Of a DNA stretch of 64,000 nt, positions 1 through 64,000 are shown piece after piece; within the stretch, counting starts at the first letter, position 1, and each line of letters opens with the position of its first letter. The notes under the pieces were generated by a model. The model had not been told where the DNA came from, did no database searches, and saw only the letters and a program-made list of their open reading frames with translations. Source of the stretch: Candidatus Daviesbacteria bacterium (lineage in GTDB: Bacteria > Patescibacteriota > Microgenomatia > Daviesbacterales > UBA10151). The stretch spans positions 482,634 to 546,633 of the forward strand of contig JAQTZF010000001.1 of NCBI GenBank assembly GCA_028687915.1. Reading direction: 5' to 3'. Position numbers and translations under genes: made by a program.

Positions 1-297
1 ATCAGATTTCAACCGTATATCTTTTTCTTGTATTATTTAAAAACACCTTTGCCGGAATTTTTAAATACGGTGGCTTATAACGAAGGTAAGAGTCGTGGTT
101 TTAGTTTGGTGAGTTTCTATAATAAATACTTTTTTGGTGATTGGGATCCAGTTGAGAGCATGCCTAATCCTGGTGTTCTTTACGCAGTAACAGCTAGTCA
201 GTATGATGGATTAAGATACAAGAGTGTATTTGATGTTAAAAAACGTATAAAATATCTGGATGGAGGAGATGCATTTTTTCTTGTAAGTTATCCATGA
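1..297 (+). CDS. hypothetical protein, 5'-truncated at window edge
   Basis: Frame 1 is open from nt 1 to a TGA at 295-297, so the track start at 28 is a TTG inside a longer ORF. No recognisable motif. Confidence 0.35.
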   Translation: MRFQPYIFFLYYLKTPLPEFLNTVAYNEGKSRGFSLVSFYNKYFFGDWDPVESMPNPGVLYAVTASQYDGLRYKSVFDVKKRIKYLDGGDAFFLVSYP

Positions 298-1160
298 AAA
301 ATAAATTAACTGTAGCTATTGCTATATACAATGAAGAAAAGAATATTGCTGGTTGCTTAGATTCTGTAAAGAGTCTAGCTGATGAGATTATTATTGTTGA
401 CGGATCTTCCACTGATAAGACAGTTGAAATTGCTAAAACTTATAATGCTAGGGTAATAATAACAGATAACCCAAAGATATTTCACATTAATAAACAAAAA
501 GCTATAGATTTGGCTACTAATGAATGGATTTTACAACTTGATGCTGATGAAAGGGTGACGCCTGAGCTTTCTTCGGAAATAATAAATATTTTAACCAGTA
601 ATGATGAACAAATTGAAGAGTATGAAGAAAATTTACCAAACAAAAAACTCTTCCTTAAACATCAAGAGCAGGTAGATGTAAGAGATGGTTCTGTGGGGGG
701 AAAAACAGGTTCATATAATGCTTTTTATATACCTCGATTAAATTATTTTTTAGGCAAATACTTAAAGTATGGAGGAGTTTATCCTGACGGGGTAATTCGC
801 CTGATTAGAAGGGGAAAAGCCTATCTTCCATGTAAAAGTGTTCATGAACAAATGGTGGTTAACGGAAGGGTTGGCTGGCTACAACATGACTTGTTACATA
901 TGGCAGACACGTCATTTGAAAGGTACTTGCAAAGGAATAGTCGCTATATAGATTTAATTAGAGATGAGTTAAAAAGAGATAAAGTAGACAAAAATATTAT
1001 ACAAATAGTTAATTATTTTATTTTTAAACCTGTTTATTGGTTTTTCTTAACACAGATACGTCATAAAGGTATTCTTGATGGTTTTCAGGGTTTAACTTTC
1101 TCTTTCTTTTCTGCACTAAGATATCCCAGAGCTTATTTTAGATATATAACAAAACCATGA
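294..1160 (+). CDS. glycosyltransferase family 2 (GT-A)
   Basis: N-terminal VAIAIYNEEKNI...IIIVDGSSTDKT and a DxD-like LDADE motif. ATGA overlap with the upstream ORF. Paralog of 34566..35534. Confidence 0.7.
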   Translation: MKNKLTVAIAIYNEEKNIAGCLDSVKSLADEIIIVDGSSTDKTVEIAKTYNARVIITDNPKIFHINKQKAIDLATNEWILQLDADERVTPELSSEIINILTSNDEQIEEYEENLPNKKLFLKHQEQVDVRDGSVGGKTGSYNAFYIPRLNYFLGKYLKYGGVYPDGVIRLIRRGKAYLPCKSVHEQMVVNGRVGWLQHDLLHMADTSFERYLQRNSRYIDLIRDELKRDKVDKNIIQIVNYFIFKPVYWFFLTQIRHKGILDGFQGLTFSFFSALRYPRAYFRYITKP

Positions 1161-2215
1161 GAATCGCTATTTGTAGTTCACCGCTTTTGGATGGTCACAA
1201 TGTAAGAGGAATAGGTACATATACAAAAAATCTTATTAAATCATTAAGAGGTTATCCTGATTTAAATATACAAGAGTTTTCTAACATAAATGAAGTAAAA
1301 ATGGCTGATGTAGTTCACTATCCTTATTTTGATTTATTTCAAAAGTCATTACCTTTTTATACTAAATTTCCAACAATTGTAACAATTCATGATGTGATTC
1401 CTTTAGCTTACCCTAAGTCTTATCCTGCAGGTATTAAAGGTTCTTTTAATAAGCACTTACAGGTTCTTTCGCTAAAAAATGTAAAAGCTATAATTACTGA
1501 TTCAAAAGCTTCTAAACAGGAAATCATAAAGTACTTAAAAGTACCAGCAAAAAAGATATTCCCAATAGCTTTAGCACCGGCTGATAATTTTCATAAAATT
1601 ACTGATTCACAAAGATTAACTAATATTAAGGAAAAATACTCATTGCCAGAAAAGTTTGCATTATTTGTAGGTAGTGTAAATTGGAACAAAAACATATTAA
1701 ATCTGACTAAAGCCGCATTGGATGCCGGAATAGATTTAGTACTAATCGGAAAAAGTTTTCAAGAAAAGGGTAATCTTGAACATCCAGAGATGAAAAATTT
1801 TAAAGAGTTTCTAAGGCTGTATTCAAATAACCCTAAAATTCATATTTTAGGATTTATGGATAATGAAGATCTGGTTGCAGTTACCAATTCAGCTAATGTG
1901 CTGCTGCTCCCGTCTATCGCAGAAGGGTTTGGTCTGCCTATCCTGGAAGCCCAAGTTTGTGGTGTTCCTGTGATAACATCTAATATTTCCTCAATGCCAG
2001 AAGTTGCACAAAATGGAGCGTTATTAGTTGATCCTTATTCTATAGAAGATATATCAAAAGCGATTATCAAAATTATAAGTGAAGAGAAGACACGTAACGA
2101 ATTAATTAAATTAGGATATGAAAATGTATCGAAATTTTCCTGGGAAAAAGTAGCTCAGGAAACAGTTGATGTTTATAAAATAGTTATTCAAGGAGCTGTT
2201 TCAAAAAGGATATGA
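1157..2215 (+). CDS. glycosyltransferase family 4 (GT-B)
   Basis: C-terminal EX7E-type motif AEGFGLPILEAQVCGVPVITSNISSMPEV. Paralog of 58574..59593 and 60901..62049. Confidence 0.75.
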   Translation: MRIAICSSPLLDGHNVRGIGTYTKNLIKSLRGYPDLNIQEFSNINEVKMADVVHYPYFDLFQKSLPFYTKFPTIVTIHDVIPLAYPKSYPAGIKGSFNKHLQVLSLKNVKAIITDSKASKQEIIKYLKVPAKKIFPIALAPADNFHKITDSQRLTNIKEKYSLPEKFALFVGSVNWNKNILNLTKAALDAGIDLVLIGKSFQEKGNLEHPEMKNFKEFLRLYSNNPKIHILGFMDNEDLVAVTNSANVLLLPSIAEGFGLPILEAQVCGVPVITSNISSMPEVAQNGALLVDPYSIEDISKAIIKIISEEKTRNELIKLGYENVSKFSWEKVAQETVDVYKIVIQGAVSKRI

Positions 2216-2216
2216 G

Positions 2217-3368
2217 ATGAACTTTTTGAGAAAATCTTATATCCTTCAGATTATTTTCATTTTCTTTATATGGAGGATTTTACTATTTGTAACATCGTAC
2301 TTATCGGTTTTTGCAGTTCCAATCTTTGGTAACAGGTTTCCTTACTGGAATATGTTGCTTTCCACTATCAATTTACCTTCATGGATTTGGGGTTTTGGTA
2401 ATTTTGATGGAGTGCATTACTTAAGGATTGTAACCATGGGTTATGAATCATCACAATATTCTCAAGCATTCTTTCCTATGTATCCAATATTTATTAAGCT
2501 GGTAACTTTGCAAAGTGGCAATTTTTTAACAGGACTCATATTTACAAACATTATCTTTTTATTATCACTAATAGTTTTTTATAAGCTAATAGAAATAGAT
2601 TTTAGTAAGAAAATTGCACTTTATTCTGTTGTATTATTAGCTGCTTTCCCCACTTCTTTTTATTTTGGATCTTTATACTCAGAGTCTTTATTTTTGTTTT
2701 TTTCTGTGTCTGCTATATATTTACTAAGAAAGAAAAACTTTCTAATTGCAGGATTGTATGCGTTACTTGCTTGTAGCACCAGAATTATTGGCTTATGGCT
2801 AATTCCTCTTTTTTTAATAGAAATCTATTTAGGTTTTAAAAAGAAGGATATTATTTCGAGAGATTTATTTAAAATAGCTGTTAGTATTTTAATTATTCCC
2901 TCCGGATTACTATTATATATGTTTTATTTAGGGTATAACTTTCACGATCCATTATTATTTTTAAACTCACAAGCTTCTTTTGGTGCAGAGAGAAGTAATC
3001 TTCCCATAATATTTACTCCTCAGGTATTCTTTAGGTATATAAAAATGCTATTAAGTGTACCAGTGAATACATTGTTATTTATGAATATTTTCCTAGAATT
3101 TATTTTTACTATATTTTCATTACTCTTATTGATAATTATTTTCAGAAAAGTAAGATTTAGCTACTGGGTATTTTCTTTAGGTTGTTGGTTAACCCCTACT
3201 TTAACTGGAACTTTTTCATCTATGCCAAGATACATATTAATGATGTTTCTTTTGCTGCCATTCTTGGCAAAAATTAGTAAGAAATACTTTCTTTTATTGA
3301 TAATTTTGTTTATTATCTTAGGGATACTTTTAACAGCACTTTTTACAAGAGGATATTGGGTAGCATGA
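2217..3368 (+). CDS. polytopic membrane protein, GT-C-like (PIG-V/DUF2029-like mannosyltransferase family)
   Basis: About 10 predicted TM helices. Loop motif NFDGVHYLRIVTMGYES...FFPMYP is shared with the paralog at 51089..52201. Confidence 0.5.
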   Translation: MNFLRKSYILQIIFIFFIWRILLFVTSYLSVFAVPIFGNRFPYWNMLLSTINLPSWIWGFGNFDGVHYLRIVTMGYESSQYSQAFFPMYPIFIKLVTLQSGNFLTGLIFTNIIFLLSLIVFYKLIEIDFSKKIALYSVVLLAAFPTSFYFGSLYSESLFLFFSVSAIYLLRKKNFLIAGLYALLACSTRIIGLWLIPLFLIEIYLGFKKKDIISRDLFKIAVSILIIPSGLLLYMFYLGYNFHDPLLFLNSQASFGAERSNLPIIFTPQVFFRYIKMLLSVPVNTLLFMNIFLEFIFTIFSLLLLIIIFRKVRFSYWVFSLGCWLTPTLTGTFSSMPRYILMMFLLLPFLAKISKKYFLLLIILFIILGILLTALFTRGYWVA

Positions 3369-4024
3369 AAATTACAATTGTAGTACCGGCACATAACGAA
3401 GAGAAAAGAATCTCTATAGTCCTAAAGGATTTAGTAAAAGTTGGTTTGCCAATAATTGTGGTTGATGATGGATCAAGTGATAATACTTATGAAGTAGTTA
3501 AATCTTTTCCCGTAAATTTGCTTAGTCATAGAATAAACCTGGGTAAGGGAGCTGCTCTAAAGACTGGATGTGTGGCTGCGTTTTCACAAGGTGCGGATGC
3601 TGTAGTAATAATGGATTCTGATGGACAGCATAAAGTTGAGGATCTTGCAAAGTTTGTTTATAAGTTAAATGAGAATAATTACGATATGATATTTGGATCA
3701 AGAAATCTTAGTTATGGTGTTCCTTTTGTCAGGTTTATTGGGAATAAATTTGCATCTGTACTAGTATCTTTTCTTTTTGGAATTTATGTGTCAGACTTGA
3801 TTTGCGGTTTTAGAGCTTTTACTAAAAAGGGATATGAAAAAATAAAATGGCAATCCTCAGGCTATGGAGTTGAAACTGAAATGGTTATTAATGTTGGAAA
3901 ACTAAAATTAAAATATTGTGAAGTACCAGTTGAAACAGTTTATTATGATAATTTTAAAGGTGTAACAATACTGGATGCTTTTGGAATATTGTTTAGTGTT
4001 TTAAAATGGAGACTATATAAATGA
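3365..4024 (+). CDS. polyprenol-phosphate sugar synthase, GT2 catalytic domain (GtrB/ArnC/Dpm1-like)
   Basis: MKITIVVPAHNEEKRI...IIVVDDGSSDNT. Soluble GT-A domain; true ATG at 3365 gives an ATGA overlap (track start is a TTG at 3356). Followed by a DUF2304 partner. Confidence 0.65.
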   Translation: MKITIVVPAHNEEKRISIVLKDLVKVGLPIIVVDDGSSDNTYEVVKSFPVNLLSHRINLGKGAALKTGCVAAFSQGADAVVIMDSDGQHKVEDLAKFVYKLNENNYDMIFGSRNLSYGVPFVRFIGNKFASVLVSFLFGIYVSDLICGFRAFTKKGYEKIKWQSSGYGVETEMVINVGKLKLKYCEVPVETVYYDNFKGVTILDAFGILFSVLKWRLYK

Positions 4025-4365
4025 TAATAGGTTTACAAGTTACTGCAATTATTTTTGCTCTAGTAATGATTTATTTTGCGTACCTTCACTATTCTAGAGG
4101 GGAGTTAGGCGCACTTGAAATATTATCGTGGGTAATAATTTGGATGGTTACAATAGTAATCGTTGTTTTTCCGGAACTGTTATCTGTATTTGCTAAAACA
4201 TTTGCTATATCCAGGGTGTTTGACTTAATGGTTATTGGAGGATTTATTGTTGTAATCTCTATGGTTTATGTTTCATATGTAAGAACTAAGAAGTTAGAGA
4301 AGAAAATAGAAGAATATGTAAGAACTGAAGCTTTAAATACTGTAGAAAAGAATAAGAAAAAATAA
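4021..4365 (+). CDS. small membrane protein, DUF2304-like partner of the polyprenol-P GT2
   Basis: 114 aa with 3 TM segments and a charged C-terminus. This gene arrangement is typical of GT2-DUF2304 pairs. Confidence 0.5.
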   Translation: MIIGLQVTAIIFALVMIYFAYLHYSRGELGALEILSWVIIWMVTIVIVVFPELLSVFAKTFAISRVFDLMVIGGFIVVISMVYVSYVRTKKLEKKIEEYVRTEALNTVEKNKKK

Positions 4366-4424
4366 TTAAATATCTTACAATTCTTTAATAAACTTTATTT
4401 GTTACTTCAGAATTAAAATAAATA

Positions 4425-5426
4425 ATGAAAATACTTATAACAGGAGCTGCAGGATTTATTGGTAGTCATTTAGTTGATTTACTATTAGCTGAAGGAGTTA
4501 AACATTCTGATTTAAAATTACTTATCCCTGTTGGTGAATCGTTAGACAATTTACCAAAAAAGCCCTTTGAAATTATTAGGGGTGATATACGTGATAAAAA
4601 GGTTGTACAAAAGGCTATGGAGGGGGTACAGATAGTCTATCATTTAGCAGCAAGAATTGATTTTGATGGGAAAAGTTATGCTGAGTATAAAGACGTAAAC
4701 GTGGACGGTACTCAAAACTTATTAGATTCTAGCAGAGACAAAAAGCTTCAAAAATTTGTTTTCTTTTCTAGTATTGGTGTATTTGGCCTTCCTGCTGGAA
4801 TTGGGGATATTATCAACTGGGATGAAAACCATCCTAAGACATATACAAATTTTTATGGTGAATCTAAATATGAAGGGGAGAAAAGAGTTATAGAAGCATA
4901 TGATAAATGGAAGATTCCTTATGCTATTATTCGTCCAGCAAGTGTTTATGGTCCAAGAGAAAAAGGGCCTACATTGGGCTTATATAAGGCAATTAAGAAT
5001 CATCAATTTATTATGATTGGTGACGGTAGTAATAAAATGCATTATGTATTTGTAACAGATTTAGTTAAAGCAGCGCGTTTGGCACAGTTAAGTAAGAAGC
5101 CAACTGGGGATTATATAATTGGTGGTCAAAATGCAGATAGATTTATAGATATTGCAAACTCTGTTGCTACGAGTATTAATATGAAGATTCCACGTTTTTT
5201 CTTACCTAAAACATTAGCATTGGCAGTAAGCTATATTATGGAATTTGTTGGAAATATAACTGGGATTAAATTCCCGCTTTTCCCTTCTCGTGTCAGAACT
5301 ATGACGACATCTTATTTTTATAATATAAGTAAGGTTCAAAAAGAGTTAGGATATGATCCACAGATAGATTTTAGAAAAGGATCTAAGATTACCGGTGAGT
5401 GGTATATGCAAAATAAGCTTTTATGA
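4425..5426 (+). CDS. NAD-dependent nucleotide-sugar epimerase/dehydratase (extended SDR)
   Basis: MKILITGAAGFIGSHLVDLL Rossmann motif and a YxxxK-type region (YGESKYEGEK). Confidence 0.7.
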   Translation: MKILITGAAGFIGSHLVDLLLAEGVKHSDLKLLIPVGESLDNLPKKPFEIIRGDIRDKKVVQKAMEGVQIVYHLAARIDFDGKSYAEYKDVNVDGTQNLLDSSRDKKLQKFVFFSSIGVFGLPAGIGDIINWDENHPKTYTNFYGESKYEGEKRVIEAYDKWKIPYAIIRPASVYGPREKGPTLGLYKAIKNHQFIMIGDGSNKMHYVFVTDLVKAARLAQLSKKPTGDYIIGGQNADRFIDIANSVATSINMKIPRFFLPKTLALAVSYIMEFVGNITGIKFPLFPSRVRTMTTSYFYNISKVQKELGYDPQIDFRKGSKITGEWYMQNKLL

Positions 5427-6460
5427 AAGAGCCTTTAGTATCTGTAATAATCGTTACGTATAATTCTGTAAATTATCTTAAATCTTGTTTGAACTCAATT
5501 TTATCAACAGAATATAAAAATTTGGAAATTATAATTGTGGATAATAAATCTAATGATGATACAACAAGTATAATTAAATCATTTAAAGATAAAGTAAATC
5601 CATTCTTTATAGATAAAAACCTTGGATATGCGGGAGGGAATAATCTTGGAGTAAGTAAAGCAAAAGGTGAATATATTTTTTTCTTAAATCCGGATACTTT
5701 AGTAACAGAGGATATCTTCAAATTTTTAGTAGAATCTTTAGACAGTAACTCACAACTTGCAGTGGCGCAGCCTGCAGTTTATTTGATGAATGATCATAAA
5801 ATATTAAATTTAACTGGTAAAATAATTAATTTCTTAGGATTTGATTGGGTAAGAGATTACCATAAAAAGTTATTGCCAGATCAGGGAGAAATAATGTCTT
5901 TTAGTGGTTGTGGTGTAATGATTAAAAAGTCTGCTTTTTTGCAAGCCAAAGGGTTTGATGAAAATTATTTTATGTACTATGAGGATAGTGATTTATCTTG
6001 GAAATTACGTTTACTAGGATATAAATTATTGTTTGTTCCTCAAGCCATTATGTATCATGATTATAAATATATTCCAGTTGAGAGCTATCAACCTCTTAAA
6101 AAAAAGTTATTTTTTAATGAAAGAAACAGACTTGTGACTATATATAAAAATTACAGCACAAAAACACTTCTTTTATTATTGCCGGCAATTGTTATTTTAG
6201 AAGTTTGCATGCTAACCTTTTCGTTGCTTAATGGATGGTTTTTGGAAAAGGTGAAAGGGTATATGTCGATTATTAATATGAGTAATGATTTGAATAATAA
6301 CAGGTTATTTATACAAGAGAATAGAAAATTAACTGATAAACAAATTACATCTGATTATGTGAGTGAATTAAACCTAGATATATATAATAGTAGTATTGTG
6401 CGATTGTTTATTAATCCCTTTTTATTCTTTTATTGGACATTTGTTAAGAGGTTAATATAA
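5423..6460 (+). CDS. glycosyltransferase family 2
   Basis: VSVIIVTYNSVNYL...IIIVDNKSNDDT, NLGYAGGNNLG...FLNPDT. Paralog of 35531..36985. Confidence 0.7.
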   Translation: MKEPLVSVIIVTYNSVNYLKSCLNSILSTEYKNLEIIIVDNKSNDDTTSIIKSFKDKVNPFFIDKNLGYAGGNNLGVSKAKGEYIFFLNPDTLVTEDIFKFLVESLDSNSQLAVAQPAVYLMNDHKILNLTGKIINFLGFDWVRDYHKKLLPDQGEIMSFSGCGVMIKKSAFLQAKGFDENYFMYYEDSDLSWKLRLLGYKLLFVPQAIMYHDYKYIPVESYQPLKKKLFFNERNRLVTIYKNYSTKTLLLLLPAIVILEVCMLTFSLLNGWFLEKVKGYMSIINMSNDLNNNRLFIQENRKLTDKQITSDYVSELNLDIYNSSIVRLFINPFLFFYWTFVKRLI

Positions 6461-7356
6461 TGAAGAAAATAGCCATAACTGGTTTAAGTGGAGTTATAGG
6501 AAGCAGATTATCTAAAAGTCTTCCAGAAGGATTTAAAATATATAACCTTTATCATACTCATAAAGAGCCTATTAAAGGTGTTATGCCTAAACATATTGAG
6601 TTACTAAAACCAGAAAGTATTGATGCGTGCCTGAATGAGATAAGTCCTGAGATAATCGTACATATGGCTTCAGCAACTCATATTGATCGGTGTGAAGAAG
6701 ATCGAAAGTATGGAGAGAAGGGGGATGTATGGAAGGTAAATGTGAACGCAACAAATACAATAGCGACATATTGTAAAAAAAATAAAACACAACTTATATT
6801 TTTATCAACTGAATGTGTTTTTGACGGAGAAGAGTTATCATATGACGAAAAATCAGTTAAGAATCCTAAAAATTGGTATGGAGTGACAAAAAGCAAAGCA
6901 GAAGATATTATTTTTGCAGCTTGTCCGACAGCTTCAATTATAAGGGCAGTTATTGCATATAATGAGCAGGATCGTGAAAAAACATTATTTGGCAAAATTT
7001 TGCAGGGGTTTAAGAATGGTAAACAGTTTAAAGCAGTAACAGACCAAATCATTACGCCTACATATACAGATGATATTGTGAAGGCCATTAAATTGCTAAT
7101 TCAAAAGCCCAAATCTGGAATATTTCATATTTCTCCTGAAGACAAAACCACGGCATATGATTTTGCCTTAAAGATTGCAGAAAAGTTTGGTTTTGATCAA
7201 TCACTTATTGTGGAAACAACGCTGAATGAATATTTTGGAGCAGAAAGAGCGCAACTGCGATTAAAGAATTCGTGCTTAGATGGAAAATGGACACAATCTC
7301 AGTTAAAATTTACTCCACTGAATATAACTCAGGTTTTAGATAAAATTAACTTATGA
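6460..7356 (+). CDS. RmlD-like sugar-nucleotide reductase/epimerase (SDR)
   Basis: MKKIAITGLSGVIGSRL Rossmann motif; about 298 aa, matching the dTDP-4-dehydrorhamnose reductase family size. Confidence 0.5.
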   Translation: MKKIAITGLSGVIGSRLSKSLPEGFKIYNLYHTHKEPIKGVMPKHIELLKPESIDACLNEISPEIIVHMASATHIDRCEEDRKYGEKGDVWKVNVNATNTIATYCKKNKTQLIFLSTECVFDGEELSYDEKSVKNPKNWYGVTKSKAEDIIFAACPTASIIRAVIAYNEQDREKTLFGKILQGFKNGKQFKAVTDQIITPTYTDDIVKAIKLLIQKPKSGIFHISPEDKTTAYDFALKIAEKFGFDQSLIVETTLNEYFGAERAQLRLKNSCLDGKWTQSQLKFTPLNITQVLDKINL

Positions 7357-8525
7357 AGATTCTACAAGTAGTACCTTATTTTTATCCTGCTTGGGCCTAT
7401 GGAGGTCCTGCAAAGCTGGTTTATGATACCAGCAAGTATTTTGCTGAGTCAGGAAATGAAGTAATTGTATATACTTCTGATTCTTATGACCAAAATAGTA
7501 GAATGCCAAAAAATAAATATGTAACAGATATTCCTAATTTAAATATTAGATATTTTAAGAATTTAAATAATCATCTGGCGTATGTTTATAATATCTTCAT
7601 TACACCAGGTATTATTTTAAGATCTTTAACAGAATTTTATAAGTTTGATGTTATTCACATACATGATTTTTATACCACCCAAAATATTTGGATAACTTTA
7701 TTAGCTCTTCTTTATCATAAGCCTTATATCTTAAGTGTTCATGGTTGTTTAGAAGAAAAAAGAATTGCTCAGCGAAGTTTATTTAAGAAATTATTTTTAT
7801 CGTTCTTTGGTAGAAATATGTTAATAAAAGCGAGTCTTGTTATAGCTACTTCACCAAACGAAGTTACAGCATATAAAGAGTATGAAATTCCTGAATCTAG
7901 AATTGTTTTATGCGGACACGGTGTTGACTTGAACGAATTTGTTACTAAGGTTACAAAATTAGAGGCTAGAAAGCATTTTCATTTAAATCAAAAAGATATT
8001 GTAGTGACTTTTTTGGGAAGGATTCATCAGATTAAAGGTTTAGATAATTTAGTAAAAGCAATTAGAATGGTGGAAGATAAGAATATACATTTTGTAATTG
8101 CTGGCTCTAACGATGGGTATTTGCCAACATTAAAGAAAGACATAAAAAAGTATAAACTGAATAATAAAATTACTTTAGTGGGTACCTGTTTTGGAGAGGA
8201 AAAATCTCAACTTTTTAAAGCCAGTGATATTTTTGTCTATCCTTCATATTCAGAAGGTTTTTCTTTGGGTATCTTAGAAGCTGCAGCAGCTGGTTTACCT
8301 CTTATTATCACAACTGGTTGTCATTTTGATGAGGTTGGAAAACAAAAAGCAGGAATAATTGTGACTCCTGATGAAAAAAAGATCGCTGACGCGATTAAAA
8401 AGTTATGTGTAGATCAAGAGTTGCGTCAAAAATTTGGACAAAATGCTAAGCAACTAATTAATACACAATACTCAATGAAAGCTATAGGGGATAAGTTTAT
8501 AAATTTTTATAAGAAAGTTTTGTAA
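7353..8525 (+). CDS. glycosyltransferase family 4
   Basis: N-terminal PYFYPAWAYGGP (Glyco_trans_4-like) and C-terminal SEGFSLGILEAAAAGLPLI. Confidence 0.75.
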   Translation: MKILQVVPYFYPAWAYGGPAKLVYDTSKYFAESGNEVIVYTSDSYDQNSRMPKNKYVTDIPNLNIRYFKNLNNHLAYVYNIFITPGIILRSLTEFYKFDVIHIHDFYTTQNIWITLLALLYHKPYILSVHGCLEEKRIAQRSLFKKLFLSFFGRNMLIKASLVIATSPNEVTAYKEYEIPESRIVLCGHGVDLNEFVTKVTKLEARKHFHLNQKDIVVTFLGRIHQIKGLDNLVKAIRMVEDKNIHFVIAGSNDGYLPTLKKDIKKYKLNNKITLVGTCFGEEKSQLFKASDIFVYPSYSEGFSLGILEAAAAGLPLIITTGCHFDEVGKQKAGIIVTPDEKKIADAIKKLCVDQELRQKFGQNAKQLINTQYSMKAIGDKFINFYKKVL

Positions 8526-8530
8526 GATAT

Positions 8531-9223
8531 ATGTTAAGAAGCAAGATAATTAAATATATAAACTTATTATTAGGGGTGGATCCAGTATTTTTTCAACAAC
8601 AGATTTGTTTAAAAAAACATTTTGGAACTCCTTACGGTGGATGGACTATTGCTTTAGAAGGAATTAATAAGAATAGTATTATATATTCTTTTGGTATTGG
8701 AACTGATATTTCCTTTGACCTTGATTTAATCAAAAAATATAGCTTAACTATAAATGCATTTGATCCAACTCCTAAGTCACTTGAATGGTTAAAGCAACAA
8801 AAGATCCCTAAAAGTTTAAAAGTTTATCAATGGGGTATAGCTGATTATGATGGGAAGGAAAAATTTACTCTTCCACCTCAGGAAAACTTTGTTTCTTTTA
8901 GAAAAACAAAAAAAGATAAATCTGATAAAAATATAAAGTTACCAGTATTTCAATTATCTACAATTATGAAAAAATTAGGGCACAAAAGAATTGATATCTT
9001 AAAAATGGATATAGAAGGTTTCGAATATCAGGTTATAGAGAATATTTTGAAAAGCAACTTAGAAATTAAACAAATATTAGTAGAGTTCCATCACCGTTTT
9101 TCTGGGTTTAGCAAAAAAGATACAGAAAAAGCTATTAATAAATTAAATAAATTTGGTTATAAAATCTTTAACATTTCTGATGTGGGGTTAGAATACTCTT
9201 TAATTAAAAAGTATTCTAAATAA
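8531..9223 (+). CDS. FkbM-family SAM-dependent methyltransferase
   Basis: ILKMDIEGFEYQVIENIL (Methyltransf_21 DIEGxE motif). Confidence 0.6.
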   Translation: MLRSKIIKYINLLLGVDPVFFQQQICLKKHFGTPYGGWTIALEGINKNSIIYSFGIGTDISFDLDLIKKYSLTINAFDPTPKSLEWLKQQKIPKSLKVYQWGIADYDGKEKFTLPPQENFVSFRKTKKDKSDKNIKLPVFQLSTIMKKLGHKRIDILKMDIEGFEYQVIENILKSNLEIKQILVEFHHRFSGFSKKDTEKAINKLNKFGYKIFNISDVGLEYSLIKKYSK

Positions 9224-9238
9224 ATCTTAAAATACGAC

Positions 9239-10099
9239 TTAACGTTTTTTAGAGGGTTTTTTGATTTTTTCTTTGTTTATTTCAGTAGTGTATCTTTGAT
9301 TTTCCTTTAAGATGAATTTAGTAAAATCATTATTTATTAATTTATCAAACATAATTACATCAGGAATGGTGCAATGCCCACTGATTGGTCCTTTAATAGG
9401 GAGAAGGATGGGTCTAATTACTTTTGGTAATGATTTTCTATAACCTTTGTAGCTTGTAACATTGTGGACTCCTGGCATGATTTTACTGTAACCCTGGTTA
9501 TATATTAGATTATATTTTGTATAGACTTGATCAAAATTAAGACCAAGTTTTTCGCAGATTTCAGAAACCCATTTACAAAAGATAATATTCCAAGCATAGT
9601 AAGTTAAATCCAAAAGTTTTGCTGATTCTGAATCCTCCGCACTATCAAAGATTTCCATTTTTAATTTTAAATCTTTAAAATGCTTCTTTGCCATTTTTAA
9701 AGAAAGTAAATCTATTGGACCTACAATCTTTGGAAAATAATTTTTAATAGAATTGTAAAGATCTGAATGGGTTCCTTGGATTGGAGAGTGTACGATGGGC
9801 ACATTTGTTGCTTCATATATTTTTCTAGTAGTCCCGGTTGTAGTTGTACTATTTATGATTACTAGCCTTGGCTTAATATCTAAAATGTTTTTGGTAATTA
9901 TATTGATGAAAGAGTCAGGATTTATTTCTGGGATGTTTATGTGTAAATAATCAATTTTATTTTTTTGTATTTGATCATAATCTACTTCTCGAACGAAGAT
10001 ATCATAATTGGCTTCTTTCCCAATTTTGGCCATAGCTTTACCAATTTCACCATAACCTAATATTCCTATAGTTTGTTTTTTGGGAGTTGAGTTGTTCAT
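9239..10099 (-). CDS. NAD(P)-binding Rossmann-fold oxidoreductase, function unclear
   Basis: GILGYGEIGKAMAKIG dinucleotide-binding motif. Too short for a WecC-type dehydrogenase. Confidence 0.4.
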   Translation of the reverse strand: MNNSTPKKQTIGILGYGEIGKAMAKIGKEANYDIFVREVDYDQIQKNKIDYLHINIPEINPDSFINIITKNILDIKPRLVIINSTTTTGTTRKIYEATNVPIVHSPIQGTHSDLYNSIKNYFPKIVGPIDLLSLKMAKKHFKDLKLKMEIFDSAEDSESAKLLDLTYYAWNIIFCKWVSEICEKLGLNFDQVYTKYNLIYNQGYSKIMPGVHNVTSYKGYRKSLPKVIRPILLPIKGPISGHCTIPDVIMFDKLINNDFTKFILKENQRYTTEINKEKIKKPSKKR

Positions 10100-10126
10100 T
10101 TAATTTCTATTATAATGCTTTAACTG

Positions 10127-10154
10127 TGTTAACAATTATAGTGTTATGTTAACC
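10127..10154. promoter_or_regulatory. putative operator: TGTTAACA palindrome plus ATGTTAACC box 20 nt downstream
   Basis: Same GTTAAC-core architecture and spacing as 27982..28010, in the divergent intergenic region between 9239..10099 and wecB. A TATAAT lies at about 10111. Confidence 0.3.
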
Positions 10155-10162
10155 ATTTGTCT

Positions 10163-11257
10163 ATGAAAAAAATTATTTTAGTTGTTGGTGCGCGACCTAA
10201 TTTTATGAAGGCAGCACCTCTCTATCGCCACCTTAGAAAACAAAATAATTTAAACGTCATTCTTCTCCATACAGGCCAACACTATGACTATGAAATGTCA
10301 CAAATATTTTTTGAAGATTTAGATTTACCCAAACCAGACTACTTTTTAGATGTACAATCAGGCTCGCATGCAAAGCAAACAGCTAAAATTATGGTTAAGT
10401 TTGAAAAGGTTTTGTTAAAGGAAAAACCAGATATGGTGGTAGTATTTGGAGATGTTAATTCAACGGTTGCTTGTAGTTTAACTGCTAAGAAAATGCAAAT
10501 AGTAATCGCACATGTTGAAGCAGGTTTGAGAAGCTATGATGAAACTATGCCGGAAGAGATTAATCGACGCGTAACTGATAGTATTTCAGATCTACTGCTT
10601 ACACCTTCAGAAGATGCTAACGTAAATCTTTTGAAGGAAGGTGTGGATAAGGAGAAAATATTTTTAGTAGGTAATATTATGATTGATTCTTTAGTGGTGG
10701 TTATAAATAAGATAAAAGATGAGACTAAAATCTTAAAAAAACTTAAATTAGAAGCAAAGGAATATTGTTTAGTTACAATACACAGACCTTCAAATGTTGA
10801 TAATGAAGAAATATTAGCTGAGATTGTGAGTAAGCTTAATGAGGTTAGTGAAAAAATACCTGTTGTTTTTCCTGTTCATCCTAGGACAAGAAAACACTTA
10901 CAAGACTGGAAGATTAAAATTGGCAGTAAAATTTTACTAACTTCTCCTTTAGGATATAGAGATTTTACATGTTTAGAAAGAAACTCTAGATTAGTCATTA
11001 CGGATTCAGGCGGAATTCAAGAGGAGACGACTTTTTTAAATATTCCTTGTTTAACACTTCGCCCTAATACTGAAAGACCTATTACAATCCAAATGGGAAC
11101 AAATAAGTTGGTAACTGAAAAAAGTTTATTAAATGAGGTTGAATTTGTCTTAAACAATAATAACAAAAAGGGGAAGATACCTGCTTTATGGGATGGAAAA
11201 ACAGCATTAAGAATTTCTGAAATATTAATTCAAAAGCTTTTAGTTAATCAAACATGA
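10163..11257 (+). CDS. wecB: UDP-N-acetylglucosamine 2-epimerase (non-hydrolysing)
   Basis: KIILVVGARPNFMKAAPL, HTGQHYDYEMSQ, HVEAGLRSYD, PEEINRRVTD. The ATG at 10163 follows a TTG at 10157. Confidence 0.85.
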   Translation: MKKIILVVGARPNFMKAAPLYRHLRKQNNLNVILLHTGQHYDYEMSQIFFEDLDLPKPDYFLDVQSGSHAKQTAKIMVKFEKVLLKEKPDMVVVFGDVNSTVACSLTAKKMQIVIAHVEAGLRSYDETMPEEINRRVTDSISDLLLTPSEDANVNLLKEGVDKEKIFLVGNIMIDSLVVVINKIKDETKILKKLKLEAKEYCLVTIHRPSNVDNEEILAEIVSKLNEVSEKIPVVFPVHPRTRKHLQDWKIKIGSKILLTSPLGYRDFTCLERNSRLVITDSGGIQEETTFLNIPCLTLRPNTERPITIQMGTNKLVTEKSLLNEVEFVLNNNNKKGKIPALWDGKTALRISEILIQKLLVNQT

Positions 11258-12420
11258 AAATTCTTATTGTAATTGATTACTATCAACCGGTACTGGGTTA
11301 TAGTGATAGCTTTTTAGCTAGTAATTTCAAAAAAATGGGTCATGAAGTTAAGGTATTAACATCAAACTTTTATTTTCCATTTCCGAATTATGATAGCACC
11401 GTTAAAAAAGTTTTAGGTAGTAGGCAATTATCAGCAGGTGTTGAAATATATGACGGAATAGAAATTACTCGTCAAAAAATGATCAAAGAAGTATTTGCCA
11501 GAGCGATTTTTTCCGGACACACAGAATTTCTTAAAGCTTATCAGCCAGATTTGGTATTAGTAAATAAAGCAGCTAGTTATAACGCTGTTAGACTGTGTCA
11601 GTTGAAAAAAAACTTTAACTATAAATTATATTGTTATGATAGCCATCTTCCTTCTGAACTAGAAAGGGAGAATGTTCTTTTAAAAAAGATTGTTTATTTT
11701 ATTTTCAGGTTTTTCTTTGCAGAACTTATTAATTCTAAGATAGATAAGTTTATTGCTGTTCAGGAAAAGACAGAAGATGTAATGAAAAAGTATTATGGTG
11801 TTAAGAAAAATATTGTTGTTATACCCTTGGGAACTGATATAGAAAGATTTAAGTATAGTGTTGATGAAAGATTGAATATAAGAAAAAAATACAAAATAAA
11901 GAATGATGATTTTGTAATTATTTATACAGGCAAAGTAATTGAATCTAAAGGTGTAAAGATTCTTTTTGAAGCATTTAATTATCTTTGTAAAGATATATTA
12001 AATATAAAGTTATTTATTGTGGGTGAAGGTAGCAAGGAGTATGTAGATAGTTGTTTATCAAGATTAGATAAACAATATCATAATCAAGTTATTTGGGTAG
12101 AATTTCAACGCCCTGAAAACTTATTTAAATTTTATTCATCCGCCGACATTGGTGTTTGGCCATTACAAGAATCTACAAGTATGAATGATGCTGCGGCAAA
12201 TTCTTTGCCATTTATTGCAAATGACACTATCGGTGATAAAACTAGGATTGGGAATAAGAATGCTTTGCTATATAAAAAAGGTAACAGTAAAGAGCTAGCA
12301 AAGAAGATTAAATATCTCTATAATAATGCAGAGATGAGAAAAGTTATGGCTAAAAGAGGAAGGGAGCTTGCAGAAAAAAAATTGTCTTGGAAAAATACAG
12401 CTGCAAAGTTCTTAGAGTAA
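11254..12420 (+). CDS. glycosyltransferase family 4-like
   Basis: N-terminal MKILIVIDYYQPVLGY; C-terminal Glycos_transf_1-like region. Confidence 0.55.
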   Translation: MKILIVIDYYQPVLGYSDSFLASNFKKMGHEVKVLTSNFYFPFPNYDSTVKKVLGSRQLSAGVEIYDGIEITRQKMIKEVFARAIFSGHTEFLKAYQPDLVLVNKAASYNAVRLCQLKKNFNYKLYCYDSHLPSELERENVLLKKIVYFIFRFFFAELINSKIDKFIAVQEKTEDVMKKYYGVKKNIVVIPLGTDIERFKYSVDERLNIRKKYKIKNDDFVIIYTGKVIESKGVKILFEAFNYLCKDILNIKLFIVGEGSKEYVDSCLSRLDKQYHNQVIWVEFQRPENLFKFYSSADIGVWPLQESTSMNDAAANSLPFIANDTIGDKTRIGNKNALLYKKGNSKELAKKIKYLYNNAEMRKVMAKRGRELAEKKLSWKNTAAKFLE

Positions 12421-12422
12421 TC

Positions 12423-13592
12423 ATGCTTCGTTTATTATTGCCAAAATCTATTTTAATATGTCTTCGTGATTCTTTAGGTATCCTTCATCCAGAACATGCA
12501 AATGAAGAGCACATTAAAGCAAGTTTAGAATGGTTAAAATTTGCGCAGGATAAAAGTACTGATGGAGGAGTTTCTGCATGGTATTCTTTATCTACAGAAT
12601 GGATGCCTTCTTACATAGAAACAACCGGTTATATAATTAGTACATTCTTACAGTGTTCAAAGTACTTCAATGATCAAGACCTTAAAAAGAGGGCAATTAA
12701 AATGGGGGATTTTCTAATCGATATGCAAAATAAAGATGGTAGTTTTCGAAGACAGGTATTGTCAGTTACAAACGACACAGAACCCATAATCTTTGACACA
12801 GGACAAGATATATTGGGGCTAACAGATTTATACCAACAAACAAAAACTAAAAAATACCTTACGTCCGCAGTTAAGGCAGCAGACTTTTTATGCTCTGTTC
12901 AAGAAAAAGATGGGAGTTGGATAAAGTTTGAATATGGGGGAAAGCCCAGAAGCTATGAAACCAGAACAGCGTGGGCTTTATTAAAAGTATATAAACTAAC
13001 AAATAAAATAAAATATAAAAACTTTGGAGTAAAGAACTTAGATTGGTCTGGTAAAAATCAATTAACAAATGGATGGATTAAATATAACGAGTTGCCTTTC
13101 CCAAACCCATCACAGCCCCTTGTGCACACAATTTCTTATGCAATAGAGGGATTTTTGTGGTCAGGTATATTATTAAATGATAAGAAGTATATTAAGATTG
13201 CTCAAAAATCTGCTGATCAAATTTTGAATTACTTAAATAATAATAATTATATTCCCGGAACATTTAATAAGAACTGGAAATCCAGTGATCGCTATACCTG
13301 TTTGACAGGGAATGCACAAATTTCATTAGTTTGGTTAGAGCTATATAAGATTACTAAAAACATAAAATATTTAGAGGCATCTAAAAAAGTCAATTCTTAT
13401 TTAAAAAGAACACAGGATATTTCTACAAATGATTTAAATATAAGAGGAGGGCTTAAAGGCAGCTTTCCAATCTATGGAGATATTTTAAAATTTAGTGGTT
13501 ATTGTAGGATGGCATATTTAAATTGGGCTGTAAAATTTTTTATAGATTCATTGATAGCAGAGAATATGATAAAAAAAGAAAAGCAATTATGA
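12423..13592 (+). CDS. alpha/alpha-toroid protein with prenyltransferase/squalene-cyclase-type repeats
   Basis: Three spaced repeats LxxxQxxDG(G/S)(W/F): LKFAQDKSTDGGVSAW, LIDMQNKDGSFRRQ, LCSVQEKDGSWIKF. Start ATG at 12423 (the track TTG at 12387 overlaps the upstream gene). Confidence 0.45.
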   Translation: MLRLLLPKSILICLRDSLGILHPEHANEEHIKASLEWLKFAQDKSTDGGVSAWYSLSTEWMPSYIETTGYIISTFLQCSKYFNDQDLKKRAIKMGDFLIDMQNKDGSFRRQVLSVTNDTEPIIFDTGQDILGLTDLYQQTKTKKYLTSAVKAADFLCSVQEKDGSWIKFEYGGKPRSYETRTAWALLKVYKLTNKIKYKNFGVKNLDWSGKNQLTNGWIKYNELPFPNPSQPLVHTISYAIEGFLWSGILLNDKKYIKIAQKSADQILNYLNNNNYIPGTFNKNWKSSDRYTCLTGNAQISLVWLELYKITKNIKYLEASKKVNSYLKRTQDISTNDLNIRGGLKGSFPIYGDILKFSGYCRMAYLNWAVKFFIDSLIAENMIKKEKQL

Positions 13593-14473
13593 ACTATTTA
13601 CTGTCATTTCAAAAGGTTCTAAATCATCCAAATAATAAAGGAGCTGCTATGATCACCCTTGGGCGCCTTTTATTATGGAAGCTTAACCAACTCACCTTAC
13701 GCAGGCCTGTAATCGTTAACTTGACGCAAGAGATGAAATGTATATGTCATCCTGATAGTTCATTTGGAAGCTTAATTATTTATACTAAGTTTCCTGAATA
13801 TGAAGAGATGAAATTTTTCTATGACTTCATTAAAAAGGATGATGTATTTGTGGATGTTGGAGCAAATATTGGAGCATATTCATTACTTGCTTCTTCAAAG
13901 ATTAAAAAGGGTAAGATATTTGCTTTTGAACCATCAAAGAAAGCTGCATTATATTTAAGGGAAAATATTAAATTGAATCATCTTGAAAATCTTGTGACTG
14001 TTATTGAAAGCGTGGTATCTGATAAGGATGGATTTGAGAAGTTTACTGTAGGAAGACATTCGGAAGTAGATAGAATTAAGAGTCCAGAAACATCAACCCA
14101 AAGTGTAAGGACAATTGCTTCAACTACACTTGATAAATTCTTAAAATCCAAGAGAATTACATACATAGATATGGTAAAGATAGACGTAGAAGGTGCAGAA
14201 TTAAAAATCCTAAAAGGATTAAAATCGTATTTAAAGAATAGTTCTGTGGGAAGTATATTATTTGAGGTAAATTTAAATTGTAAAGATTACGGTTCTACGA
14301 TAGATGAACTATTTAATTTTTTAGAAGACAAAGGGTTTATAATTTATAGTATTTTAGAAAATAATAAAATCGTAAAGCTAAAGAGAGATCAATTCGATCA
14401 CAATAATACGGTGAATGCTCTAGCAGTCAGTAAATCTAGAAAAGCTCAAGGTAGAATAAAAAGATTCTTATAA
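13589..14473 (+). CDS. FkbM-family SAM-dependent methyltransferase
   Basis: VDVGANIGAYS and IDMVKIDVEGAELKIL. ATGA overlap at 13589. Confidence 0.65.
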   Translation: MNYLLSFQKVLNHPNNKGAAMITLGRLLLWKLNQLTLRRPVIVNLTQEMKCICHPDSSFGSLIIYTKFPEYEEMKFFYDFIKKDDVFVDVGANIGAYSLLASSKIKKGKIFAFEPSKKAALYLRENIKLNHLENLVTVIESVVSDKDGFEKFTVGRHSEVDRIKSPETSTQSVRTIASTTLDKFLKSKRITYIDMVKIDVEGAELKILKGLKSYLKNSSVGSILFEVNLNCKDYGSTIDELFNFLEDKGFIIYSILENNKIVKLKRDQFDHNNTVNALAVSKSRKAQGRIKRFL

Positions 14474-14484
14474 ATTAATACATT

Positions 14485-15195
14485 ATGCATCCAACCTACA
14501 AATACATCCTTTCGCTACTAAACTTGCAAAAAGCAGAAGATAATTCAGTTAAGGTTGTTGATTACGGGTGTGGCAATGGACTATTACTGAGTTACTTAGT
14601 GAAACGAAAAATTAAAGAATATATAGGCTTTGATATTAATAAAGAAAGTATTTTAGAAGCAAAAAGAAAATATCATAATAAAAATATTTCTTTTTTGTTA
14701 CTGAGTCGTAATAAAAAAATGTTTGAAAGAATGAAATCAGTTGACCTACTTGTTCTGATTGGAGTATTGCAATACCTATCAGAAGAAGAGATAGATTGGT
14801 TGTTATTAAGTTCACAAAAGATACTCAAAAAGAAAGGGCGCATTATTATAAGTTGTACTCCTGATAATTGGCCTTATCGGTTATTTAATTTATATAGAAT
14901 TATATTGCCAAATAAATTTATCAATAAGGATCTGTTTATTGATAAAGCTAAAAAGAATGGCTTTGAAGTGTCTGCTTGTACCCAAAAAGGTTTGCTCCTG
15001 GCACCGCTTTTTTCAAATATTATAGTCATTTTTTTTGACTTTATGGATAAGTTAGTTTTTAAGACAAAGGGTAAGCTTGGTCCAGTAGGAATAGTTTCTA
15101 GAAAAGTAATCAATCCTTTACTTATGCTTGAATATTTATTACCTATTAATTATGGGTATACTATGTTTGTTGAATTACAAAAGAATGAAAAATAA
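14485..15195 (+). CDS. class I SAM-dependent methyltransferase
   Basis: Motif I VVDYGCGNGLLLSYL. Confidence 0.6.
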   Translation: MHPTYKYILSLLNLQKAEDNSVKVVDYGCGNGLLLSYLVKRKIKEYIGFDINKESILEAKRKYHNKNISFLLLSRNKKMFERMKSVDLLVLIGVLQYLSEEEIDWLLLSSQKILKKKGRIIISCTPDNWPYRLFNLYRIILPNKFINKDLFIDKAKKNGFEVSACTQKGLLLAPLFSNIIVIFFDFMDKLVFKTKGKLGPVGIVSRKVINPLLMLEYLLPINYGYTMFVELQKNEK

Positions 15196-16450
15196 ATTAT
15201 CAGTTGTGTTAATTTGTGATCATATACAGCGTGAATTAGCTTCATTAAAAATGTTGCGTGAACAAATGCTTTCGGAAAACCTATCAGTTTCAATCATTGG
15301 CAGTTTGGCGGAGGTTAAGCGAATGTATTATCAATTATATCGCCTTAAGCCAGATATTGTTTTCATATCACAAATTCAAGAAAAGATTACTCGTGATATG
15401 GCTAGATATGTAAAGGACTGTGGGGCAATAGTTTGTGTATTACCGGCAGAACTATCATATTCAAGGGCGAACCTCTTTTGGCTTTATAATCAGAGGCTTA
15501 CGTATAATGAATTGGTTGATTACTATTTTTTGCCAGGCGAACAATTTCTGAATGATATATTGGAATTTACAGATATTGATAGAAGAAAGATGGTTGTTGT
15601 GGGTTCTCCAAAAATGGACTTATTAATTTCAAAGTATAAAAAATCATTCTTGAGCAGGGAAGAATTTTGTACTAAATATAAAATACCGTTGGGGAAAAAA
15701 AATATTTTTATCTATACAACATTCGCAGCTAGTACCATAGACTATATTAAAAAAGAAGCAGCCTTTAAAGGTAACGTTAAAGCTACTTTAAGAATCTATC
15801 GTTGTATAAGTGAAACTAAAAAAATTTTCTTAAAGGATATAAATAGAATTTGTATTGATAATCCAGAGTGTAATATTATTATTAAGCCACATCCACTTGA
15901 GGATACGTCAGAGTACCTAAAAATTAAGCACAGTAATTATTATGTTGTTCAAAACGAACTGTTTAATAACACTGTTAGCAGTATAGACTTAGCAATACAT
16001 TGGAACTCTACGGTTGCCACTGAATGTTGGATACAAAGAAAAAAGACTATTCAATATGCACCAATTAGTAAATATTCTGACCTGTTAAGCGAATTTAACC
16101 AATGTAACCCAGTATTTGAAAATTATAAAGAATTAGACTGTGGTATAAAAAAATACTTAGGATGTAATATTGATGCAAAATATCTGAGGTCTCAAAAGGA
16201 TTACTTGAAACTGTGGTATTATCGACTTGATGGTAAAGCAATGAACAGGATATTAAATATCTTAGTAAAAAATATTAAGCCTAACAAATCAAAGCATTAC
16301 TTTAAAAATTATCCATTCTCCTTTAAAGTATATTCTTATGTAGAAAGCCTGTTAGGATTGTCGATTGCCAGGTGGTTAGTTAAACTTGTTAAGAGAGATT
16401 TTCAGCGACAGTATGCACTGGAAAACTATATTCTAGAGGAGGCCAAATGA
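15185..16450 (+). CDS. TagB/TagF/KpsS-like GT-B transferase (candidate nonulosonic-acid or glycerophosphate transferase)
   Basis: VVVGSPKMD (GxPRxD-like) and IIIKPHPLE (HP motif of Glyphos_transf/capsule-synthesis families). Lies immediately upstream of the CMP-NulO synthetase. Confidence 0.4.
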   Translation: MKNKLSVVLICDHIQRELASLKMLREQMLSENLSVSIIGSLAEVKRMYYQLYRLKPDIVFISQIQEKITRDMARYVKDCGAIVCVLPAELSYSRANLFWLYNQRLTYNELVDYYFLPGEQFLNDILEFTDIDRRKMVVVGSPKMDLLISKYKKSFLSREEFCTKYKIPLGKKNIFIYTTFAASTIDYIKKEAAFKGNVKATLRIYRCISETKKIFLKDINRICIDNPECNIIIKPHPLEDTSEYLKIKHSNYYVVQNELFNNTVSSIDLAIHWNSTVATECWIQRKKTIQYAPISKYSDLLSEFNQCNPVFENYKELDCGIKKYLGCNIDAKYLRSQKDYLKLWYYRLDGKAMNRILNILVKNIKPNKSKHYFKNYPFSFKVYSYVESLLGLSIARWLVKLVKRDFQRQYALENYILEEAK

Positions 16451-17247
16451 CAAAGAAAATAGACGAAAGAATTGCATACTGGGAGAATAATTATGTTAGT
16501 TATTGGAAAGATAGAGTTAGTAGTGCATCAGAAAATAAACTTGTTAAAAAGGACATATTGCCTCCAGATATAAAAATATTTCGTAAATATTACAAAAAAG
16601 CTTTAACTTATCTTCGTAATGATTCTTCTAGAATGCTTGATGTTGGAATAGGGTTTGGTAGGTCTGTACCGCTTTATCAAGATTATTTTAAGAACAATAT
16701 CTGGGGAAGTGATATTTCTCAGGGAATGATTGAAGAATGTAAAAAATCTTATCCGCATATTGCTAATCAAGTGGTGGCAGCTTCGGCTGAAAAGCAGCCT
16801 TTTAAGAATAACTTTGTTGATCTGATTGTTTGTTGGGCAACATTTGATGCAACTTATCAAGAAAAAGTATTATGGGAATTTCAAAGACTGTTGGATATTA
16901 ATGGTGTGGTATTAGTAACTGGTAAAAATAATAATTATTGTTTAAATGATAAGAAGGCTTTGGCTGCAGAAATTGGAGCAAGAAATAAGAATCACCCAAA
17001 TTACTTTACAGATATAAAGATTTTAAGGGAAAACATTGAAGATTTTGGTTTTGTAATAAAAGAACTTATTTGTTTTAAAAGACGAGGAGATTTTGCAAAA
17101 GATAATTATAGTAAGAAAGATTCACAAAAGTTTTATGAATATGTATTAATACTTCAGAAAATAAAAGATACAGAAGAAAAGAATTTAAAATTTAAGATTG
17201 CTGATGAGTTTAGCCAAAGTTTTAAAAATAAATATGTACAAAAATAA
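16447..17247 (+). CDS. class I SAM-dependent methyltransferase
   Basis: LDVGIGFGRSV motif I; DLIVCWATF. Confidence 0.55.
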   Translation: MTKKIDERIAYWENNYVSYWKDRVSSASENKLVKKDILPPDIKIFRKYYKKALTYLRNDSSRMLDVGIGFGRSVPLYQDYFKNNIWGSDISQGMIEECKKSYPHIANQVVAASAEKQPFKNNFVDLIVCWATFDATYQEKVLWEFQRLLDINGVVLVTGKNNNYCLNDKKALAAEIGARNKNHPNYFTDIKILRENIEDFGFVIKELICFKRRGDFAKDNYSKKDSQKFYEYVLILQKIKDTEEKNLKFKIADEFSQSFKNKYVQK

Positions 17248-17959
17248 GAAAATTGTTCTAACTATCTGTGCAAGAGGTGGATCGAAAGGATATCCTGGAA
17301 AAAATATTAAATCTATTTTTAGGAAGCCCCTTTTAGCATATTCAATTGAACAAGCTAAAGCTTTAGACTGGGTAGATCGGATAGTTGTTTCAACTGATGA
17401 TCCAAAAATAAAAAAAGTAGCTGAAAAATGGGGAGTTGAGGTTCCTTTTTTAAGACCACCGGAATTAGCTACGGATACAGTATCAAAAATCCCTGTTTTT
17501 CTTCATGCTATACAAGAAGCTGAGAAACACTGGAATGAAAAATATGATATTTGGGTAGACTTAGATGTTACCAGCCCACTACGTTTTTCTGAAGATATTG
17601 AACAAGCAGTTAGATTATTATTTACCCCTGAAACTATATCTGTAATTACTGCAATGGAATCTCATCATAATCCCTACTATAATATGTTAGAGAAGGATAA
17701 TAAAGGGTATATATCTTTATCGAAAAAGCATTCACAATCTGTTGTTAGGAGGCAGGATGCACCCAAAGTATATGCAATGAATGGGAGTATATATGTAATG
17801 TGGTGTGATGAGCTAGTAAAAAGAAAGACTTTTTTTACTGAAAAAACACAATTGTATGTTATGCCTCCTGAGAGATCATTTGATATTGATAATGCAGTAG
17901 ATTTTGAAATAGTTAAGCTATATTTAAAACAAAGAATAAAGTCTTGTGAAACTATATAG
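17234..17959 (+). CDS. neuA: CMP-nonulosonic acid synthetase (acylneuraminate cytidylyltransferase family; NeuA/LegF-like)
   Basis: KKIVLTICARGGSKGYPGKNIKSIFRKPLLAYSIEQA (CTP_transf_3 signature). ATG at 17234. Confidence 0.8.
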   Translation: MYKNKKIVLTICARGGSKGYPGKNIKSIFRKPLLAYSIEQAKALDWVDRIVVSTDDPKIKKVAEKWGVEVPFLRPPELATDTVSKIPVFLHAIQEAEKHWNEKYDIWVDLDVTSPLRFSEDIEQAVRLLFTPETISVITAMESHHNPYYNMLEKDNKGYISLSKKHSQSVVRRQDAPKVYAMNGSIYVMWCDELVKRKTFFTEKTQLYVMPPERSFDIDNAVDFEIVKLYLKQRIKSCETI

Positions 17960-19565
17960 CTGATTTTTTTTGCTTCTTTGAGTAATAATCATCTACCATT
18001 TTCTCTACTATTTTAATTTTTTGTTCTAATGTTTCACCACGTTCATAATCTTTTTTTGTAACTAGTTTACCCAGCCTGTGTTTACCCCGGCAAGCATAAA
18101 GTATATCAAGAGGTGTATTATCAGCTTTTTTGCCGTTAATATCTGTTGTAAAAACTCCTGCTGCATTCCATAAGGTCATTGAAGACCAGTCGTCTAAATT
18201 TCCTGTCCATTTCAATATCCCTTGTTCGATTAGAATGGCTAATTGAGTATTAGGGAGGGGTGTACAAATAGAGATCATGGCATAGACAGCACCTTTTTTC
18301 TCAAGCTTTTGAATATATTTTAATGTTTCCAGTGTTTGTTTTGGAGTTTCACCGGGTAATCCCACCATATTTAATAACTTAACCTCAATCCCTGCTTTGG
18401 CCATTGCTTCTGTTGCGTCTTCAATTGTTTGATTAGAAATTCTTTTTCCAATAGCCTGATATCGAAGTTCCTCATTGCCTGTTTCTGGAGCAATATGTAA
18501 TTGCCGGCACCCTGCCTTATAAATTAATTCTAGTAAATTCATCTTTGATCCTTGGTAAGTTACTGTATGTTTGGCTGCTCTAACAACCAAGTTAGCTCTT
18601 GTAATTGCTGTCCAGATACAACCTTTAAGATTCTTATTTTTTAAGATTCTTCGAGCAGTTTCCTCAACAACATCAAGAGAAACCAGGTAAAGGTCATCAG
18701 TTAAATAGAAATCAACAACACCCAGTCGCCTTAAATATTCCATGTGTTCAATTATTCTTTTTGGTGTAAGCCCTCTCCACATATGGCCAGATACTTCTTG
18801 ATCACAAAAAAAACAGGCATTAGGACAACCGCGTGAAGTAAGCATTGCTAATTGGAATTCGCCTTTTTGTGGCGTAAACTCAGAAAGATGATAGCGCGTT
18901 AAGTCTCCAAGTAATTCGTATTCAGGAATAGGTAGCTTATTAATATCTTCAATTCTATCAGCATGTGTTGGCCAATCCACTTTTGAGGAGGGTTTATTCC
19001 CTAAAAGTAACCTGGTATAACCACGTACAGTATCTTTTAAATAATGAAGTTTTCCTTTATTGTCTTTAAAGACAATTCCGGGAACTTTCTTTAAGAATTC
19101 CTGATTATCCCAGTTTTTAATTAGAATTGGTGTAACAAGCTCGCCTTCACCAACCACCTCATAAGAAAAAATATCACCGTACTTTTCCATTGTTCGAATT
19201 GGTACTGCACTTGGGTGGGGACCACCTAAGAATTGACGATATTTAGATGATTTGGACTTTAATTTAGCTGCGATTCTTGCTGTTTTATCAATAGTGGTAA
19301 TCCATCCAGCCCAACCCACAAAGCCTCCATTAGGCATTAATTCCTGAATTTTGGCTACAGTTTCCTCCTCTGTTAATAGCTCTTTATCTGCATCCAGTAC
19401 AGCTACATCATAACCTTCTTTCTTTAAATATGTAGCAACACATAAAATACCAACAGAAGGAATACTGAATGCGCCACCTCTGGATTTTAGTTCTGGTATA
19501 TCTCTTTCCGCAAATGAATTTGGAGCTACTAGCAATATTTCAGGGGTTGTTGTTTTTTGGACCAT
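17952..19565 (-). CDS. B12-binding domain radical SAM enzyme (class B rSAM-like)
   Basis: N-terminal Rossmann-like B12-binding region, then SRGCPNACFFCDQ (Cx3Cx2C), then a ~130 aa C-terminal extension. Paralog of 28059..29741. Confidence 0.7.
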   Translation of the reverse strand: MVQKTTTPEILLVAPNSFAERDIPELKSRGGAFSIPSVGILCVATYLKKEGYDVAVLDADKELLTEEETVAKIQELMPNGGFVGWAGWITTIDKTARIAAKLKSKSSKYRQFLGGPHPSAVPIRTMEKYGDIFSYEVVGEGELVTPILIKNWDNQEFLKKVPGIVFKDNKGKLHYLKDTVRGYTRLLLGNKPSSKVDWPTHADRIEDINKLPIPEYELLGDLTRYHLSEFTPQKGEFQLAMLTSRGCPNACFFCDQEVSGHMWRGLTPKRIIEHMEYLRRLGVVDFYLTDDLYLVSLDVVEETARRILKNKNLKGCIWTAITRANLVVRAAKHTVTYQGSKMNLLELIYKAGCRQLHIAPETGNEELRYQAIGKRISNQTIEDATEAMAKAGIEVKLLNMVGLPGETPKQTLETLKYIQKLEKKGAVYAMISICTPLPNTQLAILIEQGILKWTGNLDDWSSMTLWNAAGVFTTDINGKKADNTPLDILYACRGKHRLGKLVTKKDYERGETLEQKIKIVEKMVDDYYSKKQKKSAI

Positions 19566-19575
19566 AACTTCGAAA

Positions 19576-20748
19576 TTATATCATTTTGAAAACTTTTGTA
19601 TATGTATTTCCTTCTAAATCATGAGCAGCTACCCCAAAGTTTTTGTTTTTATCTTCAGGTAATAATTTGTATTCCCAGGTATCCTCACTTATTTTAAATA
19701 AGGGTTTCCAGGAATAAATATTTTTACTGTATTTGATAGCTAAAAAAGGCTGTTTGTTAAATAAAGTTTTATTAGTTTTAATGTTAATTTTTTCATTACT
19801 TTTTTTAATATTAAGCTTTAATGGTTTTATAGAAGAAATATTTTGAAATTGTTTGATTGCATCTTTTCCTGATTTATAAAAGAATTTAATTTTTTCTTTC
19901 TTTGAGTATTTTGATATCCACTCCATTACCTTGGTAAAATCTTGTTCTCTATCACGAAAATCATGATCAAAAAGAGAAAGGATAATATCAGAGCCTTTTT
20001 TGGCGTCTGCAAAAGCTTTTGCAATCTCTTCTTCGGTAATAATATTAACATTTGATTTAATATCTAAAGACCTGACAACTAGTCGCTTCATATCTCCTGG
20101 TTTAGTAAGGTCAGCATTTGAAGGGTGATAAGGCACCCAACTATTTGGTGCTTTATGCCATGGAAGTATATCTATTAATTTACTTCCATCAGCTTCAATT
20201 TTCTTCCAATTGATATGATCTCCGTTTCTATTAGAATAATCATAAGGAATCCATTGTTCTAACCAATTAGATTGATCAGTGTCTTCTATTGTACCTCCAG
20301 CCCGATAAGTAATAGGGAAAAAATTACAATCAATAATAAATCTGCATAATTGATTTTCGTATTCACGATTAGTAAACCAATCTGTGCCCCATTCATTACC
20401 GATTCCAGAAATAGAAGCATGATGATAATGCCAACCAATTTCATCACCATATTTTTTTATTTCTTTGCCCCAAGTTTTTAGATAGTGATCATAAACTTTA
20501 TGGTATCCAAAATCATGTTGAATTGGGTTAGTACGAAATCCAGTCCAATTTAACATAAACCATGTAAAAACGGCAGGATTGTTATTACTGTCAGGGAAAG
20601 AATAACGAAATTTATCAGAGAAAACTTTAGACAAAAAAATTCTATCAATATCTTTCCAATTGCCAATAAGCTGAGAGGGAAATTGATAGTTAGGATCAGT
20701 AAAAGGCCCTTCCGTATCAATACAAAAAACAACAAAAACTCTGCCCAT
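19576..20748 (-). CDS. hypothetical protein, possible divergent polysaccharide deacetylase (CE4/NodB-like) fold
   Basis: FCIDTEGPF resembles the TFDDGP motif and WHYHH resembles the HSxxHP metal motif, but weakly. Co-oriented with the rSAM and SDR genes. Confidence 0.25.
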   Translation of the reverse strand: MGRVFVVFCIDTEGPFTDPNYQFPSQLIGNWKDIDRIFLSKVFSDKFRYSFPDSNNNPAVFTWFMLNWTGFRTNPIQHDFGYHKVYDHYLKTWGKEIKKYGDEIGWHYHHASISGIGNEWGTDWFTNREYENQLCRFIIDCNFFPITYRAGGTIEDTDQSNWLEQWIPYDYSNRNGDHINWKKIEADGSKLIDILPWHKAPNSWVPYHPSNADLTKPGDMKRLVVRSLDIKSNVNIITEEEIAKAFADAKKGSDIILSLFDHDFRDREQDFTKVMEWISKYSKKEKIKFFYKSGKDAIKQFQNISSIKPLKLNIKKSNEKINIKTNKTLFNKQPFLAIKYSKNIYSWKPLFKISEDTWEYKLLPEDKNKNFGVAAHDLEGNTYTKVFKMI

Positions 20749-20751
20749 TTA

Positions 20752-21537
20752 TTATTTGCTCCAGCCTGGATCCCAAAGTTGTCTGGTATAACCAGCATCT
20801 ACTATTAAATTTGTACCTGTGATTGCATTGGCTCTCTTTGAAAGAAAAAATAAAACAGGATCAGCTATTTCAATTGGTTCGACACTTCGTCCTAATGGAG
20901 TTCTTGCTTCAAAGCGTCGTAGAATTTCTTTAGGTTTTGGGTCTACGTATTGTGCTTTATTTTTTTCTGTATTGACGTTACCTGGCGATACCATGTTTAC
21001 TCTAATATTATAGGGAGCAAGTTCCATGGCATAAGCGACTGTTTTCCCCCACAAATCGCCTTTTGCAGAAGTATACAAAACCACATCCTGTGCTGCCATG
21101 ATAGTTTCGATAGACCCAATATTAACTATTGATCCACCATTTTTCATTCGGCGATAAGAGAATTCAGTTAAAACAAGAGCTGTTTCAGAATGAGCAGTCA
21201 TCATCTTGCGAAATGATCGTATGCTTCTTCCACCATGACTTGAGTCAGAACCTAATAATCCTGCATTGTTTACCAGTCCATCAAGATTGGTAACATGACC
21301 AAGAGTTAGATGCACCAAGTCTTCATTTGCAGCGTCGCTTGAAAAAAATTCATAATCATGGCCAATTTTTAAAGAAGAATCTCTTAATCTCTGTTCTAGC
21401 TCTGATCCCTGAAAATCTTTTAAATCAATGCCGATAGGACTTGCGCCCTCTTTAAGAAGTTCTTCAAATATACAAGATCCAATCCCACTTGCAGCTCCTG
21501 ATACAATTATTGTTTTATTTTTTAGTTCTAGGTTCAT
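20752..21537 (-). CDS. short-chain dehydrogenase/reductase (classical SDR)
   Basis: TGxxxGxG (VSGAASGIGS) and YTSAK (YxxxK). Confidence 0.75.
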   Translation of the reverse strand: MNLELKNKTIIVSGAASGIGSCIFEELLKEGASPIGIDLKDFQGSELEQRLRDSSLKIGHDYEFFSSDAANEDLVHLTLGHVTNLDGLVNNAGLLGSDSSHGGRSIRSFRKMMTAHSETALVLTEFSYRRMKNGGSIVNIGSIETIMAAQDVVLYTSAKGDLWGKTVAYAMELAPYNIRVNMVSPGNVNTEKNKAQYVDPKPKEILRRFEARTPLGRSVEPIEIADPVLFFLSKRANAITGTNLIVDAGYTRQLWDPGWSK

Positions 21538-21583
21538 GTAGAGATTGACTTTTGCGTTATTTTATCATAAAACATTAAATACA

Positions 21584-22636
21584 ATGATAATCAAAATTAG
21601 TAAGAATAAAATAGGAAAAGGAAACTCTATATTTATAATTGCAGAAGCTGGGGTAAACCATAATGGTAAACTTGATCTGGCTTTAAAATTAGTTGATGTT
21701 GCAGCAAGTGCTGGTGCAGATGCAGTGAAATTTCAAACTTTTAAAGCTGAACAAGTAGTTACAGATAAAGGTGAAATGGCTGATTACCAAAAAAAGAATT
21801 TGGGAAAAGTTGAATCCCAACAAGAGATGCTAAAGAAGCTGGAACTACATGAAGAATTTTACCAGCCAATTATAAAAAGATGTAAAGAAAGAAAGATTAT
21901 GTTTCTTTCTACACCTCATGGTGGAGTTGAAAGCGTAGATTTTTTGGAGAGTTTAGGAGTGGAGGCTTTTAAGGTTGGTTCTGGGGATTTAACTAATTAT
22001 CTATTATTGAACAGACTAGCGAGAACTCATAAACCTGTAATTTTAAGTTCAGGAATGGCAACTTTGAAAGAAGTGATTAACGCTGTGGATTTTATTAAGA
22101 GTAAAGGATGTAAGCAATTAGCAATGCTTCATTGCACAACTGATTACCCTTGTCCTCCGGAAAAAGTAAATATGGCATCAATGGTTACAATGATGAAAAA
22201 ATTAGATATACCAGTGGGTTATTCTGACCATACTCAGGGTAATAGTGCAGCTATTATGGCAACAACGCTAGGTGCAACTATTTATGAATGTCATTTTACG
22301 GTAAATAAAAAGTTACCAGGACCGGATCACATTGCTTCAGCCAGTCCTGAAGAACTTAAGGTTAGAATAAATAGTATTCGAGAGGTTGAAATAATGATGG
22401 GGAATGCAAAAAAGATTCCTAATGAAAGTGAAATAAAATTAATTAATATTGTAAGAAGAAGCTTGGTGGCAGCATCTGATTTATCAAAGGGACATAAATT
22501 AACAATCCAGGACTTAGAGGCGAAAAGACCCGGGGATGGTATCTCTCCATCTAAATATGAACAATTTTTGGGAAAGATTTTAAAAAAATCAATACAAAAA
22601 AATCAACAAATTAAAAACTCCGATATTAAGCACTAG
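21584..22636 (+). CDS. neuB: nonulosonic acid synthase (NeuB/LegI/PseI family)
   Basis: IFIIAEAGVNHNGKLDLALKLVDVAASAGADAVKFQTF; C-terminal SAF-like domain. The internal ATG is more plausible than the track TTG. Confidence 0.85.
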   Translation: MIIKISKNKIGKGNSIFIIAEAGVNHNGKLDLALKLVDVAASAGADAVKFQTFKAEQVVTDKGEMADYQKKNLGKVESQQEMLKKLELHEEFYQPIIKRCKERKIMFLSTPHGGVESVDFLESLGVEAFKVGSGDLTNYLLLNRLARTHKPVILSSGMATLKEVINAVDFIKSKGCKQLAMLHCTTDYPCPPEKVNMASMVTMMKKLDIPVGYSDHTQGNSAAIMATTLGATIYECHFTVNKKLPGPDHIASASPEELKVRINSIREVEIMMGNAKKIPNESEIKLINIVRRSLVAASDLSKGHKLTIQDLEAKRPGDGISPSKYEQFLGKILKKSIQKNQQIKNSDIKH

Positions 22637-22682
22637 CATTCATTAAAAGACATATATATAATCTGTCCAATAAGTAAATTCC

Positions 22683-23831
22683 ATGGGAAAAAGAAAGATT
22701 GCATATGTTTCTGGCACCAGAGCAGATTATGGTTTAATGACTCCGATACTTCGGGCTGTAGCAAATAGTTTTAAATTAGATCTCCAGCTTTATGTTACAG
22801 GTATTCATTTGATGCCAAAATTTGGAGAAACTGCAATCTTTGTTGAAAAAGAATTTCCATCAACAAAAAGAATTAAATCAATTTTTAAAACAGATGAGAG
22901 ATTTAGTATGGTTGGTTTTTCAGGAGAGTATATTAATTTATTAAATAAAATTTTTCAAAAAAACCGACCTGATATGGTCTTGATTTTAGGGGACAGAATA
23001 GAAATGCTTTGTACAGCAATGGTTTGTCTATATTTAGGGATTCCTACTGCACATATTCATGGTGGTGAGAAGACTTATGCTGTGGATGAGGTGACACGTC
23101 ATGCAATTACCAAGATAAGTAGCTTACATTTTCCAGCAACAAAAGAGTCTGCAGAAAGAATTATAAAAATGGGAGAAGAAAAATGGCGTGTACATGTAGT
23201 TGGTGCACCTGCTTTGGATATTATTTTAAATAAAAAATTACCAACAAAAAAAGATATTTTTAAGACGATTGGATTGGACCCAAAACAACAATTTATTTTA
23301 ATTACTCAGCATCCTGTTAGTGAAGAAATAGCTATTGCAGCTCAACAGATGAGAGAAACTCTTGAAGCAGCCAAAAGTTTTAATATGCCAATTATAATTA
23401 CATATCCTCATTCTGACCCAGGAGGAAGAAGGATTATTGAGGTTATAGAAAAATATAAGAATAATCCATTGTTCCATATCTTCCCAAGTATTAAATATGA
23501 AAGTTTCTTAGCATTAGAAAGAGAGGCAGCAGTTTGGATAGGTAACAGCAGTGGGGCAATGATTGAGTCATCTTCTTTTAAAACACCTGTTGTGAATATC
23601 GGGACAAGACAAATCGGAAGACAGCGAGGAAAAAATGTTATTGATGTAAGTTATAATCGTGAAGAAATTGTAAAAGCTATTAAAAAATCCTTGACGGATA
23701 AGTCTTATCTTGCTAAGCTGCAAACTATCAAAAACCTCTGGGGTGATGGTAAAACAGGACCAAGGGTTGCCAGGATTTTGGAAGAGGTTGAGATTAATTC
23801 AAAACTGCTCACAAAACAAATAACATACTAA
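22683..23831 (+). CDS. neuC: hydrolysing UDP-sugar 2-epimerase (NeuC/LegG family)
   Basis: KIAYVSGTRADYGLMTPIL and an Epimerase_2 fold (HIHGGE). Confidence 0.8.
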   Translation: MGKRKIAYVSGTRADYGLMTPILRAVANSFKLDLQLYVTGIHLMPKFGETAIFVEKEFPSTKRIKSIFKTDERFSMVGFSGEYINLLNKIFQKNRPDMVLILGDRIEMLCTAMVCLYLGIPTAHIHGGEKTYAVDEVTRHAITKISSLHFPATKESAERIIKMGEEKWRVHVVGAPALDIILNKKLPTKKDIFKTIGLDPKQQFILITQHPVSEEIAIAAQQMRETLEAAKSFNMPIIITYPHSDPGGRRIIEVIEKYKNNPLFHIFPSIKYESFLALEREAAVWIGNSSGAMIESSSFKTPVVNIGTRQIGRQRGKNVIDVSYNREEIVKAIKKSLTDKSYLAKLQTIKNLWGDGKTGPRVARILEEVEINSKLLTKQITY

Positions 23832-25357
23832 TGCATGATAATTTTAAAAATTGGAAACTGCCTAAATTTAATAAATCTGGTATGACTAGATGGAATTGGA
23901 TGTGCCAGTATTCAGAAAATCTAAAATTGGGTAAAAATACAGACATAGGTGCATTCACTTATATAAATGCTAATTTCGGGGTTGATATAGAGGATTATGT
24001 AGAAATCGGGTCTGGTTGCAGTATTTATTCCAACAATACAATTGATGAAATAACTGGCAAAGTTATCATTAAAAAAAATGCTAAAATTGGAACTCATTGT
24101 ACTATTATGCCTGGAGTGACAATAGGAGAAAATGCAGTTATTGGTGCATATAGTTTTGTTAAAAATAATATTCCTGCAAATAGTGTAGCCTATGGTGTTC
24201 CTGCTAAAGTTATAAAAAAAGCAGCTGTTTCTGATGGCAAAATACAAATTGCTAAGCCCTATATTGATGATGAAGACAAGAAAGCTGTAATGGATGTATT
24301 AGAATCTGGTTGGCTTTCTTTGGGGCCAAAATATAAAGAGTTTGAACAAAACATGGCCTCATATGTTGGAACAAAGTATGCTTGTGCTGTCTCAAGTGGA
24401 ACATCAGGACTTCATCTGGCAGTAATAGCTTTAGGTTTAAAAGAGGGTGATGAGGTTATTACTACACCTTTCTCTTTTGTAGCATCATCGAATTGCCTTT
24501 TATATGAAAAAGTTAAACCAGTGTTTGTAGATATAGAAGAAGAAACTTTTAATTTAGACCCGGATAAAATTGAATCAGCAATTACAAAAAAAACAAAAGC
24601 AATTTTGGTAGTACATATTTTTGGCCAATCTGCACGAATGGATAAAATAATGAAAATTGCCAGAAAATATAAGTTAAAAGTAATTGAAGATTCTTGTGAA
24701 AGTTTAGGTGCCAGGTTTCAAGATAAGATGACAGGAACCTTTGGTGACATTGGTGTATATTCTTTTTATCCAAATAAGCAAATGACAACAGGTGAGGGGG
24801 CGGTAATTGTAACTAACTCAAAGCGGCTTTATGAATTATGTGATAGTTTAAGAAATCAGGGTAGAGGTCTTAGAGAATCTAAAAAAGGGAAGGATTGGGA
24901 TTGGTTGATGAGTGAGAGGTTAGGTTATAACTACCGGATGGATGAGATGAGTGCAGCACTAGGAATTACTCAGCTAAAAAAAATAGATTCGATGATAGAG
25001 AAAAGACGAAGGATCGTTGGGCTTTATAAAAAACATCTAGAAGATATAAAAAACCTGATTATTCCCACTGTAGGTAAAGATAGAACTCATACCTGGTTTG
25101 TTTATGTTATTCAGGTAATAAATGGTAAAAGGGATCAATTGATGAGTGACTTATCTTCCGCGGGGATTCAAGTTAGGCCTTATTTACCAGCGATTCATTT
25201 ACAAAAGTTTATGAAAAAGATGTTTGGTTTTAAAAAGGGTGATTTTCCAGTTTGTGAAAAGATTTCTTCACAAACGCTAGCAATCCCTTTTTATATTGGT
25301 TTAGATGAAGATAATATTAAATATATTGCAGCAAGGATTAGAAAAATACTTAAATGA
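23831..25357 (+). CDS. bifunctional fusion: hexapeptide-repeat N-acetyltransferase (LegH/PglD-like) + DegT/PLP sugar aminotransferase (LegC/PglE-like)
   Basis: Residues 1-130 carry LbH repeats (IGSGCSIYSN, IGTHCTIMPGVTIGENAVIGAYSFV). Residues 140-508 are DegT-like, with the PLP lysine in YSFYPNKQMTTGEGAVI. It is a single uninterrupted ORF. Confidence 0.75.
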   Translation: MHDNFKNWKLPKFNKSGMTRWNWMCQYSENLKLGKNTDIGAFTYINANFGVDIEDYVEIGSGCSIYSNNTIDEITGKVIIKKNAKIGTHCTIMPGVTIGENAVIGAYSFVKNNIPANSVAYGVPAKVIKKAAVSDGKIQIAKPYIDDEDKKAVMDVLESGWLSLGPKYKEFEQNMASYVGTKYACAVSSGTSGLHLAVIALGLKEGDEVITTPFSFVASSNCLLYEKVKPVFVDIEEETFNLDPDKIESAITKKTKAILVVHIFGQSARMDKIMKIARKYKLKVIEDSCESLGARFQDKMTGTFGDIGVYSFYPNKQMTTGEGAVIVTNSKRLYELCDSLRNQGRGLRESKKGKDWDWLMSERLGYNYRMDEMSAALGITQLKKIDSMIEKRRRIVGLYKKHLEDIKNLIIPTVGKDRTHTWFVYVIQVINGKRDQLMSDLSSAGIQVRPYLPAIHLQKFMKKMFGFKKGDFPVCEKISSQTLAIPFYIGLDEDNIKYIAARIRKILK

Positions 25358-26346
25358 GTAACTTTAAAGCTCTTTTCAAAAATAAAAAAATCTTAGTAAC
25401 AGGAGGAACTGGTTCTATTGGCAGTGAGATTGTTAGACAATTAATTAACTTTAATCCAAAACAGATAAGAATTTATTCTCGTGATGAATCTAAGCAATAT
25501 CACTTGCAGCATGACCTAAATTATTTTACTCACAACAAAGATGTACTCCGTTTTTTAATTGGTGATATTAGAGATAAAGATAGATTAGACAGAGCTTTTA
25601 ATGATATAGATATTGTTTTTCATGCAGCTGCTTTAAAACATGTTCCTTTTTGTGAAGACAATCCTTTTGAAGCAACGAAAACTAATGTACATGGAACACA
25701 AAATGTTTTGGATTTAGCAATTAATCACAGTGTTGAAAAAGTAATTGCAATTTCCTCTGATAAAGCGGTTAATCCAAATACTTTTATGGGAATTACAAAA
25801 TTAATGATGGAAAGGATGGTAATAGCAGCAGCTAATTATTCAGGTCAAACTAAGACGAAATTTGCAGCAGTACGTTTTGGAAATGTAATAAATTCAAGAG
25901 GTTCGGTAATTCCGTTGTGGATTGATCAAATAAAGAAAGGTGGCCCTGTTACTGTAACTGATAAAAAAATGGAAAGATATTTTATGACAATAAAAGATGC
26001 GGTAGATCTTATTTTTTTATCAACATCCAAAATGCTGGGAAGTGAAATATTTGTTCTAAAAATGCCAAAATATAATATTTATGAGTTAGCACAAGAAGTA
26101 ATAAATCGATATGGGAATGGCAAAAAAATTGCAATAAAAATCACAGGAGTAAGAAAGAGAGAAAAATTGGATGAGAGATTGTTTACAGATGAAGAAGAAC
26201 AGTTAATAATTGATTCCGGACTTTTTAATATTATACAGCCAAGTCCAGAAGAATATAAAAAACGTTTATTAAAATATAAAGTTGGTAAAAAAATGAATAG
26301 CACAAAAACCTCAGATATCTTTGATTCTCTTCCAAAACTAGGTTAA
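25354..26346 (+). CDS. UDP/GDP-GlcNAc 4,6-dehydratase (Polysacc_synt_2; PseB/LegB/PglF-like, short soluble form)
   Basis: KKILVTGGTGSIGSEIVRQL; about 330 aa, typical of FlaA1/PseB-type enzymes. Confidence 0.75.
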   Translation: MSNFKALFKNKKILVTGGTGSIGSEIVRQLINFNPKQIRIYSRDESKQYHLQHDLNYFTHNKDVLRFLIGDIRDKDRLDRAFNDIDIVFHAAALKHVPFCEDNPFEATKTNVHGTQNVLDLAINHSVEKVIAISSDKAVNPNTFMGITKLMMERMVIAAANYSGQTKTKFAAVRFGNVINSRGSVIPLWIDQIKKGGPVTVTDKKMERYFMTIKDAVDLIFLSTSKMLGSEIFVLKMPKYNIYELAQEVINRYGNGKKIAIKITGVRKREKLDERLFTDEEEQLIIDSGLFNIIQPSPEEYKKRLLKYKVGKKMNSTKTSDIFDSLPKLG

Positions 26347-26354
26347 CATTTATT

Positions 26355-27941
26355 TTAATTATAACGTTTTAAAAGGTTACTTACTTTTAACAGTATCTTT
26401 AATAGGAATGGGTATTGATTATTAATTGAAATAAATCCTTTTGTTGTTATGATGATAGAAATAATATAATCAAAGATCCCCAAGGTTATTCCCAATAATA
26501 AAATAATCAAACTGTAGATAATTCCGGTAATCAAAAATTGAATGAAGCCTTTTGGTGAAAACCCACTTAATTGAACTAATAAATATAAACTTAGTGAGAA
26601 TAACAACATAATTGTATAAAGTTTTACTGGTAGGTGAATACTTATTTCGTGTCGGATAATTCTAATAAACAAAATAATTGATAATAAATATATTAATGTA
26701 CTCGCGATGGCGACTCCTATTATTCCATAAAGATTAATTAATACAACGCTTATAATAATATTTGTTACTGCAATTATTAATGATGCTCTCATCCTTTCTT
26801 TAATTTTTCCCATTCCACAGGTAATAGTTGTTAAATAGCTTGATAATAAGGCAAGAATGGCTCCAAAAGCCATGATTCTTAATGGTGTTTCAATAAGACC
26901 AACCCACTTTACTCCAAATATTAGTTGAGTTGTCGCGGAAGGGAAAAGCATTATAAATAAAGAAAAATAAAAGCCCACAAATGAAATAATTTTTATACTA
27001 TTGCTTAACAGCTCACTCATCTTAACTTTTTCACCTTCCATAAGATGTGAAACTAAGGGAAGTAGTAAATTATTAATAGGGGAAAGAAATATACTGGGAA
27101 TTGATATTAAAGGAACAATGATATTATAAATACCCACTTCTCTAACATTTTTAAATAATGTTAAGAAAAAATTATCAGTGAAAGTAATAAAGGTATATAT
27201 GGATGTAGTGATTAATGTTGGTATGGCAAACTTAAGCATAGTGGAAAATAACTTTTTATCCCAGACTAATCTTTTTTCTCCAAATGAAGAGTTTTTATTT
27301 AATAGATATGTATAAATGATGGAACAGATTATGTGAGCTAAGGCCCATGAAAGAGCAAAGAATATAATATTAGAATAATCAAAAATAATAAAAAATATGG
27401 AAAAGATTAATGCAAGTAATAATCTGGAAAATTGAATAGAGGAATAGTATTTTTCCTGTTGTAGACCAGTGAACATCTTATATAAAGCCTCCAAGAAGCT
27501 GTTGGCAATAAAATAAATACAAAACAAATAAATTAGAGTTTGTGCTTCCGGTACTTTGAAATAATTAATGCTTAACCATGGTGCAATAAGGACTAGTAAT
27601 AATGTCAGAATAATTGATGTTCCAACCTCAATAATTTGTGCATATTTATAGATCATCCAACTCTGTTCAAAATCACCTTGCTTTATTAGTTTTGGCACAA
27701 GGTATGTGACGCTATAGCCGAACCCTAAATCTTTATAGGTAGTAAGAATTCCAAAGAAAGCCAATAAGGCGTAAAATAAACCATACATTTCAATTGATAA
27801 ATTATTAGAATATATTATTCGTAATACATACCCGAGAGGAGATGTTAATAGAGAGAAAAAAAGAACAGTTGAAGTGCCTCTAAAAATTCTGTTAGACAAG
27901 TTTTCTTTATTTTGCATAAGGAAGATAAAATTTTTACTCAA
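26355..27941 (-). CDS. wzx: Wzx-like polysaccharide flippase (MOP/MATE superfamily)
   Basis: 528 aa with about 14 TM helices and polysacc_synt-like topology. Confidence 0.6.
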   Translation of the reverse strand: MSKNFIFLMQNKENLSNRIFRGTSTVLFFSLLTSPLGYVLRIIYSNNLSIEMYGLFYALLAFFGILTTYKDLGFGYSVTYLVPKLIKQGDFEQSWMIYKYAQIIEVGTSIILTLLLVLIAPWLSINYFKVPEAQTLIYLFCIYFIANSFLEALYKMFTGLQQEKYYSSIQFSRLLLALIFSIFFIIFDYSNIIFFALSWALAHIICSIIYTYLLNKNSSFGEKRLVWDKKLFSTMLKFAIPTLITTSIYTFITFTDNFFLTLFKNVREVGIYNIIVPLISIPSIFLSPINNLLLPLVSHLMEGEKVKMSELLSNSIKIISFVGFYFSLFIMLFPSATTQLIFGVKWVGLIETPLRIMAFGAILALLSSYLTTITCGMGKIKERMRASLIIAVTNIIISVVLINLYGIIGVAIASTLIYLLSIILFIRIIRHEISIHLPVKLYTIMLLFSLSLYLLVQLSGFSPKGFIQFLITGIIYSLIILLLGITLGIFDYIISIIITTKGFISINNQYPFLLKILLKVSNLLKRYN

Positions 27942-27981
27942 ATATTAATTAAATATATTTATAATTTAACCTATGAAAGTT

Positions 27982-28010
27982 ATGTTAACATATCAATAAC
28001 TATCTTAACA
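27982..28010. promoter_or_regulatory. putative operator: palindrome ATGTTAACAT plus second TTAACA box 20 nt downstream
   Basis: A 10-bp perfect palindrome and a repeated half-site spaced two helical turns apart, in the divergent wzx/rSAM intergenic region. Confidence 0.3.
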
Positions 28011-28015
28011 GCTCG

Positions 28016-28026
28016 TGTGATATAAT
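28016..28026 (+). promoter_or_regulatory. extended -10 promoter element (TGnTATAAT) upstream of rSAM gene 28059
   Basis: TGTGATATAAT lies about 33-43 nt upstream of the ATG. Coordinates are approximate to +/-1. Confidence 0.4.
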
Positions 28027-28058
28027 CGTCGAATTGGAAGTGTAGTAGTTTATAAAAT

Positions 28059-29741
28059 ATGATTTTATTTATTAAAAGTTTTGTCACTAAAATACCTTTT
28101 TCAATAAGAGTATATCTTTTATGGAGAAGTGTTTATATCGTATGGAACAGTCAAATTTCACCGTTTATAAATTCTAAAGAAAAAAAGCAATTTACAAATA
28201 AAATTTTCTTTGATCGAAATGTTATTAGCAAAAGAAAAGGCCCGGTAGTTTTAGTTTCTAGAGATATTGCTTTTACTTTTCCTTTGTCTTATGCATACCT
28301 GGCAGGTTATTTAAAAGAGAAAGGAATTGATGTTGTACTTTTATTTAAAGATACAAGTCAGGAAAAATTAATCAAGAAGATAAAAAGTTTAAAACCCATA
28401 TTAGTTGGATTTGGAAACTTATATCCTGAGTTAGAAGAAATTACACAGATTATTCATGGATTAAATAAAGAAGGCAGAGATTTTCCGATTGTTATTGGTG
28501 GGCAGATGTTTTCTCCTATTCCAGAATTTGCTATGAAATTAACTGGTGCAGATTATGGAGTAATAGGAGAAGGAGAAATTATATTACATCAACTCGTAAA
28601 AGCTTTACAAAAAAACAGTGATGTTTCAAAAATTGGGGGATTAGTAACACGAACAAAAGATGTGGTGACTATTAATAGTGGAGGAAAATATATTGATAAT
28701 TTATCAAAACTTCCAAAAATACCATATGAGCTTTTTGATGTTGATAAATGGTTGCTTATTGGAAGATGGTTTACTCAATTTAGGCCGGAACAACCACACT
28801 GGAGGTTTGATGACAGAGTAGTTAATGTTCATGGTGGAAGGGGTTGTCCTTTTAAATGTAATTTTTGTTATCACCATAATAAACCGAGATATCGGGATAT
28901 TAACGATATGATGGATGAAGCAGAGAAAGCGCTTAAGAGATTTGATGCAAATATGTTGTACTTCTCTGATGATTTAGTAATAGCAAATCCTGCTCGTGTT
29001 AAGGAGTTAATTGCGAGGGTCAAAAAATTGAAACGTCCAATTAGTTACAAGATATCAACCAGGTTTGATATTTTGGAACGCCTTAGTGATGAGCTTTTGG
29101 ATGAATTACACGCTACAGGGTGTAGAATTATTGGTTTAGGGGTAGAGTCAGGTTCTAATAGAATCTTAAAGTTAATTGGCAAGAATATAACATCTGATAA
29201 AATATTAAAAGGACTTAAGAGAATTAAAAAGTCGGGTATACTTCCAACTGTTTCTGCTATGGTCGGTCAATACACCGAGACCAGGGAAGATGTAGCAAAA
29301 ACTGAGTTGTTGATGAAGAAAGCTGTTAAAGATAATCCTTTAATTTCATTTGCTTTTACAATTACGACTCCATTTCCAGGATCTGAATTATACGACATAT
29401 TGTTTGCTAAAAAGTTACTTAAAAATGACGAAGAGTTTTATTATCGATATATAGCAGGAAAAGTTGGACCATGGAATCAAGTTGTTAATATGTCTGCTAT
29501 GTCAGATTATGAGGTGATTAAAATGAGGAATGAACTTGAGAAAAGTTATGATCACGAAAGAATGAAAGCATATGGCGAAGAGAGATTTAATAAAATAAGT
29601 CAGATTTGTAAAAAACAACGAAAAGCTGCAGAAGTCTTTGAAAGTAAATCTAAAAAGGATAGGAAAAAAAGCGAGAAAGCGTACTCTGCAGAACAATTAG
29701 AGTTAGAAAATGAAAAATTGTCTTTAATGGGTGTAGTTTAA
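28059..29741 (+). CDS. B12-binding domain radical SAM enzyme (class B rSAM-like)
   Basis: B12-binding-like N-domain (VVLVSRDIAFTFPLSYAYLAGYLKEKGIDVVLL), then GGRGCPFKCNFCYHH (Cx3Cx2C) and a Lys-rich C-terminal tail. Confidence 0.7.
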   Translation: MILFIKSFVTKIPFSIRVYLLWRSVYIVWNSQISPFINSKEKKQFTNKIFFDRNVISKRKGPVVLVSRDIAFTFPLSYAYLAGYLKEKGIDVVLLFKDTSQEKLIKKIKSLKPILVGFGNLYPELEEITQIIHGLNKEGRDFPIVIGGQMFSPIPEFAMKLTGADYGVIGEGEIILHQLVKALQKNSDVSKIGGLVTRTKDVVTINSGGKYIDNLSKLPKIPYELFDVDKWLLIGRWFTQFRPEQPHWRFDDRVVNVHGGRGCPFKCNFCYHHNKPRYRDINDMMDEAEKALKRFDANMLYFSDDLVIANPARVKELIARVKKLKRPISYKISTRFDILERLSDELLDELHATGCRIIGLGVESGSNRILKLIGKNITSDKILKGLKRIKKSGILPTVSAMVGQYTETREDVAKTELLMKKAVKDNPLISFAFTITTPFPGSELYDILFAKKLLKNDEEFYYRYIAGKVGPWNQVVNMSAMSDYEVIKMRNELEKSYDHERMKAYGEERFNKISQICKKQRKAAEVFESKSKKDRKKSEKAYSAEQLELENEKLSLMGVV

Positions 29742-29760
29742 GTCTTATAAATTTTAAAAC

Positions 29761-30522
29761 TTAGGACACATCGGCATTTCGATTTGTTTCTTCAAGAATG
29801 TGATGATATTTTTCAAATACTTCTGTTGGGTCTCCTTCGGTAATTAACTTCCCGTGGTCAAGTAAAATTACCCTTTCGCAAAACTTTTTAACTGATTGTT
29901 CACTATGGCTAACAAAGATAATTGTTTTTTCTCTGGACTTCTTTATTTCTTGTAAGTAATTTAAGCATTTTCTTTGAAAATCTTCGTCTCCGACTGCCAA
30001 AACCTCGTCGATTAAGAGTAGTGGAGCATTTGTATTAATAGCAATGGAAAAAGCAAGGCGCATATACATACCTGAGGAGTATTTCTTTACCGGTGCGTAG
30101 ATAAAATCTTTCAATTCAGAAAATTCGATAATATCATTTAGTTTTATTTCGATTTCTTTTTTGTGTAAGCCTAAGATAGCAGCATTTAGAAAAATATTTT
30201 CATAACCTGTTAATTCATGATGAAATCCAGCGCCCAGTTCAATTAAAGGAGCAACTTTTCCAGTAATTATTACTTTCCCTCTTGTTGGTGTTGTAACTCC
30301 AGCAATTAATTTCAATGCAGTTGATTTACCGGCGCCGTTTTTTCCAATTATACCGACTGTTTCTCCCTGAAAAATATTAAATGTGACATCATCAAGAGCA
30401 GCTACTTTTTTAGCCCAGGGTTTTCCTAAAAAAAGATTAGGTAAAAATTCCTTAAAAGTTTTTTCCTCTTGAATATAAAAATCCTTAGAAACTTTATCAA
30501 AAATGATTACAGGTTTATCCAT
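29761..30522 (-). CDS. wzt: ABC exporter ATP-binding protein (Wzt/TagH/KpsT-like)
   Basis: Walker A GKNGAGKST; ABC signature; Walker B LLLIDEVLAVGD. Confidence 0.8.
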   Translation of the reverse strand: MDKPVIIFDKVSKDFYIQEEKTFKEFLPNLFLGKPWAKKVAALDDVTFNIFQGETVGIIGKNGAGKSTALKLIAGVTTPTRGKVIITGKVAPLIELGAGFHHELTGYENIFLNAAILGLHKKEIEIKLNDIIEFSELKDFIYAPVKKYSSGMYMRLAFSIAINTNAPLLLIDEVLAVGDEDFQRKCLNYLQEIKKSREKTIIFVSHSEQSVKKFCERVILLDHGKLITEGDPTEVFEKYHHILEETNRNADVS

Positions 30523-30524
30523 AG

Positions 30525-31307
30525 TTAAACAATATCAGCAAAAACTTTTTCACTTTTCTTGAAAAAGATATAACTAATTACGAAAATAAATACAGAAATT
30601 ATTAAAGACCAGCAAATAGTTCCTGTATCAAAAGCCAGATTAAATAGTGCTGATCTATACCCTTCAATAATTCCAACCATAGGATTTAATTTATAGATGG
30701 ATATATATTTCTCAGGAACTAATGAAAGTGCATATACAACAGGAGTTAGATAAGTCCACAGAAGAAGTAGAAGTGTGACAAGATATTGTATATCTCTGTA
30801 GAATAAATTAAAGGTACTAAAGAACAGAGATAATCCACTCATAAGAATTATTTGAATAATAAACAAAGGAATAATATATAAAGTTGTTAGGCCAATCGGG
30901 ATATGATAAACAACCATAAAGATAAACAAAAGCGATAAAGCAAATACGAAGTCAACTGTTTTGGAAAGTACAACAGAATAGATTAATATCTCGCGTGGGA
31001 AATAAACTTTTCTGATTAAATCAGCATTATCTACTAATGAGGTTGTGGCACTAGCTAAAACATTTTGCATATAGATCCATGGTAATAGACCAGCAAAAAG
31101 AAAGACTGGATATGGGATATTATTTGTTGGAAATTTAAATATTACAGAAAATACAAATGTGTATACCAAAAGCTGTGCTAAAGGATTAATTAAAACCCAG
31201 GCATAACCAATAATTGATTGTTTGTATCGTGCTTTAATTGATCTTTGGGTAAGTTGAAAAAGTAGATATTTATGAGTAAGAAAAGGTGTAGCTAGTTCTT
31301 TTAGCAT
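30525..31307 (-). CDS. wzm: ABC-2 type exporter permease (Wzm/TagG/KpsM-like)
   Basis: 260 aa with 6 TM helices; ABC-2 topology; translationally coupled to the ATPase. Confidence 0.7.
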   Translation of the reverse strand: MLKELATPFLTHKYLLFQLTQRSIKARYKQSIIGYAWVLINPLAQLLVYTFVFSVIFKFPTNNIPYPVFLFAGLLPWIYMQNVLASATTSLVDNADLIRKVYFPREILIYSVVLSKTVDFVFALSLLFIFMVVYHIPIGLTTLYIIPLFIIQIILMSGLSLFFSTFNLFYRDIQYLVTLLLLLWTYLTPVVYALSLVPEKYISIYKLNPMVGIIEGYRSALFNLAFDTGTICWSLIISVFIFVISYIFFKKSEKVFADIV

Positions 31308-31404
31308 GTTATTTGATTATAATAAAAGCCTCAAATTTTTACTATGATCAAATTAATCACTGCTTGTTACTGCATAGAATGATACCGTATAATTTGAAAA
31401 TAAA

Positions 31405-32388
31405 ATGTTGCTAAAACTAATTAAAAAAAGTCTTGCAAGAGCTATGAGTTTCTCCATCCTTATAAAAGTGAGGAAAAAGATATTATCCAGGCTGGTTGTT
31501 TTAACTATTAATTCATTCAAAATTAAAGATGCTCATTTTACACATTTTGATTTATTCGAATATTGGCAGAAGAACGGTTTCTTTATTCTCCCTAATAATT
31601 TTTATCAACCAGTTCCAGATACATCTTTAATTAATATCAAGAAATTAGAAAAGGTTCAGTCTTTAGATGGAATAAATATTAATGAAACTAAACAACTATC
31701 ATTACTGCAAAATTTTTCTAAGTTCAAAGATGAATATCTAAAAATTCCTTATATAGGTGAATCACAAGGTCATATTTTTTATTTTAATAATTTAGCTTTT
31801 GATGGGGTAGATGCTCTTGTATATTATTGTATGATTCGGCATTTTAACCCTAAGAATATAATAGAAGTAGGTTCTGGATGGTCAACTAAAATAGCAGCCC
31901 AAGCAGTTCTGCAAAATAGACAGGGTGAATTAGTAAGTATTGAACCTTACCCTCAACCATTTATGCAAAACTTATTTCCTGGCTTATCAAAAGTAATAGC
32001 AAAAAAGGTAGAAGAAAACGATATAAGTATATTTGAACAACTGAAAGAAAACGATATTTTATTTATTGATTCTTCACATACTGTCAAAACTGGTGGTGAT
32101 GTAAACTATTTATTTTTAGAAGTACTTCCAAGACTTAAGAAGGGTGTAATTATTCATATTCATGACATCTTTTTCCCTTTTGATTATCCAAAAGACTGGA
32201 TTTTAAAAGAACATAGATTGTGGGCAGAACAATATTTATTACAGGCATTCTTAATGTTCAATGATACTTTTGAAGTTATTTATTCAAATAGCTTTATGGG
32301 TTATAAACATTCAAAAAAGGTAAAGAATATTTTTTCTAATTCTCCTTTTTATAAAGGTGGATCCATTTGGATACAAAAAATAAGATAG
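31405..32388 (+). CDS. class I SAM-dependent methyltransferase (Methyltransf_24/TylF-like)
   Basis: IIEVGSGWST and LFIDSSHTVKTGGDV. Paralog of 47111..47893. Confidence 0.5.
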   Translation: MLLKLIKKSLARAMSFSILIKVRKKILSRLVVLTINSFKIKDAHFTHFDLFEYWQKNGFFILPNNFYQPVPDTSLINIKKLEKVQSLDGININETKQLSLLQNFSKFKDEYLKIPYIGESQGHIFYFNNLAFDGVDALVYYCMIRHFNPKNIIEVGSGWSTKIAAQAVLQNRQGELVSIEPYPQPFMQNLFPGLSKVIAKKVEENDISIFEQLKENDILFIDSSHTVKTGGDVNYLFLEVLPRLKKGVIIHIHDIFFPFDYPKDWILKEHRLWAEQYLLQAFLMFNDTFEVIYSNSFMGYKHSKKVKNIFSNSPFYKGGSIWIQKIR

Positions 32389-34479
32389 TTAGGATAATTT
32401 CTTTTGCATAGAATATAATTTCCTTCCAGTAAGCAAGACCACACTAGTGTTTATTATAAAAGCTGCTAAAAATAATTGCTTTGGAAAATCCCAATAATAC
32501 ATCGCTTTTATCCACCAAAAATCTGGTACTCTTTCAAAGATTTGGGTATGAATATGCCATGTTTTCCAAAGGTCCTGGTTAGTTCCTCCGTAATTTTGGT
32601 ACGGTTTTCCAGTCATTTTAGGTCCAAGTGGGGATACATAGGGAACATCTAAACTCTCCAAATTTACAGGGAGATTATTAATACTATAGCTAATTAATCC
32701 TAATATTTGAGTATGTTTTTTGACTATGGTAGGGTCTTTGAATTGAACCTTAATTACCAATTGGTTATCGGTAGGTTTTAGGTATTCTTTTTTAATTGGT
32801 ATTTCTATCAACTTCCTTTCCTTTAGTATTAAAGTTTCAGGTTTAGTTAGTAATGGGTAGTTATTCAGTAAAAATTCTATGTGAGCAGAAGAGCTTGAGT
32901 CTCCAACAGGATGGTTAATAACACCAAAAGCCATTTTTTGAATAGGATTATCTAATTTATCATCAAAAGATATATACCCGCTTTCTTCGATAACTCTCCA
33001 TCTTTCCCGACCAACATTAAAAGGAAAATCAATACCATCGTAGAATCTAACATTAAAAAGGCCATGATCTAATGTCTTAGGAAAAGATCTGGTTATTTTA
33101 ACTAAGTTTTTTGTTTGAATGTAAAGTGGGCTAAAACGAGGTATATAGTTGCTGTATATGGGAACTGCATATTCAACTCCATTTACAAAGAAACGGCTTT
33201 CTAGATTTTGATATTTGATTTGATAAGGCATGAAGATGCCCAAAAACTCTATATATAAACCAAAAAGTGCAAGCGGTAAAAATATTAATAGCCTATACTT
33301 ATTAGAGATTGTTGAGTAAAGTTTAGCCACAATAAGCATGGCAAAAGGTATTAATACGCTTAAATAACGTGGGCCCCAACTTGATTCTCCATGCCACATT
33401 TCTGCAAAATATTGATCAGCTTTTCTATATCCATATTGAGAGGAAAAGAAGAGAATATAAATTACTGATAGGAGTAGAAAAATTATTAATTCTGGTTTTA
33501 GTTGAGGGCGAATTTTATGCCAGAAAATAAAAATGATTAGTACTAAAGGGGTATACAAAAAGAAGCTTCTCCCTGGACTAAATAATTGCCCCCAGAAGCC
33601 GTCAATAAAAACTTTAAAAGGCATAGTTGCTAAGATATCAGTAATATAAGTTGAGTAAAAAGCTGCTGTAACCATATTTACGGTGGGTTCCGCGCGTGTG
33701 GTTTCAAACCATACATAAGTGTAGATAAAGGGGGATACACCTATTAGAAAGGCTAGTAGGTCTCTGGTTATAATCTTTAATGAGTTTAGTTTTGGTTTTA
33801 CCAACATCAGGTAATAAAGCAGAAGTAATGGTGCTGATAATATAAAAGTTTGGTTATATGCGAGAATGACTATTCCATAAGAAATAGCTGAAAAAAATAA
33901 GAAAATAGGTTTGCGTGATAAAGAATATTTTTTTACTAAGAAGAAGGATAGTATAAGAAAAGTAATAAACATCATATGAGCTACACTATGTTTGCTATAA
34001 ACTAATAAGTTTGTGGTAAACAATGAAACAATACTCATGAACAAAGCTGGTTTTGGTTTAATCTTTAAGGCTAGAAAATAAAGAAAAAGTACTACTCCTA
34101 AAATAGCAGCAAAGAAAGAGTTGGTGAAACTTGCCAATAAAAAGATGAGCCAGTCTGATTCTAGGGGAAAATGAACAGGAGGAGCAACATTGTAGTATTT
34201 ATATACCATGTCTGTGATTGCAACTGCTGGTAAATAAGCCAGAGAAAATCCTAGTCCTGTTGGACTGTAGGTTTTTCCATCTCTTCCAATATAGGTGCTC
34301 ATATGGATATTCTTATCCAAGTTAAACTCATATAGCGGGCCTGTAGGTTCTCCTTTATAATAAATATTACGTGCAACAGCTAGATATTGAAGTCCGTCCT
34401 GAGAATCTATCACGCCAGACGATAGAAAAACAAAAGTTGAGCAAAGAAATAGAAAATAGTAAATTATCAGTCTTTTCAT
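32389..34479 (-). CDS. large polytopic membrane protein, GT-C-like glycosyltransferase with C-terminal extracytoplasmic domain
   Basis: 696 aa; N-terminal DSQDGLQY loop motif; at least 12 TM helices; ~250 aa soluble C-terminal domain. Confidence 0.45.
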   Translation of the reverse strand: MKRLIIYYFLFLCSTFVFLSSGVIDSQDGLQYLAVARNIYYKGEPTGPLYEFNLDKNIHMSTYIGRDGKTYSPTGLGFSLAYLPAVAITDMVYKYYNVAPPVHFPLESDWLIFLLASFTNSFFAAILGVVLFLYFLALKIKPKPALFMSIVSLFTTNLLVYSKHSVAHMMFITFLILSFFLVKKYSLSRKPIFLFFSAISYGIVILAYNQTFILSAPLLLLYYLMLVKPKLNSLKIITRDLLAFLIGVSPFIYTYVWFETTRAEPTVNMVTAAFYSTYITDILATMPFKVFIDGFWGQLFSPGRSFFLYTPLVLIIFIFWHKIRPQLKPELIIFLLLSVIYILFFSSQYGYRKADQYFAEMWHGESSWGPRYLSVLIPFAMLIVAKLYSTISNKYRLLIFLPLALFGLYIEFLGIFMPYQIKYQNLESRFFVNGVEYAVPIYSNYIPRFSPLYIQTKNLVKITRSFPKTLDHGLFNVRFYDGIDFPFNVGRERWRVIEESGYISFDDKLDNPIQKMAFGVINHPVGDSSSSAHIEFLLNNYPLLTKPETLILKERKLIEIPIKKEYLKPTDNQLVIKVQFKDPTIVKKHTQILGLISYSINNLPVNLESLDVPYVSPLGPKMTGKPYQNYGGTNQDLWKTWHIHTQIFERVPDFWWIKAMYYWDFPKQLFLAAFIINTSVVLLTGRKLYSMQKKLS

Positions 34480-34565
34480 AAGCTTGATGATAGCATACTA
34501 TCAATTGATAAGTAATTATTGTAGGATCAGATGTATTCGAAGCAGAGAAATAACTACTAACATAT

Positions 34566-35534
34566 ATGAATAGCAAGAATGATCTAAGTTTAATAATTCA
34601 TACTAAAAACGAAGAGGCAAATATAAAAGAATGTATTATGTCTGCTCGTAGTATTGCAAGTGAGATAATTGTTGTTGACATGCAAAGTGTAGATAAGACA
34701 GCCATCCTGGCTAAAGAACTTGAAGCCAAGGTTTATTTAGTACCAGACCATAATTATGCAGATCCTGTACGAAATTATGCAATAAGCAAGGCTACAAAAA
34801 AATGGATTTTAATATTGGATGCAGATGAAAGAATTTCTGAAAAGTTAAGCAAGCAAATTGAGCAGATTATTTTAGCTGATGAGTATGATGTCGTCGCTTT
34901 TCCTCGAAAGAATATTCACTTTGGACAATGGATTAAACATACTGCTTGGTGGCCTGACTATCAGCATAGGCTATTTAAGAAAGGATTTGTTAAGTGTCCG
35001 GATGTAATCCATAAAAGGTACAAAATTAAGGGTAGGATATTAGAATTACCACCAGAAGAAGAGAACTCTATTCTTCATTATCAAACTAAAAACAGTAGTG
35101 ATTTGGTATCTAAAATTGACCGATACACGTCTTTGGAAAAATATTTTGAAAATGAAGGAAAATTTTCTTTTGATGATGTTTTAAACTATATGGATAGAGA
35201 GTTTCAATGGAGATTTTTTGAAGAAAAAGGATATTTAGATGGCATGAGAGGGTTTGTTTTGAGTAAATTTATGGAATATTATCGTTTTTTAGTCTTTGTA
35301 AAGTATTGGGAGAAACACAACTATCCTGAAGTGTGTAGTCCTACACAACTGAAAGACATTGTACAGCAAAGAAAGCAGCATCTATCTGGTAAAGGCGAAC
35401 TGTCATTAATAGAGAAAGACCATTTAAATAAGATAATTAACTCTAAGTTTTATAAATTATGGAGAATTTATTGTAATAATAAAGATATGATTTTAAATAT
35501 AATAAAATGTTTAAATGGTAAAAAAAATTCATGA
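34566..35534 (+). CDS. glycosyltransferase family 2
   Basis: LSLIIHTKNEEANI...IIVVD...LDADE. Its C-terminal 20 aa are shared with the 47111..47893 product. Confidence 0.7.
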   Translation: MNSKNDLSLIIHTKNEEANIKECIMSARSIASEIIVVDMQSVDKTAILAKELEAKVYLVPDHNYADPVRNYAISKATKKWILILDADERISEKLSKQIEQIILADEYDVVAFPRKNIHFGQWIKHTAWWPDYQHRLFKKGFVKCPDVIHKRYKIKGRILELPPEEENSILHYQTKNSSDLVSKIDRYTSLEKYFENEGKFSFDDVLNYMDREFQWRFFEEKGYLDGMRGFVLSKFMEYYRFLVFVKYWEKHNYPEVCSPTQLKDIVQQRKQHLSGKGELSLIEKDHLNKIINSKFYKLWRIYCNNKDMILNIIKCLNGKKNS

Positions 35535-36985
35535 AAAATTCAATTCCTTATTGTTCGGTTATTGTTCTAAACTATTTTGGAGAAAAAGTAATTGATAGTA
35601 CTATAAAATCGTTACTTGCCCTTGATTATTCAAAAGATAGCTTTGAAATTATAATCGTTGATAATAATTCTTCTGACAAAAGTCGTGAAATAATTTTGAA
35701 CTATACAAAAAAATACAATAATATTAAACATCTATTTCTGGATAAAAATTTAGGTTTTGCTGGAGGAAATAATGAGGGAATAAAGATTGCCAAAGGGGAA
35801 TATGTAGCTTTGTTAAATAATGATTGTGTAGTTAATAAATCATGGTTACATGAGTTAGTAAAAACTGCAGAAAAAAATCCAAATATTTTCGCTGTTACCT
35901 CTAAGGTAGTACTTTATCCCAAATATTATTATTTAGAGTTTGGTTATGATAATAGGTTGTTCTTAACTCATGCTTATTTAAGCAACTCCCATCTTTCTAA
36001 TTTAGAAAAGAGTAATAAATTAAAGTTAGATGTTAGTAATAAAGATTCTTTTTATATTTTAGAGACCCCGTTTTCTCCAGAAGATAAAGTGATCTCCGTA
36101 GAACTAACCTTTGAAATAAATTCTCAAAGTAGGCTTAAATCGTATGATGAATTGTTTTACGTACTAAAAGATGCCCATCTATTTAAAAAGCCGGTTCTAT
36201 TAATAATGGATAATCGCATTGTTATTCAATTTGATTTTGATGTTAGTAAAGTTAACAAGAATAATGCATTTGAGAAAATTCAAAATGCTGGAATTGTAGT
36301 GTTTCAAGATGGTTCGGGTCGTGATATTGGTGCAAAGATTTTCGAGCAGACTCAATACTATGAATTTGATTTTGGCCAATATGAGAAAGAGCGCCAAGTT
36401 TATGCTGCTTGCGGTGCAGCGGTTTTATATAATAAGAGGATCCTAGATATAATTAGCTATTTAGATGATTCTTTTTTTATGTATTATGAGGATGTGGAAA
36501 TATCTGAAAGAGCTAGGCTTAATGGTTATGACATTTACTATGCTCCCAAGGCTGTGGTTAGACATTTGCATGCGTTCTCTAGTAAAGAATGGTCGAATTT
36601 TTTTATATACCAAGCTGAAAAAGGAAGATTACTACATGTTTTTTTTAATTTCCCACTGCGAATCTTTATAAAAGAATATATAAAAATGATTTTAAGAATA
36701 ACTGAAGTGGGGTTAAGGGTCATAAAAGGTTTAGCAGATCACCAAAGGACTATGAGGTTCGTAAAAAGTACTATTGCCTACTTTCGAGGTTCTGTAAGTA
36801 ACGAAGGGAGAAGACGTACTGATTTGGGGAAGGTAATTCAATATATTAAAGTTGTATTCTACTTTCTGTTTTGTCTACCTGTATTAATAACGAAAAGAAT
36901 AAGGAAGAATAAAAGCATCTCCCAACAGATGATAGAAAAAAATTATAGCAGTATCTTAAAAGGAAGGTGGTATTTTAACCGATGA
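35531..36985 (+). CDS. glycosyltransferase family 2 with long C-terminal extension
   Basis: CSVIVLNYFGEKV...IIIVDNNSSDKS, NLGFAGGNNEG. Confidence 0.7.
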   Translation: MKNSIPYCSVIVLNYFGEKVIDSTIKSLLALDYSKDSFEIIIVDNNSSDKSREIILNYTKKYNNIKHLFLDKNLGFAGGNNEGIKIAKGEYVALLNNDCVVNKSWLHELVKTAEKNPNIFAVTSKVVLYPKYYYLEFGYDNRLFLTHAYLSNSHLSNLEKSNKLKLDVSNKDSFYILETPFSPEDKVISVELTFEINSQSRLKSYDELFYVLKDAHLFKKPVLLIMDNRIVIQFDFDVSKVNKNNAFEKIQNAGIVVFQDGSGRDIGAKIFEQTQYYEFDFGQYEKERQVYAACGAAVLYNKRILDIISYLDDSFFMYYEDVEISERARLNGYDIYYAPKAVVRHLHAFSSKEWSNFFIYQAEKGRLLHVFFNFPLRIFIKEYIKMILRITEVGLRVIKGLADHQRTMRFVKSTIAYFRGSVSNEGRRRTDLGKVIQYIKVVFYFLFCLPVLITKRIRKNKSISQQMIEKNYSSILKGRWYFNR

Positions 36986-38550
36986 AAAGAACGGCAGTGG
37001 TATATGATAAATGGCTCAGGTCTTTAGGAGGTGGAGAGGTTGTGGCTTGTAGTATTGCAAAGATTTTAGTTGATGAAGGTTATGATGTGACTTTCATTGC
37101 AGGGAAAAATGTTGATAAAGAAGTTATTAGAAAAAAGCTAAACATAGATCTATCAGGGGTAAATTTGGTTGAGGTGTGGTCAGACGAGGCCAAGATAAAA
37201 AAACTTTCTAAAGGTAAGGATCTTTTTATAAATACTTCTTTTATTGATTATACTTACGGTTGTGCAAAAAGAAATATTTATTATACCCACTTTCCAAAAG
37301 AACCATATAGTACTTTTACAGAGATGTTGTTTACTAGGCTGATGTTTCCTCTGCTGGTTAAGTTTATCAATTCGGTCGAAATGATGAACGATTTAGAGAT
37401 TACAACAATCATGAATAATGAACCAGCCTACTTACTTCAAGACACTAATCGAGTTGCAATCTCTTATTTAGAGGAAAATAAATCTCAAGTAATAGAGTTT
37501 TCATTATTTTTAGAAAGCTTCACACAATCTCTTGTAGAGGCAATAAAAATAGGCTTTGATGAAGCTAAAATACTGGAAATGAAATCTTATGTTAATCATC
37601 ATCGTAATCAAATAAATTTTCAAATTACGATTCAGCCATTAAGCTCTACTACCTATTTGGTAATAGAAATATTAAGGTCAAAGGCTGTAGAAAAAGACGC
37701 TAATGTATTCTTGCTTTATCCTAAGACTAGAGTGCGTAGTATTTATGAACCATTAATTAATGCTATATACCATAAAGTAAATAATAAGTTTAGGGCAGGT
37801 GTATTCTCTAATCCGTTAGAACGGCTTAAAAGTTATCAAACGATTATAGCTAATTCTTTGTTTACACAAAAATGGATTATGAATTATTGGAAGAGAGAAT
37901 CGGTTGTGGTTTATCCACCAGTAGAGCTGTTATGTGATAAATATAAAATGGATAATTTAAATAAGAAAAAATGGATATGTTCTGTGGGTCGATTCTTTAC
38001 ATTGGGACATGGCAAAAAACAGGAAATTTTAATTAAAGCCTTTAAAGAATTTTATAATTCGGGACATAAAGATTGGCAGCTTCATCTGGTTGGTGGCGTT
38101 GGAAGTGAGGTCGGTAATATTGAATTAATAGCCCATTTAAAAAAAGAGTCCGAAGGATACCCCGTATTCTTTCACCTAAATGTTTCCCGTAAAGAAGTGG
38201 AAGAAATTTATATCCAATCTAAAATCTACTGGCATGCAACTGGGTATAGAGAAAATGAAAGTTTTCATCCAATCAAGTTTGAGCATTTTGGAATAGCACC
38301 AATAGAAGCAATAAGTGCTGGTTGCGTGCCTGTTTTATATAATGGAGGTGGATTAAGGGAAATAATTAGTGTGACCGGCTTACAAGAAAGATTGCATTTA
38401 TTTAGCTCTATAAATCAACTAGTTAATAATACAACTGAAATACTTAAGCAGGATATATCTTCAACTGAATGGGAATTAATTTTGGAAACATTGAGAAATA
38501 ATTTTTCATATAATGCTTTCAGGAATAAATTTATGGCTTTAATAAAATAA
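36982..38550 (+). CDS. glycosyltransferase family 4 (C-terminal GT-B domain)
   Basis: FEHFGIAPIEAISAGCVPV EX7E-type motif. Confidence 0.65.
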   Translation: MKRTAVVYDKWLRSLGGGEVVACSIAKILVDEGYDVTFIAGKNVDKEVIRKKLNIDLSGVNLVEVWSDEAKIKKLSKGKDLFINTSFIDYTYGCAKRNIYYTHFPKEPYSTFTEMLFTRLMFPLLVKFINSVEMMNDLEITTIMNNEPAYLLQDTNRVAISYLEENKSQVIEFSLFLESFTQSLVEAIKIGFDEAKILEMKSYVNHHRNQINFQITIQPLSSTTYLVIEILRSKAVEKDANVFLLYPKTRVRSIYEPLINAIYHKVNNKFRAGVFSNPLERLKSYQTIIANSLFTQKWIMNYWKRESVVVYPPVELLCDKYKMDNLNKKKWICSVGRFFTLGHGKKQEILIKAFKEFYNSGHKDWQLHLVGGVGSEVGNIELIAHLKKESEGYPVFFHLNVSRKEVEEIYIQSKIYWHATGYRENESFHPIKFEHFGIAPIEAISAGCVPVLYNGGGLREIISVTGLQERLHLFSSINQLVNNTTEILKQDISSTEWELILETLRNNFSYNAFRNKFMALIK

Positions 38551-38553
38551 GGC

Positions 38554-40284
38554 TTACTTCTTCAAGTTAGATTCAAATATAAACATTTCATTATCTAGTC
38601 TTTTTATGCCTGATTTTGTGGATAGTTTCTCAATAAACGAGGGTAACTGTGCGTAAACCTCTCTTGGCAGTTGGTCTTCATTAAATTTTACAACATCTGT
38701 TTTAGAATTAGTCAACGCGTCAATGAACATCTCTACATTATTATCAATTATAGCTGTATATAGATTATAGGATAAAGTATATAAATGGGGCATATCATAA
38801 CTACTATAACCATTGATGAGGTAACATTGGTGGTAGGTAGAGGCTAATTGAACTTTACTAATATAATTTAAACCCGAAACGATATCCGGATAAGCGTTTA
38901 GGTGAGTAACGGGAATTTCAAGCACTGCTAACTTTTTTGATGAACATAAATCTTTAAGGGTAATGTAATGGTTGTTGATATAAGTTTCTGAATGAGTAGT
39001 TATTCCAACTGGAACGTATTCAAGGAAAAATATTACTAAAAGAGCTATAAAAAGTAAACGTGAGTCAATCTTTGCTTGGAGCTTTTTAATGCCCAGAAGC
39101 GCAAAGTAAATTATACCGATGGTAAATATAAAGTACCAACGGCTGGGAGCTCTGATCTCTTGGACTAGAGGAATAATTCTTAATAATAGATCATATGGTG
39201 TTGGGATGTAGGCGTATACGCCGTTAAAATTTAATCGTGGTCCGAGAGAAAACAAGAATCCAAAAAATAACAAGCTTGTAAAGAGTAATTGCTCTTTATT
39301 GATGTCGAAACGAAAAATAAGTTTATTCTGAACTTTTTTGATATCGAAAAAACTATATAAAAAAAGCAAAAAGATAAGTAATCCTGGAAATGATGACTGT
39401 CCACCTGAAACATTCTTATTGAAGCTGTTCCATTTATTTGCTATCTCTGATGTGTGGATAATAGAATCAATACGTGAAGTAAAAATATAGTCTGTTAAAT
39501 GGGCAGAATAAGTTACATTTTCAGAAAGACTGTGGTGAATATTGTATGCTTTTTTAGTATCAACATAATTTTTTATAAAATATCCATTTAGAATAATAAA
39601 AACTAAAAACACAATTCCTATGTTGCGTAAGTTTTGAAAACGGTAATTTTTTGATGTGATAAATTCAATAAAATAGAGCAGCGCAATGGTAAATATTAAA
39701 TAAAATGAAAGGTAGACGCTTCCGAGGAATTGAATCGCTAGAAAAATTCCAGCAAGAGTTAAATTCCTAATACTATGATTTTCCTGGGATTTTAAAATGA
39801 AAAAGAGTGAGAAAAAGAACGGCCAAATGAATATCATTTGAAAGTGAGAAAATTCAAGCATCTGAGCAGGGGAGAAAATAGTAAACAAACTCCCAAAAAA
39901 AGCAATGAAACTGTTTTTAAATAGTTTCCTCCAAAATAAATATGTTGAAAGGTAATTTAATATTAGGACGATGAAGAATGTAATATTAAAAGATAGAATT
40001 AAATTTTTAGTTACTAGGTAGAATGGTAACTCTAATAATGCTTGAGGTATAAAAGAATCTGCAAACAAAAGAGTGTTTTTATTAGGATAGAATGCATTCG
40101 TATCAAAATAATTATTAAAATTTAGGGTGGAGATTTTTGAAACATTGTGAAAGATCATCCAATTGATAGTCGGATAATCTCTCCAATCAAGTAAGTTTGT
40201 TGACAGATTAAAAAGGAGAGATCGGAATACGAAAGTTATGATAGTGAGGTATATTAGAAAATATATAAGAAAAGATTTTTTCAT
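38554..40284 (-). CDS. large polytopic membrane protein, GT-C-like
   Basis: 576 aa; about 12 TM helices; ~150 aa C-terminal soluble domain. Confidence 0.4.
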   Translation of the reverse strand: MKKSFLIYFLIYLTIITFVFRSLLFNLSTNLLDWRDYPTINWMIFHNVSKISTLNFNNYFDTNAFYPNKNTLLFADSFIPQALLELPFYLVTKNLILSFNITFFIVLILNYLSTYLFWRKLFKNSFIAFFGSLFTIFSPAQMLEFSHFQMIFIWPFFFSLFFILKSQENHSIRNLTLAGIFLAIQFLGSVYLSFYLIFTIALLYFIEFITSKNYRFQNLRNIGIVFLVFIILNGYFIKNYVDTKKAYNIHHSLSENVTYSAHLTDYIFTSRIDSIIHTSEIANKWNSFNKNVSGGQSSFPGLLIFLLFLYSFFDIKKVQNKLIFRFDINKEQLLFTSLLFFGFLFSLGPRLNFNGVYAYIPTPYDLLLRIIPLVQEIRAPSRWYFIFTIGIIYFALLGIKKLQAKIDSRLLFIALLVIFFLEYVPVGITTHSETYINNHYITLKDLCSSKKLAVLEIPVTHLNAYPDIVSGLNYISKVQLASTYHQCYLINGYSSYDMPHLYTLSYNLYTAIIDNNVEMFIDALTNSKTDVVKFNEDQLPREVYAQLPSFIEKLSTKSGIKRLDNEMFIFESNLKK

Positions 40285-40285
40285 G

Positions 40286-40903
40286 TTATTTCTTTAGCAA
40301 CATTAATAAATGTATATTTCTACCAAAAATAAGATTGAATGGGTAGCTATATAGTGGTAGGTTGTTATTCCATACAATAACTTTTAGTTTATTCTCTTTA
40401 ATGATTCTTTTCCAGTCCTGTTCTCTTTGATAATTGTAAAGTAGCTTAACTCCATATGGCTTATTCCCTATCCAGTCCATGAATTTTAGTATAAAAAAAT
40501 CAAACTTAGTATTAAATAAGTGGTCTTTAATTATAATATATCTTTTGCTTACTCTAGCAGCCTCTTTTAGTAATGAATCAATATCATTTGTATGATGTAA
40601 AACATCTATAATCATACAGAGATCTACAGAGTTGTCTTTGTAGGGAATCACCTTTCCATTAAAGTATTTACATGGAATTAGGCATTTGTTCCGTTTTTGA
40701 ACTTCAATTCCTTTGATTTCTACAGTCTGATGTTCTTGTTGAAGTACTGAGCTAATTAATCCATCTCCGCAGCCGATATCTAATATAGTTCTTACATCTT
40801 TTGGAAGAATTTTTCCTATACAAGACTCTAAAATCTTTATTCTTCTAGAATGAATCAATTTATTATGTATAAATTGAGTTATATATTTAAAATTATTAAA
40901 CAT
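40286..40903 (-). CDS. class I SAM-dependent methyltransferase
   Basis: ILDIGCGDGLISSVL motif I. Confidence 0.6.
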   Translation of the reverse strand: MFNNFKYITQFIHNKLIHSRRIKILESCIGKILPKDVRTILDIGCGDGLISSVLQQEHQTVEIKGIEVQKRNKCLIPCKYFNGKVIPYKDNSVDLCMIIDVLHHTNDIDSLLKEAARVSKRYIIIKDHLFNTKFDFFILKFMDWIGNKPYGVKLLYNYQREQDWKRIIKENKLKVIVWNNNLPLYSYPFNLIFGRNIHLLMLLKK

Positions 40904-42097
40904 TTAAAAAGGTGATTTTCTTGGAAGCAATATTACCCCTAAAAAGAATGTGTTAAAGAAAACCTGAAAACCTAATTGAATGAGAAAAGCAGCTGGAATG
41001 ACCATTCTCATTGTAGTGCTATAATCTAGAGCCCCAAAGCCTTGTTGATACCATCCAAGAAATGTTTTAGCTACTATTATTAAACCTATTAACAATGCGA
41101 CTCCACAGATTAATGTTGCTCTGTTTAGGTTGTTTTTTATTAAAGTAAAAGCTAGTAGGTGAGTAGTGGGAATAAGGTTATATTTGTGAATAAAAATTTT
41201 TGCAAATAAACCCAAGAAAAGGATTTGTATGCCAATAGAGATAAAAGTTGAAGAAATAAGCAGTGTGTGAACATCTAAGTTAATTCCAAATATATGTGCT
41301 GGTTTAACTAGGGTTAATGAAAAGAGGATTGTTCCACCAAATATTAGAAATAACCCCGGACTTAAAAATAACCAATTCGGTGCAAAAAGTAACATAAAAT
41401 GAAGAGTTTTAAATCCATCATGCCAGGTTCTTAAATGGGGTCGTCTTTGTCTGCCATCCTTATATAAAGTAATAGGAATTTCAGTTATTTTCATATTTAA
41501 AATGCTTGCTTTTGCAACCATTTCAATTGCATACTCCATACCTGTTGTTTGTAAGGCCATTCTATCCCATGCTTTTTTTCTAAAAGCGCGCATTCCACAG
41601 TAAAAATCACCTACAGGAGAACGGAAGAAAATTCTGCCTAGTAGCGATAACATGGGATTTCCAAAGAATTGGTGTTGCCAGGGCATTGCACCAGGCATAA
41701 TCCTTCCTGCAAAACGATTGCCCATTACTAAATCATATCCTTGTTCTATTTTATTTACAAAAGGTTCAATAGCTAAAAAATCATAACTATCATCAGCATC
41801 ACCCATAATTATATACTTCCCCTCTGCTTTACAGATCCCAGCTTGTAAAGCTGCACCGTATCCTTTTTCGGCTACATTAACAACTTTAGCTCCTTCTTTT
41901 TTAGCTATTTGAATCGATTTATCTGTGCTTCCATTATCAGCCACAATAATTTCATACTTTCTTTTTAGAGGAAGAAATGATTTATGAATTTTTCTAATGC
42001 AAGTTGCAAGGGTTTTTTCTTCATTTAGGCACGGCATTACTACAGAATAATTATATTTCATAGATTGCATATTATTAGAGTCTTCTATTAAATTCAA
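40904..42097 (-). CDS. polyprenol-phosphate sugar synthase (GT2 with C-terminal TM anchor; GtrB/ArnC-like)
   Basis: YSVVMPCLNEEKTL...IIVADNGSTDKS...MGDADDSYD, followed by 4 C-terminal TM helices. Confidence 0.65.
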   Translation of the reverse strand: MNLIEDSNNMQSMKYNYSVVMPCLNEEKTLATCIRKIHKSFLPLKRKYEIIVADNGSTDKSIQIAKKEGAKVVNVAEKGYGAALQAGICKAEGKYIIMGDADDSYDFLAIEPFVNKIEQGYDLVMGNRFAGRIMPGAMPWQHQFFGNPMLSLLGRIFFRSPVGDFYCGMRAFRKKAWDRMALQTTGMEYAIEMVAKASILNMKITEIPITLYKDGRQRRPHLRTWHDGFKTLHFMLLFAPNWLFLSPGLFLIFGGTILFSLTLVKPAHIFGINLDVHTLLISSTFISIGIQILFLGLFAKIFIHKYNLIPTTHLLAFTLIKNNLNRATLICGVALLIGLIIVAKTFLGWYQQGFGALDYSTTMRMVIPAAFLIQLGFQVFFNTFFLGVILLPRKSPF

Positions 42098-42154
42098 TAG
42101 AAGGAATTTTGTATGGTTGGTGTTAAATACTATATAGCATTTTAAAGAAAAATA

Positions 42155-42760
42155 TTAAGAAATTTTTTTAATTAATATTAAATTGTTAAACCCAAATTGA
42201 AAATATTCATGAACTATGTTTATTTTTTGTTCATATGGACTTAATGATTCAAGAATCTTTTCCTTGTTAAAGTATGTCTTATGTTCTTCAGTTAAAGTTT
42301 TAGAAATAAGCCGTAATTTATATGATAAAAATTCCAACACTGCTTTAGCCTTTGGGGTAGGTGCGGTAAAGATACAAACTCCACCTGGTTTTAATATTCT
42401 AATACTTTCTTTTATTACATCCTGAGGGTTATCTAAGTGTTCTAAAAAAGCCAAGCCAATAACATAATCTACAGTGCCTGTATCCAATGGGATCGTCTTA
42501 TCTACTGTTTTTAGTATAAATTTAACAAAGTCACCTTTTTTATGTCTTAAAATTGTTTCGCTGCTTATTAAAGGATCTACACCAATATATTGTTTAATAT
42601 TAACGCCTTTTTTAATAGCATGTTTATAAAAACCAATATCGTCACCGCATCCCAAATCTACGACAGTAAGTGGTTTATTTTTATCGATATGCTTGATAAC
42701 CTTTTTATATCTGAAGCTTCCCAATAATGGTTCTAGCAGGCCTTTATCATAAGTCTTCAT
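42155..42760 (-). CDS. class I SAM-dependent methyltransferase
   Basis: VVDLGCGDDIGFY motif I. Confidence 0.55.
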   Translation of the reverse strand: MKTYDKGLLEPLLGSFRYKKVIKHIDKNKPLTVVDLGCGDDIGFYKHAIKKGVNIKQYIGVDPLISSETILRHKKGDFVKFILKTVDKTIPLDTGTVDYVIGLAFLEHLDNPQDVIKESIRILKPGGVCIFTAPTPKAKAVLEFLSYKLRLISKTLTEEHKTYFNKEKILESLSPYEQKINIVHEYFQFGFNNLILIKKIS

Positions 42761-43485
42761 TTTTCTAGTATATTAAACTTAATAATTACCCAGAGGGCTT
42801 CTATACCATCTCTCCAACCTATCTTTTTACCTTCTTCATAAGTACGTCCATAATATGAGATTCCTACTTCAAATATCTTAATTCCTTTTATTTTTGATAT
42901 TCTGGCCGTAATTTCAGGTTCAGTTCCAAATCTTTTGCTAACTAGTCTTGGAGCGATGGATCTGATGAGATCTCCTCTAAAAGTTTTATATCCAGTTTCC
43001 ATATCAGTAAGATTAAGGTTGGTTAACATATTTGAAAAAGAGGTTAGAAAACGATTGACTTGATAGTGCCAAAAGAAGAGTACTCGATGAGGTCTATTTG
43101 AAATAAACCTTGAACCATAAACTACATCCGCGTCATTCTTTATAAATGGCTCTAAAAGCAGTGGATAATCTTCGGGGTTATATTCTAAATCAGCGTCTTG
43201 TACTAAAACTATGTCTCCGGTGGTTGCCAAAAATCCATCTTTTAATGCAGCACCCTTACCTTCATTCTTTTTCTTTAATATTACATTAAAAGATATCCCT
43301 GGTTTCTTTTTGAAGGCTTCCTCAGCCTCTAAAATCTCTTTTGATGAATTATCAGTTGATCCATCATCCACTAAAATAATTTCTTTATGATAATTATTTG
43401 TGTTGGATTCAATGACTGCTTCAATGGTTTTTTTGATAAAACCTTCTTCATTATATATAGGAATGACGATAGATAGTTTATTCAT
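42757..43485 (-). CDS. polyprenol-phosphate mannosyltransferase-like GT2 (Dpm1-like, soluble)
   Basis: LSIVIPIYNEEGFI...IILVDDGSTDNS...VLVQDADLEYNPEDYP. Confidence 0.7.
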   Translation of the reverse strand: MNKLSIVIPIYNEEGFIKKTIEAVIESNTNNYHKEIILVDDGSTDNSSKEILEAEEAFKKKPGISFNVILKKKNEGKGAALKDGFLATTGDIVLVQDADLEYNPEDYPLLLEPFIKNDADVVYGSRFISNRPHRVLFFWHYQVNRFLTSFSNMLTNLNLTDMETGYKTFRGDLIRSIAPRLVSKRFGTEPEITARISKIKGIKIFEVGISYYGRTYEEGKKIGWRDGIEALWVIIKFNILEK

Positions 43486-43488
43486 TTT

Positions 43489-45165
43489 ATGATTGATTAT
43501 TACATAATAATTATATTTCTTTCAATTACCTGTTATCATAATAGGGTGAAAATTCTTTTAAGAAGCCATATTATATTTTTCATCTGTATTTCTTTATTCT
43601 GCTTACTTTTATTTAAGGATATCTTTTCAGAGAGAACCCTGATTCCAAACCTCGAGCCTTTTCCTGATAGTATTTATTATGTGGGAGGAGCTAAGAGTTT
43701 ATTGAGCGGCAATGGATTAAATATTGTTCGGGAAGGAAGATCTTTAGCCCTTATTGTGCCCCCTCTGTATCCATTGCTATTAGTCCCGATGTATCTTATT
43801 AACAGCGATGTCAGGATGTTTTATTTTACGAATATTGTGTTTGCTCTTTCATCCTTTTGCATTTTTTATCTTATTTTAAGGAAATTAGTTGGCAACCCAC
43901 TAATTAAAGCCTTTGTATTAATCCTCTATGTTACTAATTATGATTTATATTGGTTTCCAAACCTCGCAATGGCAGAAAACTTAACTTTACTACTCTCGCT
44001 CACTGGTATATTGTTACTTTTAGCTAAAGTTAATTTATTTAATATAATCGCTGCTGGAATATTGGTAGTAAGCTTTTATGCTACAAAGTATGCAAGTGTT
44101 CCTTTAGTAATATCTTTTTTTATTGCTTATTTTATTAAGTTATTTTTACTTTGGCGAGGCAAACAATTTAAATTTGAGAAGTTCATTGTCTTTTTATCTA
44201 GCACATTAATTACATTTATTATATTTTGTTTTTATGAATATTTATCTAAAGGTAGCTTTCCGTTAAGCTCGTTGGTAAGTTTTGGGACAAGTTTAAGTAA
44301 TAAGAGTACAGCGCAAGTAACTTCTTCTACCACTTTTTCTCTTGCGTATGTAGATATAAACATAAGGCATTATTTAAACGCTTTGACAGGTGGATCCGAG
44401 AGATTTCTTTGGGATTCGACACCAATAGTGCCAAAGTTTGTTGCAATAGGAGGACTTTTAGGTTTAGTTATTGGATTAATTAAAGTTAATCTACGTTTTA
44501 TATGTTTTAGCTTCTTGCTAATAATATTAAGTTCAATACTGTTTATGTCGACATTTTACACTACTGATATGCGCTATATTTATCAGGTTATTCCAATATT
44601 GCTTTTAGGATTTGCTATATTATTAACACTTGCTCTAGATTATAGTAATAAAAAATTGTTTCGTTATTGCGTTATTTTTATAGTTTCAACGTTATTTTTA
44701 TACTACGGATTAACAAATGTAATTAGAATTAAAAGTCAAATAAGTTTAAATTTAAGATATACAGAAACACCTTGGTATTATGTTAATGTTTTAGAATTAA
44801 ATAAATTCTTTGCTACTCCTACTCAATCGTTGACTGGTAAAAAGCCTGTTGTGATATCTCCGATGGCTCCATATTATGTAGACTTTTTCTCTAATGGTAA
44901 CTATACACTTTTGCCATTGTCTGTACAGCAAGAATTTAGAAGCTACAAAGAGAATGCCTGGGGACTAAATGATTATAGTGATTTAATTAAACTTTATAAA
45001 AAGTATTTACAAGAAGGATATATATTATATTTAGCTAATTATGGCTTGGGAAATGAGGGGTATTTGCATAGTGATTTTGATGCTATTAAAAAGATTTTTA
45101 AAGTAACAGAGGTTTCAGTTGGTTGTTATAATGCGTGTAATATCTATAGAGTAGAACTTCAGTAA
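43489..45165 (+). CDS. large polytopic membrane protein, GT-C-like
   Basis: 558 aa with at least 12 TM helices. Its start codon lies 3 nt from the divergent start at 43485. Confidence 0.4.
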   Translation: MIDYYIIIIFLSITCYHNRVKILLRSHIIFFICISLFCLLLFKDIFSERTLIPNLEPFPDSIYYVGGAKSLLSGNGLNIVREGRSLALIVPPLYPLLLVPMYLINSDVRMFYFTNIVFALSSFCIFYLILRKLVGNPLIKAFVLILYVTNYDLYWFPNLAMAENLTLLLSLTGILLLLAKVNLFNIIAAGILVVSFYATKYASVPLVISFFIAYFIKLFLLWRGKQFKFEKFIVFLSSTLITFIIFCFYEYLSKGSFPLSSLVSFGTSLSNKSTAQVTSSTTFSLAYVDINIRHYLNALTGGSERFLWDSTPIVPKFVAIGGLLGLVIGLIKVNLRFICFSFLLIILSSILFMSTFYTTDMRYIYQVIPILLLGFAILLTLALDYSNKKLFRYCVIFIVSTLFLYYGLTNVIRIKSQISLNLRYTETPWYYVNVLELNKFFATPTQSLTGKKPVVISPMAPYYVDFFSNGNYTLLPLSVQQEFRSYKENAWGLNDYSDLIKLYKKYLQEGYILYLANYGLGNEGYLHSDFDAIKKIFKVTEVSVGCYNACNIYRVELQ

Positions 45166-45175
45166 AATTATTAAT

Positions 45176-47065
45176 ATGGAGAATTTTACTGAAGCCTTAA
45201 AATTTTTAATTGGAATAATTTTTACTATTTTAGTAGGGAATTCGCTAATCTCCTGGATTGAAAGAAAGATTACTCCCGGCATAATTTTGATTTCTGTAAT
45301 ATTAGGGCTTGTAACAATTTCTTTAGCATATTTATTCCTTACTTATTTTAAAATACCCTTTTTTCTAATTAACATTATTTTAGCTTTGTTTACCTTTGTA
45401 AGTATATATATGTTTAAGCCAAAGCTGGTATTGCAGTTTAGAGATGTAATTTTGACACTTTCTTTTATTTTAATTGGGACAGTTTTATTAAACAGCAAGT
45501 TAATTTTTGAGGGGTTTGATAAGTACGGAGGATTTTTGTTAAGTAAAGGTAATATTGATGCTTTATGGCATATTGCCCTTCAAGAATCTCTAAAAATATC
45601 AGTGCCTCCTCAAAGCCCATTGTATTCCGGACAGATTTTAACGGGTTATCATTATTTAAATGATATTTATTGGGTGTGGTTTAGTAAAATTTTAGGTATA
45701 TCAACAATTAACCTGTGTATATTTTGGGCTCCGCTATTTATATCTTCATTATTTGTAGCTACTACATTACTAGTGATGATAAAGATATTTAAAGATAAAA
45801 AAAATGCTTTTATTGCTTCAGGTGTAGTTGTTTTTACATCAAGTTTGTCGTTTATTGCTCCACTATTTTTCCCTAATGCTGGTTTTCATCAATCTGTTTT
45901 TTGGTTGGATCAACCAACTTACTATATTTTTAATCAGCAGTTAACATTATCAATTGCAGTTATAAATTTAATAATATTTCTTTTTCTTAGCTCTCTAAAA
46001 AAGTGGTGGTGGGTAATTGGTTTATTAGTTGGTAGTTTAGCTGGGGTAAAAGTTTATGGTTTACTTATTATTTTCCCTGCAATTTCTATAATTGGTTTCT
46101 ATCTATGGCAAAAGCAAAGAGATTGGAATTACTTTGGTATGATTTTACTTTCTGTATTAATTTCTATATTTATAGTTTTAATTGAAGGTCCAAGTAATGG
46201 TTTTCCTTTCTACTTTGATCCCGGTTTGTTAGTCAAATCAATGTTTGATGATCCGCTTAGATTAAATTACCCTGCATGGGAGATTAATCGTCTTGCTTTG
46301 GTTGAACAGCATAATTGGATTAAGCTATTTTATCAGTGGAGTAAAGGTGTAGTAATTTTTTTAATCGGAAACTTTAATCTGAAAATTTTAGCATTAATAT
46401 TTCTCCCGGCTTTACTAAAAAATAAAAGTTTATCTAAAGATAATAAAATTATTCTATTACTTTCAAGTGTGGTTATTTTGCTAAGTCTAAGTTCTGGTCT
46501 TCTTCTTTCACAAAAAGCAGTTACATGGAACGTTGTACAATTCCTTGTATATGCGCAGCTTCCTTTAGTAGTAATATTGGTTTTTAGTGTAATAACCTTT
46601 TTTAGCAAAAGAAACCAAATCATAATTTTTTTAGTGATATTCTTAGTAGGGGTTCCCTCATCCTTTCATCCAATTAAGTACTATTCTAATATTAATTCAT
46701 ATATTTATTATCCACCTGAATTAATTCAGGTTTTACAGGAAGTTAAAGCTCTCCCGTCTGATGCTCAAATTATTGTAGGTGAAAGATATTATATTAACAG
46801 TTTTGTTCCAGCATTTAGTGCTCATGGTGTTTATTTGGCAGATATTAATGTACTTGAGTTATTACTTCCCTTTAGTGCAAAAGAAAGGATTGAGTATGTT
46901 AAAAAGTTAGAAAACAGGGAAATTGAATGTAAATTAAATCAGTATCTTTTGTCAGATAAAAATTATAAATCAAATAATTTATCAAATAATAACTTTCAAT
47001 TTATTGTGATTTACAAGCGAAATAATATTACTCTTTTTAAATGTGTAAAAAAACTAGTTTACTGA
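45176..47065 (+). CDS. large polytopic membrane protein, GT-C-like
   Basis: 629 aa; at least 13 TM helices; ~150 aa C-terminal soluble region. Confidence 0.4.
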   Translation: MENFTEALKFLIGIIFTILVGNSLISWIERKITPGIILISVILGLVTISLAYLFLTYFKIPFFLINIILALFTFVSIYMFKPKLVLQFRDVILTLSFILIGTVLLNSKLIFEGFDKYGGFLLSKGNIDALWHIALQESLKISVPPQSPLYSGQILTGYHYLNDIYWVWFSKILGISTINLCIFWAPLFISSLFVATTLLVMIKIFKDKKNAFIASGVVVFTSSLSFIAPLFFPNAGFHQSVFWLDQPTYYIFNQQLTLSIAVINLIIFLFLSSLKKWWWVIGLLVGSLAGVKVYGLLIIFPAISIIGFYLWQKQRDWNYFGMILLSVLISIFIVLIEGPSNGFPFYFDPGLLVKSMFDDPLRLNYPAWEINRLALVEQHNWIKLFYQWSKGVVIFLIGNFNLKILALIFLPALLKNKSLSKDNKIILLLSSVVILLSLSSGLLLSQKAVTWNVVQFLVYAQLPLVVILVFSVITFFSKRNQIIIFLVIFLVGVPSSFHPIKYYSNINSYIYYPPELIQVLQEVKALPSDAQIIVGERYYINSFVPAFSAHGVYLADINVLELLLPFSAKERIEYVKKLENREIECKLNQYLLSDKNYKSNNLSNNNFQFIVIYKRNNITLFKCVKKLVY

Positions 47066-47110
47066 CACATAATAATTATGCTAATCTTCCAAGAATGAAA
47101 GGTAATATTT

Positions 47111-47893
47111 ATGACTTTTTTATATGATTGGTTTAGTAACAATATTCCTGTATGGGAAAAGGCATTAAAAAGATTCAGAAACAAAGAGAATTTACTTTTT
47201 CTGGAAATCGGATGTTTTGAAGGTAAGGCCACTTTATGGTTGGTAGAGAATATACTGACTCATCCTACCTCTAAGATAGTTGTCGTGGATACGTTTCAGG
47301 GAGGAGAAGATCAGATTTACTTCGGTGTACAAACAAATAATTTACTATCAAAGTTTAAAACTAATCTAAAGAGTTATATTTCTAAAAATCCTAAAACTAG
47401 TAAGGTTATTATTAAAAAAGGTTTTTCTGGTAAAGTCTTAAGATCACTGAATGATCACTTCGACTTTATTTATATCGATGGTTCTCATATTGCAAAAGAC
47501 GTGTTGGAAGATATTGTATTGAGCTGGGGTTTGCTAAAGGATGATGGGGTAATGGTATTTGACGATTATGGTTGGGATCGTTATAAAGATGAGACTTTAA
47601 ACCCAAGACCTGCAATAAATTGTTTTCTAAGAATATATAAAGGTTGGTATAAAATTTTAAATTCTGGTTATCAATTAACAGTACAAAAAAAAGATAAAAA
47701 AAGTTCTATGGATAAATTTACCAAAACAACATATGAAAATTTAGTTTTAACTGATACTTTTTTTAAAGAACAAATAAATAAGCAGGTGGATTCAATTAAA
47801 TTTATGAAAGTTATCAAAGACTCTAAATTTTATAAATTATGGAGAATTTATTGTAACTTAAAGGATACGCTGAAAATTAATAAATATAAATGA
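47111..47893 (+). CDS. class I SAM-dependent methyltransferase (Methyltransf_24-like)
   Basis: LEIGCFEGKATLW and FIYIDGSHIAKDV. The C-terminal tail SKFYKLWRIYCNLKD is shared with 34566..35534. Confidence 0.55.
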   Translation: MTFLYDWFSNNIPVWEKALKRFRNKENLLFLEIGCFEGKATLWLVENILTHPTSKIVVVDTFQGGEDQIYFGVQTNNLLSKFKTNLKSYISKNPKTSKVIIKKGFSGKVLRSLNDHFDFIYIDGSHIAKDVLEDIVLSWGLLKDDGVMVFDDYGWDRYKDETLNPRPAINCFLRIYKGWYKILNSGYQLTVQKKDKKSSMDKFTKTTYENLVLTDTFFKEQINKQVDSIKFMKVIKDSKFYKLWRIYCNLKDTLKINKYK

Positions 47894-48705
47894 CACAAAA
47901 ATATATACTCACAAATTATGGTTACTATAAGAATATTAAGACAAAAAAGTTGCCGTATGATAAAGGTTACATACAAAAAAGAAATAATACTGATGTAGTT
48001 TTTTATAAGAAGAGAAAAGATATATTAAGGCGGGATTTTCAAAAAAAATTATTACCGATTGTAATTAAAGCAAAAGAAATATTTTGTGAAGACTTAAGGA
48101 TTCTTGATATTGGATGTGGGGATGGTGTTGTTTTAGAATCATTATTTGATATTGGACGCACACAAAAGATTAAGATTAAGCTTTACGGAATTGATCCGGA
48201 TAATTTTGCGTTTAAAGATATTCGGGTATCAGCCAAGCTTACGAAAGGAGTGTCAGAAAAAATGCCATATGATGACAGTTTCTTTCATGTGGTGATCTCA
48301 AGTCAAATGATAGAACATTTAACAGAAATACAGACAGATAAGACAAACAAAGAAACTTTAAGGATTTTGAAAATGAGTGGTTTTTACTATATTGAGACTC
48401 CAAATCCACAAAGCAGTTTAGCCAAAACAAAGAAAAGTCGGTGGCAGATGTTTTTACCAGATCATTTAGTGCTATATCCTCCAAATGCTTTAGCAGTTTT
48501 ATTAAAGAATGTTGGTTTTAGAGATATTAAAGCTGGTGCTAGGTATGAAAAAGACGAACAGATTAATGAAATACAAGATACGTTTATAAGTAGATTTCCT
48601 TTTGCAAAAAATCAGCATATTGCTAGAATAGGCATGTTTTTGTTTAAGATTTACATTATGGTTTCAAACAATGGAGCAATTACCTGTGTTTTGGCTAGAA
48701 AATAA
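47890..48705 (+). CDS. class I SAM-dependent methyltransferase (Methyltransf_11-like)
   Basis: ILDIGCGDGVVLESL motif I. Confidence 0.6.
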   Translation: MTQKYILTNYGYYKNIKTKKLPYDKGYIQKRNNTDVVFYKKRKDILRRDFQKKLLPIVIKAKEIFCEDLRILDIGCGDGVVLESLFDIGRTQKIKIKLYGIDPDNFAFKDIRVSAKLTKGVSEKMPYDDSFFHVVISSQMIEHLTEIQTDKTNKETLRILKMSGFYYIETPNPQSSLAKTKKSRWQMFLPDHLVLYPPNALAVLLKNVGFRDIKAGARYEKDEQINEIQDTFISRFPFAKNQHIARIGMFLFKIYIMVSNNGAITCVLARK

Positions 48706-48727
48706 TTAGATTTTTTATTTTAAATTT

Positions 48728-49687
48728 ATGAAAAAAAGAAAAAAAATAATTTTATGTGGATCTATTGCAATCGACCGGATAATGAATTTTTCTGGTAAGT
48801 ATAAAGATCTGTTTAAATTAACTAATAAAGAAATACTTTCAATTAGTGTTTTTTTATCAAATCTTAAAAACAATCATGGAGGAGTTGGTGCAAATATTGC
48901 TTATACACTAGCACTGCTTGGGGAAAAACCAATTTTAGTAGGATCAGTAGGTAAAGAAGCTGAAGGCTATTTAGAAAAGCTTTCAGCTTTGGGTATAGAT
49001 ACTAGAAATATTCACCGTAGTTTATTGGAAACGGCTTCTTTTAATGTAATTACAGATAGTGCAAACAATCAAATTGGAGGTTTTTATCCAGGGGCTATGT
49101 TTGATAGCGACTCTCAAACCCTTAATAAATGGGCAGGCAAGGACGTTTTAGTGGTAATTTCTCCTCATGATCCAAAGGCTATGAAACGTCAAATAGAGGA
49201 GTGTTTTAAAAATAAATTTCAGATGTTTTATGACATAGGTCAACAGGTATTAAATACCTCTAAAGAGGACTTGATTTTCGGGCTTAGTAAAGCTCAAATT
49301 TTAATACTAAATGAATTTGAAATGAAAGCACTTTGTAGTAAAACAAAAAATTCCATATCTTCCTTAAAATCTAGAATTCCTCTTGTTATTACAACGCTTG
49401 GTGAGGAAGGGTCAATTATTGAAGGAAAAAATATTTCTAAAAAAATTAGAATTAAATCTGTAAGAATAGATGAAGTCGTTGATCCTACAGGAGCAGGAGA
49501 TGCTTATAGGGCTGGTTTTCTGTATGGATTTGCGCGCGATTGGGACTTAAAAACTTGTGGACAAATGGGTAGTCTGGCTGCTTCCTGCACAATCGCACAT
49601 CACGGAACACAAGAACATTTATTTACTAAGGAAGAATTTAGTAATAAATATGAGGATTGTTTTGAAGAAAAGTTATTGTTAATATAG
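48728..49687 (+). CDS. PfkB-family carbohydrate/nucleoside kinase (adenosine-kinase-like)
   Basis: [16 protein letters not shown] matches the PfkB signature 2. Adjacent to ahcY. Confidence 0.65.
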
Positions 49688-49697
49688 CAAAACAAAT

Positions 49698-50993
49698 ATG
49701 AGTAAAAATGATTATAAAGTAAAAGATATCAAGTTAGCCAAATGGGGGAGAATGGAAATAGTTTTGGCAGAAAAAGAAATGCCAGGATTAATGAGCTTAA
49801 GAAAAGAATTTGGAAAATCTAAGCCTCTTAAGGGTGCTCGTATTGCAGGTTCTTTACATATGACAATTCAAACTGCAGTACTTATTGAGACTTTACAGGC
49901 TCTTGGTGCAGAGGTCAGATGGTCATCTTGTAATATTTTCTCAACTCAAGATCATGCAGCGGCGGCGATAGCTGCTAAAGGCACGCCAGTTTTTGCGTGG
50001 AAAGGTGAAACAGAAAAAGAATATTGGTGGTGCATTGAACAGTCTCTAAAGTTTGCAAAAGGGAAGGGACCAAATATGTTGTTGGATGATGGAGGGGATT
50101 TAACAAGTTTTGTCCATGAAAAATACCCAGAAATGTTAGAAGATATTAAAGGTGTTTCTGAGGAAACAACCACAGGAGTTCATCATCTTTACCAAATGTT
50201 AAAAGAAGAGAAACTAAAAATTCCTGCTATTAATGTTAATGATAGTGTTACTAAGTCTAAGTTTGATAATTTGTATGGTTGCAGAGAGTCTTTGACTGAT
50301 GGAATAAAAAGGGCTACAGATATTATGCTTGCTGGAAAGCAGGCTGTTGTGGCTGGCTATGGGGATGTAGGTAAGGGTAGTGCTGAATCGCTTAGGGCCT
50401 TTGGTTGTAGAGTAATGATTACAGAAATTGATCCAATTTGTGCTCTTCAAGCTTTGATGGCTGGGTATAGTGTAGTTACTATGGAAACTGCTGTAAAAGA
50501 AGCTGATATTTTTGTGACTGCTACAGGATGTAAAGACATTATTACTTTAGAACATATGTTAAAAATGAAAGACACTGCAATTGTGTGTAATATAGGTCAT
50601 TTTGATGTTGAAATTCAAATGGATCAGCTAAATAAATACCCAAAGATTAAGAAAGAAGAAATTAAGCCACAGGTTGATTTGTATACATTTCCTGACGGAC
50701 ATAGAATTATTGTTTTAGCTGAGGGTAGACTGGTGAATTTGGGTTGTGGTACAGGACATCCCTCATTTGTAATGTCTAACTCATTTACTAACCAGGTTTT
50801 GGCACAAATAGAATTATTTACTAAAAATTATGAGGTTGGAGTATACAGACTACCTAAACATCTTGATGAAAAGGTAGCAAGTTTACACTTGGAACAATTG
50901 GGTGCCAAGTTAACGAAGCTTAATAGTGATCAGGCAGAATATTTAAATATTCCTAAGGGTGGTCCTTTTAAATCAGATCATTATCGTTATTAA
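49698..50993 (+). CDS. ahcY: adenosylhomocysteinase (S-adenosyl-L-homocysteine hydrolase)
   Basis: [21 protein letters not shown]...[18 protein letters not shown]...[13 protein letters not shown]. Closely resembles eukaryote/bacterial type AhcY and carries an NAD-binding domain. Confidence 0.9.
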
Positions 50994-51088
50994 TCCCTCT
51001 TAACAACTCCCTCAGATAATATTAAGATATTATATGAGGACTGGAGGTAAATATTTTTCAAAGCTTAATAAGGAATAAGTTTATTCTT

Positions 51089-52201
51089 TTGTCCTATATC
51101 TTTTGGTTATTATTTCTATTATCTACCCTGTCTATTGGTAATAAGGTGTTGCTTTATAGATCAGGTCAGGAGTTTACTAATATTTTAAAGACAACAACAC
51201 CTGAGTCTTTTGTCACCTCTCCCTTAATTTATCCATGGGCAAACTTTGATGGTGTCCATTACATAGAAATCGCTAAATTTGGGTATACTACAGAAGCAGG
51301 CTTTTTTCCTTTATATCCAATTCTAATAAAAATTCTCAGTCTTTTTATTGGTAATTATTTTATAGCTGCAATATTAATTTCTAATACTTCTTTCGTAGTT
51401 GGTTTAATATTTTTTCATAAACTAATAAAGCTGGATTATCCTAATAAAATTGCAAATCAGGCAATAATATTTTTGTTAATATTCCCTACATCTTTTTTCT
51501 TTGCTGCTGCATATAGTGAAAGTCTTTTTTTAGCTTTACTTATGTCATGTCTATATTTCACCAGAAAAAGAATGTGGTTTTTGGCTAGCATATTGGGGTT
51601 GCTTTTATCTTCAACAAGAATAGTTGGAATTTTAATATTACCAGTCCTGTTTTGGGAATTTTATACTTTGGAAAAAACAAATTTTAAAAATATATCTCTT
51701 AAACTGATATCACTTTTTTTAGTTCCACTAGGATTACTTTCTTATATGATATTCAATTACATTCACTGGGGAAATTTCATGTATTTTATTAAGGCTCAGG
51801 GTATGTTTAGTAATAATAGAAGTGTAGATCAGGTGATATTATTTCCTCAGACACTTTTTCGTTATTCCAAAATAATTGCAACAGTGCCATATCAACAATA
51901 TGAATGGTGGATTGCACTAGTTGAGTTAAGCTTAACATTTTTTGTTTTGACTTTATTGTTATTTGGATTTAAACAAAGAATGAGGATTTCCTATTTAATT
52001 TTTAGTATTTTAGTATTGCTTCTACCTATATCATCAGGTACATTAAGTGGTATGCCAAGGTATGTATTAATGACGTTTCCAATATATATAACAATTGCCT
52101 TGTTTAAAAATAAGTATTTAAAAATTACTTACTTTATATTGTGTTTATTTTTATTAACAATATTATGGACATTATTTACTAAAGGATATTATGTGGCCTA
52201 A
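51089..52201 (+). CDS. polytopic membrane protein, GT-C-like (PIG-V/DUF2029-like), paralog of 2217..3368
   Basis: WANFDGVHYIEIAKFGYTTEAGFFPLYP. TTG start inferred, no in-frame ATG; AGGA sits 14 nt upstream. Confidence 0.45.
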   Translation: MSYIFWLLFLLSTLSIGNKVLLYRSGQEFTNILKTTTPESFVTSPLIYPWANFDGVHYIEIAKFGYTTEAGFFPLYPILIKILSLFIGNYFIAAILISNTSFVVGLIFFHKLIKLDYPNKIANQAIIFLLIFPTSFFFAAAYSESLFLALLMSCLYFTRKRMWFLASILGLLLSSTRIVGILILPVLFWEFYTLEKTNFKNISLKLISLFLVPLGLLSYMIFNYIHWGNFMYFIKAQGMFSNNRSVDQVILFPQTLFRYSKIIATVPYQQYEWWIALVELSLTFFVLTLLLFGFKQRMRISYLIFSILVLLLPISSGTLSGMPRYVLMTFPIYITIALFKNKYLKITYFILCLFLLTILWTLFTKGYYVA

Positions 52202-53630
52202 TAGATTTAATATTATTATTGTAACTTTGCTAGCTTTATTAATTAGATTGATAAGTTTAAATCAAAGTTTATGGTGGGATGAGGCTATTAATGTTGTATA
52301 TGCAAGACAAAGTGGCTTTTTATGGTTTATTACAAGATATCCGTTAGGTGATTTTCACCCCCCTGGTTGGTTTGCACTTCTTTGGAGTTGGGGAAATTTA
52401 TTTGGCTGGTCAGAAGTATCTGTAAGAATGCCGTCAGTTCTTTTTGGGGTAGGTGCTGTTTATGTAACTTACCTAATAGGTGAGAAGCTTTTTTCAAAGA
52501 AGATTGGGCTGCTTTCAGCTTTGATGTTAGCGTTTGCCCCCTTACATATATATTATTCACAAGAAGCAAGAATGTATGCTTTTGGTGCGTTTGCAGTAAC
52601 ATTTTCCATTTACAGTTTAGTGAGGTTTATTAAAGAAGAAAAATATAGTTTTATGTTTTTTGCCTTATCAGTAGCTTTAGTTTTGTATTCGGATTACGTT
52701 ACATACTTTATTTTTCCTGTTTTGTTTATCTATATGATGTGTTTTTATAGGCAATTGATGGGAAGGTTTGTATCTTCATTTGCCTTTGGTATTGTTTTTT
52801 TCATTCCCTGGGTCTTTATATTTCCAGATCAATTAATGAATGGGCAGCGTACTGCTTTGTCCCTCTTGGGATGGGGGAATGTAGTTGGGGGGAGTTCTAT
52901 TAAAGAGCTTATACTTCTTCCGATTAAAGTTTTGGTAGGGAAGGTCGATTTGTACAATAATTTTTTATATGTAGGATTAATCATAGTTACAACTACGCCA
53001 TTTTTAATTACGTTTATTAAATTAAGGAAGGTTTTAGATAGTAGGTATTATCTAATTTTATTATGGTTATTGGTTACACCTATATTAGTCTGGATATTTT
53101 CTTTTATTATTCCGATATTTTCATATTTTCGTCTTTTATATATTTTACCTGCTTTTTATATTGCTGTTTCAGTTTGCCTATACAGATTTTCTAAAACTTC
53201 TTTTCAGATACTCATATTTTTTATTTTAACTTTTGAGGTGCTTCTTAGTTCTGTCTATCTTTTTAACGTAAATTATCATCGGGAAGATTGGAGAGGTGCT
53301 GTACAATTCGTTGACCAGAAAATGAATGATGATTCATTAGTTATTTTTAGAAACAGCGAAATTGCTGCGCCGTATAACTATTATAGTAGGTTCCTGCAAC
53401 TTGCAATTCCAGCATATAAGGTAGTTCCAGTTAAAACAAAAAATGATATCCAAGACTTAAACAATGTTCTACAAGGTAGGACACAAATATATTTATTTGA
53501 CTACCTTAAAGATATAACAGATCCGGACAATATACTTGAAACGTATATTGAGGAAAATAGATTTAAAAAAATATCAATAGATAATTTTAACGGTGTTGGT
53601 TTTATTACAACTTACAGAAAAAATGATTAA
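52191..53630 (+). CDS. ArnT/PMT_2-family GT-C glycosyltransferase (GT83/GT39-like)
   Basis: LISLNQSLWWDEAINVVYARQ carries the family's conserved DE motif in the first extracytoplasmic loop. Confidence 0.6.
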   Translation: MWPNRFNIIIVTLLALLIRLISLNQSLWWDEAINVVYARQSGFLWFITRYPLGDFHPPGWFALLWSWGNLFGWSEVSVRMPSVLFGVGAVYVTYLIGEKLFSKKIGLLSALMLAFAPLHIYYSQEARMYAFGAFAVTFSIYSLVRFIKEEKYSFMFFALSVALVLYSDYVTYFIFPVLFIYMMCFYRQLMGRFVSSFAFGIVFFIPWVFIFPDQLMNGQRTALSLLGWGNVVGGSSIKELILLPIKVLVGKVDLYNNFLYVGLIIVTTTPFLITFIKLRKVLDSRYYLILLWLLVTPILVWIFSFIIPIFSYFRLLYILPAFYIAVSVCLYRFSKTSFQILIFFILTFEVLLSSVYLFNVNYHREDWRGAVQFVDQKMNDDSLVIFRNSEIAAPYNYYSRFLQLAIPAYKVVPVKTKNDIQDLNNVLQGRTQIYLFDYLKDITDPDNILETYIEENRFKKISIDNFNGVGFITTYRKND

Positions 53631-55152
53631 GAATGTAACTAAAAAAGTAAATATTGGTATATTTTTGATTTTTTTGTTGGCTGTAATAATTAGATTTTTA
53701 TACTTTCCAAACAATGTTTATTTTGGGTATGATCAGGCAAGGGATGCTTATACTGTACAGGAGATATTAAGTGGACAGTTAAAAATAGTTGGACCCCCTT
53801 CAGCTGACGGAGTATTCCATCATGGTGTTTTGTACTATTATATTTTTGCATTTTTTTATTTTATCTCAGGAGGTGATCCGGCAGCCGTAGCAGCATTTCT
53901 AAGGATTTTTAATGCTATGGGCGTATTTATACTTTACCCGATTGTGGTCATCTTATTTGGAGAAATAGCAGCTTTTTCCGCAATTATTTTATATGCTGTT
54001 TCTTATGAACAAACACAATTCTCACTTTTTCTTAATCATCCGTCCTTAGTGGTTATATCTGTGCTCTTCTTTTTCTTCGGTTTAGCTAATTGGATCTTCA
54101 GAAAGAAGAATTGGGGATTTTGGATAGCGCTTCTGGGAATGGGTTTTTCTATCCAATTTCAATTTATAGAGGTTCAACTAATACCAGTATTTATACTGTT
54201 CCTCATAGTATTTAGAAAAAAAATAAGACTAAGATTTAATAAGAGCCTATTGATAGGCATGTTAGCTTTTATATTGCCTCTGTCTACATATATTATTTCA
54301 GAGATAATTCATCGTTTCTTCGTGTCAAAACAAATCTTAAACTTTTTTTATAATCACGAGAAGGCTAGTTCTGTATCTATAAGTTTTTCTAAATTTAGCT
54401 TTTTTATCACAAGGCATATACACGATAATCTTATATCTAATAATATCGGTAGTATAATATTGGCTGTAATTCTATTATTTTTATTTATTAAGTTTATATT
54501 TAAGAGTAAATATAAGGAATATCTGCTTTTTATTTTGGTATGGTTTGCAGGTGGATTTTTAATATACTTTTTTACAGATAATGATGCATATTACTATAAT
54601 ACAGGAACATCACTAGCTCTTCTTATATTTGTTTCTTTTCTAGTTAGTAAACTTTACATATTTAGAAAATGGTTAGCTTTTTTAATTTTGATTTTAATAT
54701 TTTTTTCAAATGTCTTTTTAATTACTAAGAATAATCCTTTTGGACCTAATGAAAGAATTAATCCACAAAAAGGCCTTACCTTAGAGGATGAGAAAAGAAT
54801 AGTAGATTTTATATACCAGAAAGCTTCAGATAAAGCATTTAGCGTTAATGCACTGACAATGCCCTACAATGTTAATACAACCTGGAGTTACCTTTTTGAA
54901 TGGTATGGTAAGAAAAGATATGGTTATGTTCCTGTTTGGGGTGGTGATGCAGCTTCTGGTTATTACGGAAGCTTAAAAGTTAATACTGCCCGAAGCACTC
55001 TACCACAAAAACGTTTTTTAATAATTGAACCAAAAGAAGGAATTCCTTTGTATTTAGTAACCAGCTTTTTAGAAAATGAAAGTATATATAGCACTGTTAA
55101 AGAAAAGCATAAAGTTGGAACGATGGAAGTTTGGGTTCAAGAAGCAAAGTAA
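53623..55152 (+). CDS. polytopic membrane protein, GT-C-like (paralog family B)
   Basis: YFGYDQARDAYTVQEILSGQLKIVGPPSADGVFHHGVLYYY, paralogous to 55168..56718. The ATG at 53623 gives an 8-nt overlap. Confidence 0.4.
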   Translation: MIKNVTKKVNIGIFLIFLLAVIIRFLYFPNNVYFGYDQARDAYTVQEILSGQLKIVGPPSADGVFHHGVLYYYIFAFFYFISGGDPAAVAAFLRIFNAMGVFILYPIVVILFGEIAAFSAIILYAVSYEQTQFSLFLNHPSLVVISVLFFFFGLANWIFRKKNWGFWIALLGMGFSIQFQFIEVQLIPVFILFLIVFRKKIRLRFNKSLLIGMLAFILPLSTYIISEIIHRFFVSKQILNFFYNHEKASSVSISFSKFSFFITRHIHDNLISNNIGSIILAVILLFLFIKFIFKSKYKEYLLFILVWFAGGFLIYFFTDNDAYYYNTGTSLALLIFVSFLVSKLYIFRKWLAFLILILIFFSNVFLITKNNPFGPNERINPQKGLTLEDEKRIVDFIYQKASDKAFSVNALTMPYNVNTTWSYLFEWYGKKRYGYVPVWGGDAASGYYGSLKVNTARSTLPQKRFLIIEPKEGIPLYLVTSFLENESIYSTVKEKHKVGTMEVWVQEAK

Positions 55153-55167
55153 TGTAGAATAATATTT

Positions 55168-56718
55168 ATGAAGATATTTAAAATTATTGTTTTTATATTA
55201 ATTATTTTTAATATATTTTTGGCATCTCGTTGGGCAATTGACGGAAATCTTTTCTTTCACACAGATATTGCAAGAGACTTTTTATTAATTGAAGATATTG
55301 TTAGTAATAAACATTTGACTTTAATTGGTCCTAGATCAGGTGCTATTCCTGGCGTGTTTCATGGACCGCTATGGTTATATTTAAATGTTCCCGCTTTTGT
55401 TTTGGGTAATGGTAATCCAGCTATTGTTGCATGGTTTTGGGTAGTTTTGTATTTATTCAGTCTTGTTTTTATATATTATGCTGGTAAAAAGATTTTTGAT
55501 GAGAAAACTGGTTTACTTAGTGCTTTAATGCTTTCTTCCGCAACTGTTTTACAAGTTAGGTCTGCTTTTAATCCATATGGAGCTATGCTGCTTTTGCCTT
55601 TATATTTATATGCTTTCTCCGTTTACCTTAAAAATAAAAATGTGAAAGTTTTGATTTTATCTTTTTTTATTTTAGGTTTAATTATTCAGTTTCAAATGGC
55701 TTTTGGAATACCAATTCTAGTTATAACTATGATTTATTTATGTTGGTTTTTATTGAGTGTACATAAAATTAGACATATTTTTTCTTCCCTGGTTTTAGCA
55801 ATACCTTTATCTACCTTTTTCTTGTTTGATATTCGTAATAATTTTTTACAAGTCCGATCTGTAATAAATTATTTAACAGGGGTTGAAAATCACGGCAAAA
55901 TAGATTTGAACTTTTCTCAGCTTGCCAGTCTTCGTTTTCAGGAAAGTATATTGGCAGGACTCGGTGAAATTACATTACATCAGAATATTTTGACTATATT
56001 TTTAGTTTTATTTTTATTAATTACATTACTTATTCTCATCAAAAACAAACAATTATTAATCATTCACAAATTATTTATATTCTTTTATGGGGGGTTTTGG
56101 TTATTAACATTTTTATTTAAGGGTCCAATTTGGAACTATTACTATACTCCGTTTATCCCTATGATAATCTTAGTTTTCTGTTCTCTACGTAAAGTACTAG
56201 ATCAAAAAGTTTTTTATTTTATTTTTGCTTTAATTTTTATATTTAACTTTCAATCAAATTTTAAAGATATTATTTCATATAATCCAAACGCCAAAGATCA
56301 GGACACAAGCACTTGGAAATTTAATTATCTTGTGGCAGAAAAAAGTTTTTCCGGACGTGAAAAAGAATTTGGGTTTTATATATTTACACCTGATTTATAT
56401 GGTTATTCACCACGTTATGCAATGAATTATTATCAAAAAATTACAAAGGATAAAAAATCATATCCATTTGATAAGAAACAGATTACCTATTTATTAATTG
56501 CTCCTCCTCCAGAATATGGTAAGGATCCAAATAGTATTTGGTATCAAAAAAATATTAATAGTGATACATGGAAAAATAATGATGTAAGAATTAATAAGAA
56601 CGCAGATGAAGTAACAAGTTTTTCAAATGGTTTTAAATTAGAAAAATATATACTTAGTGACACTTTGGTAAAAGTCCAATCTAATCAATTCCTTATACAG
56701 TCAATATTTTTTAGATGA
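55168..56718 (+). CDS. polytopic membrane protein, GT-C-like (paralog family B)
   Basis: FFHTDIARDFLLIEDIVSNKHLTLIGPRSGAIPGVFHGPLWLY. Confidence 0.4.
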   Translation: MKIFKIIVFILIIFNIFLASRWAIDGNLFFHTDIARDFLLIEDIVSNKHLTLIGPRSGAIPGVFHGPLWLYLNVPAFVLGNGNPAIVAWFWVVLYLFSLVFIYYAGKKIFDEKTGLLSALMLSSATVLQVRSAFNPYGAMLLLPLYLYAFSVYLKNKNVKVLILSFFILGLIIQFQMAFGIPILVITMIYLCWFLLSVHKIRHIFSSLVLAIPLSTFFLFDIRNNFLQVRSVINYLTGVENHGKIDLNFSQLASLRFQESILAGLGEITLHQNILTIFLVLFLLITLLILIKNKQLLIIHKLFIFFYGGFWLLTFLFKGPIWNYYYTPFIPMIILVFCSLRKVLDQKVFYFIFALIFIFNFQSNFKDIISYNPNAKDQDTSTWKFNYLVAEKSFSGREKEFGFYIFTPDLYGYSPRYAMNYYQKITKDKKSYPFDKKQITYLLIAPPPEYGKDPNSIWYQKNINSDTWKNNDVRINKNADEVTSFSNGFKLEKYILSDTLVKVQSNQFLIQSIFFR

Positions 56719-58577
56719 TGTTTAAAAGAGCTGTTATTGGATTATTGATAATATCTTCTTTTTTATTTGTAAATCCTCATAAGACTGATGCGCAGCAAAA
56801 TAATATTAATTGTTCAAATCGTTTTGTGACAGCTGTTAATCCTGTAAGGTCTAGGCAATTATGGATAGATAAGACATTGAAGCCAATACAAGATCAATAT
56901 AATTTAGTTGTAAATAATAATTTTCCTACCACCTGGTTAATACAAAACGATGTGCTTTATGATGATGAACTTTTAAATAAAATTAAGTCTTTTAATAGAA
57001 CCCAAGAATTTGGATTGTTGCTCGAAGTATCTGATCAGTTAGCTAAAAATGCCAGAGTTCTCTATCCTCCTTTTGTGCCTTGGTATAATCCAAAAGCAGT
57101 TTTCTTATCAGGTTATACTCAATCAGAGAGGCGTCTTTTAATAGACAAAATGTTTAAGGATTTCTTTCAAATTTTTGGATATTATCCCAAGAGTGTTGGT
57201 GCTTGGTGGATTGACTCATATTCATTGGATTATTTAAAAGAAAAATATGGAGTTACAGCAGCCTTAATAGTTGCCGATCAAAGAAATACAGATAGCTATG
57301 GTGTTTGGGGACAATGGTGGAGTGTTCCTTATTTTCCATCTAAAGCAAACATACTTACTCCTGCAAGTTCTTTAACTAATAAGCAACCAATTACAATTTT
57401 ACAATGGGCTCAGCGTGATCCTGTGCTTGCTTATGAGGCAGATTATCATTCGAGTTATTCATTACAGGCAAATGATTATACTTTGCTTGGTAAAGATATT
57501 AATTATTTTAAGAATTTAGTAAATGTCTATTTGGATTGTCAAAATAGGGTAGGACAAATCACTATTGGTTTAGAAACTGGAATGGAGAGCATAAGAAGTC
57601 TTCCTGAATATGAAAGACAACTACAATATTTAAAATCTATAAATTTTCTTAATCCTGTAACTATGTCTCAATTTGCAGAACAATATTCCAGGATTTATCC
57701 GGAATATCAAAAAGAATCTACAGTATCTTACTTGGGGTATACATGGAAGTTAACAACATCCGGTCGGGATAATGATAAATTAAATGAACATATAAAATAT
57801 CAGCAAGATTTAGCATTCCAGGATTATTTTCTTCCTAGTCAAAGCAGCTTTTTAGATCGAAAACTACCAATTAGTAATACTATCTCAAATTCTGGTCCAT
57901 TATATCTTTATATTGGAACGTTTGTTTTTTGGGGTGTTTTCTTATTTATAAGAAGAAAAGTTAAGCTTCTTTTTGTAAGCACTCTATTTGTAATTGCATC
58001 TTTTGGTTTGATATTAAGATCCACTATGCAATTTGGGTGGTTTGTGTTTTATGGACCGGTTATAAAAGATTTACCAGTACTTCAGCTTGTAATAACTTTT
58101 TTTGGTTATTTACTTATCTTCTTTATTGATCGTTTTTTGCCCAAGGATTTAAGAAAATACCTTTATCTAATTCCTCTAACTTTTGGGCTGGACAGCGTAG
58201 TTCATTATTTAAGATTTAGTTTTATTTCTAATAGATACTATTTGGGAATTCTTACTGATGCTTTTCATTTCTTTGGAATATCTTTTGAAAAACCATTTAT
58301 TTTTTCTTTAGTTAATCAGGATCTTCCATCTTATCAGGCAGTTGCGTTATTACACTTTGATTATAATTTGGTTTGGCAAAATTTTTGGTTTGCAATAATT
58401 GCATTTCCACTTGTTCATCTAATTTTGGCATTAATTTTAGGATTATTTTTAAGACTGCTTTCTGCCAGGATTAGGATATTTATTATTACTATTTTAATTA
58501 TGCTCTTGACCTTGTATTTGTTTAACATGTGGTTATCAGATCCACGTGCAGCCGTAATTTCTGCTACAATTAAATGA
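56715..58577 (+). CDS. secreted/anchored protein: signal peptide + ~380 aa extracytoplasmic domain + C-terminal multi-TM domain
   Basis: MMFKRAVIGLLIISSFLFVNPHKTDAQ signal-like N-terminus; Trp-rich soluble domain; 5-6 C-terminal TM helices. Confidence 0.35.
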   Translation: MMFKRAVIGLLIISSFLFVNPHKTDAQQNNINCSNRFVTAVNPVRSRQLWIDKTLKPIQDQYNLVVNNNFPTTWLIQNDVLYDDELLNKIKSFNRTQEFGLLLEVSDQLAKNARVLYPPFVPWYNPKAVFLSGYTQSERRLLIDKMFKDFFQIFGYYPKSVGAWWIDSYSLDYLKEKYGVTAALIVADQRNTDSYGVWGQWWSVPYFPSKANILTPASSLTNKQPITILQWAQRDPVLAYEADYHSSYSLQANDYTLLGKDINYFKNLVNVYLDCQNRVGQITIGLETGMESIRSLPEYERQLQYLKSINFLNPVTMSQFAEQYSRIYPEYQKESTVSYLGYTWKLTTSGRDNDKLNEHIKYQQDLAFQDYFLPSQSSFLDRKLPISNTISNSGPLYLYIGTFVFWGVFLFIRRKVKLLFVSTLFVIASFGLILRSTMQFGWFVFYGPVIKDLPVLQLVITFFGYLLIFFIDRFLPKDLRKYLYLIPLTFGLDSVVHYLRFSFISNRYYLGILTDAFHFFGISFEKPFIFSLVNQDLPSYQAVALLHFDYNLVWQNFWFAIIAFPLVHLILALILGLFLRLLSARIRIFIITILIMLLTLYLFNMWLSDPRAAVISATIK

Positions 58578-59593
58578 TGAAGGTTGGTTTTGATATTTCT
58601 CAGATAGCATATAGAGGTGGGGTGGTAACTTATACAAAAAGTCTAGCGAAAGAATTACAAAAGAATCCTCAACTTGATATGAAGTTTTTTTATGCTTCAC
58701 TGCGAAAGCCTTATCAGGGTAGTTTAGCTAATGTAAAAAATTTTAAAATACCCAGTTCTTTATCTGAAATATTTTTTAATAGAATCAGAATGACCCCTAT
58801 TGAGAGATTTCTTGGACCAATTGATATTTTTCATTCTTCAGATTGGATTCAACCACCAACGAAAGCAAAAAAAGTAACCACCTATCATGATGTTGTACCT
58901 TTGAAATATCCTCAATGGTCAACCCCAAAAATAGTTGAAGTACATAAAAGAAGATTAAAAATTGTAGAAAAAGAAATTGATATGGTAATTGCTGTCTCAA
59001 ATGCTACAAAAAAAGATCTTTTAGAAAATTCTATTATTCCAGAAGAGAAAATAAGGGTTATTTATGAGGCTGCAGATGCTAAATTTAAGCCACAAGATAA
59101 AAGTGAAATTGAAGCTTTTAAGAGAAAGCTGAAGTTACCGGAGGGTTACGTTCTGGCTATTGGTGGAGTGGGAGAAAGAAGAAATTTAGATAGAATTAAA
59201 GAAGCCTCAAAAGGCTATAATCTGGTTATTACAGGAGAAACGATTCCATGGTTATCGGATGATGATTTACCTCTACTATATGCAGGAGCTAGTGTTTTAT
59301 TATATCCCTCTTTTTATGAAGGTTTTGGTTTGCCAATATTGGAGGCTATGAGTTGTGAAACTCCTGTAATTACTTCAAATATATCATCAATGCCTGAAGT
59401 TGGAGGGGAAGCAGCCCTTTCTGTTAATCCTGAAGATGAAAATGAAATAAAGAAAAGGTTAAAGCAGGTAATAGAGGATAGTGATTTGAGAACGCAGTTA
59501 ATTAAGAAAGGGCTTGAGCAAGCAAAGAAATTCTCCTGGGAAAAGTGTGCAAAAGAGACTTTTGAAATTTACCAGCAATTAACAAGGGTATAA
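58574..59593 (+). CDS. glycosyltransferase family 4
   Basis: YEGFGLPILEAMSCETPVITSNISSMPEV, near-identical to the motif in 1157..2215. Confidence 0.75.
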   Translation: MMKVGFDISQIAYRGGVVTYTKSLAKELQKNPQLDMKFFYASLRKPYQGSLANVKNFKIPSSLSEIFFNRIRMTPIERFLGPIDIFHSSDWIQPPTKAKKVTTYHDVVPLKYPQWSTPKIVEVHKRRLKIVEKEIDMVIAVSNATKKDLLENSIIPEEKIRVIYEAADAKFKPQDKSEIEAFKRKLKLPEGYVLAIGGVGERRNLDRIKEASKGYNLVITGETIPWLSDDDLPLLYAGASVLLYPSFYEGFGLPILEAMSCETPVITSNISSMPEVGGEAALSVNPEDENEIKKRLKQVIEDSDLRTQLIKKGLEQAKKFSWEKCAKETFEIYQQLTRV

Positions 59594-59635
59594 CTTGCAA
59601 GAGTTTTAAGCGGGATGAAATAGAGACACTATAGT

Positions 59636-60901
59636 ATGAGTTTAAAGAATAATTGGAAAATATACTTAATATTATTAGTGACTTTTTCTATAGTCATATT
59701 TATCAGATTTTATAACTTTAGTAATAGAATTAATTTTGGTCCTGAACAAGCAATTTCCTTAATTACTACCGGTGAATATATTAAAGATAAAATTACTCTG
59801 ATTGGATTACCTTCTACTCAAAGAGTAACATCAACAGGTCATATTATTTTTTCCAGCCCTATATTTAATTACGCTTTAATTCCATTGGAATTAATATTTA
59901 ATTTTGATCCAATTTTAATAACTGGTTATTTTGCACTATTAAATATTATCACAGGATTAATTATTTATTTGTTAACTAAGAAAATATTTTCGGTGCAAGT
60001 AGCTCTTTTTGCAGTCATTTTATTTTTGTTTAATGGTTATATGATTTATCATTCTTTGTTTATTTGGATTGTAAATTATTTGCCCCTTTTAGGTCTTTTG
60101 ACTATATATTTATTGTTTCTTTTTAGGCAAAAGAATAGAAAAATATTTTCATTGGCTTTGGGCTTAATTTCTGGAATTGCTTTTGGGACAGAATACCTCT
60201 ATTTATTTACTGCAGTTTTTGTTCTATTGTTTTTAATCTATTATTCAAAAAATAAATTTAAAGATTTTATTATTTTTATGTTAGGTTTTGCTGTTGGCAA
60301 TTTACCTCTCATTCTTTTTGATTTGAAACATAACTTTTATTATTTTGGCACCCTGTATCAGTATTTAATTGATACTATTAATTCTCCGGGTCAAAGTAAA
60401 CTTTCTTATTATCACTTTTTACAATTTTGGCCCCTACTTACTATAATTGGAGGTGTTATTTTATATAAAATTTTTCGAATAAATAAGTATATAGCATTAT
60501 TATTAATAGCACTCTATATTTTTATGAATTTAACTTCACCTTTAGTAAGTTTTAACGAAGCTGTTGGTATGAATAAGGGTTTAAACTATAATTTGTTAAA
60601 TAAGGCTGCTCAAATCATTGCAGATAATAAACCTGAAAAATTTAATGTTGCAACTACCTGGGATTTTGACAGTCAAGCACATCCGTTGCGCTATCTATTA
60701 AGATTTCGTTATGAAATGATACCTTTAGGTATTGAAGAATACAGAAATGCTGATAATATCTATGTTATGACAAATCCAACATATGATATTAACAATGCAT
60801 CTCTTTATGAAATTTCTAGTTTTAGACCATTTAAGACTGAATTGCTCACAAATTTAAGTAATGATTATAGTGTTTTTAAATTGAATCACTTAAATAAATA
60901 A
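59636..60901 (+). CDS. polytopic membrane protein, GT-C-like
   Basis: 421 aa; NFGPEQAISLITTGEY loop; about 11 TM helices. Confidence 0.35.
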   Translation: MSLKNNWKIYLILLVTFSIVIFIRFYNFSNRINFGPEQAISLITTGEYIKDKITLIGLPSTQRVTSTGHIIFSSPIFNYALIPLELIFNFDPILITGYFALLNIITGLIIYLLTKKIFSVQVALFAVILFLFNGYMIYHSLFIWIVNYLPLLGLLTIYLLFLFRQKNRKIFSLALGLISGIAFGTEYLYLFTAVFVLLFLIYYSKNKFKDFIIFMLGFAVGNLPLILFDLKHNFYYFGTLYQYLIDTINSPGQSKLSYYHFLQFWPLLTIIGGVILYKIFRINKYIALLLIALYIFMNLTSPLVSFNEAVGMNKGLNYNLLNKAAQIIADNKPEKFNVATTWDFDSQAHPLRYLLRFRYEMIPLGIEEYRNADNIYVMTNPTYDINNASLYEISSFRPFKTELLTNLSNDYSVFKLNHLNK

Positions 60902-62049
60902 TGAATATCTGGATTGATGGTTATGAAGCAAATGTTCCACAAAGACTTGGGTCCTCACAGTTAGGATTTGAGCTTTTGTGTCACCTTGAGAAAATTGATC
61001 AAAAAAATGAATATACAATATTATTACCATCTGCCCCTCTTCCTGATTTACCAAAGGAAAGAGCTGGATGGACTTATAAAATATTAAAACCTAATAAGTT
61101 ATGGACAAGGATTGCCTTGCCTTATGCTTTATATTCAGCAAAAATAAAACCGGATTTAATTTATTCCCCAACTCACTATATACCTCGTTTTTCTCCGGTT
61201 AGGCGAATAGTTACTATCTTTGATTTATCTTATCTCCATTTTCCGGAAATGATTCCACGGGCTGATTTATGGAAAATGGTAAATTGGGGAAAATTTGGAA
61301 TACAGAGAGCAGATCATATAATTACCATCTCAAATTTTTCCAGAAAAGATATAATTAAAAATTATAAAATAAACAGTGAAAAAGTTACTGCGATATACCC
61401 TGGATATGATAAGAATATCTTTAAGCCTATTAAAGATCACAAAAAAATAGATTTAATAAAGCAGAAGTATGGAATTTCAGGTAAGTACATTATATATATA
61501 GGAACAATTCAACCCAGAAAGAATTTAATTAGGCTTATAGAAGCTTTTAAGCCTATTGAAAACTTAAAGTTAGTAATTGTTGGAAAAACTAAAGGGTTGG
61601 GGCGGGAAGGATGGATGTTTGATGAGATTTTGGCTAAACCTGCAAAATTAGGGATTGAAGACAAAGTTATTTTTACAGGCTTTGTGCCAACAGAAGAATT
61701 ACCATATTTATTGTCAGAAGCTGAAACATTTATATTACCCTCTCTTTGGGAGGGTTTTGGAATACCTGCGGTTGAAGCAATGGCTTGTGGAGCACCTGTG
61801 ATAGTATCTAATGTATCTTCCTTGCCTGAAGTGGTTGGTAATGCTGGTTTATTAATTGATCCTCATTCTACAACTCAGATAGAGCAGGCAATCAGAACTA
61901 TTACAACGGATAGTAAGATTAGGGAAAAGAGAATTAAAGCAGGTTTAGAACAAGCAAAAAAGTATTCATGGAACAAAATGGCAAAAACATTATTAAAAGT
62001 TTTTGAGCTCACCTGCGCCGAGGCTTCGGCGAGTGAAAGAAAAAAATAA
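60901..62049 (+). CDS. glycosyltransferase family 4
   Basis: WEGFGIPAVEAMACGAPVIVSNVSSLPEV; TAATG overlap. Confidence 0.75.
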   Translation: MNIWIDGYEANVPQRLGSSQLGFELLCHLEKIDQKNEYTILLPSAPLPDLPKERAGWTYKILKPNKLWTRIALPYALYSAKIKPDLIYSPTHYIPRFSPVRRIVTIFDLSYLHFPEMIPRADLWKMVNWGKFGIQRADHIITISNFSRKDIIKNYKINSEKVTAIYPGYDKNIFKPIKDHKKIDLIKQKYGISGKYIIYIGTIQPRKNLIRLIEAFKPIENLKLVIVGKTKGLGREGWMFDEILAKPAKLGIEDKVIFTGFVPTEELPYLLSEAETFILPSLWEGFGIPAVEAMACGAPVIVSNVSSLPEVVGNAGLLIDPHSTTQIEQAIRTITTDSKIREKRIKAGLEQAKKYSWNKMAKTLLKVFELTCAEASASERKK

Positions 62050-62954
62050 TGAATAAAATATCAATTGTTATTCCTTATTGGAATGGGGTAGAGAAAATAA
62101 AAAAGCATTTACCTAAAGTCCTTGAATTTGCCAAAGTAAATAATATTGAAGAAATAATAGCTTGTGATGATGCATCCACGGATGAGACTGTAAAGTTATT
62201 AAAAACAGATTTTCCGGAGGTGCAAGTTGTTGAAAGAAAAATAAATCAAGGTTTTGCATCAAATGTTAATTCAGGATTCTTAAAAATTACAGGTGATTTC
62301 GTATTTTTATTAAATAGTGATGCATCTCCAGAAAATGATGCTTTAAAATCTGCCCTGCCTCATTTTGAAGATCCTAAAGTTTTTAGTGTGGGTTGTAATG
62401 TGGGAGGGCTTTGGGCTGTGGGTCGATTTGAGAACGGTTATTTTTGGCATGATCAAGGCTCGTTTAAGGGAGATAAATTAAAATCGCACCAGACTTTATG
62501 GTCTTCTGGTGGATCAGGTATTTTTCGTAAAACTATTTGGGATGAATTAGGGGGATTGGATGAACTATATAATCCTTTTTATGTAGAAGATGTTGATTTA
62601 GGCTACAGAGCAACTAAACGAGGCTATATTAATATTTGGGAACCTGAAAGTAAGGTAGAACACTACCAGGAAAAGGGTGTTATTGAGGCTAATTTTAAAA
62701 AAGAAAAAATTAATAATATTGCTGAGAGGAATTCATTAATTTTTATTTGGAAAAATATAACAAGTGAAAAATTAATGAATGAACATAAGAAAGCTTTGAT
62801 AAAGAGATTAATATCACATCCTAAATATTGGGCTATCTTTTTAGCTGCTGTGCGAAAATATCCTGAAATTATGGAAAAAAGAGAGGTGGAAAAAAAGTAT
62901 GCTCACCTTACAGATGAAGATATATTTAACATTTTTTCCAAGAGTCAAGTATAA
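62049..62954 (+). CDS. glycosyltransferase family 2
   Basis: ISIVIPYWNGVEKI...IIACDDASTDET...LLNSDA. Confidence 0.7.
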   Translation: MNKISIVIPYWNGVEKIKKHLPKVLEFAKVNNIEEIIACDDASTDETVKLLKTDFPEVQVVERKINQGFASNVNSGFLKITGDFVFLLNSDASPENDALKSALPHFEDPKVFSVGCNVGGLWAVGRFENGYFWHDQGSFKGDKLKSHQTLWSSGGSGIFRKTIWDELGGLDELYNPFYVEDVDLGYRATKRGYINIWEPESKVEHYQEKGVIEANFKKEKINNIAERNSLIFIWKNITSEKLMNEHKKALIKRLISHPKYWAIFLAAVRKYPEIMEKREVEKKYAHLTDEDIFNIFSKSQV

Positions 62955-62961
62955 TTAACAG

Positions 62962-63564
62962 ATGAGTGTATTTAAAGACAAGATGGGTAATGATTTAAAT
63001 GGATCTCAAGTGATTGAGAAGGTTATTAAACGGTTCTTTAGTTATATTTTAGATATCGAATTATTTATTATTCGATTGGCAGGTTTGATTCCAATATACA
63101 CTATTAGATGGTTAATATATGTTGCAGCTGGAATGAAGTTGCCATATGGCTCTCATATTCATATGAATGCTCAATTCTTTTATCCAAAAGGTATAGAGAT
63201 TGGTAAAGACACAATTATTGGGCAGGGTGTATTTTTGGATGGTAGGGCAAAGCTAAAAATAGGAAACCATGTAGATATTGCCTCAGAAGTGATGATTTAT
63301 AACTCAGAACATGATATGAATGCAGAAGACTTTCATGCAATAAACGAGGAAGTTTTAATCGGTGATTATGTTTTTATTGGTCCCCGCGTGATTATTTTAC
63401 CTGGTGTTAAAGTTGGAAAGGGTGCAATAATTGCTGCAGGTGCAGTGGTAACCAAAGATGTACCTGAATATGCGTTAGTTGGAGGTGTTCCTGCTAAAAT
63501 AATAGGAGAAAGATCCTTAAAAGATTTACACTATAAACTTGGACATGCACGATTACTTCAATGA
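62962..63564 (+). CDS. hexapeptide-repeat (LbH) sugar O-/N-acetyltransferase
   Basis: LbH repeats IGPRVIILPGVKVGKGAIIAAGAVV; WcaF/NeuD-like size. Confidence 0.65.
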   Translation: MSVFKDKMGNDLNGSQVIEKVIKRFFSYILDIELFIIRLAGLIPIYTIRWLIYVAAGMKLPYGSHIHMNAQFFYPKGIEIGKDTIIGQGVFLDGRAKLKIGNHVDIASEVMIYNSEHDMNAEDFHAINEEVLIGDYVFIGPRVIILPGVKVGKGAIIAAGAVVTKDVPEYALVGGVPAKIIGERSLKDLHYKLGHARLLQ

Positions 63565-64000
63565 TTAGGATTCTTTTTATAGGTTTTGCTATTTTATTAT
63601 TGATTTATCTCTTAATACCGGGACCCACATCAATTGATAATTTTTCAGAGTTGCCAAATTCTACAAAATCTACTTTATCAGGAGATACTATTCAGCAGCA
63701 AAATGTCGCTGGATATTTTTCTAATAATTATAGAAATTTTGTGACTAATTTCTATAAAAATGATTATTCAAGCAAGGTTGTGCTCCCGTTTTTGCCTATA
63801 CGTTTAAATTATCCTCCTGAATTTGCGTACACCGCAATTATAGACCAGACAAAGAGTACCTATTTGGAAGAGTTTGTTTATCCTTTACGTGATTCCTTGT
63901 TTGTAAACGGTTTTGAACCATTCTACGAAAGTGGAAAGCAAAAATTTTTTAGTTCAACAAAATTTGAACAAGAAGGAAAATTATTTTATACAAAAGCTAC
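63561..64000 (+). CDS. hypothetical membrane-anchored protein, 3'-truncated at window edge
   Basis: ATGA overlap at 63561 and an open frame to nt 64000. N-terminal TM/signal-anchor MIRILFIGFAILLLIYLLIP. Confidence 0.35.
   Translation, partial: MIRILFIGFAILLLIYLLIPGPTSIDNFSELPNSTKSTLSGDTIQQQNVAGYFSNNYRNFVTNFYKNDYSSKVVLPFLPIRLNYPPEFAYTAIIDQTKSTYLEEFVYPLRDSLFVNGFEPFYESGKQKFFSSTKFEQEGKLFYTKA

Follow-up and report, generated by a model that had tools for sequence, protein, structure and literature searches.

A complete gene set for a legionaminic-acid-like sugar with uncharacterised early enzymes in a Candidatus Daviesbacteria genome

Described legionaminic acid pathways and the Daviesbacteria locus

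The UDP-linked legionaminic acid (Leg) pathway of B. subtilis is started by SpsM, an Mx3K enzyme for which pglF, and not pseB, complements (PMC7439481); the signature of PglF/WbpM is TDKxnMx3K (PMC8987622). Halorubrum PV6 makes 5-N-formyl-Leg, and its cluster has been described (PMC6137143). In the later steps, synthases of the pseudaminic acid (Pse) clade carry a Phe (PMC7371886), and the Pse/Leg transferases of T. forsythia have an orthologue in BFO_1060 (PMC5420450).

We analyzed a stretch of 64,000 nucleotides (the window) from a 1.10 Mb contig of a Candidatus Daviesbacteria MAG, a member of the candidate phyla radiation (CPR) with a tiny genome. The ORFs named in an earlier note on this DNA were each found at their coordinates and coincide with NCBI PGAP calls (MDD2822978-MDD2822986). 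Pfam and NCBIfam profile searches bore out their enzyme families, with E-values (1e-19 to 1e-127 for the pathway ORFs) at which chance is no issue. The genes needed to synthesise and activate a legionaminic-acid-like nine-carbon sugar are all present and intact, and the region probably encodes a UDP-GlcNAc-based route to a CMP-activated 5,7-diacetamido-3,5,7,9-tetradeoxy-nonulosonic acid of legionaminic type. All steps lie within 9 kb, as the note had claimed, but the pathway is not uninterrupted: positions 17952-21537 hold three opposite-strand genes that the note had passed over, encoding a B12-binding radical SAM protein, a 390-aa protein without a family and a short-chain dehydrogenase/reductase (SDR). 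The surrounding island, described as GT-C-rich, is so modestly, with four PMT_2 genes (52191-60901) and one PIG-V-like gene (2217-3368).

Synthase, epimerase and CMP-synthetase

The nonulosonic acid synthase of NeuB/LegI type (21584..22636, + strand, 350 aa, NeuB and SAF domains) scores 423.5 with TIGR03569 (cut-off 399.65) and matches P0001 of the Daviesbacteria MAG at 100% identity. Its metal and PEP residues match those of N. meningitidis NeuB, with E134 replaced by Asp. Several features set it apart from PseI: the PseI model stays sub-threshold (273.1, cut-off 340.25), the protein has GSG and not the Phe of the Pse clade, and a tree of 80 genome relatives places it within a CPR clade, far from a sequence that PGAP labels PseI. 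The CPR sequences clustering with it carry the same dehydratase class as the window, and most relatives adjoin aminotransferase and dehydratase genes. The wider clade takes in a canonical Leg cluster (LegC, 567.9 with a cut-off of 420; NeuD-type acetyltransferase; PtmE-like; NeuC; NeuB).

The next gene (22683..23831, + strand, 382 aa, Epimerase_2) encodes a hydrolysing NDP-sugar 2-epimerase of NeuC/LegG type, as had been proposed. It scores 400.9 with TIGR03568 NeuC_NnaA (cut-off 235.9) versus 119.2 with the non-hydrolysing WecB model, and the conserved hydrolysing-epimerase pattern GDR...AHIHGGE...VDE...RHAITK is aligned. Its best solved match is the hydrolysing GDP/UDP-diNAcBac 2-epimerase of A. 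baumannii (LegG; 5zlr, 193 bits), and human GNE is nearly as similar (185 bits); the NeuB and NeuC profile models cover Neu5Ac and Leg enzymes alike.

The predicted CMP-synthetase was likewise recovered (17234..17959, + strand, 241 aa). It belongs to the acylneuraminate cytidylyltransferase family (CTP_transf_3, PF02348, 70.5 bits, cut-off 22.6), carries the ARGGSKG...KN motif and has CMP-NeuAc synthetase 6ifd as its best solved match (130.9 bits). With the PseF model it scores 145.6, below the cut-off of 205.7; the synthetase of the canonical Leg cluster is also sub-threshold (178).

Early enzymes and conserved gene order

The dehydratase (25354..26346, + strand) is a short soluble UDP-GlcNAc 4,6-dehydratase with the motif SDK...MGITK (Mx3K) and a PF02719 (Polysacc_synt_2) score of 356.8 bits. 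It falls below the cut-offs of PseB (313.1, cut-off 407.75), LegB (76.9, cut-off 475) and FnlA (252, cut-off 730); of the earlier description as a PseB/LegB-like 4,6-dehydratase, the family stands and the likeness to LegB does not. Its likeness is to B. subtilis SpsM, CapE and PglF rather than to LegB. The motif agrees with the PglF/WbpM signature, and the conserved catalytic domain, with its T-x9-M-x3-K triad, is shared with SpsM. The C5-inverting CapE likewise has Mx3K, so this motif does not settle C5 retention. Among solved structures, the 5,6-dehydratase Pen scores highest (236 bits), followed by the C5-inverting WbjB-like enzyme (232), CapE (230) and FlaA1 (223); the retaining PglF reaches 177. 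A Pfam scan of the 56 window ORFs of at least 100 aa found no sugar-1-phosphate nucleotidyltransferase domain; a PtmE-type enzyme is probably dispensable here, since this dehydratase class uses UDP-GlcNAc.

One 508-aa ORF (23831..25357, + strand) precedes the dehydratase. Both an aminotransferase and an N-acetyltransferase had been placed here, and both domains are present in the reverse order: a left-handed beta-helix domain (Hexapep, LbH, residues ~20-135) is N-terminal and an aminotransferase domain (DegT_DnrJ_EryC1, residues 144-503) C-terminal. The former (~135 residues, 23831..24241, Hexapep 45.4), a putative 4-N-acetyltransferase, scores 67.3 with the NeuD/PglD model (cut-off 160.8) and is equally similar to O- and N-acetyltransferases of nucleotide sugars in the PDB. 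A homologue encoded by a separate gene (133-159 aa, 56-68% identity) occurs in 12 related loci, mostly directly after NeuC. The DegT-family PLP aminotransferase domain (24242..25357, 403.7 bits), which may act at C4, has an SFYPNK lysine motif and stays under the cut-offs of both PseC (335.2, cut-off 423.5) and LegC (290.7, cut-off 420). Aminotransferases paired with this dehydratase class score slightly higher with PseC than with LegC, except a DesI-like one (locus L005).

Overlaps (TAATG and ATGA) couple the NeuC, LbH-aminotransferase and dehydratase genes in translation, the ATGA joining the aminotransferase stop to the dehydratase start. The order NeuB, NeuC, LbH, aminotransferase, dehydratase, in some cases with small insertions, recurs in CPR (L003, L004, L025), DPANN (L028, L039), Methanomicrobiales (L013, L057) and Thermoplasmata (L007, L008, L065), and two close relatives (L082, L083) conserve the whole module, including the fusion (508 and 511 aa, respectively). 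At least 13 loci combine this dehydratase class with NeuB and NeuC. A haloarchaeal plasmid cluster also has this class (43% identity; PseB model 328, below 407.75), with neuB, neuC, formyltransferase and CMP-synthetase genes, a content resembling that described for Halorubrum PV6. Enzyme families, intact motifs, operon coupling and conserved synteny are directly observed; the roles of the early enzymes, which reach neither the Leg nor the Pse cut-offs, are read from family membership, coupling and synteny.

Candidate products and the proposed route

Pseudaminic acid is excluded as the product: no Pse model reaches its cut-off, and one P. megaterium sequence each of PseG and PseH, used as tblastn queries, had no match in the window. 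Together with the NeuC-type step, this agrees with the earlier preference for a legionaminic or related sugar. The legionaminic-type reading draws on these results and on the passed NeuB and NeuC models, the coupled operon, the recurring synteny, the NeuB clade shared with a canonical Leg cluster, the Mx3K motif as in PglF/WbpM and SpsM, and the haloarchaeal cluster with the same dehydratase class. Against it, three of the six enzymes fail curated Leg models (LegB, LegC, NeuD/PglD), the dehydratase is nearer to Pen and C5-inverting enzymes than to PglF, the paired aminotransferases apart from that of L005 slightly favour PseC, the beta-helix domain is equally O-acetyltransferase-like, and the NeuC protein is nearly as GNE-like, with NeuB and NeuC models that cannot tell Neu5Ac from Leg enzymes. 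Were the dehydratase to invert C5, as PseB and CapE do, the same enzymes would make a different isomer, which we regard as unlikely. Reasoning from known pathways, this would be a 5-epi-pseudaminic, acinetaminic-type (L-glycero-L-altro) sugar with a PseC-like aminotransferase, and otherwise one of 8-epi-legionaminic type. Inversion would fit the dehydratase's closer solved matches and the fact that PseB and PseC are the top NCBIfam models for the two early enzymes (313 and 335 bits), and also in related loci save for the L005 aminotransferase. These scores are, however, all under curated cut-offs, and Mx3K is the PglF/WbpM signature. The predicted structure of SpsM, too, is closest to CapE, WbjB and PseB, and its genetics are those of a retaining enzyme acting in a proven Leg pathway. 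To our knowledge, no hydrolysing 2-epimerase for a beta-L-altro sugar has been described.

It is very improbable that NeuC, NeuB and the cytidylyltransferase produce CMP-Neu5Ac, with the dehydratase and the fused enzyme making a separate sugar of the same glycan (e.g., diNAcBac or 4-acetamido-6-deoxyhexosamine). Both the passed models and the PGAP names read N-acetylneuraminate synthase and UDP-GlcNAc 2-epimerase, the NeuC protein resembles human GNE nearly as strongly as it does LegG, and a few related loci (L014, L058, L070) have NeuB, NeuC and CMP-synthetase genes with neither aminotransferase nor dehydratase within 10 kb. Yet NeuC is coupled to the fused gene and the dehydratase here, the five-gene synteny extends across phyla and domains, in the 12 related loci with an LbH gene it mostly comes straight after NeuC, and most synthase relatives, the canonical LegC cluster included, lie beside aminotransferase and dehydratase genes. 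A CapE/FnlA/WbvB-type dehydratase feeding a UDP-6-deoxy-L-HexNAc pathway (L-FucNAc, L-QuiNAc or L-RhaNAc) instead of nonulosonic acid synthesis deserves hardly any credence. Mx3K is shared with CapE, the FnlA and CapE/WbjB-like matches reach 252 and 230-232 bits, the top plasmid match of the dehydratase (48% identity) adjoins wecB, and possible partners, an RmlD-like reductase (6460-7356) and a WecB-type 2-epimerase (10157-11257), lie in the window. These partners are 14-19 kb away and absent within 10 kb on either side in the L082 and L083 loci, both of which keep the dehydratase coupled to the aminotransferase; the FnlA score is far below its cut-off, and the class accompanies NeuB and NeuC in the loci noted above.

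For the legionaminic-type reading we infer substrates, step order and stereochemistry as follows. The Mx3K dehydratase would convert UDP-GlcNAc to a UDP-4-keto-6-deoxy sugar, the aminotransferase domain would aminate C4, and the beta-helix domain would N-acetylate this amine to give a UDP-2,4-diacetamido-2,4,6-trideoxyhexose, which is UDP-diNAcBac if C5 is retained. The NeuC/LegG-type enzyme would then remove UDP and invert C2, the synthase would condense the product with PEP, and the cytidylyltransferase would form the CMP-sugar. The name legionaminic holds for the type of sugar; whether it is Leg or the acinetaminic or 8-epi isomer hinges on C5 retention by the dehydratase, and the exact isomer is beyond what sequence tells.

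Upstream lies a candidate CMP-nonulosonic acid transferase (15185..16450, + strand, 421 aa from the PGAP start) of the BFO_1060 or 'surface carbohydrate biosynthesis protein' family, with 136.9 bits for NF046086 (E 9e-40, cut-off 200) and 115.5 for TIGR04396 (cut-off 125). Its AF2 model (pLDDT 90) adopts a GT-B fold, for which TagF/TarL and 2-epimerases are the matches. One homologue, at 67% identity, scores above the Pfam threshold for Glyphos_transf, and homologues adjoin CMP-synthetase genes. This BFO_1060-like protein would probably transfer the sugar to a glycan, likely for surface attachment. Between it and the CMP-synthetase lies a class I SAM methyltransferase (16447..17247, + strand, Methyltransf_11 53.3 bits), conserved in L082 and L083; T. 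forsythia has the same transferase-methyltransferase arrangement (PMC5420450).

On the - strand, the B12-binding radical SAM protein (17952..19565; PF04055 74.1, PF02310 54.8) is a probable tailoring methyltransferase, kept at the same position in L082 and L083. Neither Pfam nor NCBIfam has a family that the 390-aa protein (19576..20748) matches. Many of its 363 homologues are fusions with a SAM methyltransferase, and some adjoin a CMP-synthetase gene (L030, L056). The protein's AF2 model (pLDDT 95) predicts a CE4/NodB-like deacetylase-type barrel with a C-terminal beta-sandwich, weakly matched in Foldseek by polysaccharide deacetylases (3qbu, 5z34, 3s6o, 1z7a), and it is probably a tailoring enzyme. 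The accessory SDR (20752..21537, adh_short_C2 141.4 bits) is absent from this position in L082 and L083 and lies directly upstream of NeuB in six loci (L004, L005, L011, L026, L028, L081). A Wzx/MOP-type flippase (26355..27941, - strand, Polysacc_synt 87.3 bits) is kept at the same position, and a second B12-binding radical SAM gene (28059..29741, + strand; PF04055 84.3, PF02310 67.0) conserved, in L082 and L083. Modification of the sugar or of its N-acyl groups is the probable role of the opposite-strand trio, this second radical SAM protein and the methyltransferases nearby, and the glycan may be exported by the adjacent flippase or an ABC-2 transporter. The pathway is of a known kind, and its early enzymes are an uncharacterised set rather than orthologues of the characterised Leg or Pse enzymes.

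Late enzymes of the pathway

The window has a G + C content of approximately 30%. All the pathway ORFs claimed in the earlier note are present where it had placed them, and of ten ORFs from the region that were compared by exact sequence, seven are NCBI gene calls (MDD2822978–MDD2822986), including the NeuC homologue, the 508-aa fused ORF and the dehydratase. The NeuB ORF matches a protein of a Candidatus Daviesbacteria (CPR/Patescibacteria) MAG at 100% identity. With domain E-values of 1e-19 to 1e-127, the observation is real and far beyond chance. The interpretation of the earlier note is supported.

The late steps of the pathway are orthodox. The synthase (residing at 21584–22636, with NeuB and SAF domains) had been assigned to the NeuB family, and it passes the corresponding curated model (TIGR03569 NeuB_NnaB, 423.5 bits, cut-off 399.65) while remaining below the PseI model (273.1, cut-off 340.25). 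In an alignment with N. meningitidis NeuB the matched catalytic and metal residues are kept, with GSGD where the reference has GSGE; synthases of archaea and eukaryotes, and many from the environment, are reported to show this Glu-to-Asp change (PMC8208679). The phenylalanine described as typical of the pseudaminic (Pse) clade (PMC7371886) is missing from the window synthase; the residue at this Gly/Phe position is glycine, which rules out the Pse type. A threonine occupies "position 184," which matches none of the described states: Tyr in legionaminic (Leg), Asn or Tyr in neuraminic (Neu) and Ser in Pse synthases (PMC7371886). We placed the synthase in an NJ tree of its genome relatives, labeled by gene context and rooted on a PGAP-labeled PseI from a P. 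megaterium plasmid. Here the window NeuB lies within a CPR clade, the members of which, where flanks are available, carry the dehydratase class of the window. Clustering with PseI was not seen, and a long branch splits the whole NeuB set from the PGAP-labeled PseI. Model scores and tree thus assign the synthase to the Neu/Leg type as opposed to the PseI type.

The adjacent gene (22683–23831) encodes a hydrolysing 2-epimerase of the NeuC/LegG type, as had been proposed (TIGR03568, 400.9 bits, cut-off 235.9; WecB model only 119). Its catalytic motifs are intact, in the pattern GDR...AHIHGGE...VDE...RHAITK (GDR, HxHGGE, D135 and RH) that is common to approximately 80 relatives. The best solved relative is the A. 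baumannii hydrolysing GDP/UDP-N,N'-diacetylbacillosamine 2-epimerase LegG (5zlr, 193 bits); human GNE (185 bits) and N. meningitidis SiaA (49 bits) were also matched. His versus Glu in the HxHGGE motif was considered as a Leg/Neu marker, as the window protein and LegG have His and human GNE has another residue. It was dropped, because the His is also present in loci lacking dehydratase and aminotransferase neighbors.

The CMP-nonulosonic acid synthetase (17234–17959, CTP_transf_3) was likewise recognized correctly (PF02348, 70.5 bits, cut-off 22.6). It aligns with the CMP-NeuAc synthetase 6ifd at 130.9 bits with a matched ARGGSKG motif; the libraries used contain no Leg-specific CMP-synthetase model.

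Early enzymes and their distribution

The early steps involve an uncharacterised enzyme set, common to CPR, DPANN and some Euryarchaeota, together with a lineage-specific fusion. PGAP labels the early genes as "polysaccharide biosynthesis protein," "aminotransferase class V-fold" and "hypothetical." The 4,6-dehydratase (25354–26346) is a soluble protein of 330 aa of the Polysacc_synt_2 family (PF02719, 356.8 bits). It had been described as PseB/LegB-like; the LegB part of this description does not hold (TIGR04180, 76.9 bits, cut-off 475), and the protein is also below the PseB (313.1, cut-off 407.75) and FnlA (252, cut-off 730) models. Among solved structures its relatives are Pen (236 bits), a WbjB-like protein (232), CapE (230), FlaA1 (223) and PglF (177). 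The catalytic stretch SSDKAVNPNTFMGITK corresponds to the [ST]DK...Mx3K signature, which belongs to PglF/WbpM (PMC8987622). We discarded Mx3K as a marker of C5 retention, since the C5-inverting CapE has this motif, with its Met, as well (PMC7439481). As Mx3K is common to the retaining PglF and SpsM and the inverting CapE, the motifs do not discriminate.

The neighboring gene (23831–25357) is a single frame of 508 aa, in which a left-handed beta-helix (LbH) acetyltransferase domain of approximately 135 residues is connected by a joint of a few residues to a DegT aminotransferase. Both domains of the previously claimed aminotransferase and N-acetyltransferase are thus present, and the acetyltransferase role is inferred. 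The aminotransferase domain carries the SFYPNK lysine motif and is below the PseC (335.2, cut-off 423.5) and LegC (TIGR04181, 290.7, cut-off 420) models. The LbH domain scores 62.7–67.3 against the NeuD/PglB/VioB family of the LegH/PglD type (TIGR03570, cut-off 160.8), with an alignment confined to the LbH portion at the C-terminus of that model, and is about equally similar to O-acetyltransferases and nucleotide-sugar N-acetyltransferases. The fused gene overlaps with NeuC and with the dehydratase gene at TAATG and ATGA junctions. We rejected an assembly artefact as the origin of the fusion, as close relatives have it too in two assemblies independent of each other, L082 (508 aa) and L083 (511 aa).

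For the analysis of conservation we used one genome per species, which yielded 80 loci with a NeuB 44–58% identical to that of the window. NeuC adjoins NeuB in nearly all of them. Two classes of dehydratase were found. The first, that of the window (at least 46% identity), occurs in CPR (Kaiserbacteria, Saccharibacteria, Minisyncoccia), DPANN (Woesearchaeota, Nanobdellati), Methanomicrobiales and Thermoplasmata, and the second (approximately 395 aa, 23–33% identity) in Campylobacterota, Clostridia and others. Twelve loci, at least 10 of them with the dehydratase class of the window in view, encode a stand-alone LbH homologue (133–159 aa, 56–68% identical), mostly directly after NeuC and before the aminotransferase. 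Because the LbH homologue is a separate gene in these loci, the fusion is explained as a lineage-specific joining of neighboring genes. We infer that the small LbH protein may act with the aminotransferase as 4-N-acetyltransferase, for which the neighborhood and the fusion are the best evidence. Retention of C5 through a LegC-type partner of the dehydratase class of the window was considered and rejected: none of eight partner aminotransferases passes the LegC cut-off, and that of related locus L005 is DesI-like.

Nature of the sugar and comparison with known systems

The earlier note favored a legionaminic-type over a pseudaminic product, and our results agree with this. All Pse equivalog models are below threshold (PseB 313.1, cut-off 407.75; PseC 335.2, 423.5; PseI 273.1, 340.25; PseF 145.6, 205.7), and tblastn searches of the window with one P. 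megaterium reference each for PseG and PseH gave no match at E ≤ 1e-3. As judged from these sequence comparisons, pseudaminic acid is excluded. Glyco_tran_28 or GNAT domains were not found in Pfam scans of all window ORFs. Plain Neu5Ac is an unlikely product, because NeuC is in translational coupling with the LbH-aminotransferase and the dehydratase, and these genes keep their synteny in many loci; the three-gene composition of a Neu5Ac-only pathway, with no dedicated dehydratase, aminotransferase or N-acetyltransferase, does not apply to the window. The earlier note suggested looking elsewhere in the genome for a PtmE-like sugar-1-phosphate nucleotidyltransferase. We searched the window for such an enzyme, of which the PtmE-type guanylyltransferase supplies GDP-GlcNAc, and no NTP_transferase domain was detected in the 56 window ORFs scanned with Pfam. 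This points to UDP rather than GDP as the probable nucleotide carrier; with a dehydratase that uses UDP-GlcNAc, a sugar-1-phosphate nucleotidyltransferase, of which the window has none, would be dispensable.

The Leg pathway of C. jejuni consists of LegB, LegC, LegH, LegG, LegI and LegF with PtmE, and is GDP-linked. The window shares its chemical logic and number of steps, and its late enzymes are members of the same families, scoring above the cut-offs of the same curated models. Unlike in C. jejuni, the dehydratase is outside the LegB family, the LegC cut-off is not reached by the aminotransferase, a minimal LbH domain takes the place of the NeuD/PglD-type acetyltransferase, and no PtmE-type gene is present in the window. 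UDP-linked Leg synthesis of the A. baumannii/Legionella type employs an LgaA-type dehydratase of approximately 395 aa, a LegC-type aminotransferase, a PglD-type acetyltransferase, LegG and LegI. As an example of this type we used a Sulfurimonas locus (L031) with a class 2 dehydratase, which is a textbook Leg cluster (LegC 567.9, cut-off 420; NeuD-type acetyltransferase 166, cut-off 161; NeuB 514; NeuC 473). A PtmE-like nucleotidyltransferase is encoded there as well, and the cytidylyltransferase of this locus scores 178 on the PseF model, much like that of the window. The window NeuC and NeuB are 36% and 46% identical to those of L031, and among solved structures A. baumannii LegG (5zlr) matches the epimerase best, whereas the dehydratase (29%), the aminotransferase (30%) and the acetyltransferase are of other subfamilies.

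Parallels for the dehydratase are found in B. subtilis and haloarchaea. In B. subtilis, the Mx3K dehydratase SpsM catalyses the first step of a UDP-linked Leg pathway that has been verified chemically; in predicted structure it most resembles CapE, WbjB and PseB, and it is complemented by pglF and not by pseB (PMC7439481). Compared by description, SpsM and the window dehydratase share the [ST]DK/Mx3K motifs and the CapE/PglF/PseB catalytic-domain family, and among solved structures the window synthase matches SpsE best (192 bits). The sps genes (SpsM, C, D, G, E, F) contain no fusion, and serve the spore crust rather than lying in a cell-surface glycan island. Halorubrum sp. PV6 makes 5-N-formyl-Leg (PMC6137143), and a cluster of similar gene content to that described for this strain is present on the Halorussus caseinilyticus plasmid NZ_CP119810.1 (344261–365199). 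Besides neuB, neuC and the genes of a CMP-synthetase and a DegT protein, it has two members of the formyltransferase family, one deacetylase each of the PIG-L and polysaccharide deacetylase kinds, and methyltransferases. Its dehydratase is of the class of the window (43% identity; PseB model 328, cut-off 407.75), and the cluster is probably a plasmid-borne N-formyl-legionaminic-type locus. The window resembles such haloarchaeal clusters in its dehydratase class, neuB, neuC and CMP-synthetase, and in the embedded deacetylase and methyltransferase genes. It differs in the aminotransferase (29% identity over a partial ORF), and the haloarchaeal cluster has formyltransferases and a PIG-L deacetylase and no LbH fusion.

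We consider it somewhat probable that the product has the stereochemistry of legionaminic acid (D-glycero-D-galacto, with C5 retained by the dehydratase and an equatorial C4 amine). It is unlikely, in our estimate, that the dehydratase instead inverts C5 and leads to a non-Leg isomer; combined with a PseC-like amination at C4, NeuC-type 2-epimerisation would then, by our own derivation, formally give 5-epi-Pse, an acinetaminic-type acid. The best-scoring characterised relatives of the dehydratase, the 5,6-dehydratase Pen and C5-inverting enzymes, would fit inversion, as would the slight leaning towards the PseC model of all partner aminotransferases scanned but one. However, SpsM, with the same conserved catalytic domain and Mx3K motif, starts a UDP-linked Leg pathway (PMC7439481), and the Halorussus cluster pairs neuB and neuC with the dehydratase class of the window in a gene content like that of the Leg-making Halorubrum PV6; both argue for retention.

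A wider reading, which we regard as comparably doubtful, takes the product to be not plain Leg5Ac7Ac but an isomer that is rare or has not been described, of the acinetaminic or 8-epi type, formed through an inverting dehydratase. This would be remodeled by the deacetylase-like protein, SAM methyltransferases and B12-radical-SAM enzymes of the region, in steps such as C- or N-methylation, or removal and renewal of N-acyl groups. The module of a short Mx3K dehydratase, a sub-threshold aminotransferase and a minimal LbH is common to CPR, DPANN, methanogens and Thermoplasmata. On this reading, ultrasmall episymbionts and archaeal lineages would have exchanged a surface-sugar module, and the sugar would help the cell to attach to a host or to recognize it.

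Candidate transferase, tailoring genes and the glycosylation island

Upstream of the CMP-synthetase, a GT-B protein labeled "hypothetical" by PGAP (15185–16450, forward strand) is a candidate nonulosonic acid transferase. It aligns with the BFO_1060 family over model positions 3–363 of 365, below the cut-off (NF046086, 136.9 bits, E 9e-40, cut-off 200), and likewise with TIGR04396, "surface carbohydrate biosynthesis protein," at 115.5 (cut-off 125), and has a KPHP motif with invariant K234, H236 and P237. Its AF2 model (pLDDT 90) gave Foldseek matches to TarL, TagF and GT-B epimerases. TagF and TarL are CMP-releasing transferases. A 67%-identical homologue passes Pfam Glyphos_transf, and homologues adjoin CMP-synthetase genes in the related loci L083 and L087. 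The sub-threshold family hit, size, neighbors, KPHP motif, GT-B model, Glyphos_transf homologue and CMP-synthetase neighborhood together suggest a nonulosonic acid transferase. A cryptic PseG was ruled out by the BFO_1060 family match and the TagF/TarL folds, and by the reference PseG, which had no match in the window.

BFO_1060 is an orthologue of the T. forsythia transferases (Tanf_01245, TFUB4_00887) that are needed for attaching the Pse or Leg derivative at the end of the O-glycan; these transferases are TagB-like GT-B proteins of approximately 445 aa that adjoin a methyltransferase (PMC5420450). The window protein shares with them the GT-B, TagB-like character, the size (approximately 420–445 aa), the position beside a methyltransferase in a nonulosonic acid locus and the HP motif. 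It differs in scoring 136.9, below the family cut-off of 200, and the D/E-D/E-G motif was not identified in it. A block of C5-epimerase-like, FkbM methyltransferase, methyltransferase and GT-B genes is kept in related locus L086 at 54%, 39%, 41% and approximately 37% identity. There the GT-B homologue (L086:9001–10254) adjoins a different, more distant NeuB-family cluster with GNAT and DegT genes, an arrangement reminiscent of the Pse/Leg swap between strains of T. forsythia. In L087 the homologue (9001–10254) is followed by the CMP-synthetase and two MptE-like (Maf-type) genes.

A 390-aa protein (19576–20748, reverse strand) matches no Pfam or NCBIfam family, and its AF2 model (pLDDT 95) is a distant CE4/NodB-like deacetylase barrel with a C-terminal beta-sandwich. 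It belongs to a large, uncharacterised family, of which many members are fused to a SAM methyltransferase (approximately 650 aa), with invariant D11, E13, H107, H109, H262 and D263; homologues adjoin CMP-synthetase genes in related loci L030 and L056. Two B12-binding radical SAM enzymes (17952–19565, reverse; 28059–29741, forward) bracket the core genes and have the same positions in L082 and L083. C-methylation of sugar or acyl groups by these enzymes is conceivable. The predicted deacetylase-like protein, an SDR and the two B12-radical-SAM genes, together with the deacetylases of the haloarchaeal cluster, suggest tailoring of the sugar.

The cluster is flanked by a Wzx/MOP flippase (26355–27941, reverse) and a Wzm/Wzt-like ABC-2 permease/ATPase pair (29761–31307, reverse), so that two glycan export routes are encoded side by side. 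The island holds at least 10 SAM methyltransferases, and an S-adenosylhomocysteine hydrolase (466 bits) and a nucleoside-kinase-like PfkB-family kinase (48728–50993, forward) may support the SAM cycle locally, as heavy methylation would demand. Four PMT_2-type GT-C genes (52191–53630, 53593–55152, 55168–56718 and 59636–60901) and a PIG-V-like one (2217–3368) are on the forward strand, and five large ORFs had no family match (32389–34479, 38554–40284, 43489–45165, 45176–47065 and 56715–58577). A second sugar-nucleotide module (4425–5426, 6460–7356 and 9239–11257) encodes an extended SDR epimerase/dehydratase, an RmlD-like reductase (163.6, cut-off 224) and a second Epimerase_2 protein (10157–11257), which is a bona fide non-hydrolysing WecB (338, cut-off 210) with the HVEAGLR pattern; a 286-aa ORF on the opposite strand is weakly similar to NDP-sugar dehydrogenases. 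That UDP-ManNAc provides the acceptor sugar for the TagB-like transferase, by analogy with T. forsythia and teichoic acid synthesis, is speculative. At the far end of the window, and not linked to the core cluster, a second hexapeptide acetyltransferase (62962–63564, forward, 200 aa, WcaF/WbbJ-like, 90 bits, cut-off 192) is a possible glycan O-acetyltransferase.

Pathogens and animal cells are the best-known sources of nonulosonic acids. A full-text search of our literature collection found no paper on these sugars in CPR bacteria. The present CPR genome, of approximately 1.1 Mb, combines a complete pathway with a candidate transferase and a large island rich in methylation and glycosyltransferase genes. 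As such a small genome has little room for non-essential genes, this suggests that the surface glycan is important to the cell. The kind of pathway is already well known, and the novelty lies in the early enzymes and the fusion. The early enzyme set represents a third route to a Leg-type precursor, one of uncharacterised biochemistry that many uncultivated bacteria and archaea share. A study of these enzymes would improve annotation and show whether short PseB-like dehydratases retain or invert C5.

What the first reader, a model, noticed from the sequence alone, without database searches (positions are those of the whole stretch)
17952..21537. Minus-strand operon: B12-rSAM enzyme + unknown CE4-like protein + SDR, abutting the NulO genes
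A class-B-like radical SAM enzyme (Cx3Cx2C with a B12-binding domain), a 390-aa protein of unknown function with only faint deacetylase-like motifs, and an SDR sit tail-to-tail with neuA and head-to-head with neuB. In natural-product pathways B12-rSAMs perform C-methylation or other radical chemistry on sugars (GenK, Fom3 and similar). With a deacetylase-like partner and a reductase, the trio looks like a tailoring module for the nonulosonic acid or another nucleotide sugar. I cannot place this combination among the sugar-modification routes I know.
Basis: inference. Interest (0 to 1): 0.7.

Follow-up and report, generated by a model that had tools for sequence, protein, structure and literature searches.

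The report
Sialic-acid-like sugar tailoring genes, CPR bacterium
Three real genes (a vitamin-B12-type radical enzyme, an unannotated deacetylase-fold protein and a reductase) sit inside the pathway for a sialic-acid-like surface sugar in a tiny uncultured bacterium; they probably decorate that sugar in a way not yet described, but the chemistry is inferred, not shown.

Summary
The window comes from a Candidatus Daviesbacteria (CPR) genome. At 17952-21537 (-) lie three tightly packed genes. They encode a 537-aa B12-binding-domain radical SAM protein, a 390-aa protein with no Pfam or NCBIfam match, and a classical SDR. A complete legionaminic-acid-type nonulosonic acid (NulO) pathway flanks them.

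The 390-aa protein models confidently (pLDDT 95) as a CE4/NodB-type barrel plus a beta-sandwich. Its family is large and unnamed. In 37 of 45 informative loci a member lies within 10 kb of NeuB, CMP-transferase or NeuC genes. It is often adjacent to, or fused with, a SAM methyltransferase; the window's copy of that partner is at 16447-17247.

The radical SAM enzyme belongs to a very small orthogroup. All five orthologue loci carry a CMP-transferase gene next to it or one gene away. Four of the five have an oxidoreductase beside it (SDR or 2-hydroxyacid dehydrogenase). Its nearest relatives outside the orthogroup also lie in glycan loci.

So "NulO tailoring" is supported, but the trio as such recurs in only one other contig. 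The chemistry is inferred: de-N-acetylation followed by N-methylation, plus a radical step and a redox step. I found no description of such genes in the searchable literature.

The parts
17952..19565 (-). rSAM1: B12-binding-domain radical SAM enzyme, 537 aa
   Evidence: PF02310 and PF04055. CPNACFFC cluster motif at 247. GG (114-115) and GEGE (139-142) cobalamin-domain motifs. AF2 model pLDDT 92; its best folds are AprD4, TsrM, MgmA, OxsB, CysS and TokK. No NCBIfam equivalog is reached. Orthologues were found only in L001/L005, L074, L076 and L078.
19576..20748 (-). UNK390: unannotated CE4/NodB-fold protein with a C-terminal beta-sandwich; predicted metal-dependent de-N-acetylase
20752..21537 (-). 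Classical SDR oxidoreductase, 261 aa
   Evidence: adh_short_C2 141 bits. Cofactor and catalytic motifs are intact. An orthologue occupies the same position in L074 (460 bits). It is absent in L001 and is replaced by a 2-Hacid_dh in L076 and L078.
16447..17247 (+). Class-I SAM methyltransferase (MT266), the conserved partner of UNK390
   Evidence: Methyltransf_11/25. Orthologues (226-363 bits) lie adjacent to or near UNK390 in L001, L003, L007, L065, L074 and L076. In other lineages a methyltransferase domain is fused to the C-terminus of UNK390.
17198..17959 (+). CMP-NulO cytidylyltransferase (LegF/NeuA-like)
   Evidence: PF02348 70 bits; PseF model 145 bits, below cutoff. Convergent with rSAM1 with an 8-bp overlap. 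It is next to the rSAM1 orthologue or one gene away in all five orthologue loci.
21545..22636 (+). NulO synthase (NeuB/LegI type)
   Evidence: TIGR03569 423 bits, above cutoff 399.65; PseI model below cutoff.
22683..23831 (+). Hydrolysing UDP-sugar 2-epimerase (NeuC/LegG type)
   Evidence: TIGR03568 400.9 bits, above cutoff 235.9.
23831..25357 (+). Fused hexapeptide N-acetyltransferase and DegT-type aminotransferase (PglD/LegH + PglE/LegC functions)
   Evidence: Hexapep plus DegT_DnrJ_EryC1 403 bits. PseC and LegC models 335 and 290 bits, both below cutoff.
25354..26346 (+). UDP-GlcNAc 4,6-dehydratase (PseB/PglF/LegB type)
   Evidence: Polysacc_synt_2 357 bits; PseB model 313 bits, below cutoff.
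15128..16450 (+). BFO_1060-like surface carbohydrate biosynthesis protein; candidate NulO transferase
   Evidence: NF046086 136.7 bits and TIGR04396 115 bits, both below cutoff. Syntenic in L065 and L076.
28059..29741 (+). rSAM2: second B12-binding radical SAM enzyme, 560 aa
   Evidence: PF02310 67 bits and PF04055 84 bits. 26% identical to rSAM1. Orthologues occupy the same place in L001 and L074.
26355..27941 (-). Wzx-type flippase between the NulO core and rSAM2
   Evidence: Polysacc_synt 87 bits.

Best explanation
The three genes are accessory (tailoring) genes of a legionaminic-acid-type NulO pathway. The pathway lies inside a 64-kb, methylation-rich surface-glycan island of a CPR (Daviesbacteria) bacterium.

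Shown. The core pathway is complete without them: dehydratase, aminotransferase/acetyltransferase fusion, NeuC, NeuB and CMP-transferase. The 390-aa protein is a cytoplasmic CE4/NodB-fold enzyme with an intact, invariant acid/His constellation at the barrel mouth. Its family is a marker of NulO clusters across bacteria and archaea and is habitually paired or fused with a class-I SAM methyltransferase. rSAM1 has a radical SAM core and a cobalamin-type domain. It belongs to a glycan-locus clade, and its orthologues always travel with a CMP-transferase and usually with an NAD(P) oxidoreductase.

Inferred. UNK390 removes an N-acetyl group from the NulO or from its 2,4-diacetamido-hexose or CMP-activated form. 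N5 is the likeliest site, because N5 is inherited from GlcNAc and cannot otherwise be varied. The partner methyltransferase (16447-17247) then methylates the freed amine. This is the logic of NodB/NodS and of the fused NDST enzymes. rSAM1 performs a cobalamin-dependent radical step on the same sugar, most likely methylation of an unactivated carbon. The SDR sets the oxidation state or configuration of a neighbouring carbinol.

My confidence in 'NulO tailoring module' is about 0.75. In 'UNK390 is a de-N-acetylase feeding an N-methyltransferase' it is about 0.4. In 'rSAM1 is a C-methyltransferase' it is about 0.4.

For: rSAM1 orthologues are flanked by NeuB, UNK390, CMP-transferase and MT266 in L001, L074 and L076. 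In L078, from a 65%-GC organism, the orthologue is flanked by a 2-Hacid_dh and a CMP-transferase. Non-orthologous B12-rSAMs lie next to UNK390 or the CMP-transferase in Paceibacterota, Omnitrophota and Geobacteraceae loci. L007's and L043's rSAMs would rank about 3rd and 18th among out-group hits when compared with 1.84 billion representatives. Other near out-group members sit in glycan loci. GG and GE cobalamin-domain motifs are conserved (motif definition from PMC9204698). An SDR acting on a NulO has precedent in EpaB/AciE (PMC12053666).
Confidence: 0.55

Rival explanations
1. Radical lyase plus reductase, on the AprD4/AprD3 or DesII model. rSAM1 would not be a methyltransferase. It would abstract hydrogen from a carbinol carbon and eliminate the neighbouring hydroxyl or amine, the amine possibly freed by UNK390. 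That would give a ketone, which the SDR (or the 2-hydroxyacid dehydrogenase in other genomes) reduces. The net result would be a deoxy or deamino NulO, or such a hexose precursor.
For: AprD4 is the best PDB match by sequence (42 bits) and by fold (E 2.4e-20, TMq 0.61). An oxidoreductase accompanies rSAM1 in 4 of 5 orthologue loci, and it belongs to two unrelated families (SDR or 2-Hacid_dh). That pattern looks like non-orthologous displacement of a required reductase. From my own knowledge, the pathway intermediate UDP-4-amino-4,6-dideoxy-GlcNAc has the same 3-OH/4-NH2 arrangement as DesII's substrate.
Against: The AprD4 family model scores 50.9 bits against a cutoff of 500. TsrM, MgmA, OxsB, CysS and TokK match almost as well. 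The cobalamin-domain GG and GE motifs are conserved. The L001 relative has rSAM1 without any adjacent reductase.
Confidence: 0.22
2. Acetamidino route of the PtmG/PtmH kind. UNK390 plus the methyltransferase would convert the 5-N-acetyl group to an N-methyl-acetimidoyl group, as proposed for Campylobacter and Legionella legionaminic acid.
For: The gene position (between the aminotransferase and NeuB, with a methyltransferase beside it) mirrors ptmG-ptmH as described in the SugarBase preprint and PMC3766260. A Legionella bononiensis locus has the methyltransferase + UNK390 pair.
Against: UNK390 hits no NCBIfam model, so it also misses the N-acetyl sugar amidotransferase model. That PtmG/PseA belong to that model is my recollection; the preprint calls PtmG an amidotransferase. 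Searches seeded with Campylobacterota and Legionella homologues returned no C. jejuni or L. pneumophila protein. A CE4-type barrel has no ATP or PP-loop site with which to activate an amide.
Confidence: 0.07
3. The genes act on something other than the NulO. The target could be another sugar of the island's glycan or the lipid-linked oligosaccharide. The SDR could be an independent C4/C8 epimerising oxidoreductase of the EpaB/AciE kind. On this reading the adjacency reflects island packing rather than a shared substrate.
For: The island holds about 18 glycosyltransferases and 9 other methyltransferases. Out-group rSAMs sit in glycan loci without visible NulO genes. Many CE4 enzymes act on polymers or lipid-linked sugars, e.g. 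ArnD. SDRs weakly similar to this one sit next to CMP-transferase genes in many loci.
Against: UNK390 tracks NulO genes in 37 of 45 loci across very different taxa and glycan islands. rSAM1 orthologues are next to the CMP-transferase or one gene away in 5 of 5 loci, including a 65%-GC organism with a different neighbourhood. All three proteins are soluble and cytoplasmic.
Confidence: 0.16

Closest known systems
NodB / NodS (Nod-factor biosynthesis) and the fused N-deacetylase/N-sulfotransferase NDST
   Different: There is no sequence similarity to PF01522. The context is a NulO pathway, not chitooligosaccharide or heparan. N-methylation here is inferred, not shown.
CE4-superfamily deacetylases and deformylases (HP0310 PgdA, insect chitin deacetylase, Agd3, ArnD, BDI_3119)
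   Different: 9-15% identity. HxH replaces H(S/T)xxH. There is an extra C-terminal beta-sandwich. The protein is cytoplasmic. The substrate is unknown.
Cobalamin-dependent radical SAM methyltransferases acting on sugars or CMP-linked substrates (GenK, Fom3; solved relatives TsrM, TokK, CysS, MgmA)
   Same: The domain architecture, the CxxxCxxC motif, the GG and GE motifs and the fold all match. From my own knowledge, Fom3 acts on a CMP-conjugate, and here the neighbour is a CMP-transferase.
   Different: 15-20% identity. No family model is reached. No product is known. I had no GenK or Fom3 sequences to compare directly.
AprD4 / AprD3 (radical SAM diol dehydratase plus NADPH reductase; aminoglycoside C3' deoxygenation)
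   Same: It is the best solved match to rSAM1. It pairs an rSAM with a dehydrogenase/reductase on an aminosugar.
   Different: The AprD4 family model scores 50.9 against a cutoff of 500. The reductase is not universal and belongs to two different families.
PtmG/PtmH (Cj1324, Cj1325/6) of Campylobacter and ORF28/ORF8 of Legionella pneumophila
   Same: Accessory genes placed inside a Leg cluster that alter the N5 substituent and then methylate it.
   Different: UNK390 matches no amidotransferase model, and no Campylobacter jejuni or L. pneumophila homologue was recovered.
EpaA/EpaB and AciE (Acinetobacter NulO 8-epimerisation)
   Same: A ~260-aa adh_short_C2 SDR acts on a NulO together with a CTP_transf_3 enzyme (PMC12053666).
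   Different: I could not compare sequences. The window's SDR is only generically similar (about 30%) to the SDRs I could search.

Membership tests
Class B (cobalamin-binding-domain) radical SAM enzymes | CxxxCxxC [4Fe-4S]/SAM motif within a Radical_SAM (PF04055) core | tested here: met
   C247, C251 and C254 are invariant in the 49-sequence alignment. PF04055 scores 74.1 bits against a cutoff of 29.5.
Class B (cobalamin-binding-domain) radical SAM enzymes | N-terminal Rossmann-type B12-binding domain (PF02310) with GG and GE motifs | tested here: met
   PF02310 scores 54.8 bits against a cutoff of 32.1. G114-G115 are invariant and G139-E-G-E142 nearly invariant. The motifs are as defined in PMC9204698.
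Class B (cobalamin-binding-domain) radical SAM enzymes | Actual cobalamin binding and methyl transfer | not testable with these tools
   AprD4 has the same domain but no cobalamin, so sequence and fold cannot decide this.
AprD4 family radical SAM diol dehydratase (NF033070) | Score at or above the curated family cutoff | tested here: not met
   50.9 bits against a cutoff of 500.
   80.0/481, 76.9/578, 79/750 and 62.9/360 bits (score/cutoff). The similarity is at superfamily level only.
Carbohydrate esterase family 4 / NodB homology domain | Distorted (beta/alpha)7 barrel fold | tested here: met
Carbohydrate esterase family 4 / NodB homology domain | Sequence membership (PF01522 or related models) | tested here: not met
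   No Pfam or NCBIfam hit. hhalign against a bona fide PF01522 protein gives probability 0.09.
Carbohydrate esterase family 4 / NodB homology domain | Asp-His-His metal triad plus catalytic Asp and His | tested here: inconclusive
   D11/E13, H107/H109 and H262/D263 are invariant and lie at strand ends. The spacing differs from the CE4 motifs, and I made no residue-level structural superposition.
PseA/PtmG-type N-acetyl sugar amidotransferase | Match to the NCBIfam amidotransferase model, or homology to Cj1324 or L. pneumophila ORF28 | tested here: not met
   No NCBIfam hit at E<=1e-3. No C. jejuni or L. pneumophila proteins appeared in homologue searches. The Cj1324 sequence itself was not available to me.
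Legionaminic-acid-type NulO pathway (versus pseudaminic) | NeuB/LegI-type synthase and NeuC/LegG-type hydrolysing 2-epimerase present; PseG absent | tested here: met
   TIGR03569 423 bits (cutoff 399.65). TIGR03568 400.9 bits (cutoff 235.9). PseI is below cutoff. No GT28/PseG-like ORF was found in the window.
Legionaminic-acid-type NulO pathway (versus pseudaminic) | Dehydratase, aminotransferase and cytidylyltransferase reaching equivalog cutoffs | tested here: inconclusive
   PseB 313/407, PseC 335/423, LegC 291/420 and PseF 145/206 bits (score/cutoff): all below cutoff. The stereochemistry of the product therefore cannot be assigned.
Classical SDR | TGxxxGxG cofactor motif, NNAG, and Ser...YxxxK catalytic residues | tested here: met
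   SGAASGIG at 13, NNAG at 90, S142 and Y155-TSA-K159. adh_short_C2 scores 141 bits.

The most novel reading that the evidence does not exclude
[quoted passage not shown] It would work with a previously unrecognised NulO-specific de-N-acetylase family. The product would be a sialic-acid-like sugar with a modified carbon skeleton or side chain, for example a C-methylated 'higher-carbon' ulosonic acid. Masses of that kind have been reported in Magnetospirillum without any assigned enzyme (SugarBase preprint). This would be the first radical SAM chemistry in NulO biosynthesis. Because the glycan island sits in a CPR genome, it would also imply that these minimal bacteria obtain cobalamin in order to decorate their surface.
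Probability: 0.25. Interest if true: 0.85.

Novelty: new variant of a known kind. Interest (0 to 1): 0.6.

Why it matters
NulOs (sialic, legionaminic and pseudaminic acids) set surface charge, phage susceptibility and host recognition. Their N-acyl and skeleton variants are chemically catalogued, but the enzymes that make them are mostly unassigned.

The 390-aa protein defines a large family with no Pfam, NCBIfam or informative source name. Two homologue searches returned 363 and 2,638 proteins. The family marks NulO clusters in CPR bacteria, Omnitrophota, SAR11, Nitrosopumilaceae, Woesearchaeota, a Legionella isolate and others. Assigning it a function would annotate thousands of genes. It could also explain N5-variant NulOs, which logically require removal of the GlcNAc-derived acetyl group.

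I found no paper linking radical SAM enzymes with nonulosonic acids in the searchable library. If rSAM1 acts on the sugar, it opens a new type of glycan chemistry. It would also give a testable candidate route to unexplained NulO masses seen in environmental surveys.

Tried and rejected
1. An exact-sequence lookup of the 390-aa protein found nothing. Its source was identified through the homologue search instead.

2. A profile search of PDB sequences with the UNK390 alignment gave only noise.

3. I tried to show that UNK390 is PtmG. The Cj1324 sequence was not obtainable, and Howard 2009 is not held. Searches seeded with the Campylobacterota (L054) and Legionella bononiensis (L019) homologues returned only unnamed metagenome proteins. 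I therefore reject membership provisionally.

4. The AFDB fold library was unavailable.

5. The metagenome scan with rSAM1 as a single protein only re-found the L001 contig. An alignment query would have reached further, and the cap is now spent.

6. The promoter/terminator scan gave no more sites than shuffled sequence.

7. tblastn of UNK390 against plasmids found no match. The SDR against phages gave only generic hits at about 30% identity.

8. hhalign of the family against a true PF01522 protein gave no relationship.

9. My phmmer test for a fused methyltransferase, using MT266 as probe, failed: the fused domains are not MT266-like. The fusion was confirmed with Pfam instead.

10. The Magnetospirillum lead: the locus of the Magnetospirillum sp. 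family member (L072) has a methyltransferase and UNK390 next to NeuB but no rSAM. It therefore gives no support for linking rSAMs to the C10 ulosonic acids.

Full report
**Observation.** They are separated by 10 and 3 bp.

- The first protein carries PF02310 (B12-binding, 54.8 bits) and PF04055 (Radical_SAM, 74.1 bits), with C247-x3-C251-x2-C254.
- The second has no Pfam or NCBIfam match.
- The third is a classical SDR with intact SGAASGIG, NNAG and YTSAK motifs.
- The cluster converges on a CTP_transf_3 cytidylyltransferase gene (17198-17959, 8-bp overlap) and diverges from NeuB (21545-22636).
- The 390-aa protein is 100% identical to a hypothetical protein of a Candidatus Daviesbacteria MAG (CPR/Microgenomates, 1.1-Mb contig).

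**Surroundings.** Downstream of NeuB lie four more genes. NeuB itself scores 423 bits on TIGR03569, above cutoff.

- A NeuC-type hydrolysing 2-epimerase (TIGR03568, 401 bits, above cutoff).
- A fused hexapeptide acetyltransferase and DegT aminotransferase.
- A PseB/PglF-type 4,6-dehydratase.
- A Wzx flippase, followed by a second B12-rSAM (28059-29741) that is 26% identical to the first.

With the cytidylyltransferase this makes a complete legionaminic-type route. NeuC is present and no PseG was found. So the three genes, together with the methyltransferase at 16447-17247, are extras. The stereochemistry of the product cannot be assigned, because the dehydratase, aminotransferase and cytidylyltransferase all fall below their equivalog cutoffs.

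The whole 64-kb window is a single glycan island. It holds about 18 glycosyltransferases, nine class-I/FkbM/MT_24 methyltransferases, Wzx and ABC-2 exporters, and an SAH hydrolase. It holds no cobalamin gene.

**The 390-aa protein.** An alignment of 41 homologues shows invariant D11-T-E13-G-P, D102, W106-H107-Y-H109, R149, D170, D229 and H262-D263-x-R265.

- AlphaFold2 gives a confident model (pLDDT 95, pTM 0.93) of a beta/alpha barrel plus a C-terminal beta-sandwich. The invariant residues sit at the C-terminal ends of successive barrel strands.
- There is no sequence-level link to CE4.
- The protein has no signal peptide or membrane segment.

So it is a deacetylase-fold, probably metal-dependent, cytoplasmic enzyme. 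By sequence it is not a CE4 family member.

**Distribution and context of that family.** Homologue searches found hundreds to thousands of relatives. Almost all are unnamed, and many are ~650-aa fusions to a class-I methyltransferase, with the UNK390 domain N-terminal and the methyltransferase C-terminal.

A scan of species-representative genomes returned 67 loci. They come from CPR groups, Omnitrophota, Nitrosopumilaceae, Woesearchaeota, Pelagibacteraceae, Legionella bononiensis, Desulfobacterota, Saccharibacteria and others.

I scored their six-frame ORFs with the window's proteins.

| Homologue class | Informative loci | NeuB, CMP-transferase or NeuC within 10 kb |
|---|---|---|
| At least 140 bits to UNK390 | 45 | 37 |
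| More distant homologues | 8 | 0 |

An MT266-like methyltransferase is directly adjacent in 10 loci. The conserved unit across phyla is therefore the deacetylase-fold protein plus a methyltransferase inside a NulO cluster. In this window the partner methyltransferase is at 16447-17247 on the opposite strand.

**The radical SAM enzyme.** No NCBIfam equivalog is approached. BchE scores 80 against a cutoff of 481, ApyD 79/750, HpnJ 77/578 and AprD4 51/500.

A search of 1.84 billion representative proteins gave 21,275 hits at E<=1e-3. Only two full-length close clusters appeared (56% and 47% identity), plus fragments. The next hits score about 150 bits at about 32% identity.

| Locus | Relation to the window | Arrangement around the rSAM1 orthologue |
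|---|---|---|
| L001/L005 | Microgenomates; UNK390 76% identical | NeuB, UNK390, rSAM1, CMP-transferase; no SDR |
| L074 | UNK390 75% identical | NeuB, SDR, UNK390, rSAM1, CMP-transferase, MT266; the same trio as here |
| L076 | UNK390 58% identical | NeuB, UNK390, 2-Hacid_dh, rSAM1, CMP-transferase, MT266 |
| L078 | 65%-GC organism; rSAM1 47% identical | methyltransferase, rSAM1, 2-Hacid_dh, CMP-transferase; contig ends, no UNK390 visible |

So rSAM1 travels with a CMP-transferase in 5 of 5 loci (counting the window). In 4 of 5 it also has an NAD(P) oxidoreductase, drawn from one of two unrelated families.

B12-rSAMs that are not orthologous (23-28% identity) lie next to UNK390 or the CMP-transferase in Paceibacterota (L007), Omnitrophota (L025) and Geobacteraceae (L043) loci. 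The L007 and L043 enzymes would rank about 3rd and 18th among all out-group hits. Three other near out-group members sit in glycan loci with GT2, GT4, flippase, YfhO or TylF genes.

The AF2 model of rSAM1 (pLDDT 92) matches AprD4 (E 2.4e-20), TsrM, MgmA, OxsB, CysS and TokK about equally. The GG (114-115) and GEGE (139-142) motifs, which contact cobalamin in solved class-B enzymes, are conserved. This is consistent with cobalamin binding but does not prove it.

**How it most likely works.**

Shown: a complete Leg-type core; four accessory genes; a deacetylase-fold enzyme whose family marks NulO clusters and is coupled to a methyltransferase; and an rSAM from a glycan-locus clade coupled to a CMP-transferase and a reductase.

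Inferred:
- N5 of a NulO carries the acetyl group of the starting GlcNAc, so any other N5 substituent requires de-N-acetylation. This is established pathway logic, from my own knowledge.
- UNK390 is the natural candidate for that step.
- Its fusion or adjacency to a methyltransferase reproduces the NodB/NodS and NDST logic: free the amine, then modify it.
- rSAM1 most likely methylates an unactivated carbon, which is the majority chemistry of this class.
- The SDR adjusts a carbinol. NulO-acting SDRs have precedent in EpaB/AciE.

The main rival uses the AprD4/AprD3 or DesII precedent. In that reading rSAM1 eliminates a hydroxyl or amine to give a ketone, which the SDR or the 2-hydroxyacid dehydrogenase reduces. 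The alternation between two reductase families fits this rival better than it fits methylation.

A PtmG/PtmH-type acetamidino route is positionally analogous. It is not supported by homology. L074 also contains a PIG-L deacetylase and a formyltransferase in its Leg core, so UNK390 need not be the only deacetylase in such clusters.

**Novelty and verdict.** I found no paper combining 'radical SAM' with 'nonulosonic'. The five papers combining 'radical SAM' with 'pseudaminic acid' looked unrelated by title and abstract; I did not open them. The UNK390 family has no Pfam or NCBIfam model and essentially no informative names.

The finding is real. Its general interpretation, NulO tailoring, is supported by comparative context. 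The proposed three-gene unit needs redrawing as two overlapping modules:
- UNK390 plus a methyltransferase, which is widespread.
- rSAM1 plus an oxidoreductase plus a CMP-transferase, which is rare.

The chemistry remains inference. I rate it a new variant of a known kind of system, with moderate-to-high interest.

Noticed in passing
window 1-64000: The entire window is one surface-glycan island in a ~1.1-Mb CPR genome. It holds about 18 glycosyltransferases (GT2, GT4, PMT_2), nine SAM methyltransferases, two B12-rSAMs, and both a Wzx flippase (26355-27941) and an ABC-2 Wzm/Wzt pair (29761-31307). That is an unusually large investment for a minimal genome.
   Followed up: partly
window 48728-50993: An S-adenosylhomocysteine hydrolase (49698-50993) and a PfkB-family kinase (48728-49687) sit inside the glycan island. 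This fits local recycling of SAH from the many methyltransferases.
   Followed up: no
window 28059-29741: A second B12-binding radical SAM gene lies beside the flippase. It is 26% identical to the first and is conserved at the same place in L001 and L074. The L001 relative has a third B12-rSAM (L001 15291-16700) that is absent from this window.
   Followed up: partly
window 23831-25357: One 508-aa protein fuses a hexapeptide N-acetyltransferase to a DegT aminotransferase, so two consecutive pathway steps are in one polypeptide. The fusion is conserved in L001 and L074.
   Followed up: no
L074 3492-6060 and 12408-17170: A 75%-identical relative has a PIG-L deacetylase and a formyltransferase inserted in the Leg core, which suggests an N-formyl NulO. 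It also has a second, Pse-like gene set with a GT28 (PseG-like) gene and HisH/HisF paralogues, of the kind I recall accompanying acetamidino formation.
   Followed up: no
L078 4314-8354: In a 65%-GC organism, a methyltransferase, an rSAM1 orthologue (47% identity), a 2-hydroxyacid dehydrogenase and a CTP_transf_3 gene form one co-directional operon. The module appears to have moved between distant lineages.
   Followed up: partly
L055-L069 (Zixibacteria, Ignavibacteria and other loci): Distant relatives of the 390-aa protein (under 140 bits) have no NulO genes within 10 kb. They probably form a subfamily with a different substrate.
   Followed up: no
L019 11172-13172 and L072 11197-13095: In Legionella bononiensis and a Magnetospirillum MAG, the methyltransferase + UNK390 pair is followed by a ~630-670-aa protein. 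It is Glyphos_transf in L072 and has no Pfam hit in L019. It may be the transferase for the modified sugar.
   Followed up: no
window 21537-21584: The SDR start and the longest NeuB ORF start (TTG at 21545) are only 7 bp apart. The NeuB model alignment begins at residue 29 and there is an ATG at residue 14, so the real divergent intergenic region is probably about 46 bp. That is still very short for two promoters.
   Followed up: no
window 12387-13592: A 401-aa ORF shows weak GH127 / glucuronyl C5-epimerase / pectate-lyase-like matches. It lies among the methyltransferases upstream of the NulO genes and is syntenic in L076.
   Followed up: no

Follow-up and report, generated by a model that had tools for sequence, protein, structure and literature searches.

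The question raised by this locus is what a radical enzyme does in the midst of genes for envelope glycans, and whether it is a copy of a similar enzyme encoded nearby. The window, a 64,000-nucleotide stretch of DNA from Candidatus Daviesbacteria bacterium, contains an island with glycosyltransferase (GT), methyltransferase and nonulosonic-acid genes, and within it the target gene, whose existing annotation is the generic 'radical SAM protein', is predicted to encode a class-B, or B12-binding, radical SAM (rSAM) enzyme (Table 1). On balance, the product appears to be a functional enzyme that uses cobalamin and a [4Fe-4S] cluster to modify a glycan of the cell surface, likely by C-methylation of a sugar. 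It represents a subfamily without characterised members in an enzyme class that is already known, and no new kind of system.

Table 1. Features of the target gene, its product and its surroundings in the window
Feature	Positions	Strand	Basis
Other B12-rSAM, 537 aa	17952..19565	-	same two Pfam domains as the target
Wzx-type flippase, divergent from the target	26355..27941	-	Polysacc_synt, Polysacc_synt_3 and MurJ matches
Candidate promoter TGTGATATAATC with extended -10	28016..28027	+	sequence, conservation
Target gene, predicted 560-aa class-B (B12-binding) radical SAM enzyme, ATG start	28059..29741	+	ORF, Pfam
N-terminal extension, residues 1-57, helical, hydrophobic/basic	28059..28229	+	alignment, AF2
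Predicted cobalamin-binding Rossmann-type domain, residues 74-179, with GGQM and GEGE	28278..28595	+	PF02310, 67 bits (cutoff 32.1)
Cluster motif GGRGCPFKCNFCYHH, CxxxCxxC [4Fe-4S]/SAM, residues 259-273	28833..28877	+	invariance, structure alignment
Radical_SAM partial TIM-barrel core, residues 260-415	28836..29303	+	PF04055, 84 bits (cutoff 29.5)
C-terminal domain, three long helices, residues 483-557	29505..29729	+	AF2 secondary structure, pLDDT >90
Wzt-like ABC ATPase, convergent with the target	29761..30522	-	ABC_tran match
Wzm-like ABC-2 permease	30525..31307	-	ABC2_membrane match

Setting of the gene in Daviesbacteria

The placement of the target between a Wzx flippase and an ABC exporter, given in a preliminary description of this DNA, agrees with the Pfam matches of the flanking genes, and both the adjacency to Wzx and the whole order Wzx, target, Wzt are kept in two syntenic relatives (L006 and L007). 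The target gene is monocistronic, with opposite-strand genes on both sides. No competing open reading frame of at least 80 aa was found on either strand across it, and its product is 100% identical to the NCBI entry 'radical SAM protein [Candidatus Daviesbacteria bacterium]'. A sign of recent transfer was sought in the composition of the gene and rejected, its GC and GC3 being in line with those of the neighbours.

In HMM searches of the window for the partners that accompany the target family elsewhere, namely a protein here called U300, the TIGR04325 methyltransferase, GT-A, FdtA and a CgeB-like glycosyltransferase, nothing significant was detected, the matches to cassette partners consisting of a weak FkbM-like one at 13523-14473 and generic GT2 ones. 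Because the locus is without the usual partners of the family, its context barely indicates the substrate in Daviesbacteria. Neither a cobalamin riboswitch nor any other riboswitch was found in the window with Rfam, and no corrinoid transporter was present among the window ORFs annotated with Pfam. CPR bacteria are generally regarded as incapable of making cobamides.

Domains, motifs and predicted fold of the enzyme

In a 58-sequence alignment of the family, GGQM (residues 147-150) and GEGE (residues 170-173) of the N-terminal domain are invariant, as is the cysteine triad C263, C267 and C270 within GGRGCPFKCNFCYHH; in one family member an intein sits inside the CxxxCxxC motif. The SAM-binding positions are FSDD (302-305), ESGS (363-366) and VGQYTET (402-408), with FSDD, ESGS and GQxxET invariant or nearly so in the same 58 sequences. 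In a profile-versus-PDB search, GGRGCPFKCNFCYHH aligns with the cluster motifs of AprD4, QCMT, OxsB and TsrM, the three SAM-binding segments align with their counterparts in AprD4, QCMT and OxsB, and the N-terminal domain aligns with those of TsrM, OxsB and QCMT, all cobalamin binders, though not with that of AprD4. The C-terminus is closed by a conserved L-x3-L-x-L-x-G tail, in which L554 and G558 are invariant (16-sequence alignment).

The AF2 model of the target (pLDDT 90.3, pTM 0.88) found its best Foldseek match in the PDB in MgmA/QCMT (9CCB, E 5e-21), with TsrM (6WTE), AprD4 (6FD2), OxsB (5UL4), TokK (7KDX) and CysS (9N1B) as the other leading matches, the E-values against solved class-B enzymes ranging from 1e-15 to 5e-21. 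As modelled, the target has the three-domain fold of the solved class-B enzymes, sharing with MgmA/QCMT, TsrM, OxsB, TokK and CysS the Rossmann cobalamin domain, the rSAM barrel and the C-terminal domain. However, the identity to these five is only 12-21%, they act on a protein glutamine, tryptophan, a nucleoside, a carbapenem and a polyketide ether, and the target is set apart from them by its own invariant motifs QPHWR, CNFCYHH..PRYR and GGQM (the commoner form being GGPH), as well as by the 57-residue N-terminal extension.

This extension is specific to one subclade, being found in P0004-P0024, the nearest relatives, but not in remoter aligned homologs. Its in-frame upstream sequence is kept in L007, with a dN/dS of 0.13-0.16, and AF2 places helices at residues 13-37 and 39-46. 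No transmembrane helix is predicted in the extension, where the maximum KD19 hydropathy of 1.31 stays under the transmembrane threshold, and it may provide a peripheral attachment of the enzyme to the membrane. Over the whole gene, the dN/dS against the syntenic orthologs is about 0.05, indicative of strong purifying selection; judged by its domains, motifs and dN/dS, the target is a real, intact and functional-looking class-B radical SAM enzyme.

Relation of the two B12-rSAM enzymes of the island

The preliminary description had reported two B12-rSAM enzymes of the same domain order, 8.5 kb apart on opposite strands, with which Pfam and the coordinates (a distance of 8,494 bp) agree, and had read them either as two distinct radical modifications or as a duplicated and diverged tailoring step. 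In the latter case the target would be a recent diverged duplicate of the first B12-rSAM of the island, redundant, sub-functionalised or decaying as a pseudo-enzyme, for which the identical two-domain order and the common island could speak. However, the two proteins are only 24% identical, compared with 43-61% between the target and proteins of archaea and of other phyla, and in an exhaustive search its family scores at least 387 bits and everything else at most 229 bits, which leaves a sharp gap. The 537-aa enzyme has a rare family of its own, with 9 proteins only at an identity of at least 44%, always embedded in nonulosonic-acid genes at loci without the target family (L038-L040). Both genes are kept in the syntenic relatives, and all catalytic motifs, including GG and GEGE as hallmarks of class B and the Cys triad, whose loss in one copy was to betray a pseudo-enzyme, are whole in both, so that neither copy looks like a pseudo-enzyme; the purifying selection on the target also stands against decay. 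A recent duplication is therefore scarcely credible, refuted as it is by the family-level comparison of sequences, and with it falls the diverged tailoring step. The two enzymes are paralogs at the level of the superfamily only and members of separate families, and the idea of two distinct radical modifications fits their different families and different conserved partners.

A 440-aa protein beside the 537-aa enzyme was considered as a distant Glyco_trans_1_2 member, which would have given both rSAMs a triad of glycosyltransferase, methyltransferase and rSAM, and was rejected at 7 bits.

The target family and its glycan loci

Members of the target family come from many bacterial phyla and from methanogens, and all 27 further loci of the family that were examined, spread over many phyla, are glycan clusters. 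By sequence and gene context, the family is tight, sharply bounded, horizontally spread and met exclusively in glycan gene clusters. The partner genes recurring at these 27 loci are those for U300, a DxD protein of about 300 aa (18), the TIGR04325 methyltransferase (15), GT2 (15), an FkbM-like methyltransferase (13), DegT (13), GT-A (12) and FdtA (6). Moreover, the rSAM has been fused, in independent events and in varied orders, to Glyco_trans_1_2 (CgeB-like glycosyltransferase) and Methyltransf_11/25 (class-I methyltransferase) domains (P0169, P0170, P0171, L012, L015, P0083 and P0085). Wzm/Wzt genes lie adjacent to the family's rSAM, or a few genes from it, in the window and at L021, L032 and L034.

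An additional rSAM, of various subfamilies, occurs at 8 of the 27 loci. A conserved pair of rSAMs was considered and rejected, the second B12-rSAM of Omnitrophota and Desulfobacterales (480/484 aa) being merely 26-27% identical to either enzyme of the window. On annotated plasmids, the search for relatives gave only matches below 28% identity.

Place among known class-B subfamilies

None of the curated NCBIfam subfamily models for PhpK, BchE, HpnR, HpnJ, TIGR04072, TIGR04014 (QCMT), BzaD, TsrM-type, KedN5 and ApyD reached its cutoff with the target. The best score was that of TIGR04072, the model of a B12-rSAM of ladderane-type lipid biosynthesis (103.7 bits, cutoff 360), and the remaining models gave 25-97 bits against cutoffs of 251-750. 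TIGR04072, PhpK and BchE, the best-scoring models at 91-104 bits, stay far under their cutoffs of 360-600 bits, and the target is thus placed in none of them, although the PhpK and BchE matches cover both of its domains.

The available part of a 2026 review (PMC12931638) counts 83,589 class-B accessions in more than 100 groups, states that C-methyltransferases are present in every group with a characterised enzyme, and names GenK, GenD1, Fms7 and MoeK5 as characterised methylases acting on sugars. GenK, GenD1/GntE and Fms7, of aminoglycoside pathways, and MoeK5, of moenomycin, are cobalamin-dependent rSAM Csp3-methyltransferases on sugar carbons that have the class and the domain order of the target, and their chemistry is that proposed for it; however, their products are secondary metabolites, unlike envelope glycans, and the kinship shown is that of general class-B membership. 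The substrate of MoeK5 is a lipid-linked saccharide.

Proposed function and alternative chemistries

The proposal is built on the observed domains, motifs and fold, the purifying selection, the exclusive glycan-cluster context and the fusions to glycosyltransferase and methyltransferase domains. By analogy with characterised enzymes of the class, the target family probably methylates a surface sugar at an unreactive carbon. Such a reaction would begin with the reductive splitting of one SAM at the CxxxCxxC cluster, and the resulting 5'-deoxyadenosyl radical would strip hydrogen from an sp3 carbon that is not activated, in a sugar residue or one of its substituents. Methylcobalamin, bound base-off by the Rossmann domain at the N-terminus, would then hand its methyl group to the radical formed on the substrate, and a second SAM would re-methylate Co(I). 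The net outcome would be C-methylation, accompanied by 5'-dA and SAH; the mass shift of +14 Da that this entails, named in the preliminary description, is plausible. The enzyme would probably work at the cytoplasmic face of the membrane while the glycan is being assembled. Its substrate there would be either a glycan still growing or attached to a lipid, or the nucleotide precursor of an amino sugar, ahead of export via the neighbouring Wzx or Wzm/Wzt. In this proposal, cobalamin binding, methyl transfer and the identity and position of the substrate are inferred. The points counted against it are the scores far under every NCBIfam cutoff, the non-methylating members of the class, AprD4 as the best match of the core, the absence of the usual partners from the Daviesbacteria locus, the general view that CPR bacteria make no cobamides, and the lack in the window of a cobalamin riboswitch and, among the ORFs annotated with Pfam, of a corrinoid transporter.

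An alternative is a radical SAM enzyme with non-methylating sugar chemistry, either as an AprD4-like, cobalamin-independent dehydratase or deoxygenase of a diol, followed by a reduction, or with cobalamin as an electron sink in an OxsB-type rearrangement, epimerisation or ring contraction. AprD4 (6FD2), the apramycin radical SAM 1,2-diol dehydratase, acts on the amino sugar of an aminoglycoside; no PDB sequence matches the target core better (58 bits), and its fold matches well too (TM 0.70 with normalisation to the target). At 12 of the 27 loci an NAD-dependent epimerase/dehydratase/reductase-family gene beside the rSAM could serve as an AprD3-like reductase. In the available part of the review (PMC12931638), AprD4 binds no cobalamin, AprD4 and ArsL carry a Rossmann-like domain without cobalamin, such look-alikes sit inside the class-B sequence network, and OxsB, BchE and HpnJ are non-methylating members of the class. 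By these two examples, a domain of this kind does not by itself prove cobalamin binding, AprD4 and ArsL being the cases in point. However, the N-terminal domain of AprD4 is unalignable with that of the target, the PDB profile match to 6FD2 being confined to the core, and the AprD4 and ArsL models match at residues ~252-463 only (NF033070, for AprD4, gives 42.6 bits where 500 is required, over residues 252-459 alone), whereas the PhpK, BchE, HpnR and TsrM-type models reach into or across the N-terminal domain. The PF02310 score at twice its cutoff and the invariant GG and GEGE also stand against this alternative, and the family accompanies and fuses with methyltransferases, not reductases, which leaves non-methylating chemistry unlikely. 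Still less probable is a class-B rSAM whose substrate is no glycan but, for instance, a lipid carrier, peptide or cofactor, and which sits in the glycan island incidentally. The lipid-biosynthesis model as the best NCBIfam match and the monocistronic gene without its usual partners might favour it, but TIGR04072 scores no better than PhpK, BchE and others, the glycan setting holds at every one of the 27 loci, the fusions to glycosyltransferase domains are covalent, and the Wzx-Wzt placement is kept in the syntenic relatives. A polyprenyl-linked glycan counts as a glycan substrate under the C-methylation reading.

Wider significance

Among the characterised enzymes named in the available part of the review (PMC12931638) and in the literature searched, no class-B enzyme was tied to cell-envelope polysaccharides, and searches on B12-rSAM with O-antigen or polysaccharide, rSAM with nonulosonic acid, and Patescibacteria with cobalamin and rSAM returned nothing relevant. 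It is a tentative idea, at less than even odds, that the family comprises the first cobalamin-dependent rSAM enzymes dedicated to cell-envelope glycans. They would install C-methyl or iteratively extended alkyl groups at an unactivated sugar carbon of the surface glycan and belong to a mobile module that makes the surface corrinoid-dependent. If so, a module of glycosyltransferase, methyltransferase and rSAM would pass between anaerobic bacteria, CPR bacteria and methanogens, the surface-glycan structure in a Daviesbacteria genome of about 1.1 Mb with two such enzymes would rely on corrinoids taken up from a host or from the surrounding community, and the surface chemistry of an ultra-small episymbiont would be tied to an externally supplied vitamin. 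Class-B radical SAM enzymes form a very large and mostly unexplored group, in which this family is a concrete target in the search for new sugar modifications, because its members form a compact group, occur with glycan genes alone and have repeatedly been joined to glycosyltransferase and methyltransferase domains.

Upstream region

Of the two upstream elements ascribed to the target, the GTTAAC palindrome is present at 27984-27989, but a regulatory role for it was rejected, since 13 copies occur across the window where chance predicts 15.5, and the relatives read GTTATC and AGTATC in its place. The candidate extended -10, TGaTATAAT (TGnTATAAT), occupies 28018-28026, 32 nt 5' of the target ATG. 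A generic promoter scan made no call at the site of TGTGATATAATC, promoter-like sites in the region are not enriched (13 seen against 11.5 expected), and no -35 box is evident. Rules for promoters are not established for CPR bacteria. TGTGATATAATC is unchanged in the window and in both syntenic relatives, and the rest of the intergenic DNA is about 50% identical.

Architecture of the target gene and its product

The target, whose 560-aa product is 100% identical to the NCBI entry "radical SAM protein [Candidatus Daviesbacteria bacterium]", overlaps no competing ORF of at least 80 aa on either strand. Its B12-binding and Radical_SAM domains scored well over the Pfam cutoffs (67 and 84 bits, respectively), and the motif quoted in the preliminary description, GGRGCPFKCNFCYHH, was located at residues 259-273, with the CxxxCxxC triad C263, C267 and C270 within it. 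Comparison of the sequences supports the start codon at 28059, because the 57-residue N-terminal extension is kept as protein in the nearest relatives, with dN/dS of 0.13-0.16; the NCBI call for the ortholog in L007, one of the two syntenic relatives of the window (L006 and L007), is 36 codons shorter. The extension is hydrophobic and basic, not a TM helix, and may tentatively be regarded as a peripheral membrane anchor. The AF2 model, built from 58 input sequences, reached pLDDT 90.3 and pTM 0.88.

Of the upstream signals proposed earlier, the textbook extended -10 box is present, and the block TGTGATATAATC is unchanged in L006 and L007, the rest of the intergenic DNA being about 50% identical. 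A real promoter is plausible, but the generic promoter scan left the box uncalled, and promoter-like sites were not enriched in the region. The GTTAAC palindrome was given no weight, since its 13 copies in the window (15.5 expected) are at chance level and it is not kept in the two relatives. The only clustered GTTAAC occurrence in the window, a pair 20 bp apart, lies just upstream of a UDP-GlcNAc 2-epimerase gene.

Positions of the features discussed (window positions; residues of the target protein where stated)
Feature	Position	Strand	Remark
Target	28059-29741	+	560 aa
N-terminal helices	residues 1-57		AF2 model
Rossmann domain	residues 63-205		AF2 model
B12-binding	residues 74-179		Pfam
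Partial TIM barrel	residues 254-435		AF2 model
Radical_SAM	residues 260-415		Pfam; C-terminal of B12-binding
Three-helix C-terminal domain	residues 483-557		AF2 model
Extended -10 box	28018-28026		TGaTATAAT, 32 nt from target ATG
GTTAAC palindrome	27984-27989
GTTAAC pair	10128-10153
UDP-GlcNAc 2-epimerase	10157-11257
rSAM1 region	15128-21537
rSAM1	17952-19565	-	537 aa; 8.5 kb from target
Conserved unknown protein	19576-20748
Hexapeptide-DegT fusion	23831-25357		508 aa
Wzx-type flippase	26355-27941	-	divergent from target
Wzt-like ABC ATPase and Wzm-like ABC-2 permease	29761-31307	-	convergent with target
Eight multi-TM proteins	32389-34479, 38554-40284, 43489-47065, 51089-52201, 55168-58577, 59636-60901
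PfkB-family kinase	48728-49687
SAH hydrolase	49698-50993
Two PMT_2 GT-C genes	52191-55152

Relation to the other B12-binding radical SAM gene

The presence of another gene, rSAM1, with the same two domains was borne out. Both proteins have an intact Cys triad, GEGE motif and GG motif, the last reading GGQM in the target and GGPH in rSAM1; by the criterion set in the preliminary description, neither is a pseudo-enzyme. The suggestion of a duplicated and diverged pair did not survive pairwise alignment: with 24% identity over 531 residues, the two, as judged by sequence, are not duplicates of each other. The rSAM1 family is rare: just nine relatives reach 44% identity, and all other matches stay below 30%. 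In every context read, including the counterparts in loci L038, L039 and L040 around 8001-9770, it is accompanied by NeuB, an NeuC-type epimerase and a CMP-nonulosonate-synthetase-like gene, and also by Methyltransf_11, a dehydrogenase and the conserved unknown protein, which makes rSAM1 a candidate radical/B12 modification enzyme for a nonulosonic acid; no literature linking rSAM enzymes to nonulosonic acids was found.

Distribution and fusions of the target family

The target family is large, the best 120 matches of the indexed search all being at least 49% identical, and sharply delimited: when 1.84 billion cluster representatives were searched exhaustively, its full-length members scored 387-584 bits (43-61% identity) and the next tier at most 229 bits (at most 34%). 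A scan of GTDB species representatives gave 29 loci (45-83% identity), all from MAGs or SAGs, in Microgenomates, Saccharibacteria, Falkowbacteria, Uhrbacteria, Zambryskiibacteria, Desulfobacterota including Geobacteraceae, Omnitrophota, Lentisphaerae/Victivallales, Actinomycetota, Bdellovibrionales, Cyanobacteriota and the methanogens Methanospirillum and Methanoregula. Horizontal spread is pointed to by a rough NJ tree of the sequences, in which archaeal and bacterial members are interleaved and the target groups with a Desulfuromonadaceae MAG sequence (58% identity) and not with the other CPR copies (43-49%); the transfer would not be recent, because the GC and GC3 of the target match those of neighbouring genes. 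In one 783-aa member, P0173, the Fe-S motif is interrupted after its first cysteine and before its second by an intein of about 277 aa (GGRGCPFR / intein / CNFCYHH); the parts on either side align to residues 59-267 and 267-506 of the target.

Members of the family are repeatedly fused to Glyco_trans_1_2 (CgeB-like) and Methyltransf_11/25 domains in varied orders: rSAM-GT-MT (P0169), GT-MT-rSAM (P0170) and MT-GT-MT-rSAM (P0171 and locus L012); the fusion in L015 has an extra rSAM/SPASM domain, and P0083 and P0085 are methyltransferase fusions. Since these fusions arose independently, they argue strongly for joint action of the rSAM with glycosyl transfer and methylation. The giant single polypeptides, namely L012:5301-9368 (1,355 aa) and L015:3117-9350 (2,077 aa), both of Geobacteraceae MAGs, and P0169, P0170 and P0171, join class-I methyltransferase(s), the CgeB-like domain and the B12-rSAM, and are reminiscent of multidomain enzymes that assemble or terminate O-antigen.

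Genomic context and predicted function

The window forms a glycan island of 60 kb that includes GT2, GT4 and GT-C-like genes, no fewer than nine methyltransferases of class-I or FkbM type and a nonulosonic-acid set (NeuB, NeuC, the hexapeptide-DegT fusion, a PseB/LegB-like dehydratase and a CMP-sugar synthetase-like gene), and the gene order around the target, both rSAMs included, is syntenic in two relatives. As described earlier, the target stands between the flippase and the ABC exporter. Among the clustered neighbours of 27 other family loci were found an unknown protein of about 300 aa with an invariant DxD (18 loci), a TIGR04325 methyltransferase (215 bits) and GT2 (15 each), an FkbM-like methyltransferase and a DegT aminotransferase (13 each), a GT-A-like protein and an NAD-dependent epimerase/dehydratase (12 each) and an FdtA-like isomerase (6). 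The specific ones among these partners are missing from the Daviesbacteria locus, whose closest analogue is a Bdellovibrionales locus with the order GT2-rSAM-Wzm-Wzt-CMP-synthetase and with NeuB two genes beyond.

Foldseek searches of the PDB with the target model returned MgmA/QCMT, TsrM, AprD4, OxsB, TokK and CysS, then MiaB and RimO. Among PDB sequences the family profile matched AprD4 best, only in the core, whereas the Rossmann domain aligns to those of TsrM, OxsB and QCMT; the difference matters because AprD4 and ArsL bind no cobalamin (PMC12931638). Every class-B (cobalamin-dependent) group with a characterised enzyme includes C-methyltransferases, according to the same 2026 review, in which the words "polysaccharide", "glycan", "lipopolysaccharide" and "sugar" do not occur. 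The best explanation, held with slightly better than even confidence, is therefore that the target would perform cobalamin-dependent radical C-methylation, with a surface-glycan sugar as the predicted substrate. Much higher confidence attaches to the broader reading that it is an intact rSAM of class-B type with a part in making glycans. No curated subfamily model fits it; it therefore belongs to no named class-B subfamily and is an uncharacterised class-B rSAM of the usual architecture. Literature searches gave no account of B12-rSAMs from CPR bacteria or from O-antigen, capsule or nonulosonate loci, and the family makes a clean target for experiments. It is intriguing that a minimal CPR genome would need a corrinoid; the window holds no cobalamin riboswitch.

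Other features of the island and of the family loci

The most constant neighbour of the target family, the protein of about 300 aa (L003:11463-12443 and 17 other loci; alignment A4), shows the motifs DxD (invariant), HRF and WW..C..WC..DQKY. It matches nothing in Pfam, in NCBIfam or among PDB sequences, has no copy in the window, and probably represents a new GT-A-like transferase. That the target is flanked by a Wzx-type flippase on one side and a Wzm/Wzt ABC exporter on the other implies that export follows two routes and may concern two glycans. At 253 aa, the Wzt is too short for an additional C-terminal domain, and no carbohydrate-binding domain is evident in it. The hexapeptide acyltransferase and DegT-type aminotransferase domains joined in one protein, kept in L006 and L007, would make a bifunctional enzyme of the nonulosonic-acid pathway. 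The SAH (S-adenosylhomocysteine) hydrolase and the PfkB-family kinase, lying amid many methyltransferase genes, may help to recycle SAM by-products locally. Alongside the two PMT_2 genes stand eight large proteins, each predicted to have 6-13 TM segments. These lack a Pfam match, with the sole exception that the ortholog of 38554-40284 in L006 is marked DUF6311; they are candidates for GT-C glycosyltransferases, polymerases or ligases.

Follow-up and report, generated by a model that had tools for sequence, protein, structure and literature searches.

The combination of a lipid-phosphate sugar synthase, a flippase and a GT-C glycosyltransferase represents a paradigm that has been experimentally established elsewhere (PMC11127046). 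In the three-component systems built on it, such as GtrA/GtrB/Gtr*, ArnC/ArnT, CsbB/GtcA/YfhO and the pentofuranose systems of PMC11127046, a GT2 synthase is encoded beside one GT-C enzyme, the latter has a conserved acidic residue in its first loop, and the modules lie beside genes for Wzx- or ABC-dependent glycans. Two GT-C families are of particular relevance here, namely PMT_2/GT39/GT83 (ArnT, bacterial Pmt) and PIG-V/GT76 (GPI mannosyltransferase 2). We know of no GPI pathway in bacteria, so the acceptor of bacterial PIG-V-like proteins must differ from GPI.

Mycobacteria and corynebacteria have a more elaborate system, in which aftA, embCAB and aftB are clustered genes. Here, the assembly of arabinogalactan and LM/LAM (Emb, AftA-D, PimE, Mpt) involves many GT-C enzymes working in series outside the membrane with polyprenol-phosphate sugars, the mycobacterial lipoglycans being made by such enzymes from polyprenol-phosphate mannose (PMC3485146).

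The locus described here belongs to a MAG of Candidatus Daviesbacteria, a lineage of Microgenomates within the candidate phyla radiation (CPR). It shares with the three-component systems the acidic first-loop residue, the adjoining GT2 synthases and the setting among Wzx- and ABC-dependent glycan genes. Contrary to those systems, with their one GT-C, it brings together in a single island ten GT-C genes from no fewer than six distinct families, the window lacks a GtrA-type flippase and has a DUF2304 protein alone, and the core gene order is kept across species, without strain or prophage variation. It also differs from the mycobacterial system: at the sequence level its proteins do not belong to the Emb or Aft families, the genome is that of a CPR bacterium and measures about 1.1 Mb, the GT-C genes are more densely packed (seven in 17 kb) and the methyltransferase complement is strong.

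The GT-C array

The window, by which we mean the whole 64-kb stretch analysed, encodes ten GT-C-type polytopic proteins, which account for 10 of its approximately 56 genes and 24% of its DNA; seven of them lie in a 17.4-kb run (43489-60901). It forms the core of an island of at least 76 kb, i.e., about 7% of the genome, which continues past the window, where a 486-aa Wzy_C-like protein and one more GT-C, the eleventh (492 aa, PMT_2/PMT), are encoded. A sequence-only reading of this DNA had proposed about ten GT-C proteins, six or seven of them within 17 kb. All of the open reading frames it listed were found where it had placed them and the counts hold, except that the protein at 56715, included there as a possibility, is not a GT-C. 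The same reading called the density exceptional. This holds by comparison with common O-antigen or teichoic-acid loci, which usually have far fewer GT-C genes, but not within Microgenomates, where 4-9 such genes per 21.6 kb are normal around the 43489 ortholog.

For each of the ten candidates there is a link to GT-C, be it a Pfam match, paralogy, the fold or a profile comparison. Their hydropathy profiles contain 8-14 hydrophobic peaks, with a first TM segment followed by a loop of 50-90 aa, except at 45176, where the long gap comes after the fourth helix; most end in a non-TM tail of 116-156 aa. Two AlphaFold models, those of 43489 and 45176, have about 13 TM helices, and the polytopic topology that had been claimed is borne out. 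Similarity to solved GT-C enzymes is seen at the structural level, AftA, AftB, AftD and PimE being among the matches. PDB sequence profile searches with the 45176, 43489, 38554 and 56715 families gave no usable match.

The first-loop acidic motifs previously pointed out are present as FDGVHY (2217, 51089), WWDEA (52191), YDQARD (53593) and TDIARD (55168), and comparable ones occur in the other five proteins: GPEQAI (59636), DSQDG (32389), DWRDYP (38554), PFPDSIYY (43489) and NIDALWH (45176). A first-loop Asp or Glu is invariant in every orthogroup of at least six sequences; for 2217, one ortholog was available.

GT-C proteins of the PMT_2 and PIG-V families

Five of the ten proteins pass Pfam cut-offs, which are 26.1 bits for PMT_2 (PF13231) and 22.4 bits for Mannosyl_trans2 (PF04188). 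Four of these, all on the + strand, belong to PMT_2: 52191..53630 (479 aa, 50.3 bits, D30 and E31 invariant in 19/19 orthologs), 53593..55152 (519 aa, 31.9 bits, D47 and D51 in 6/6), 59636..60901 (421 aa, 28.0 bits, E37 in 7/7) and 55168..56718 (516 aa, 27.5 bits, D33 and D37 in 7/7), the last being barely over the cut-off and the lowest scores standing 1-2 bits above it. Identity between these paralogs is low, at about 25%. The remaining one is the PIG-V-like protein at 2217..3368 (+ strand, 383 aa, 8 TM peaks), with 30 bits to PF04188 in a match that spans only profile positions 17-209 of 443, i.e., the N-terminal half.

The other five (32389, 38554, 43489, 45176 and 51089) have no PMT_2 match in Pfam, and nothing significant in direct Pfam and NCBIfam scans. 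Of them, 51089..52201 (+ strand, 370 aa) is a PIG-V-like paralog of 2217 (38% identity, E 1e-57), with D54 invariant in 15/15 orthologs; it has no PF04188 match of its own at E<=0.1, and its ortholog in the related locus L003 has a weak one. The earlier assignment to the ArnT/PMT/PIG-V type is right for six of the ten, as PMT_2/ArnT-type and PIG-V-type proteins, while the other four tie to GT-C by homologs, profile or fold.

The protein at 32389..34479 (- strand, 696 aa), where a domain of about 240 aa precedes the last TM helix, reaches the PMT_2 superfamily as a divergent member through distant homologs. With this protein as query, exhaustive phmmer searching recovered 809 relatives (E<=1e-3); among 39 sampled, 20 match PMT_2 and 9 match PMT. 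Its D28 is kept in 22/22 ungapped orthologs. A DE or D motif after the first TM helix is a feature that the group shares with ArnT and bacterial Pmt.

GT-C proteins outside the Pfam models

The protein at 43489..45165 (+ strand, 558 aa) represents a family without a Pfam model, with a C-terminal domain of about 130 aa and invariant P57, P59, D60 and Y64, of which D60 is kept in 60/60 orthologs. When this family was compared by hhalign with the four PMT_2 paralogs of the window, aligned by themselves and hence in a shallow profile, the probability of 10% was uninformative, and a deeper profile was needed.

A rare family is represented by 45176..47065 (+ strand, 629 aa), with about 13 TM helices and a C-terminal domain of about 120 aa, which appears closest overall to oligosaccharyltransferase subunits. 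D128 is kept in 13/13 orthologs, and A546, D556 and R571 are invariant in the C-terminal domain. From the distribution of positive-inside residues, it can be argued that its first loop would face outwards. At the sequence level, membership in the OST group proper (STT3/PglB/AglB) was rejected, since there is no Pfam match at E<=0.1 and no WWDxG motif.

The least firm of the ten assignments is the candidate GT-C at 38554..40284 (- strand, 576 aa), a DUF6311-type protein with invariant W34 and D36 in its DWRDYP motif, placed by profile-profile comparison only. D36 is kept in 28/28 orthologs. In hhalign, its family pairs with the 32389/PMT_2-like profile at 94.7% probability (E 6e-8), with the 43489 family at 57% and with the 45176 family at 32%. 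Many of its homologs carry a precomputed match to PF19830 (DUF6311), which we take to be a member of the GT-C clan, and the current Pfam copy gives nothing on 38554 or on 38 homologs; a literature search on DUF6311/PF19830 found nothing.

The public gene models of two of these enzymes appear truncated, and would lack TM helix 1 together with the loop that is putatively catalytic.

The 56715 protein

The protein at 56715..58577 (+ strand) combines a signal peptide with an exported, conserved domain (about 370 aa) and a TM bundle at the C-terminus. In hhalign, its probability stays below 7% with every GT-C profile used, which excludes it from the GT-C proteins and makes this TM-rich family a negative control for the profile comparison. 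No PDB entry matches it by profile, and DUF3863 yields only sub-threshold matches, in 5/11 members. At least 11 genomes have an ortholog within the run, and the family is a conserved partner of the run without a family assignment.

Putative donor synthases, transporters and other island genes

The companion genes that the sequence-only reading had described, three putative polyprenol-phosphate sugar synthases, a Wzx flippase and an ABC exporter, are all present, judging by Pfam and by solved relatives. Three GT2 proteins have dolichol-P-mannose synthase (DPMS), GtrB or ArnC as their closest characterised relatives at the sequence level, and each adjoins a GT-C gene (2217/3356, 38554/40904 and 42757/43489). 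The candidate synthase at 3356..4024 (+ strand, 222 aa, Glycos_transf_2) has the dolichol-P-mannose synthase 5mlz as best solved relative (E 3e-13, residues 3-219), followed by ArnC and GtrB. Likewise, the DPMS-like protein at 42757..43485 (- strand, 242 aa), encoded divergently from the 43489 GT-C gene, is closest to 5mlz (E 8e-16, residues 3-222). The third putative synthase, at 40904..42097 (- strand, 397 aa), is GtrB/ArnC-like and has a C-terminal TM domain besides Glycos_transf_2 (PF26629 GT2_TM_C on the called gene); ArnC 9hwj (E 2e-12) and GtrB 5eke align with it over about 290 residues, including the TM part. These three neighbours are circumstantial evidence that the GT-C proteins may use polyprenol-phosphate-linked donors.

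The 3356 gene is followed by that of a small DUF2304 membrane protein (4021..4365, + strand, 114 aa, PF10066 66 bits), the third gene of a module of GT-C, GT2 and small membrane protein; we speculate that it might have a role in flipping the lipid-linked donor. Transport functions are represented by a Wzx-type flippase of 528 aa with 12-14 TM helices (26355..27941, - strand; Polysacc_synt 87 bits, Polysacc_synt_3, MurJ) and by an ABC-2 exporter (29761..31307, - strand), composed of an ATPase (29761-30522, ABC_tran) and a permease (30525-31307, ABC2_membrane). On the + strand, Pfam further identifies two SAM methyltransferases, a PfkB-family kinase and an S-adenosylhomocysteine hydrolase (47111..50993), a cytoplasmic GT4 glycosyltransferase (58574..59593; Glycos_transf_1, Glyco_transf_4), and a GT4 (60901-62049) followed by a GT2 (62049-62954) at 60901..62954, where the island goes on. 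No priming phosphoglycosyltransferase was identified among the window genes.

Conservation in related genomes

Around the orthologs of 43489 in 45 related loci, GT-C genes number 1-9 per 21.6 kb, with a median of 4; arrays of this kind are typical of the lineage. For the core paralogs, 1:1 positional orthologs occur in other genomes at 42-76% identity, whereas the paralogs within this genome are about 25% identical to each other, so they are not redundant, and recent tandem duplication as their origin is ruled out. The order 43489, PIG-V-like, two to three PMT_2 and 56715-like is repeated in loci L005, L015, L023, L050 and L069, and in most related loci the PIG-V-like gene comes directly after the 43489 ortholog. 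The divergent 42757/43489 pairing is found in 18/69 related loci, including the closest relatives checked. Among the related loci, the block made up of 45176 and the 47111..50993 genes is confined to this genome and its closest relative.

Horizontal acquisition of the island finds no support: GC content is uniform, the Pfam scans contain no integrase or mobile-element family, and synteny is conserved.

Proposed function and alternative explanations

The reading that we favour, with a probability of roughly 0.7, is that of a surface-glycan island, whose products would build or decorate a glycan outside the membrane in many steps from lipid-phosphate sugars. Nucleotide sugars would be made by cytoplasmic epimerases and dehydratases and by a nonulosonate pathway of the NeuB/NeuC/PseB-like type. 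A lipid-linked glycan would then be put together by GT2 and GT4 enzymes on the inner membrane face, and carried across the membrane by the Wzx flippase and/or the ABC-2 exporter. In a parallel branch, at least three DPMS/ArnC/GtrB-like GT2 enzymes would load single sugars onto polyprenol phosphate and, after flipping, these lipid-phosphate sugars would be used by the ten distinct GT-C-fold enzymes on the outer face, where the invariant first-loop Asp or Glu is the presumed catalytic or donor-binding residue. Every one of these enzymes would contribute its own specific residue or linkage, either to a wall- or lipid-anchored glycan as it grows or to proteins of the surface. The product may subsequently be modified by nine SAM methyltransferases, and the presence of the S-adenosylhomocysteine hydrolase inside the run is consistent with recycling of their by-product. 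The idea of an assembly line, put forward by the sequence-only reading, stands as far as protein identities and folds, acidic-residue conservation and gene order with 1:1 orthologs are concerned; what we infer are the donors and the acceptor, the flipping, and how many sequential steps there are and in which order.

A different target is conceivable for the same enzymes: they could be mainly protein glycosyltransferases, i.e., PMT-like O-mannosyltransferases together with the OST-like enzyme, decorating S-layer, pilin or adhesin proteins rather than building a polysaccharide, which we regard as unlikely. Less probable still would be a set of interchangeable serotype-converting modifiers of the Gtr type, kept for surface variation against phages or hosts and not as obligatory steps. 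Three-component GT-C modules are classic seroconversion devices (PMC11127046), the GT-C content of related loci varies as widely as described above, and the 45176 block is a lineage-specific insertion; however, the core paralogs have their 1:1 positional orthologs in a fixed order in several species, and neither the uniform GC content nor the Pfam scans give any sign of mobile elements.

The explanation with hardly any weight left is that most of these proteins would be Wzy polymerases, O-antigen ligases, SEDS proteins or transporters. Their polytopic architecture is common to such families and one Wzy_C-like protein lies just outside the window, but profile comparison does not support this identity for the ten. 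In the HMM comparison that the sequence-only reading had proposed, none of them has a match at E<=0.1 to Wzy_C, to YfhO or to any family of transporters, and no window protein matches YfhO (PF09586) or GT87 (PF09594) at that threshold, although a single distant homolog of 32389 does match GT87. As a positive control, the whole Wzy_C profile (PF04932) is matched by the 486-aa protein encoded past the window (E 2.4e-4), with an unmarked hit in the L083 ortholog of that protein. Taken with the structural comparison, the lack of Pfam matches led us to reject a Wzy, ligase or transporter identity for the ten.

Concluding remarks

CPR bacteria, whose genomes are minimal, probably live attached to other cells, and very little has been described of their surface chemistry. 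That at least 76 kb of a genome of this size are devoted to one island, with 10-11 GT-C genes and a partly conserved core order, suggests that its product is important for the lineage. Since the mechanism based on a lipid-phosphate sugar synthase and a GT-C is well known, the surprise lies in the scale and organisation and not in the principle. In the literature open to our search, no paper connects CPR or Microgenomates with GT-C, PMT_2 or mannosyltransferases; one genome paper merely counts 29 glycosyltransferase genes (PMC7143001). The analysis brings to light two GT-C families missed by current Pfam models (43489 and 45176), and identifies specific conserved residues as targets for mutation.

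As a tentative extension, which we consider rather doubtful as a whole, Microgenomates might possess a major, heavily methylated envelope glycan built mostly outside the membrane, in mycobacterial style, by a conserved and ordered battery of about ten specialised GT-C enzymes, including at least two families new to profile libraries: the widespread 43489 family and the rare, OST-resembling 45176 family, which could transfer glycan en bloc. If this were true, the island would play a central part in determining the CPR cell surface and the interactions of these bacteria with hosts or phages.

Identification of the GT-C candidates

Every open reading frame (ORF, named here by its start in the window) listed in the sequence-only reading as a glycosyltransferase of the polytopic GT-C fold is present, and the first-loop motifs cited there are found in the sequences. 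Hydropathy bears out the polytopic topology, with 8-14 transmembrane (TM) peaks per protein, and shows TM1 followed by a loop of 50-90 amino acids and, in most candidates, a C-terminal extramembrane tail of 116-156 amino acids. The comparison with known profiles, as proposed in that reading, places 52191, 53593, 55168, and 59636 above the Pfam cut-off for PMT_2, and 2217 above that for PIG-V (Mannosyl_trans2); 51089 shares 38% identity with 2217 (E 1e-57). An exhaustive search for 32389 relatives returned 809 proteins, and among 39 sampled, 20 match PMT_2 and nine match PMT. In profile-profile alignments against 32389, the families of 43489 and 45176 reach 97.4% and 76%, respectively, with their invariant first-loop aspartates (D60 and D128) aligned on D28 of 32389. 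The predicted structure of 45176 (pLDDT 83.8) has only GT-C-fold proteins among its top 20 matches (including ALG12, 18.3; AftA, 17.3; AglB, 16.9; and ArnT, 16.8). The family of 38554, many members of which have precomputed DUF6311 matches, is linked to the 32389/PMT_2-like profile by an alignment of 94.7% probability; this ORF is the least secure GT-C assignment of the set.

Contrary to its earlier listing as a possible GT-C, 56715 (56715-58577, +) was dropped, since it scores below 7% against all GT-C profiles tested. As its family is nonetheless as TM-rich as the GT-Cs, it serves as a negative control for the profile-profile links. The predicted abundance holds: the 64-kb window has 10 GT-C-type genes, of which seven fall within 43489-60901. 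The reading of the candidates as Wzy polymerases, ligases, or transporters is rejected, since a Pfam scan matched none of the 10 to Wzy_C, YfhO, or transporter profiles. The Wzy_C profile does function on this genome, where it detects a 486-amino-acid O-antigen-ligase-like protein just beyond the 3' end of the window (E 2.4e-4, under the cut-off; its ortholog in locus L083 has a Wzy_C match not so marked). After it comes an eleventh GT-C, 492 amino acids long (PMT_2 and PMT); both lie in L002 12925-15850, with additional GT2 and GT4 genes downstream as far as rsmH.

The NCBI gene models of 43489-45165 (+) and 38554-40284 (-) have shorter N-termini than the window ORFs and their homologs (458 against 558 and about 545 amino acids, and 534 against 576 and about 570, respectively), and would lose TM1 and the invariant first-loop aspartate (D60 in 43489, D36 in 38554).

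Conservation across Microgenomates

With each species represented by a single genome, a survey turned up 76 loci encoding 43489 relatives; the record titles, where informative, name Daviesbacteria, Roizmanbacteria, Woesebacteria, Pacebacteria, and other Patescibacteria. Many TPA_asm MAGs with this Microgenomates-type locus (L008-L082) have 'uncultured Gammaproteobacteria' or 'uncultured Pseudomonadales' as their record title, which looks like taxonomic mislabelling. In 45 full-length loci (about 21.6 kb), HMMs built from our alignments count a median of four GT-C-like ORFs (range 1-9), against seven in the same stretch of the source genome. The gene order 43489, PIG-V-like, two or three PMT_2, and 56715-like is repeated in several species, and the first-loop Asp/Glu is invariant in all orthogroups with at least six sequences. 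Positional orthologs of each paralog share 42-76% identity, whereas paralogs inside the source genome share about 25%; the paralogs are thus old and differentiated, and recent duplication is excluded as their origin.

In at least 11 genomes, a member of the 56715 family is encoded within the GT-C run. A signal peptide precedes an exported domain that spans about 370 amino acids and is strongly conserved, with many W, D, and E positions invariant (GAWWIDSYS, VADQ..TD.YGVWGQWW, GLETG.E); the C-terminal part is a TM bundle. The sole family signal of 56715 consists of sub-threshold DUF3863 matches.

Glycan gene content of the island

The window is coding-dense (55 ORFs of at least 150 amino acids, only seven gaps above 60 bp), with a G+C content of about 30%, and belongs to an island of at least 76 kb in a genome of about 1.1 Mb. 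The 45176 protein matches, at 100% identity, a hypothetical protein encoded on a 1,096,538-bp contig of a Candidatus Daviesbacteria MAG, and a Logan assembly contains this DNA as an 86-kb contig. According to Pfam scans, glycan synthesis is the theme of nearly all its genes, which include glycosyltransferases of GT2 (eight) and GT4 (six), epimerases and dehydratases acting on sugars, nine SAM methyltransferases, and, as anticipated, a Wzx-type flippase and an ABC-2 exporter. Two B12-binding radical-SAM enzymes (17952-19565, -; 28059-29741, +) might carry out C-methylation or another unusual sugar modification. A nonulosonic-acid (sialic/pseudaminic-like) set, here in a candidate phyla radiation (CPR) genome, occupies 17198-26346 and comprises a cytidylyltransferase, NeuB, a NeuC-like 2-epimerase, a PseB-like dehydratase, and a fused hexapeptide acetyltransferase/DegT aminotransferase.

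Three further ORFs have no clear family: 12387-13592 (+), with weak matches of alpha/alpha-barrel type only (C5-epimerase C-terminus, pectic acid lyase, GH127, LanC-like), and 15128-16450 (+) and 19576-20748 (-), with zero matches in the Pfam scan.

Proposed mechanism and alternatives

The GT2 genes 3356, 40904, and 42757, each adjoining a GT-C gene, probably encode the three polyprenol-P sugar synthases previously suggested, their best solved relatives being dolichol-P-mannose synthase, ArnC, and GtrB. A small DUF2304 membrane protein (4021-4365, +), encoded downstream of the PIG-V-like GT-C gene, overlaps the 3' end of 3356; since the window has no GtrA-type flippase, it is a candidate partner handling the lipid-linked donor. 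In the established three-component logic, a synthase of lipid-phosphate sugars works with a flippase and a GT-C transferase (PMC11127046), and the window shows the same logic multiplied about tenfold, resembling mycobacterial lipoglycan and arabinan assembly, where GT-C enzymes act in series (PMC3485146). This pairing, logic, and likeness lead us to propose an export-then-decorate pathway, in which a lipid-linked glycan would be built by GT2 and GT4 enzymes, and exported via the Wzx and/or ABC-2 system, after which the GT-C battery would extend, branch, or decorate it outside the membrane and the many methyltransferases would methylate it. The donors, the flipping, the acceptor, and the order of steps are all inferred.

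The PMT-type families among the GT-Cs could instead point to protein glycosylation, as could 45176, whose predicted structure appears by Foldseek overall nearest to oligosaccharyltransferases, with an AglB-like C-terminal domain. However, 45176 lacks both the WWDxG motif and a sequence match to STT3, and we consider a protein acceptor unlikely. This GT-C, with only 14 detectable homologs, opens a block (45176-50993, +) that also encodes two methyltransferases, a PfkB-family kinase, and an S-adenosylhomocysteine hydrolase. The block is inserted between the 43489 and 51089 orthologs, and among the loci compared it occurs only in the source genome and its nearest relative; remoter 45176 relatives likewise lie within multi-GT-C glycan loci. 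Such a lineage-specific block is consistent with GT-C genes acting as variable seroconversion modules, an idea at odds with the conserved core and, in our view, improbable. The block looks like a glycan-methylation add-on carrying its own SAM-recycling enzymes.

Concluding remarks

Our search of the accessible literature library found no paper linking CPR or Microgenomates to GT-C or PMT_2 enzymes. The enzyme class and its chemistry are already known; what is new is their organisation as a partly conserved, ordered array of at least six distinct GT-C families, taking up about a quarter of the window. Two of these families are missed by current Pfam models, and the array has a conserved, uncharacterised partner protein, 56715.
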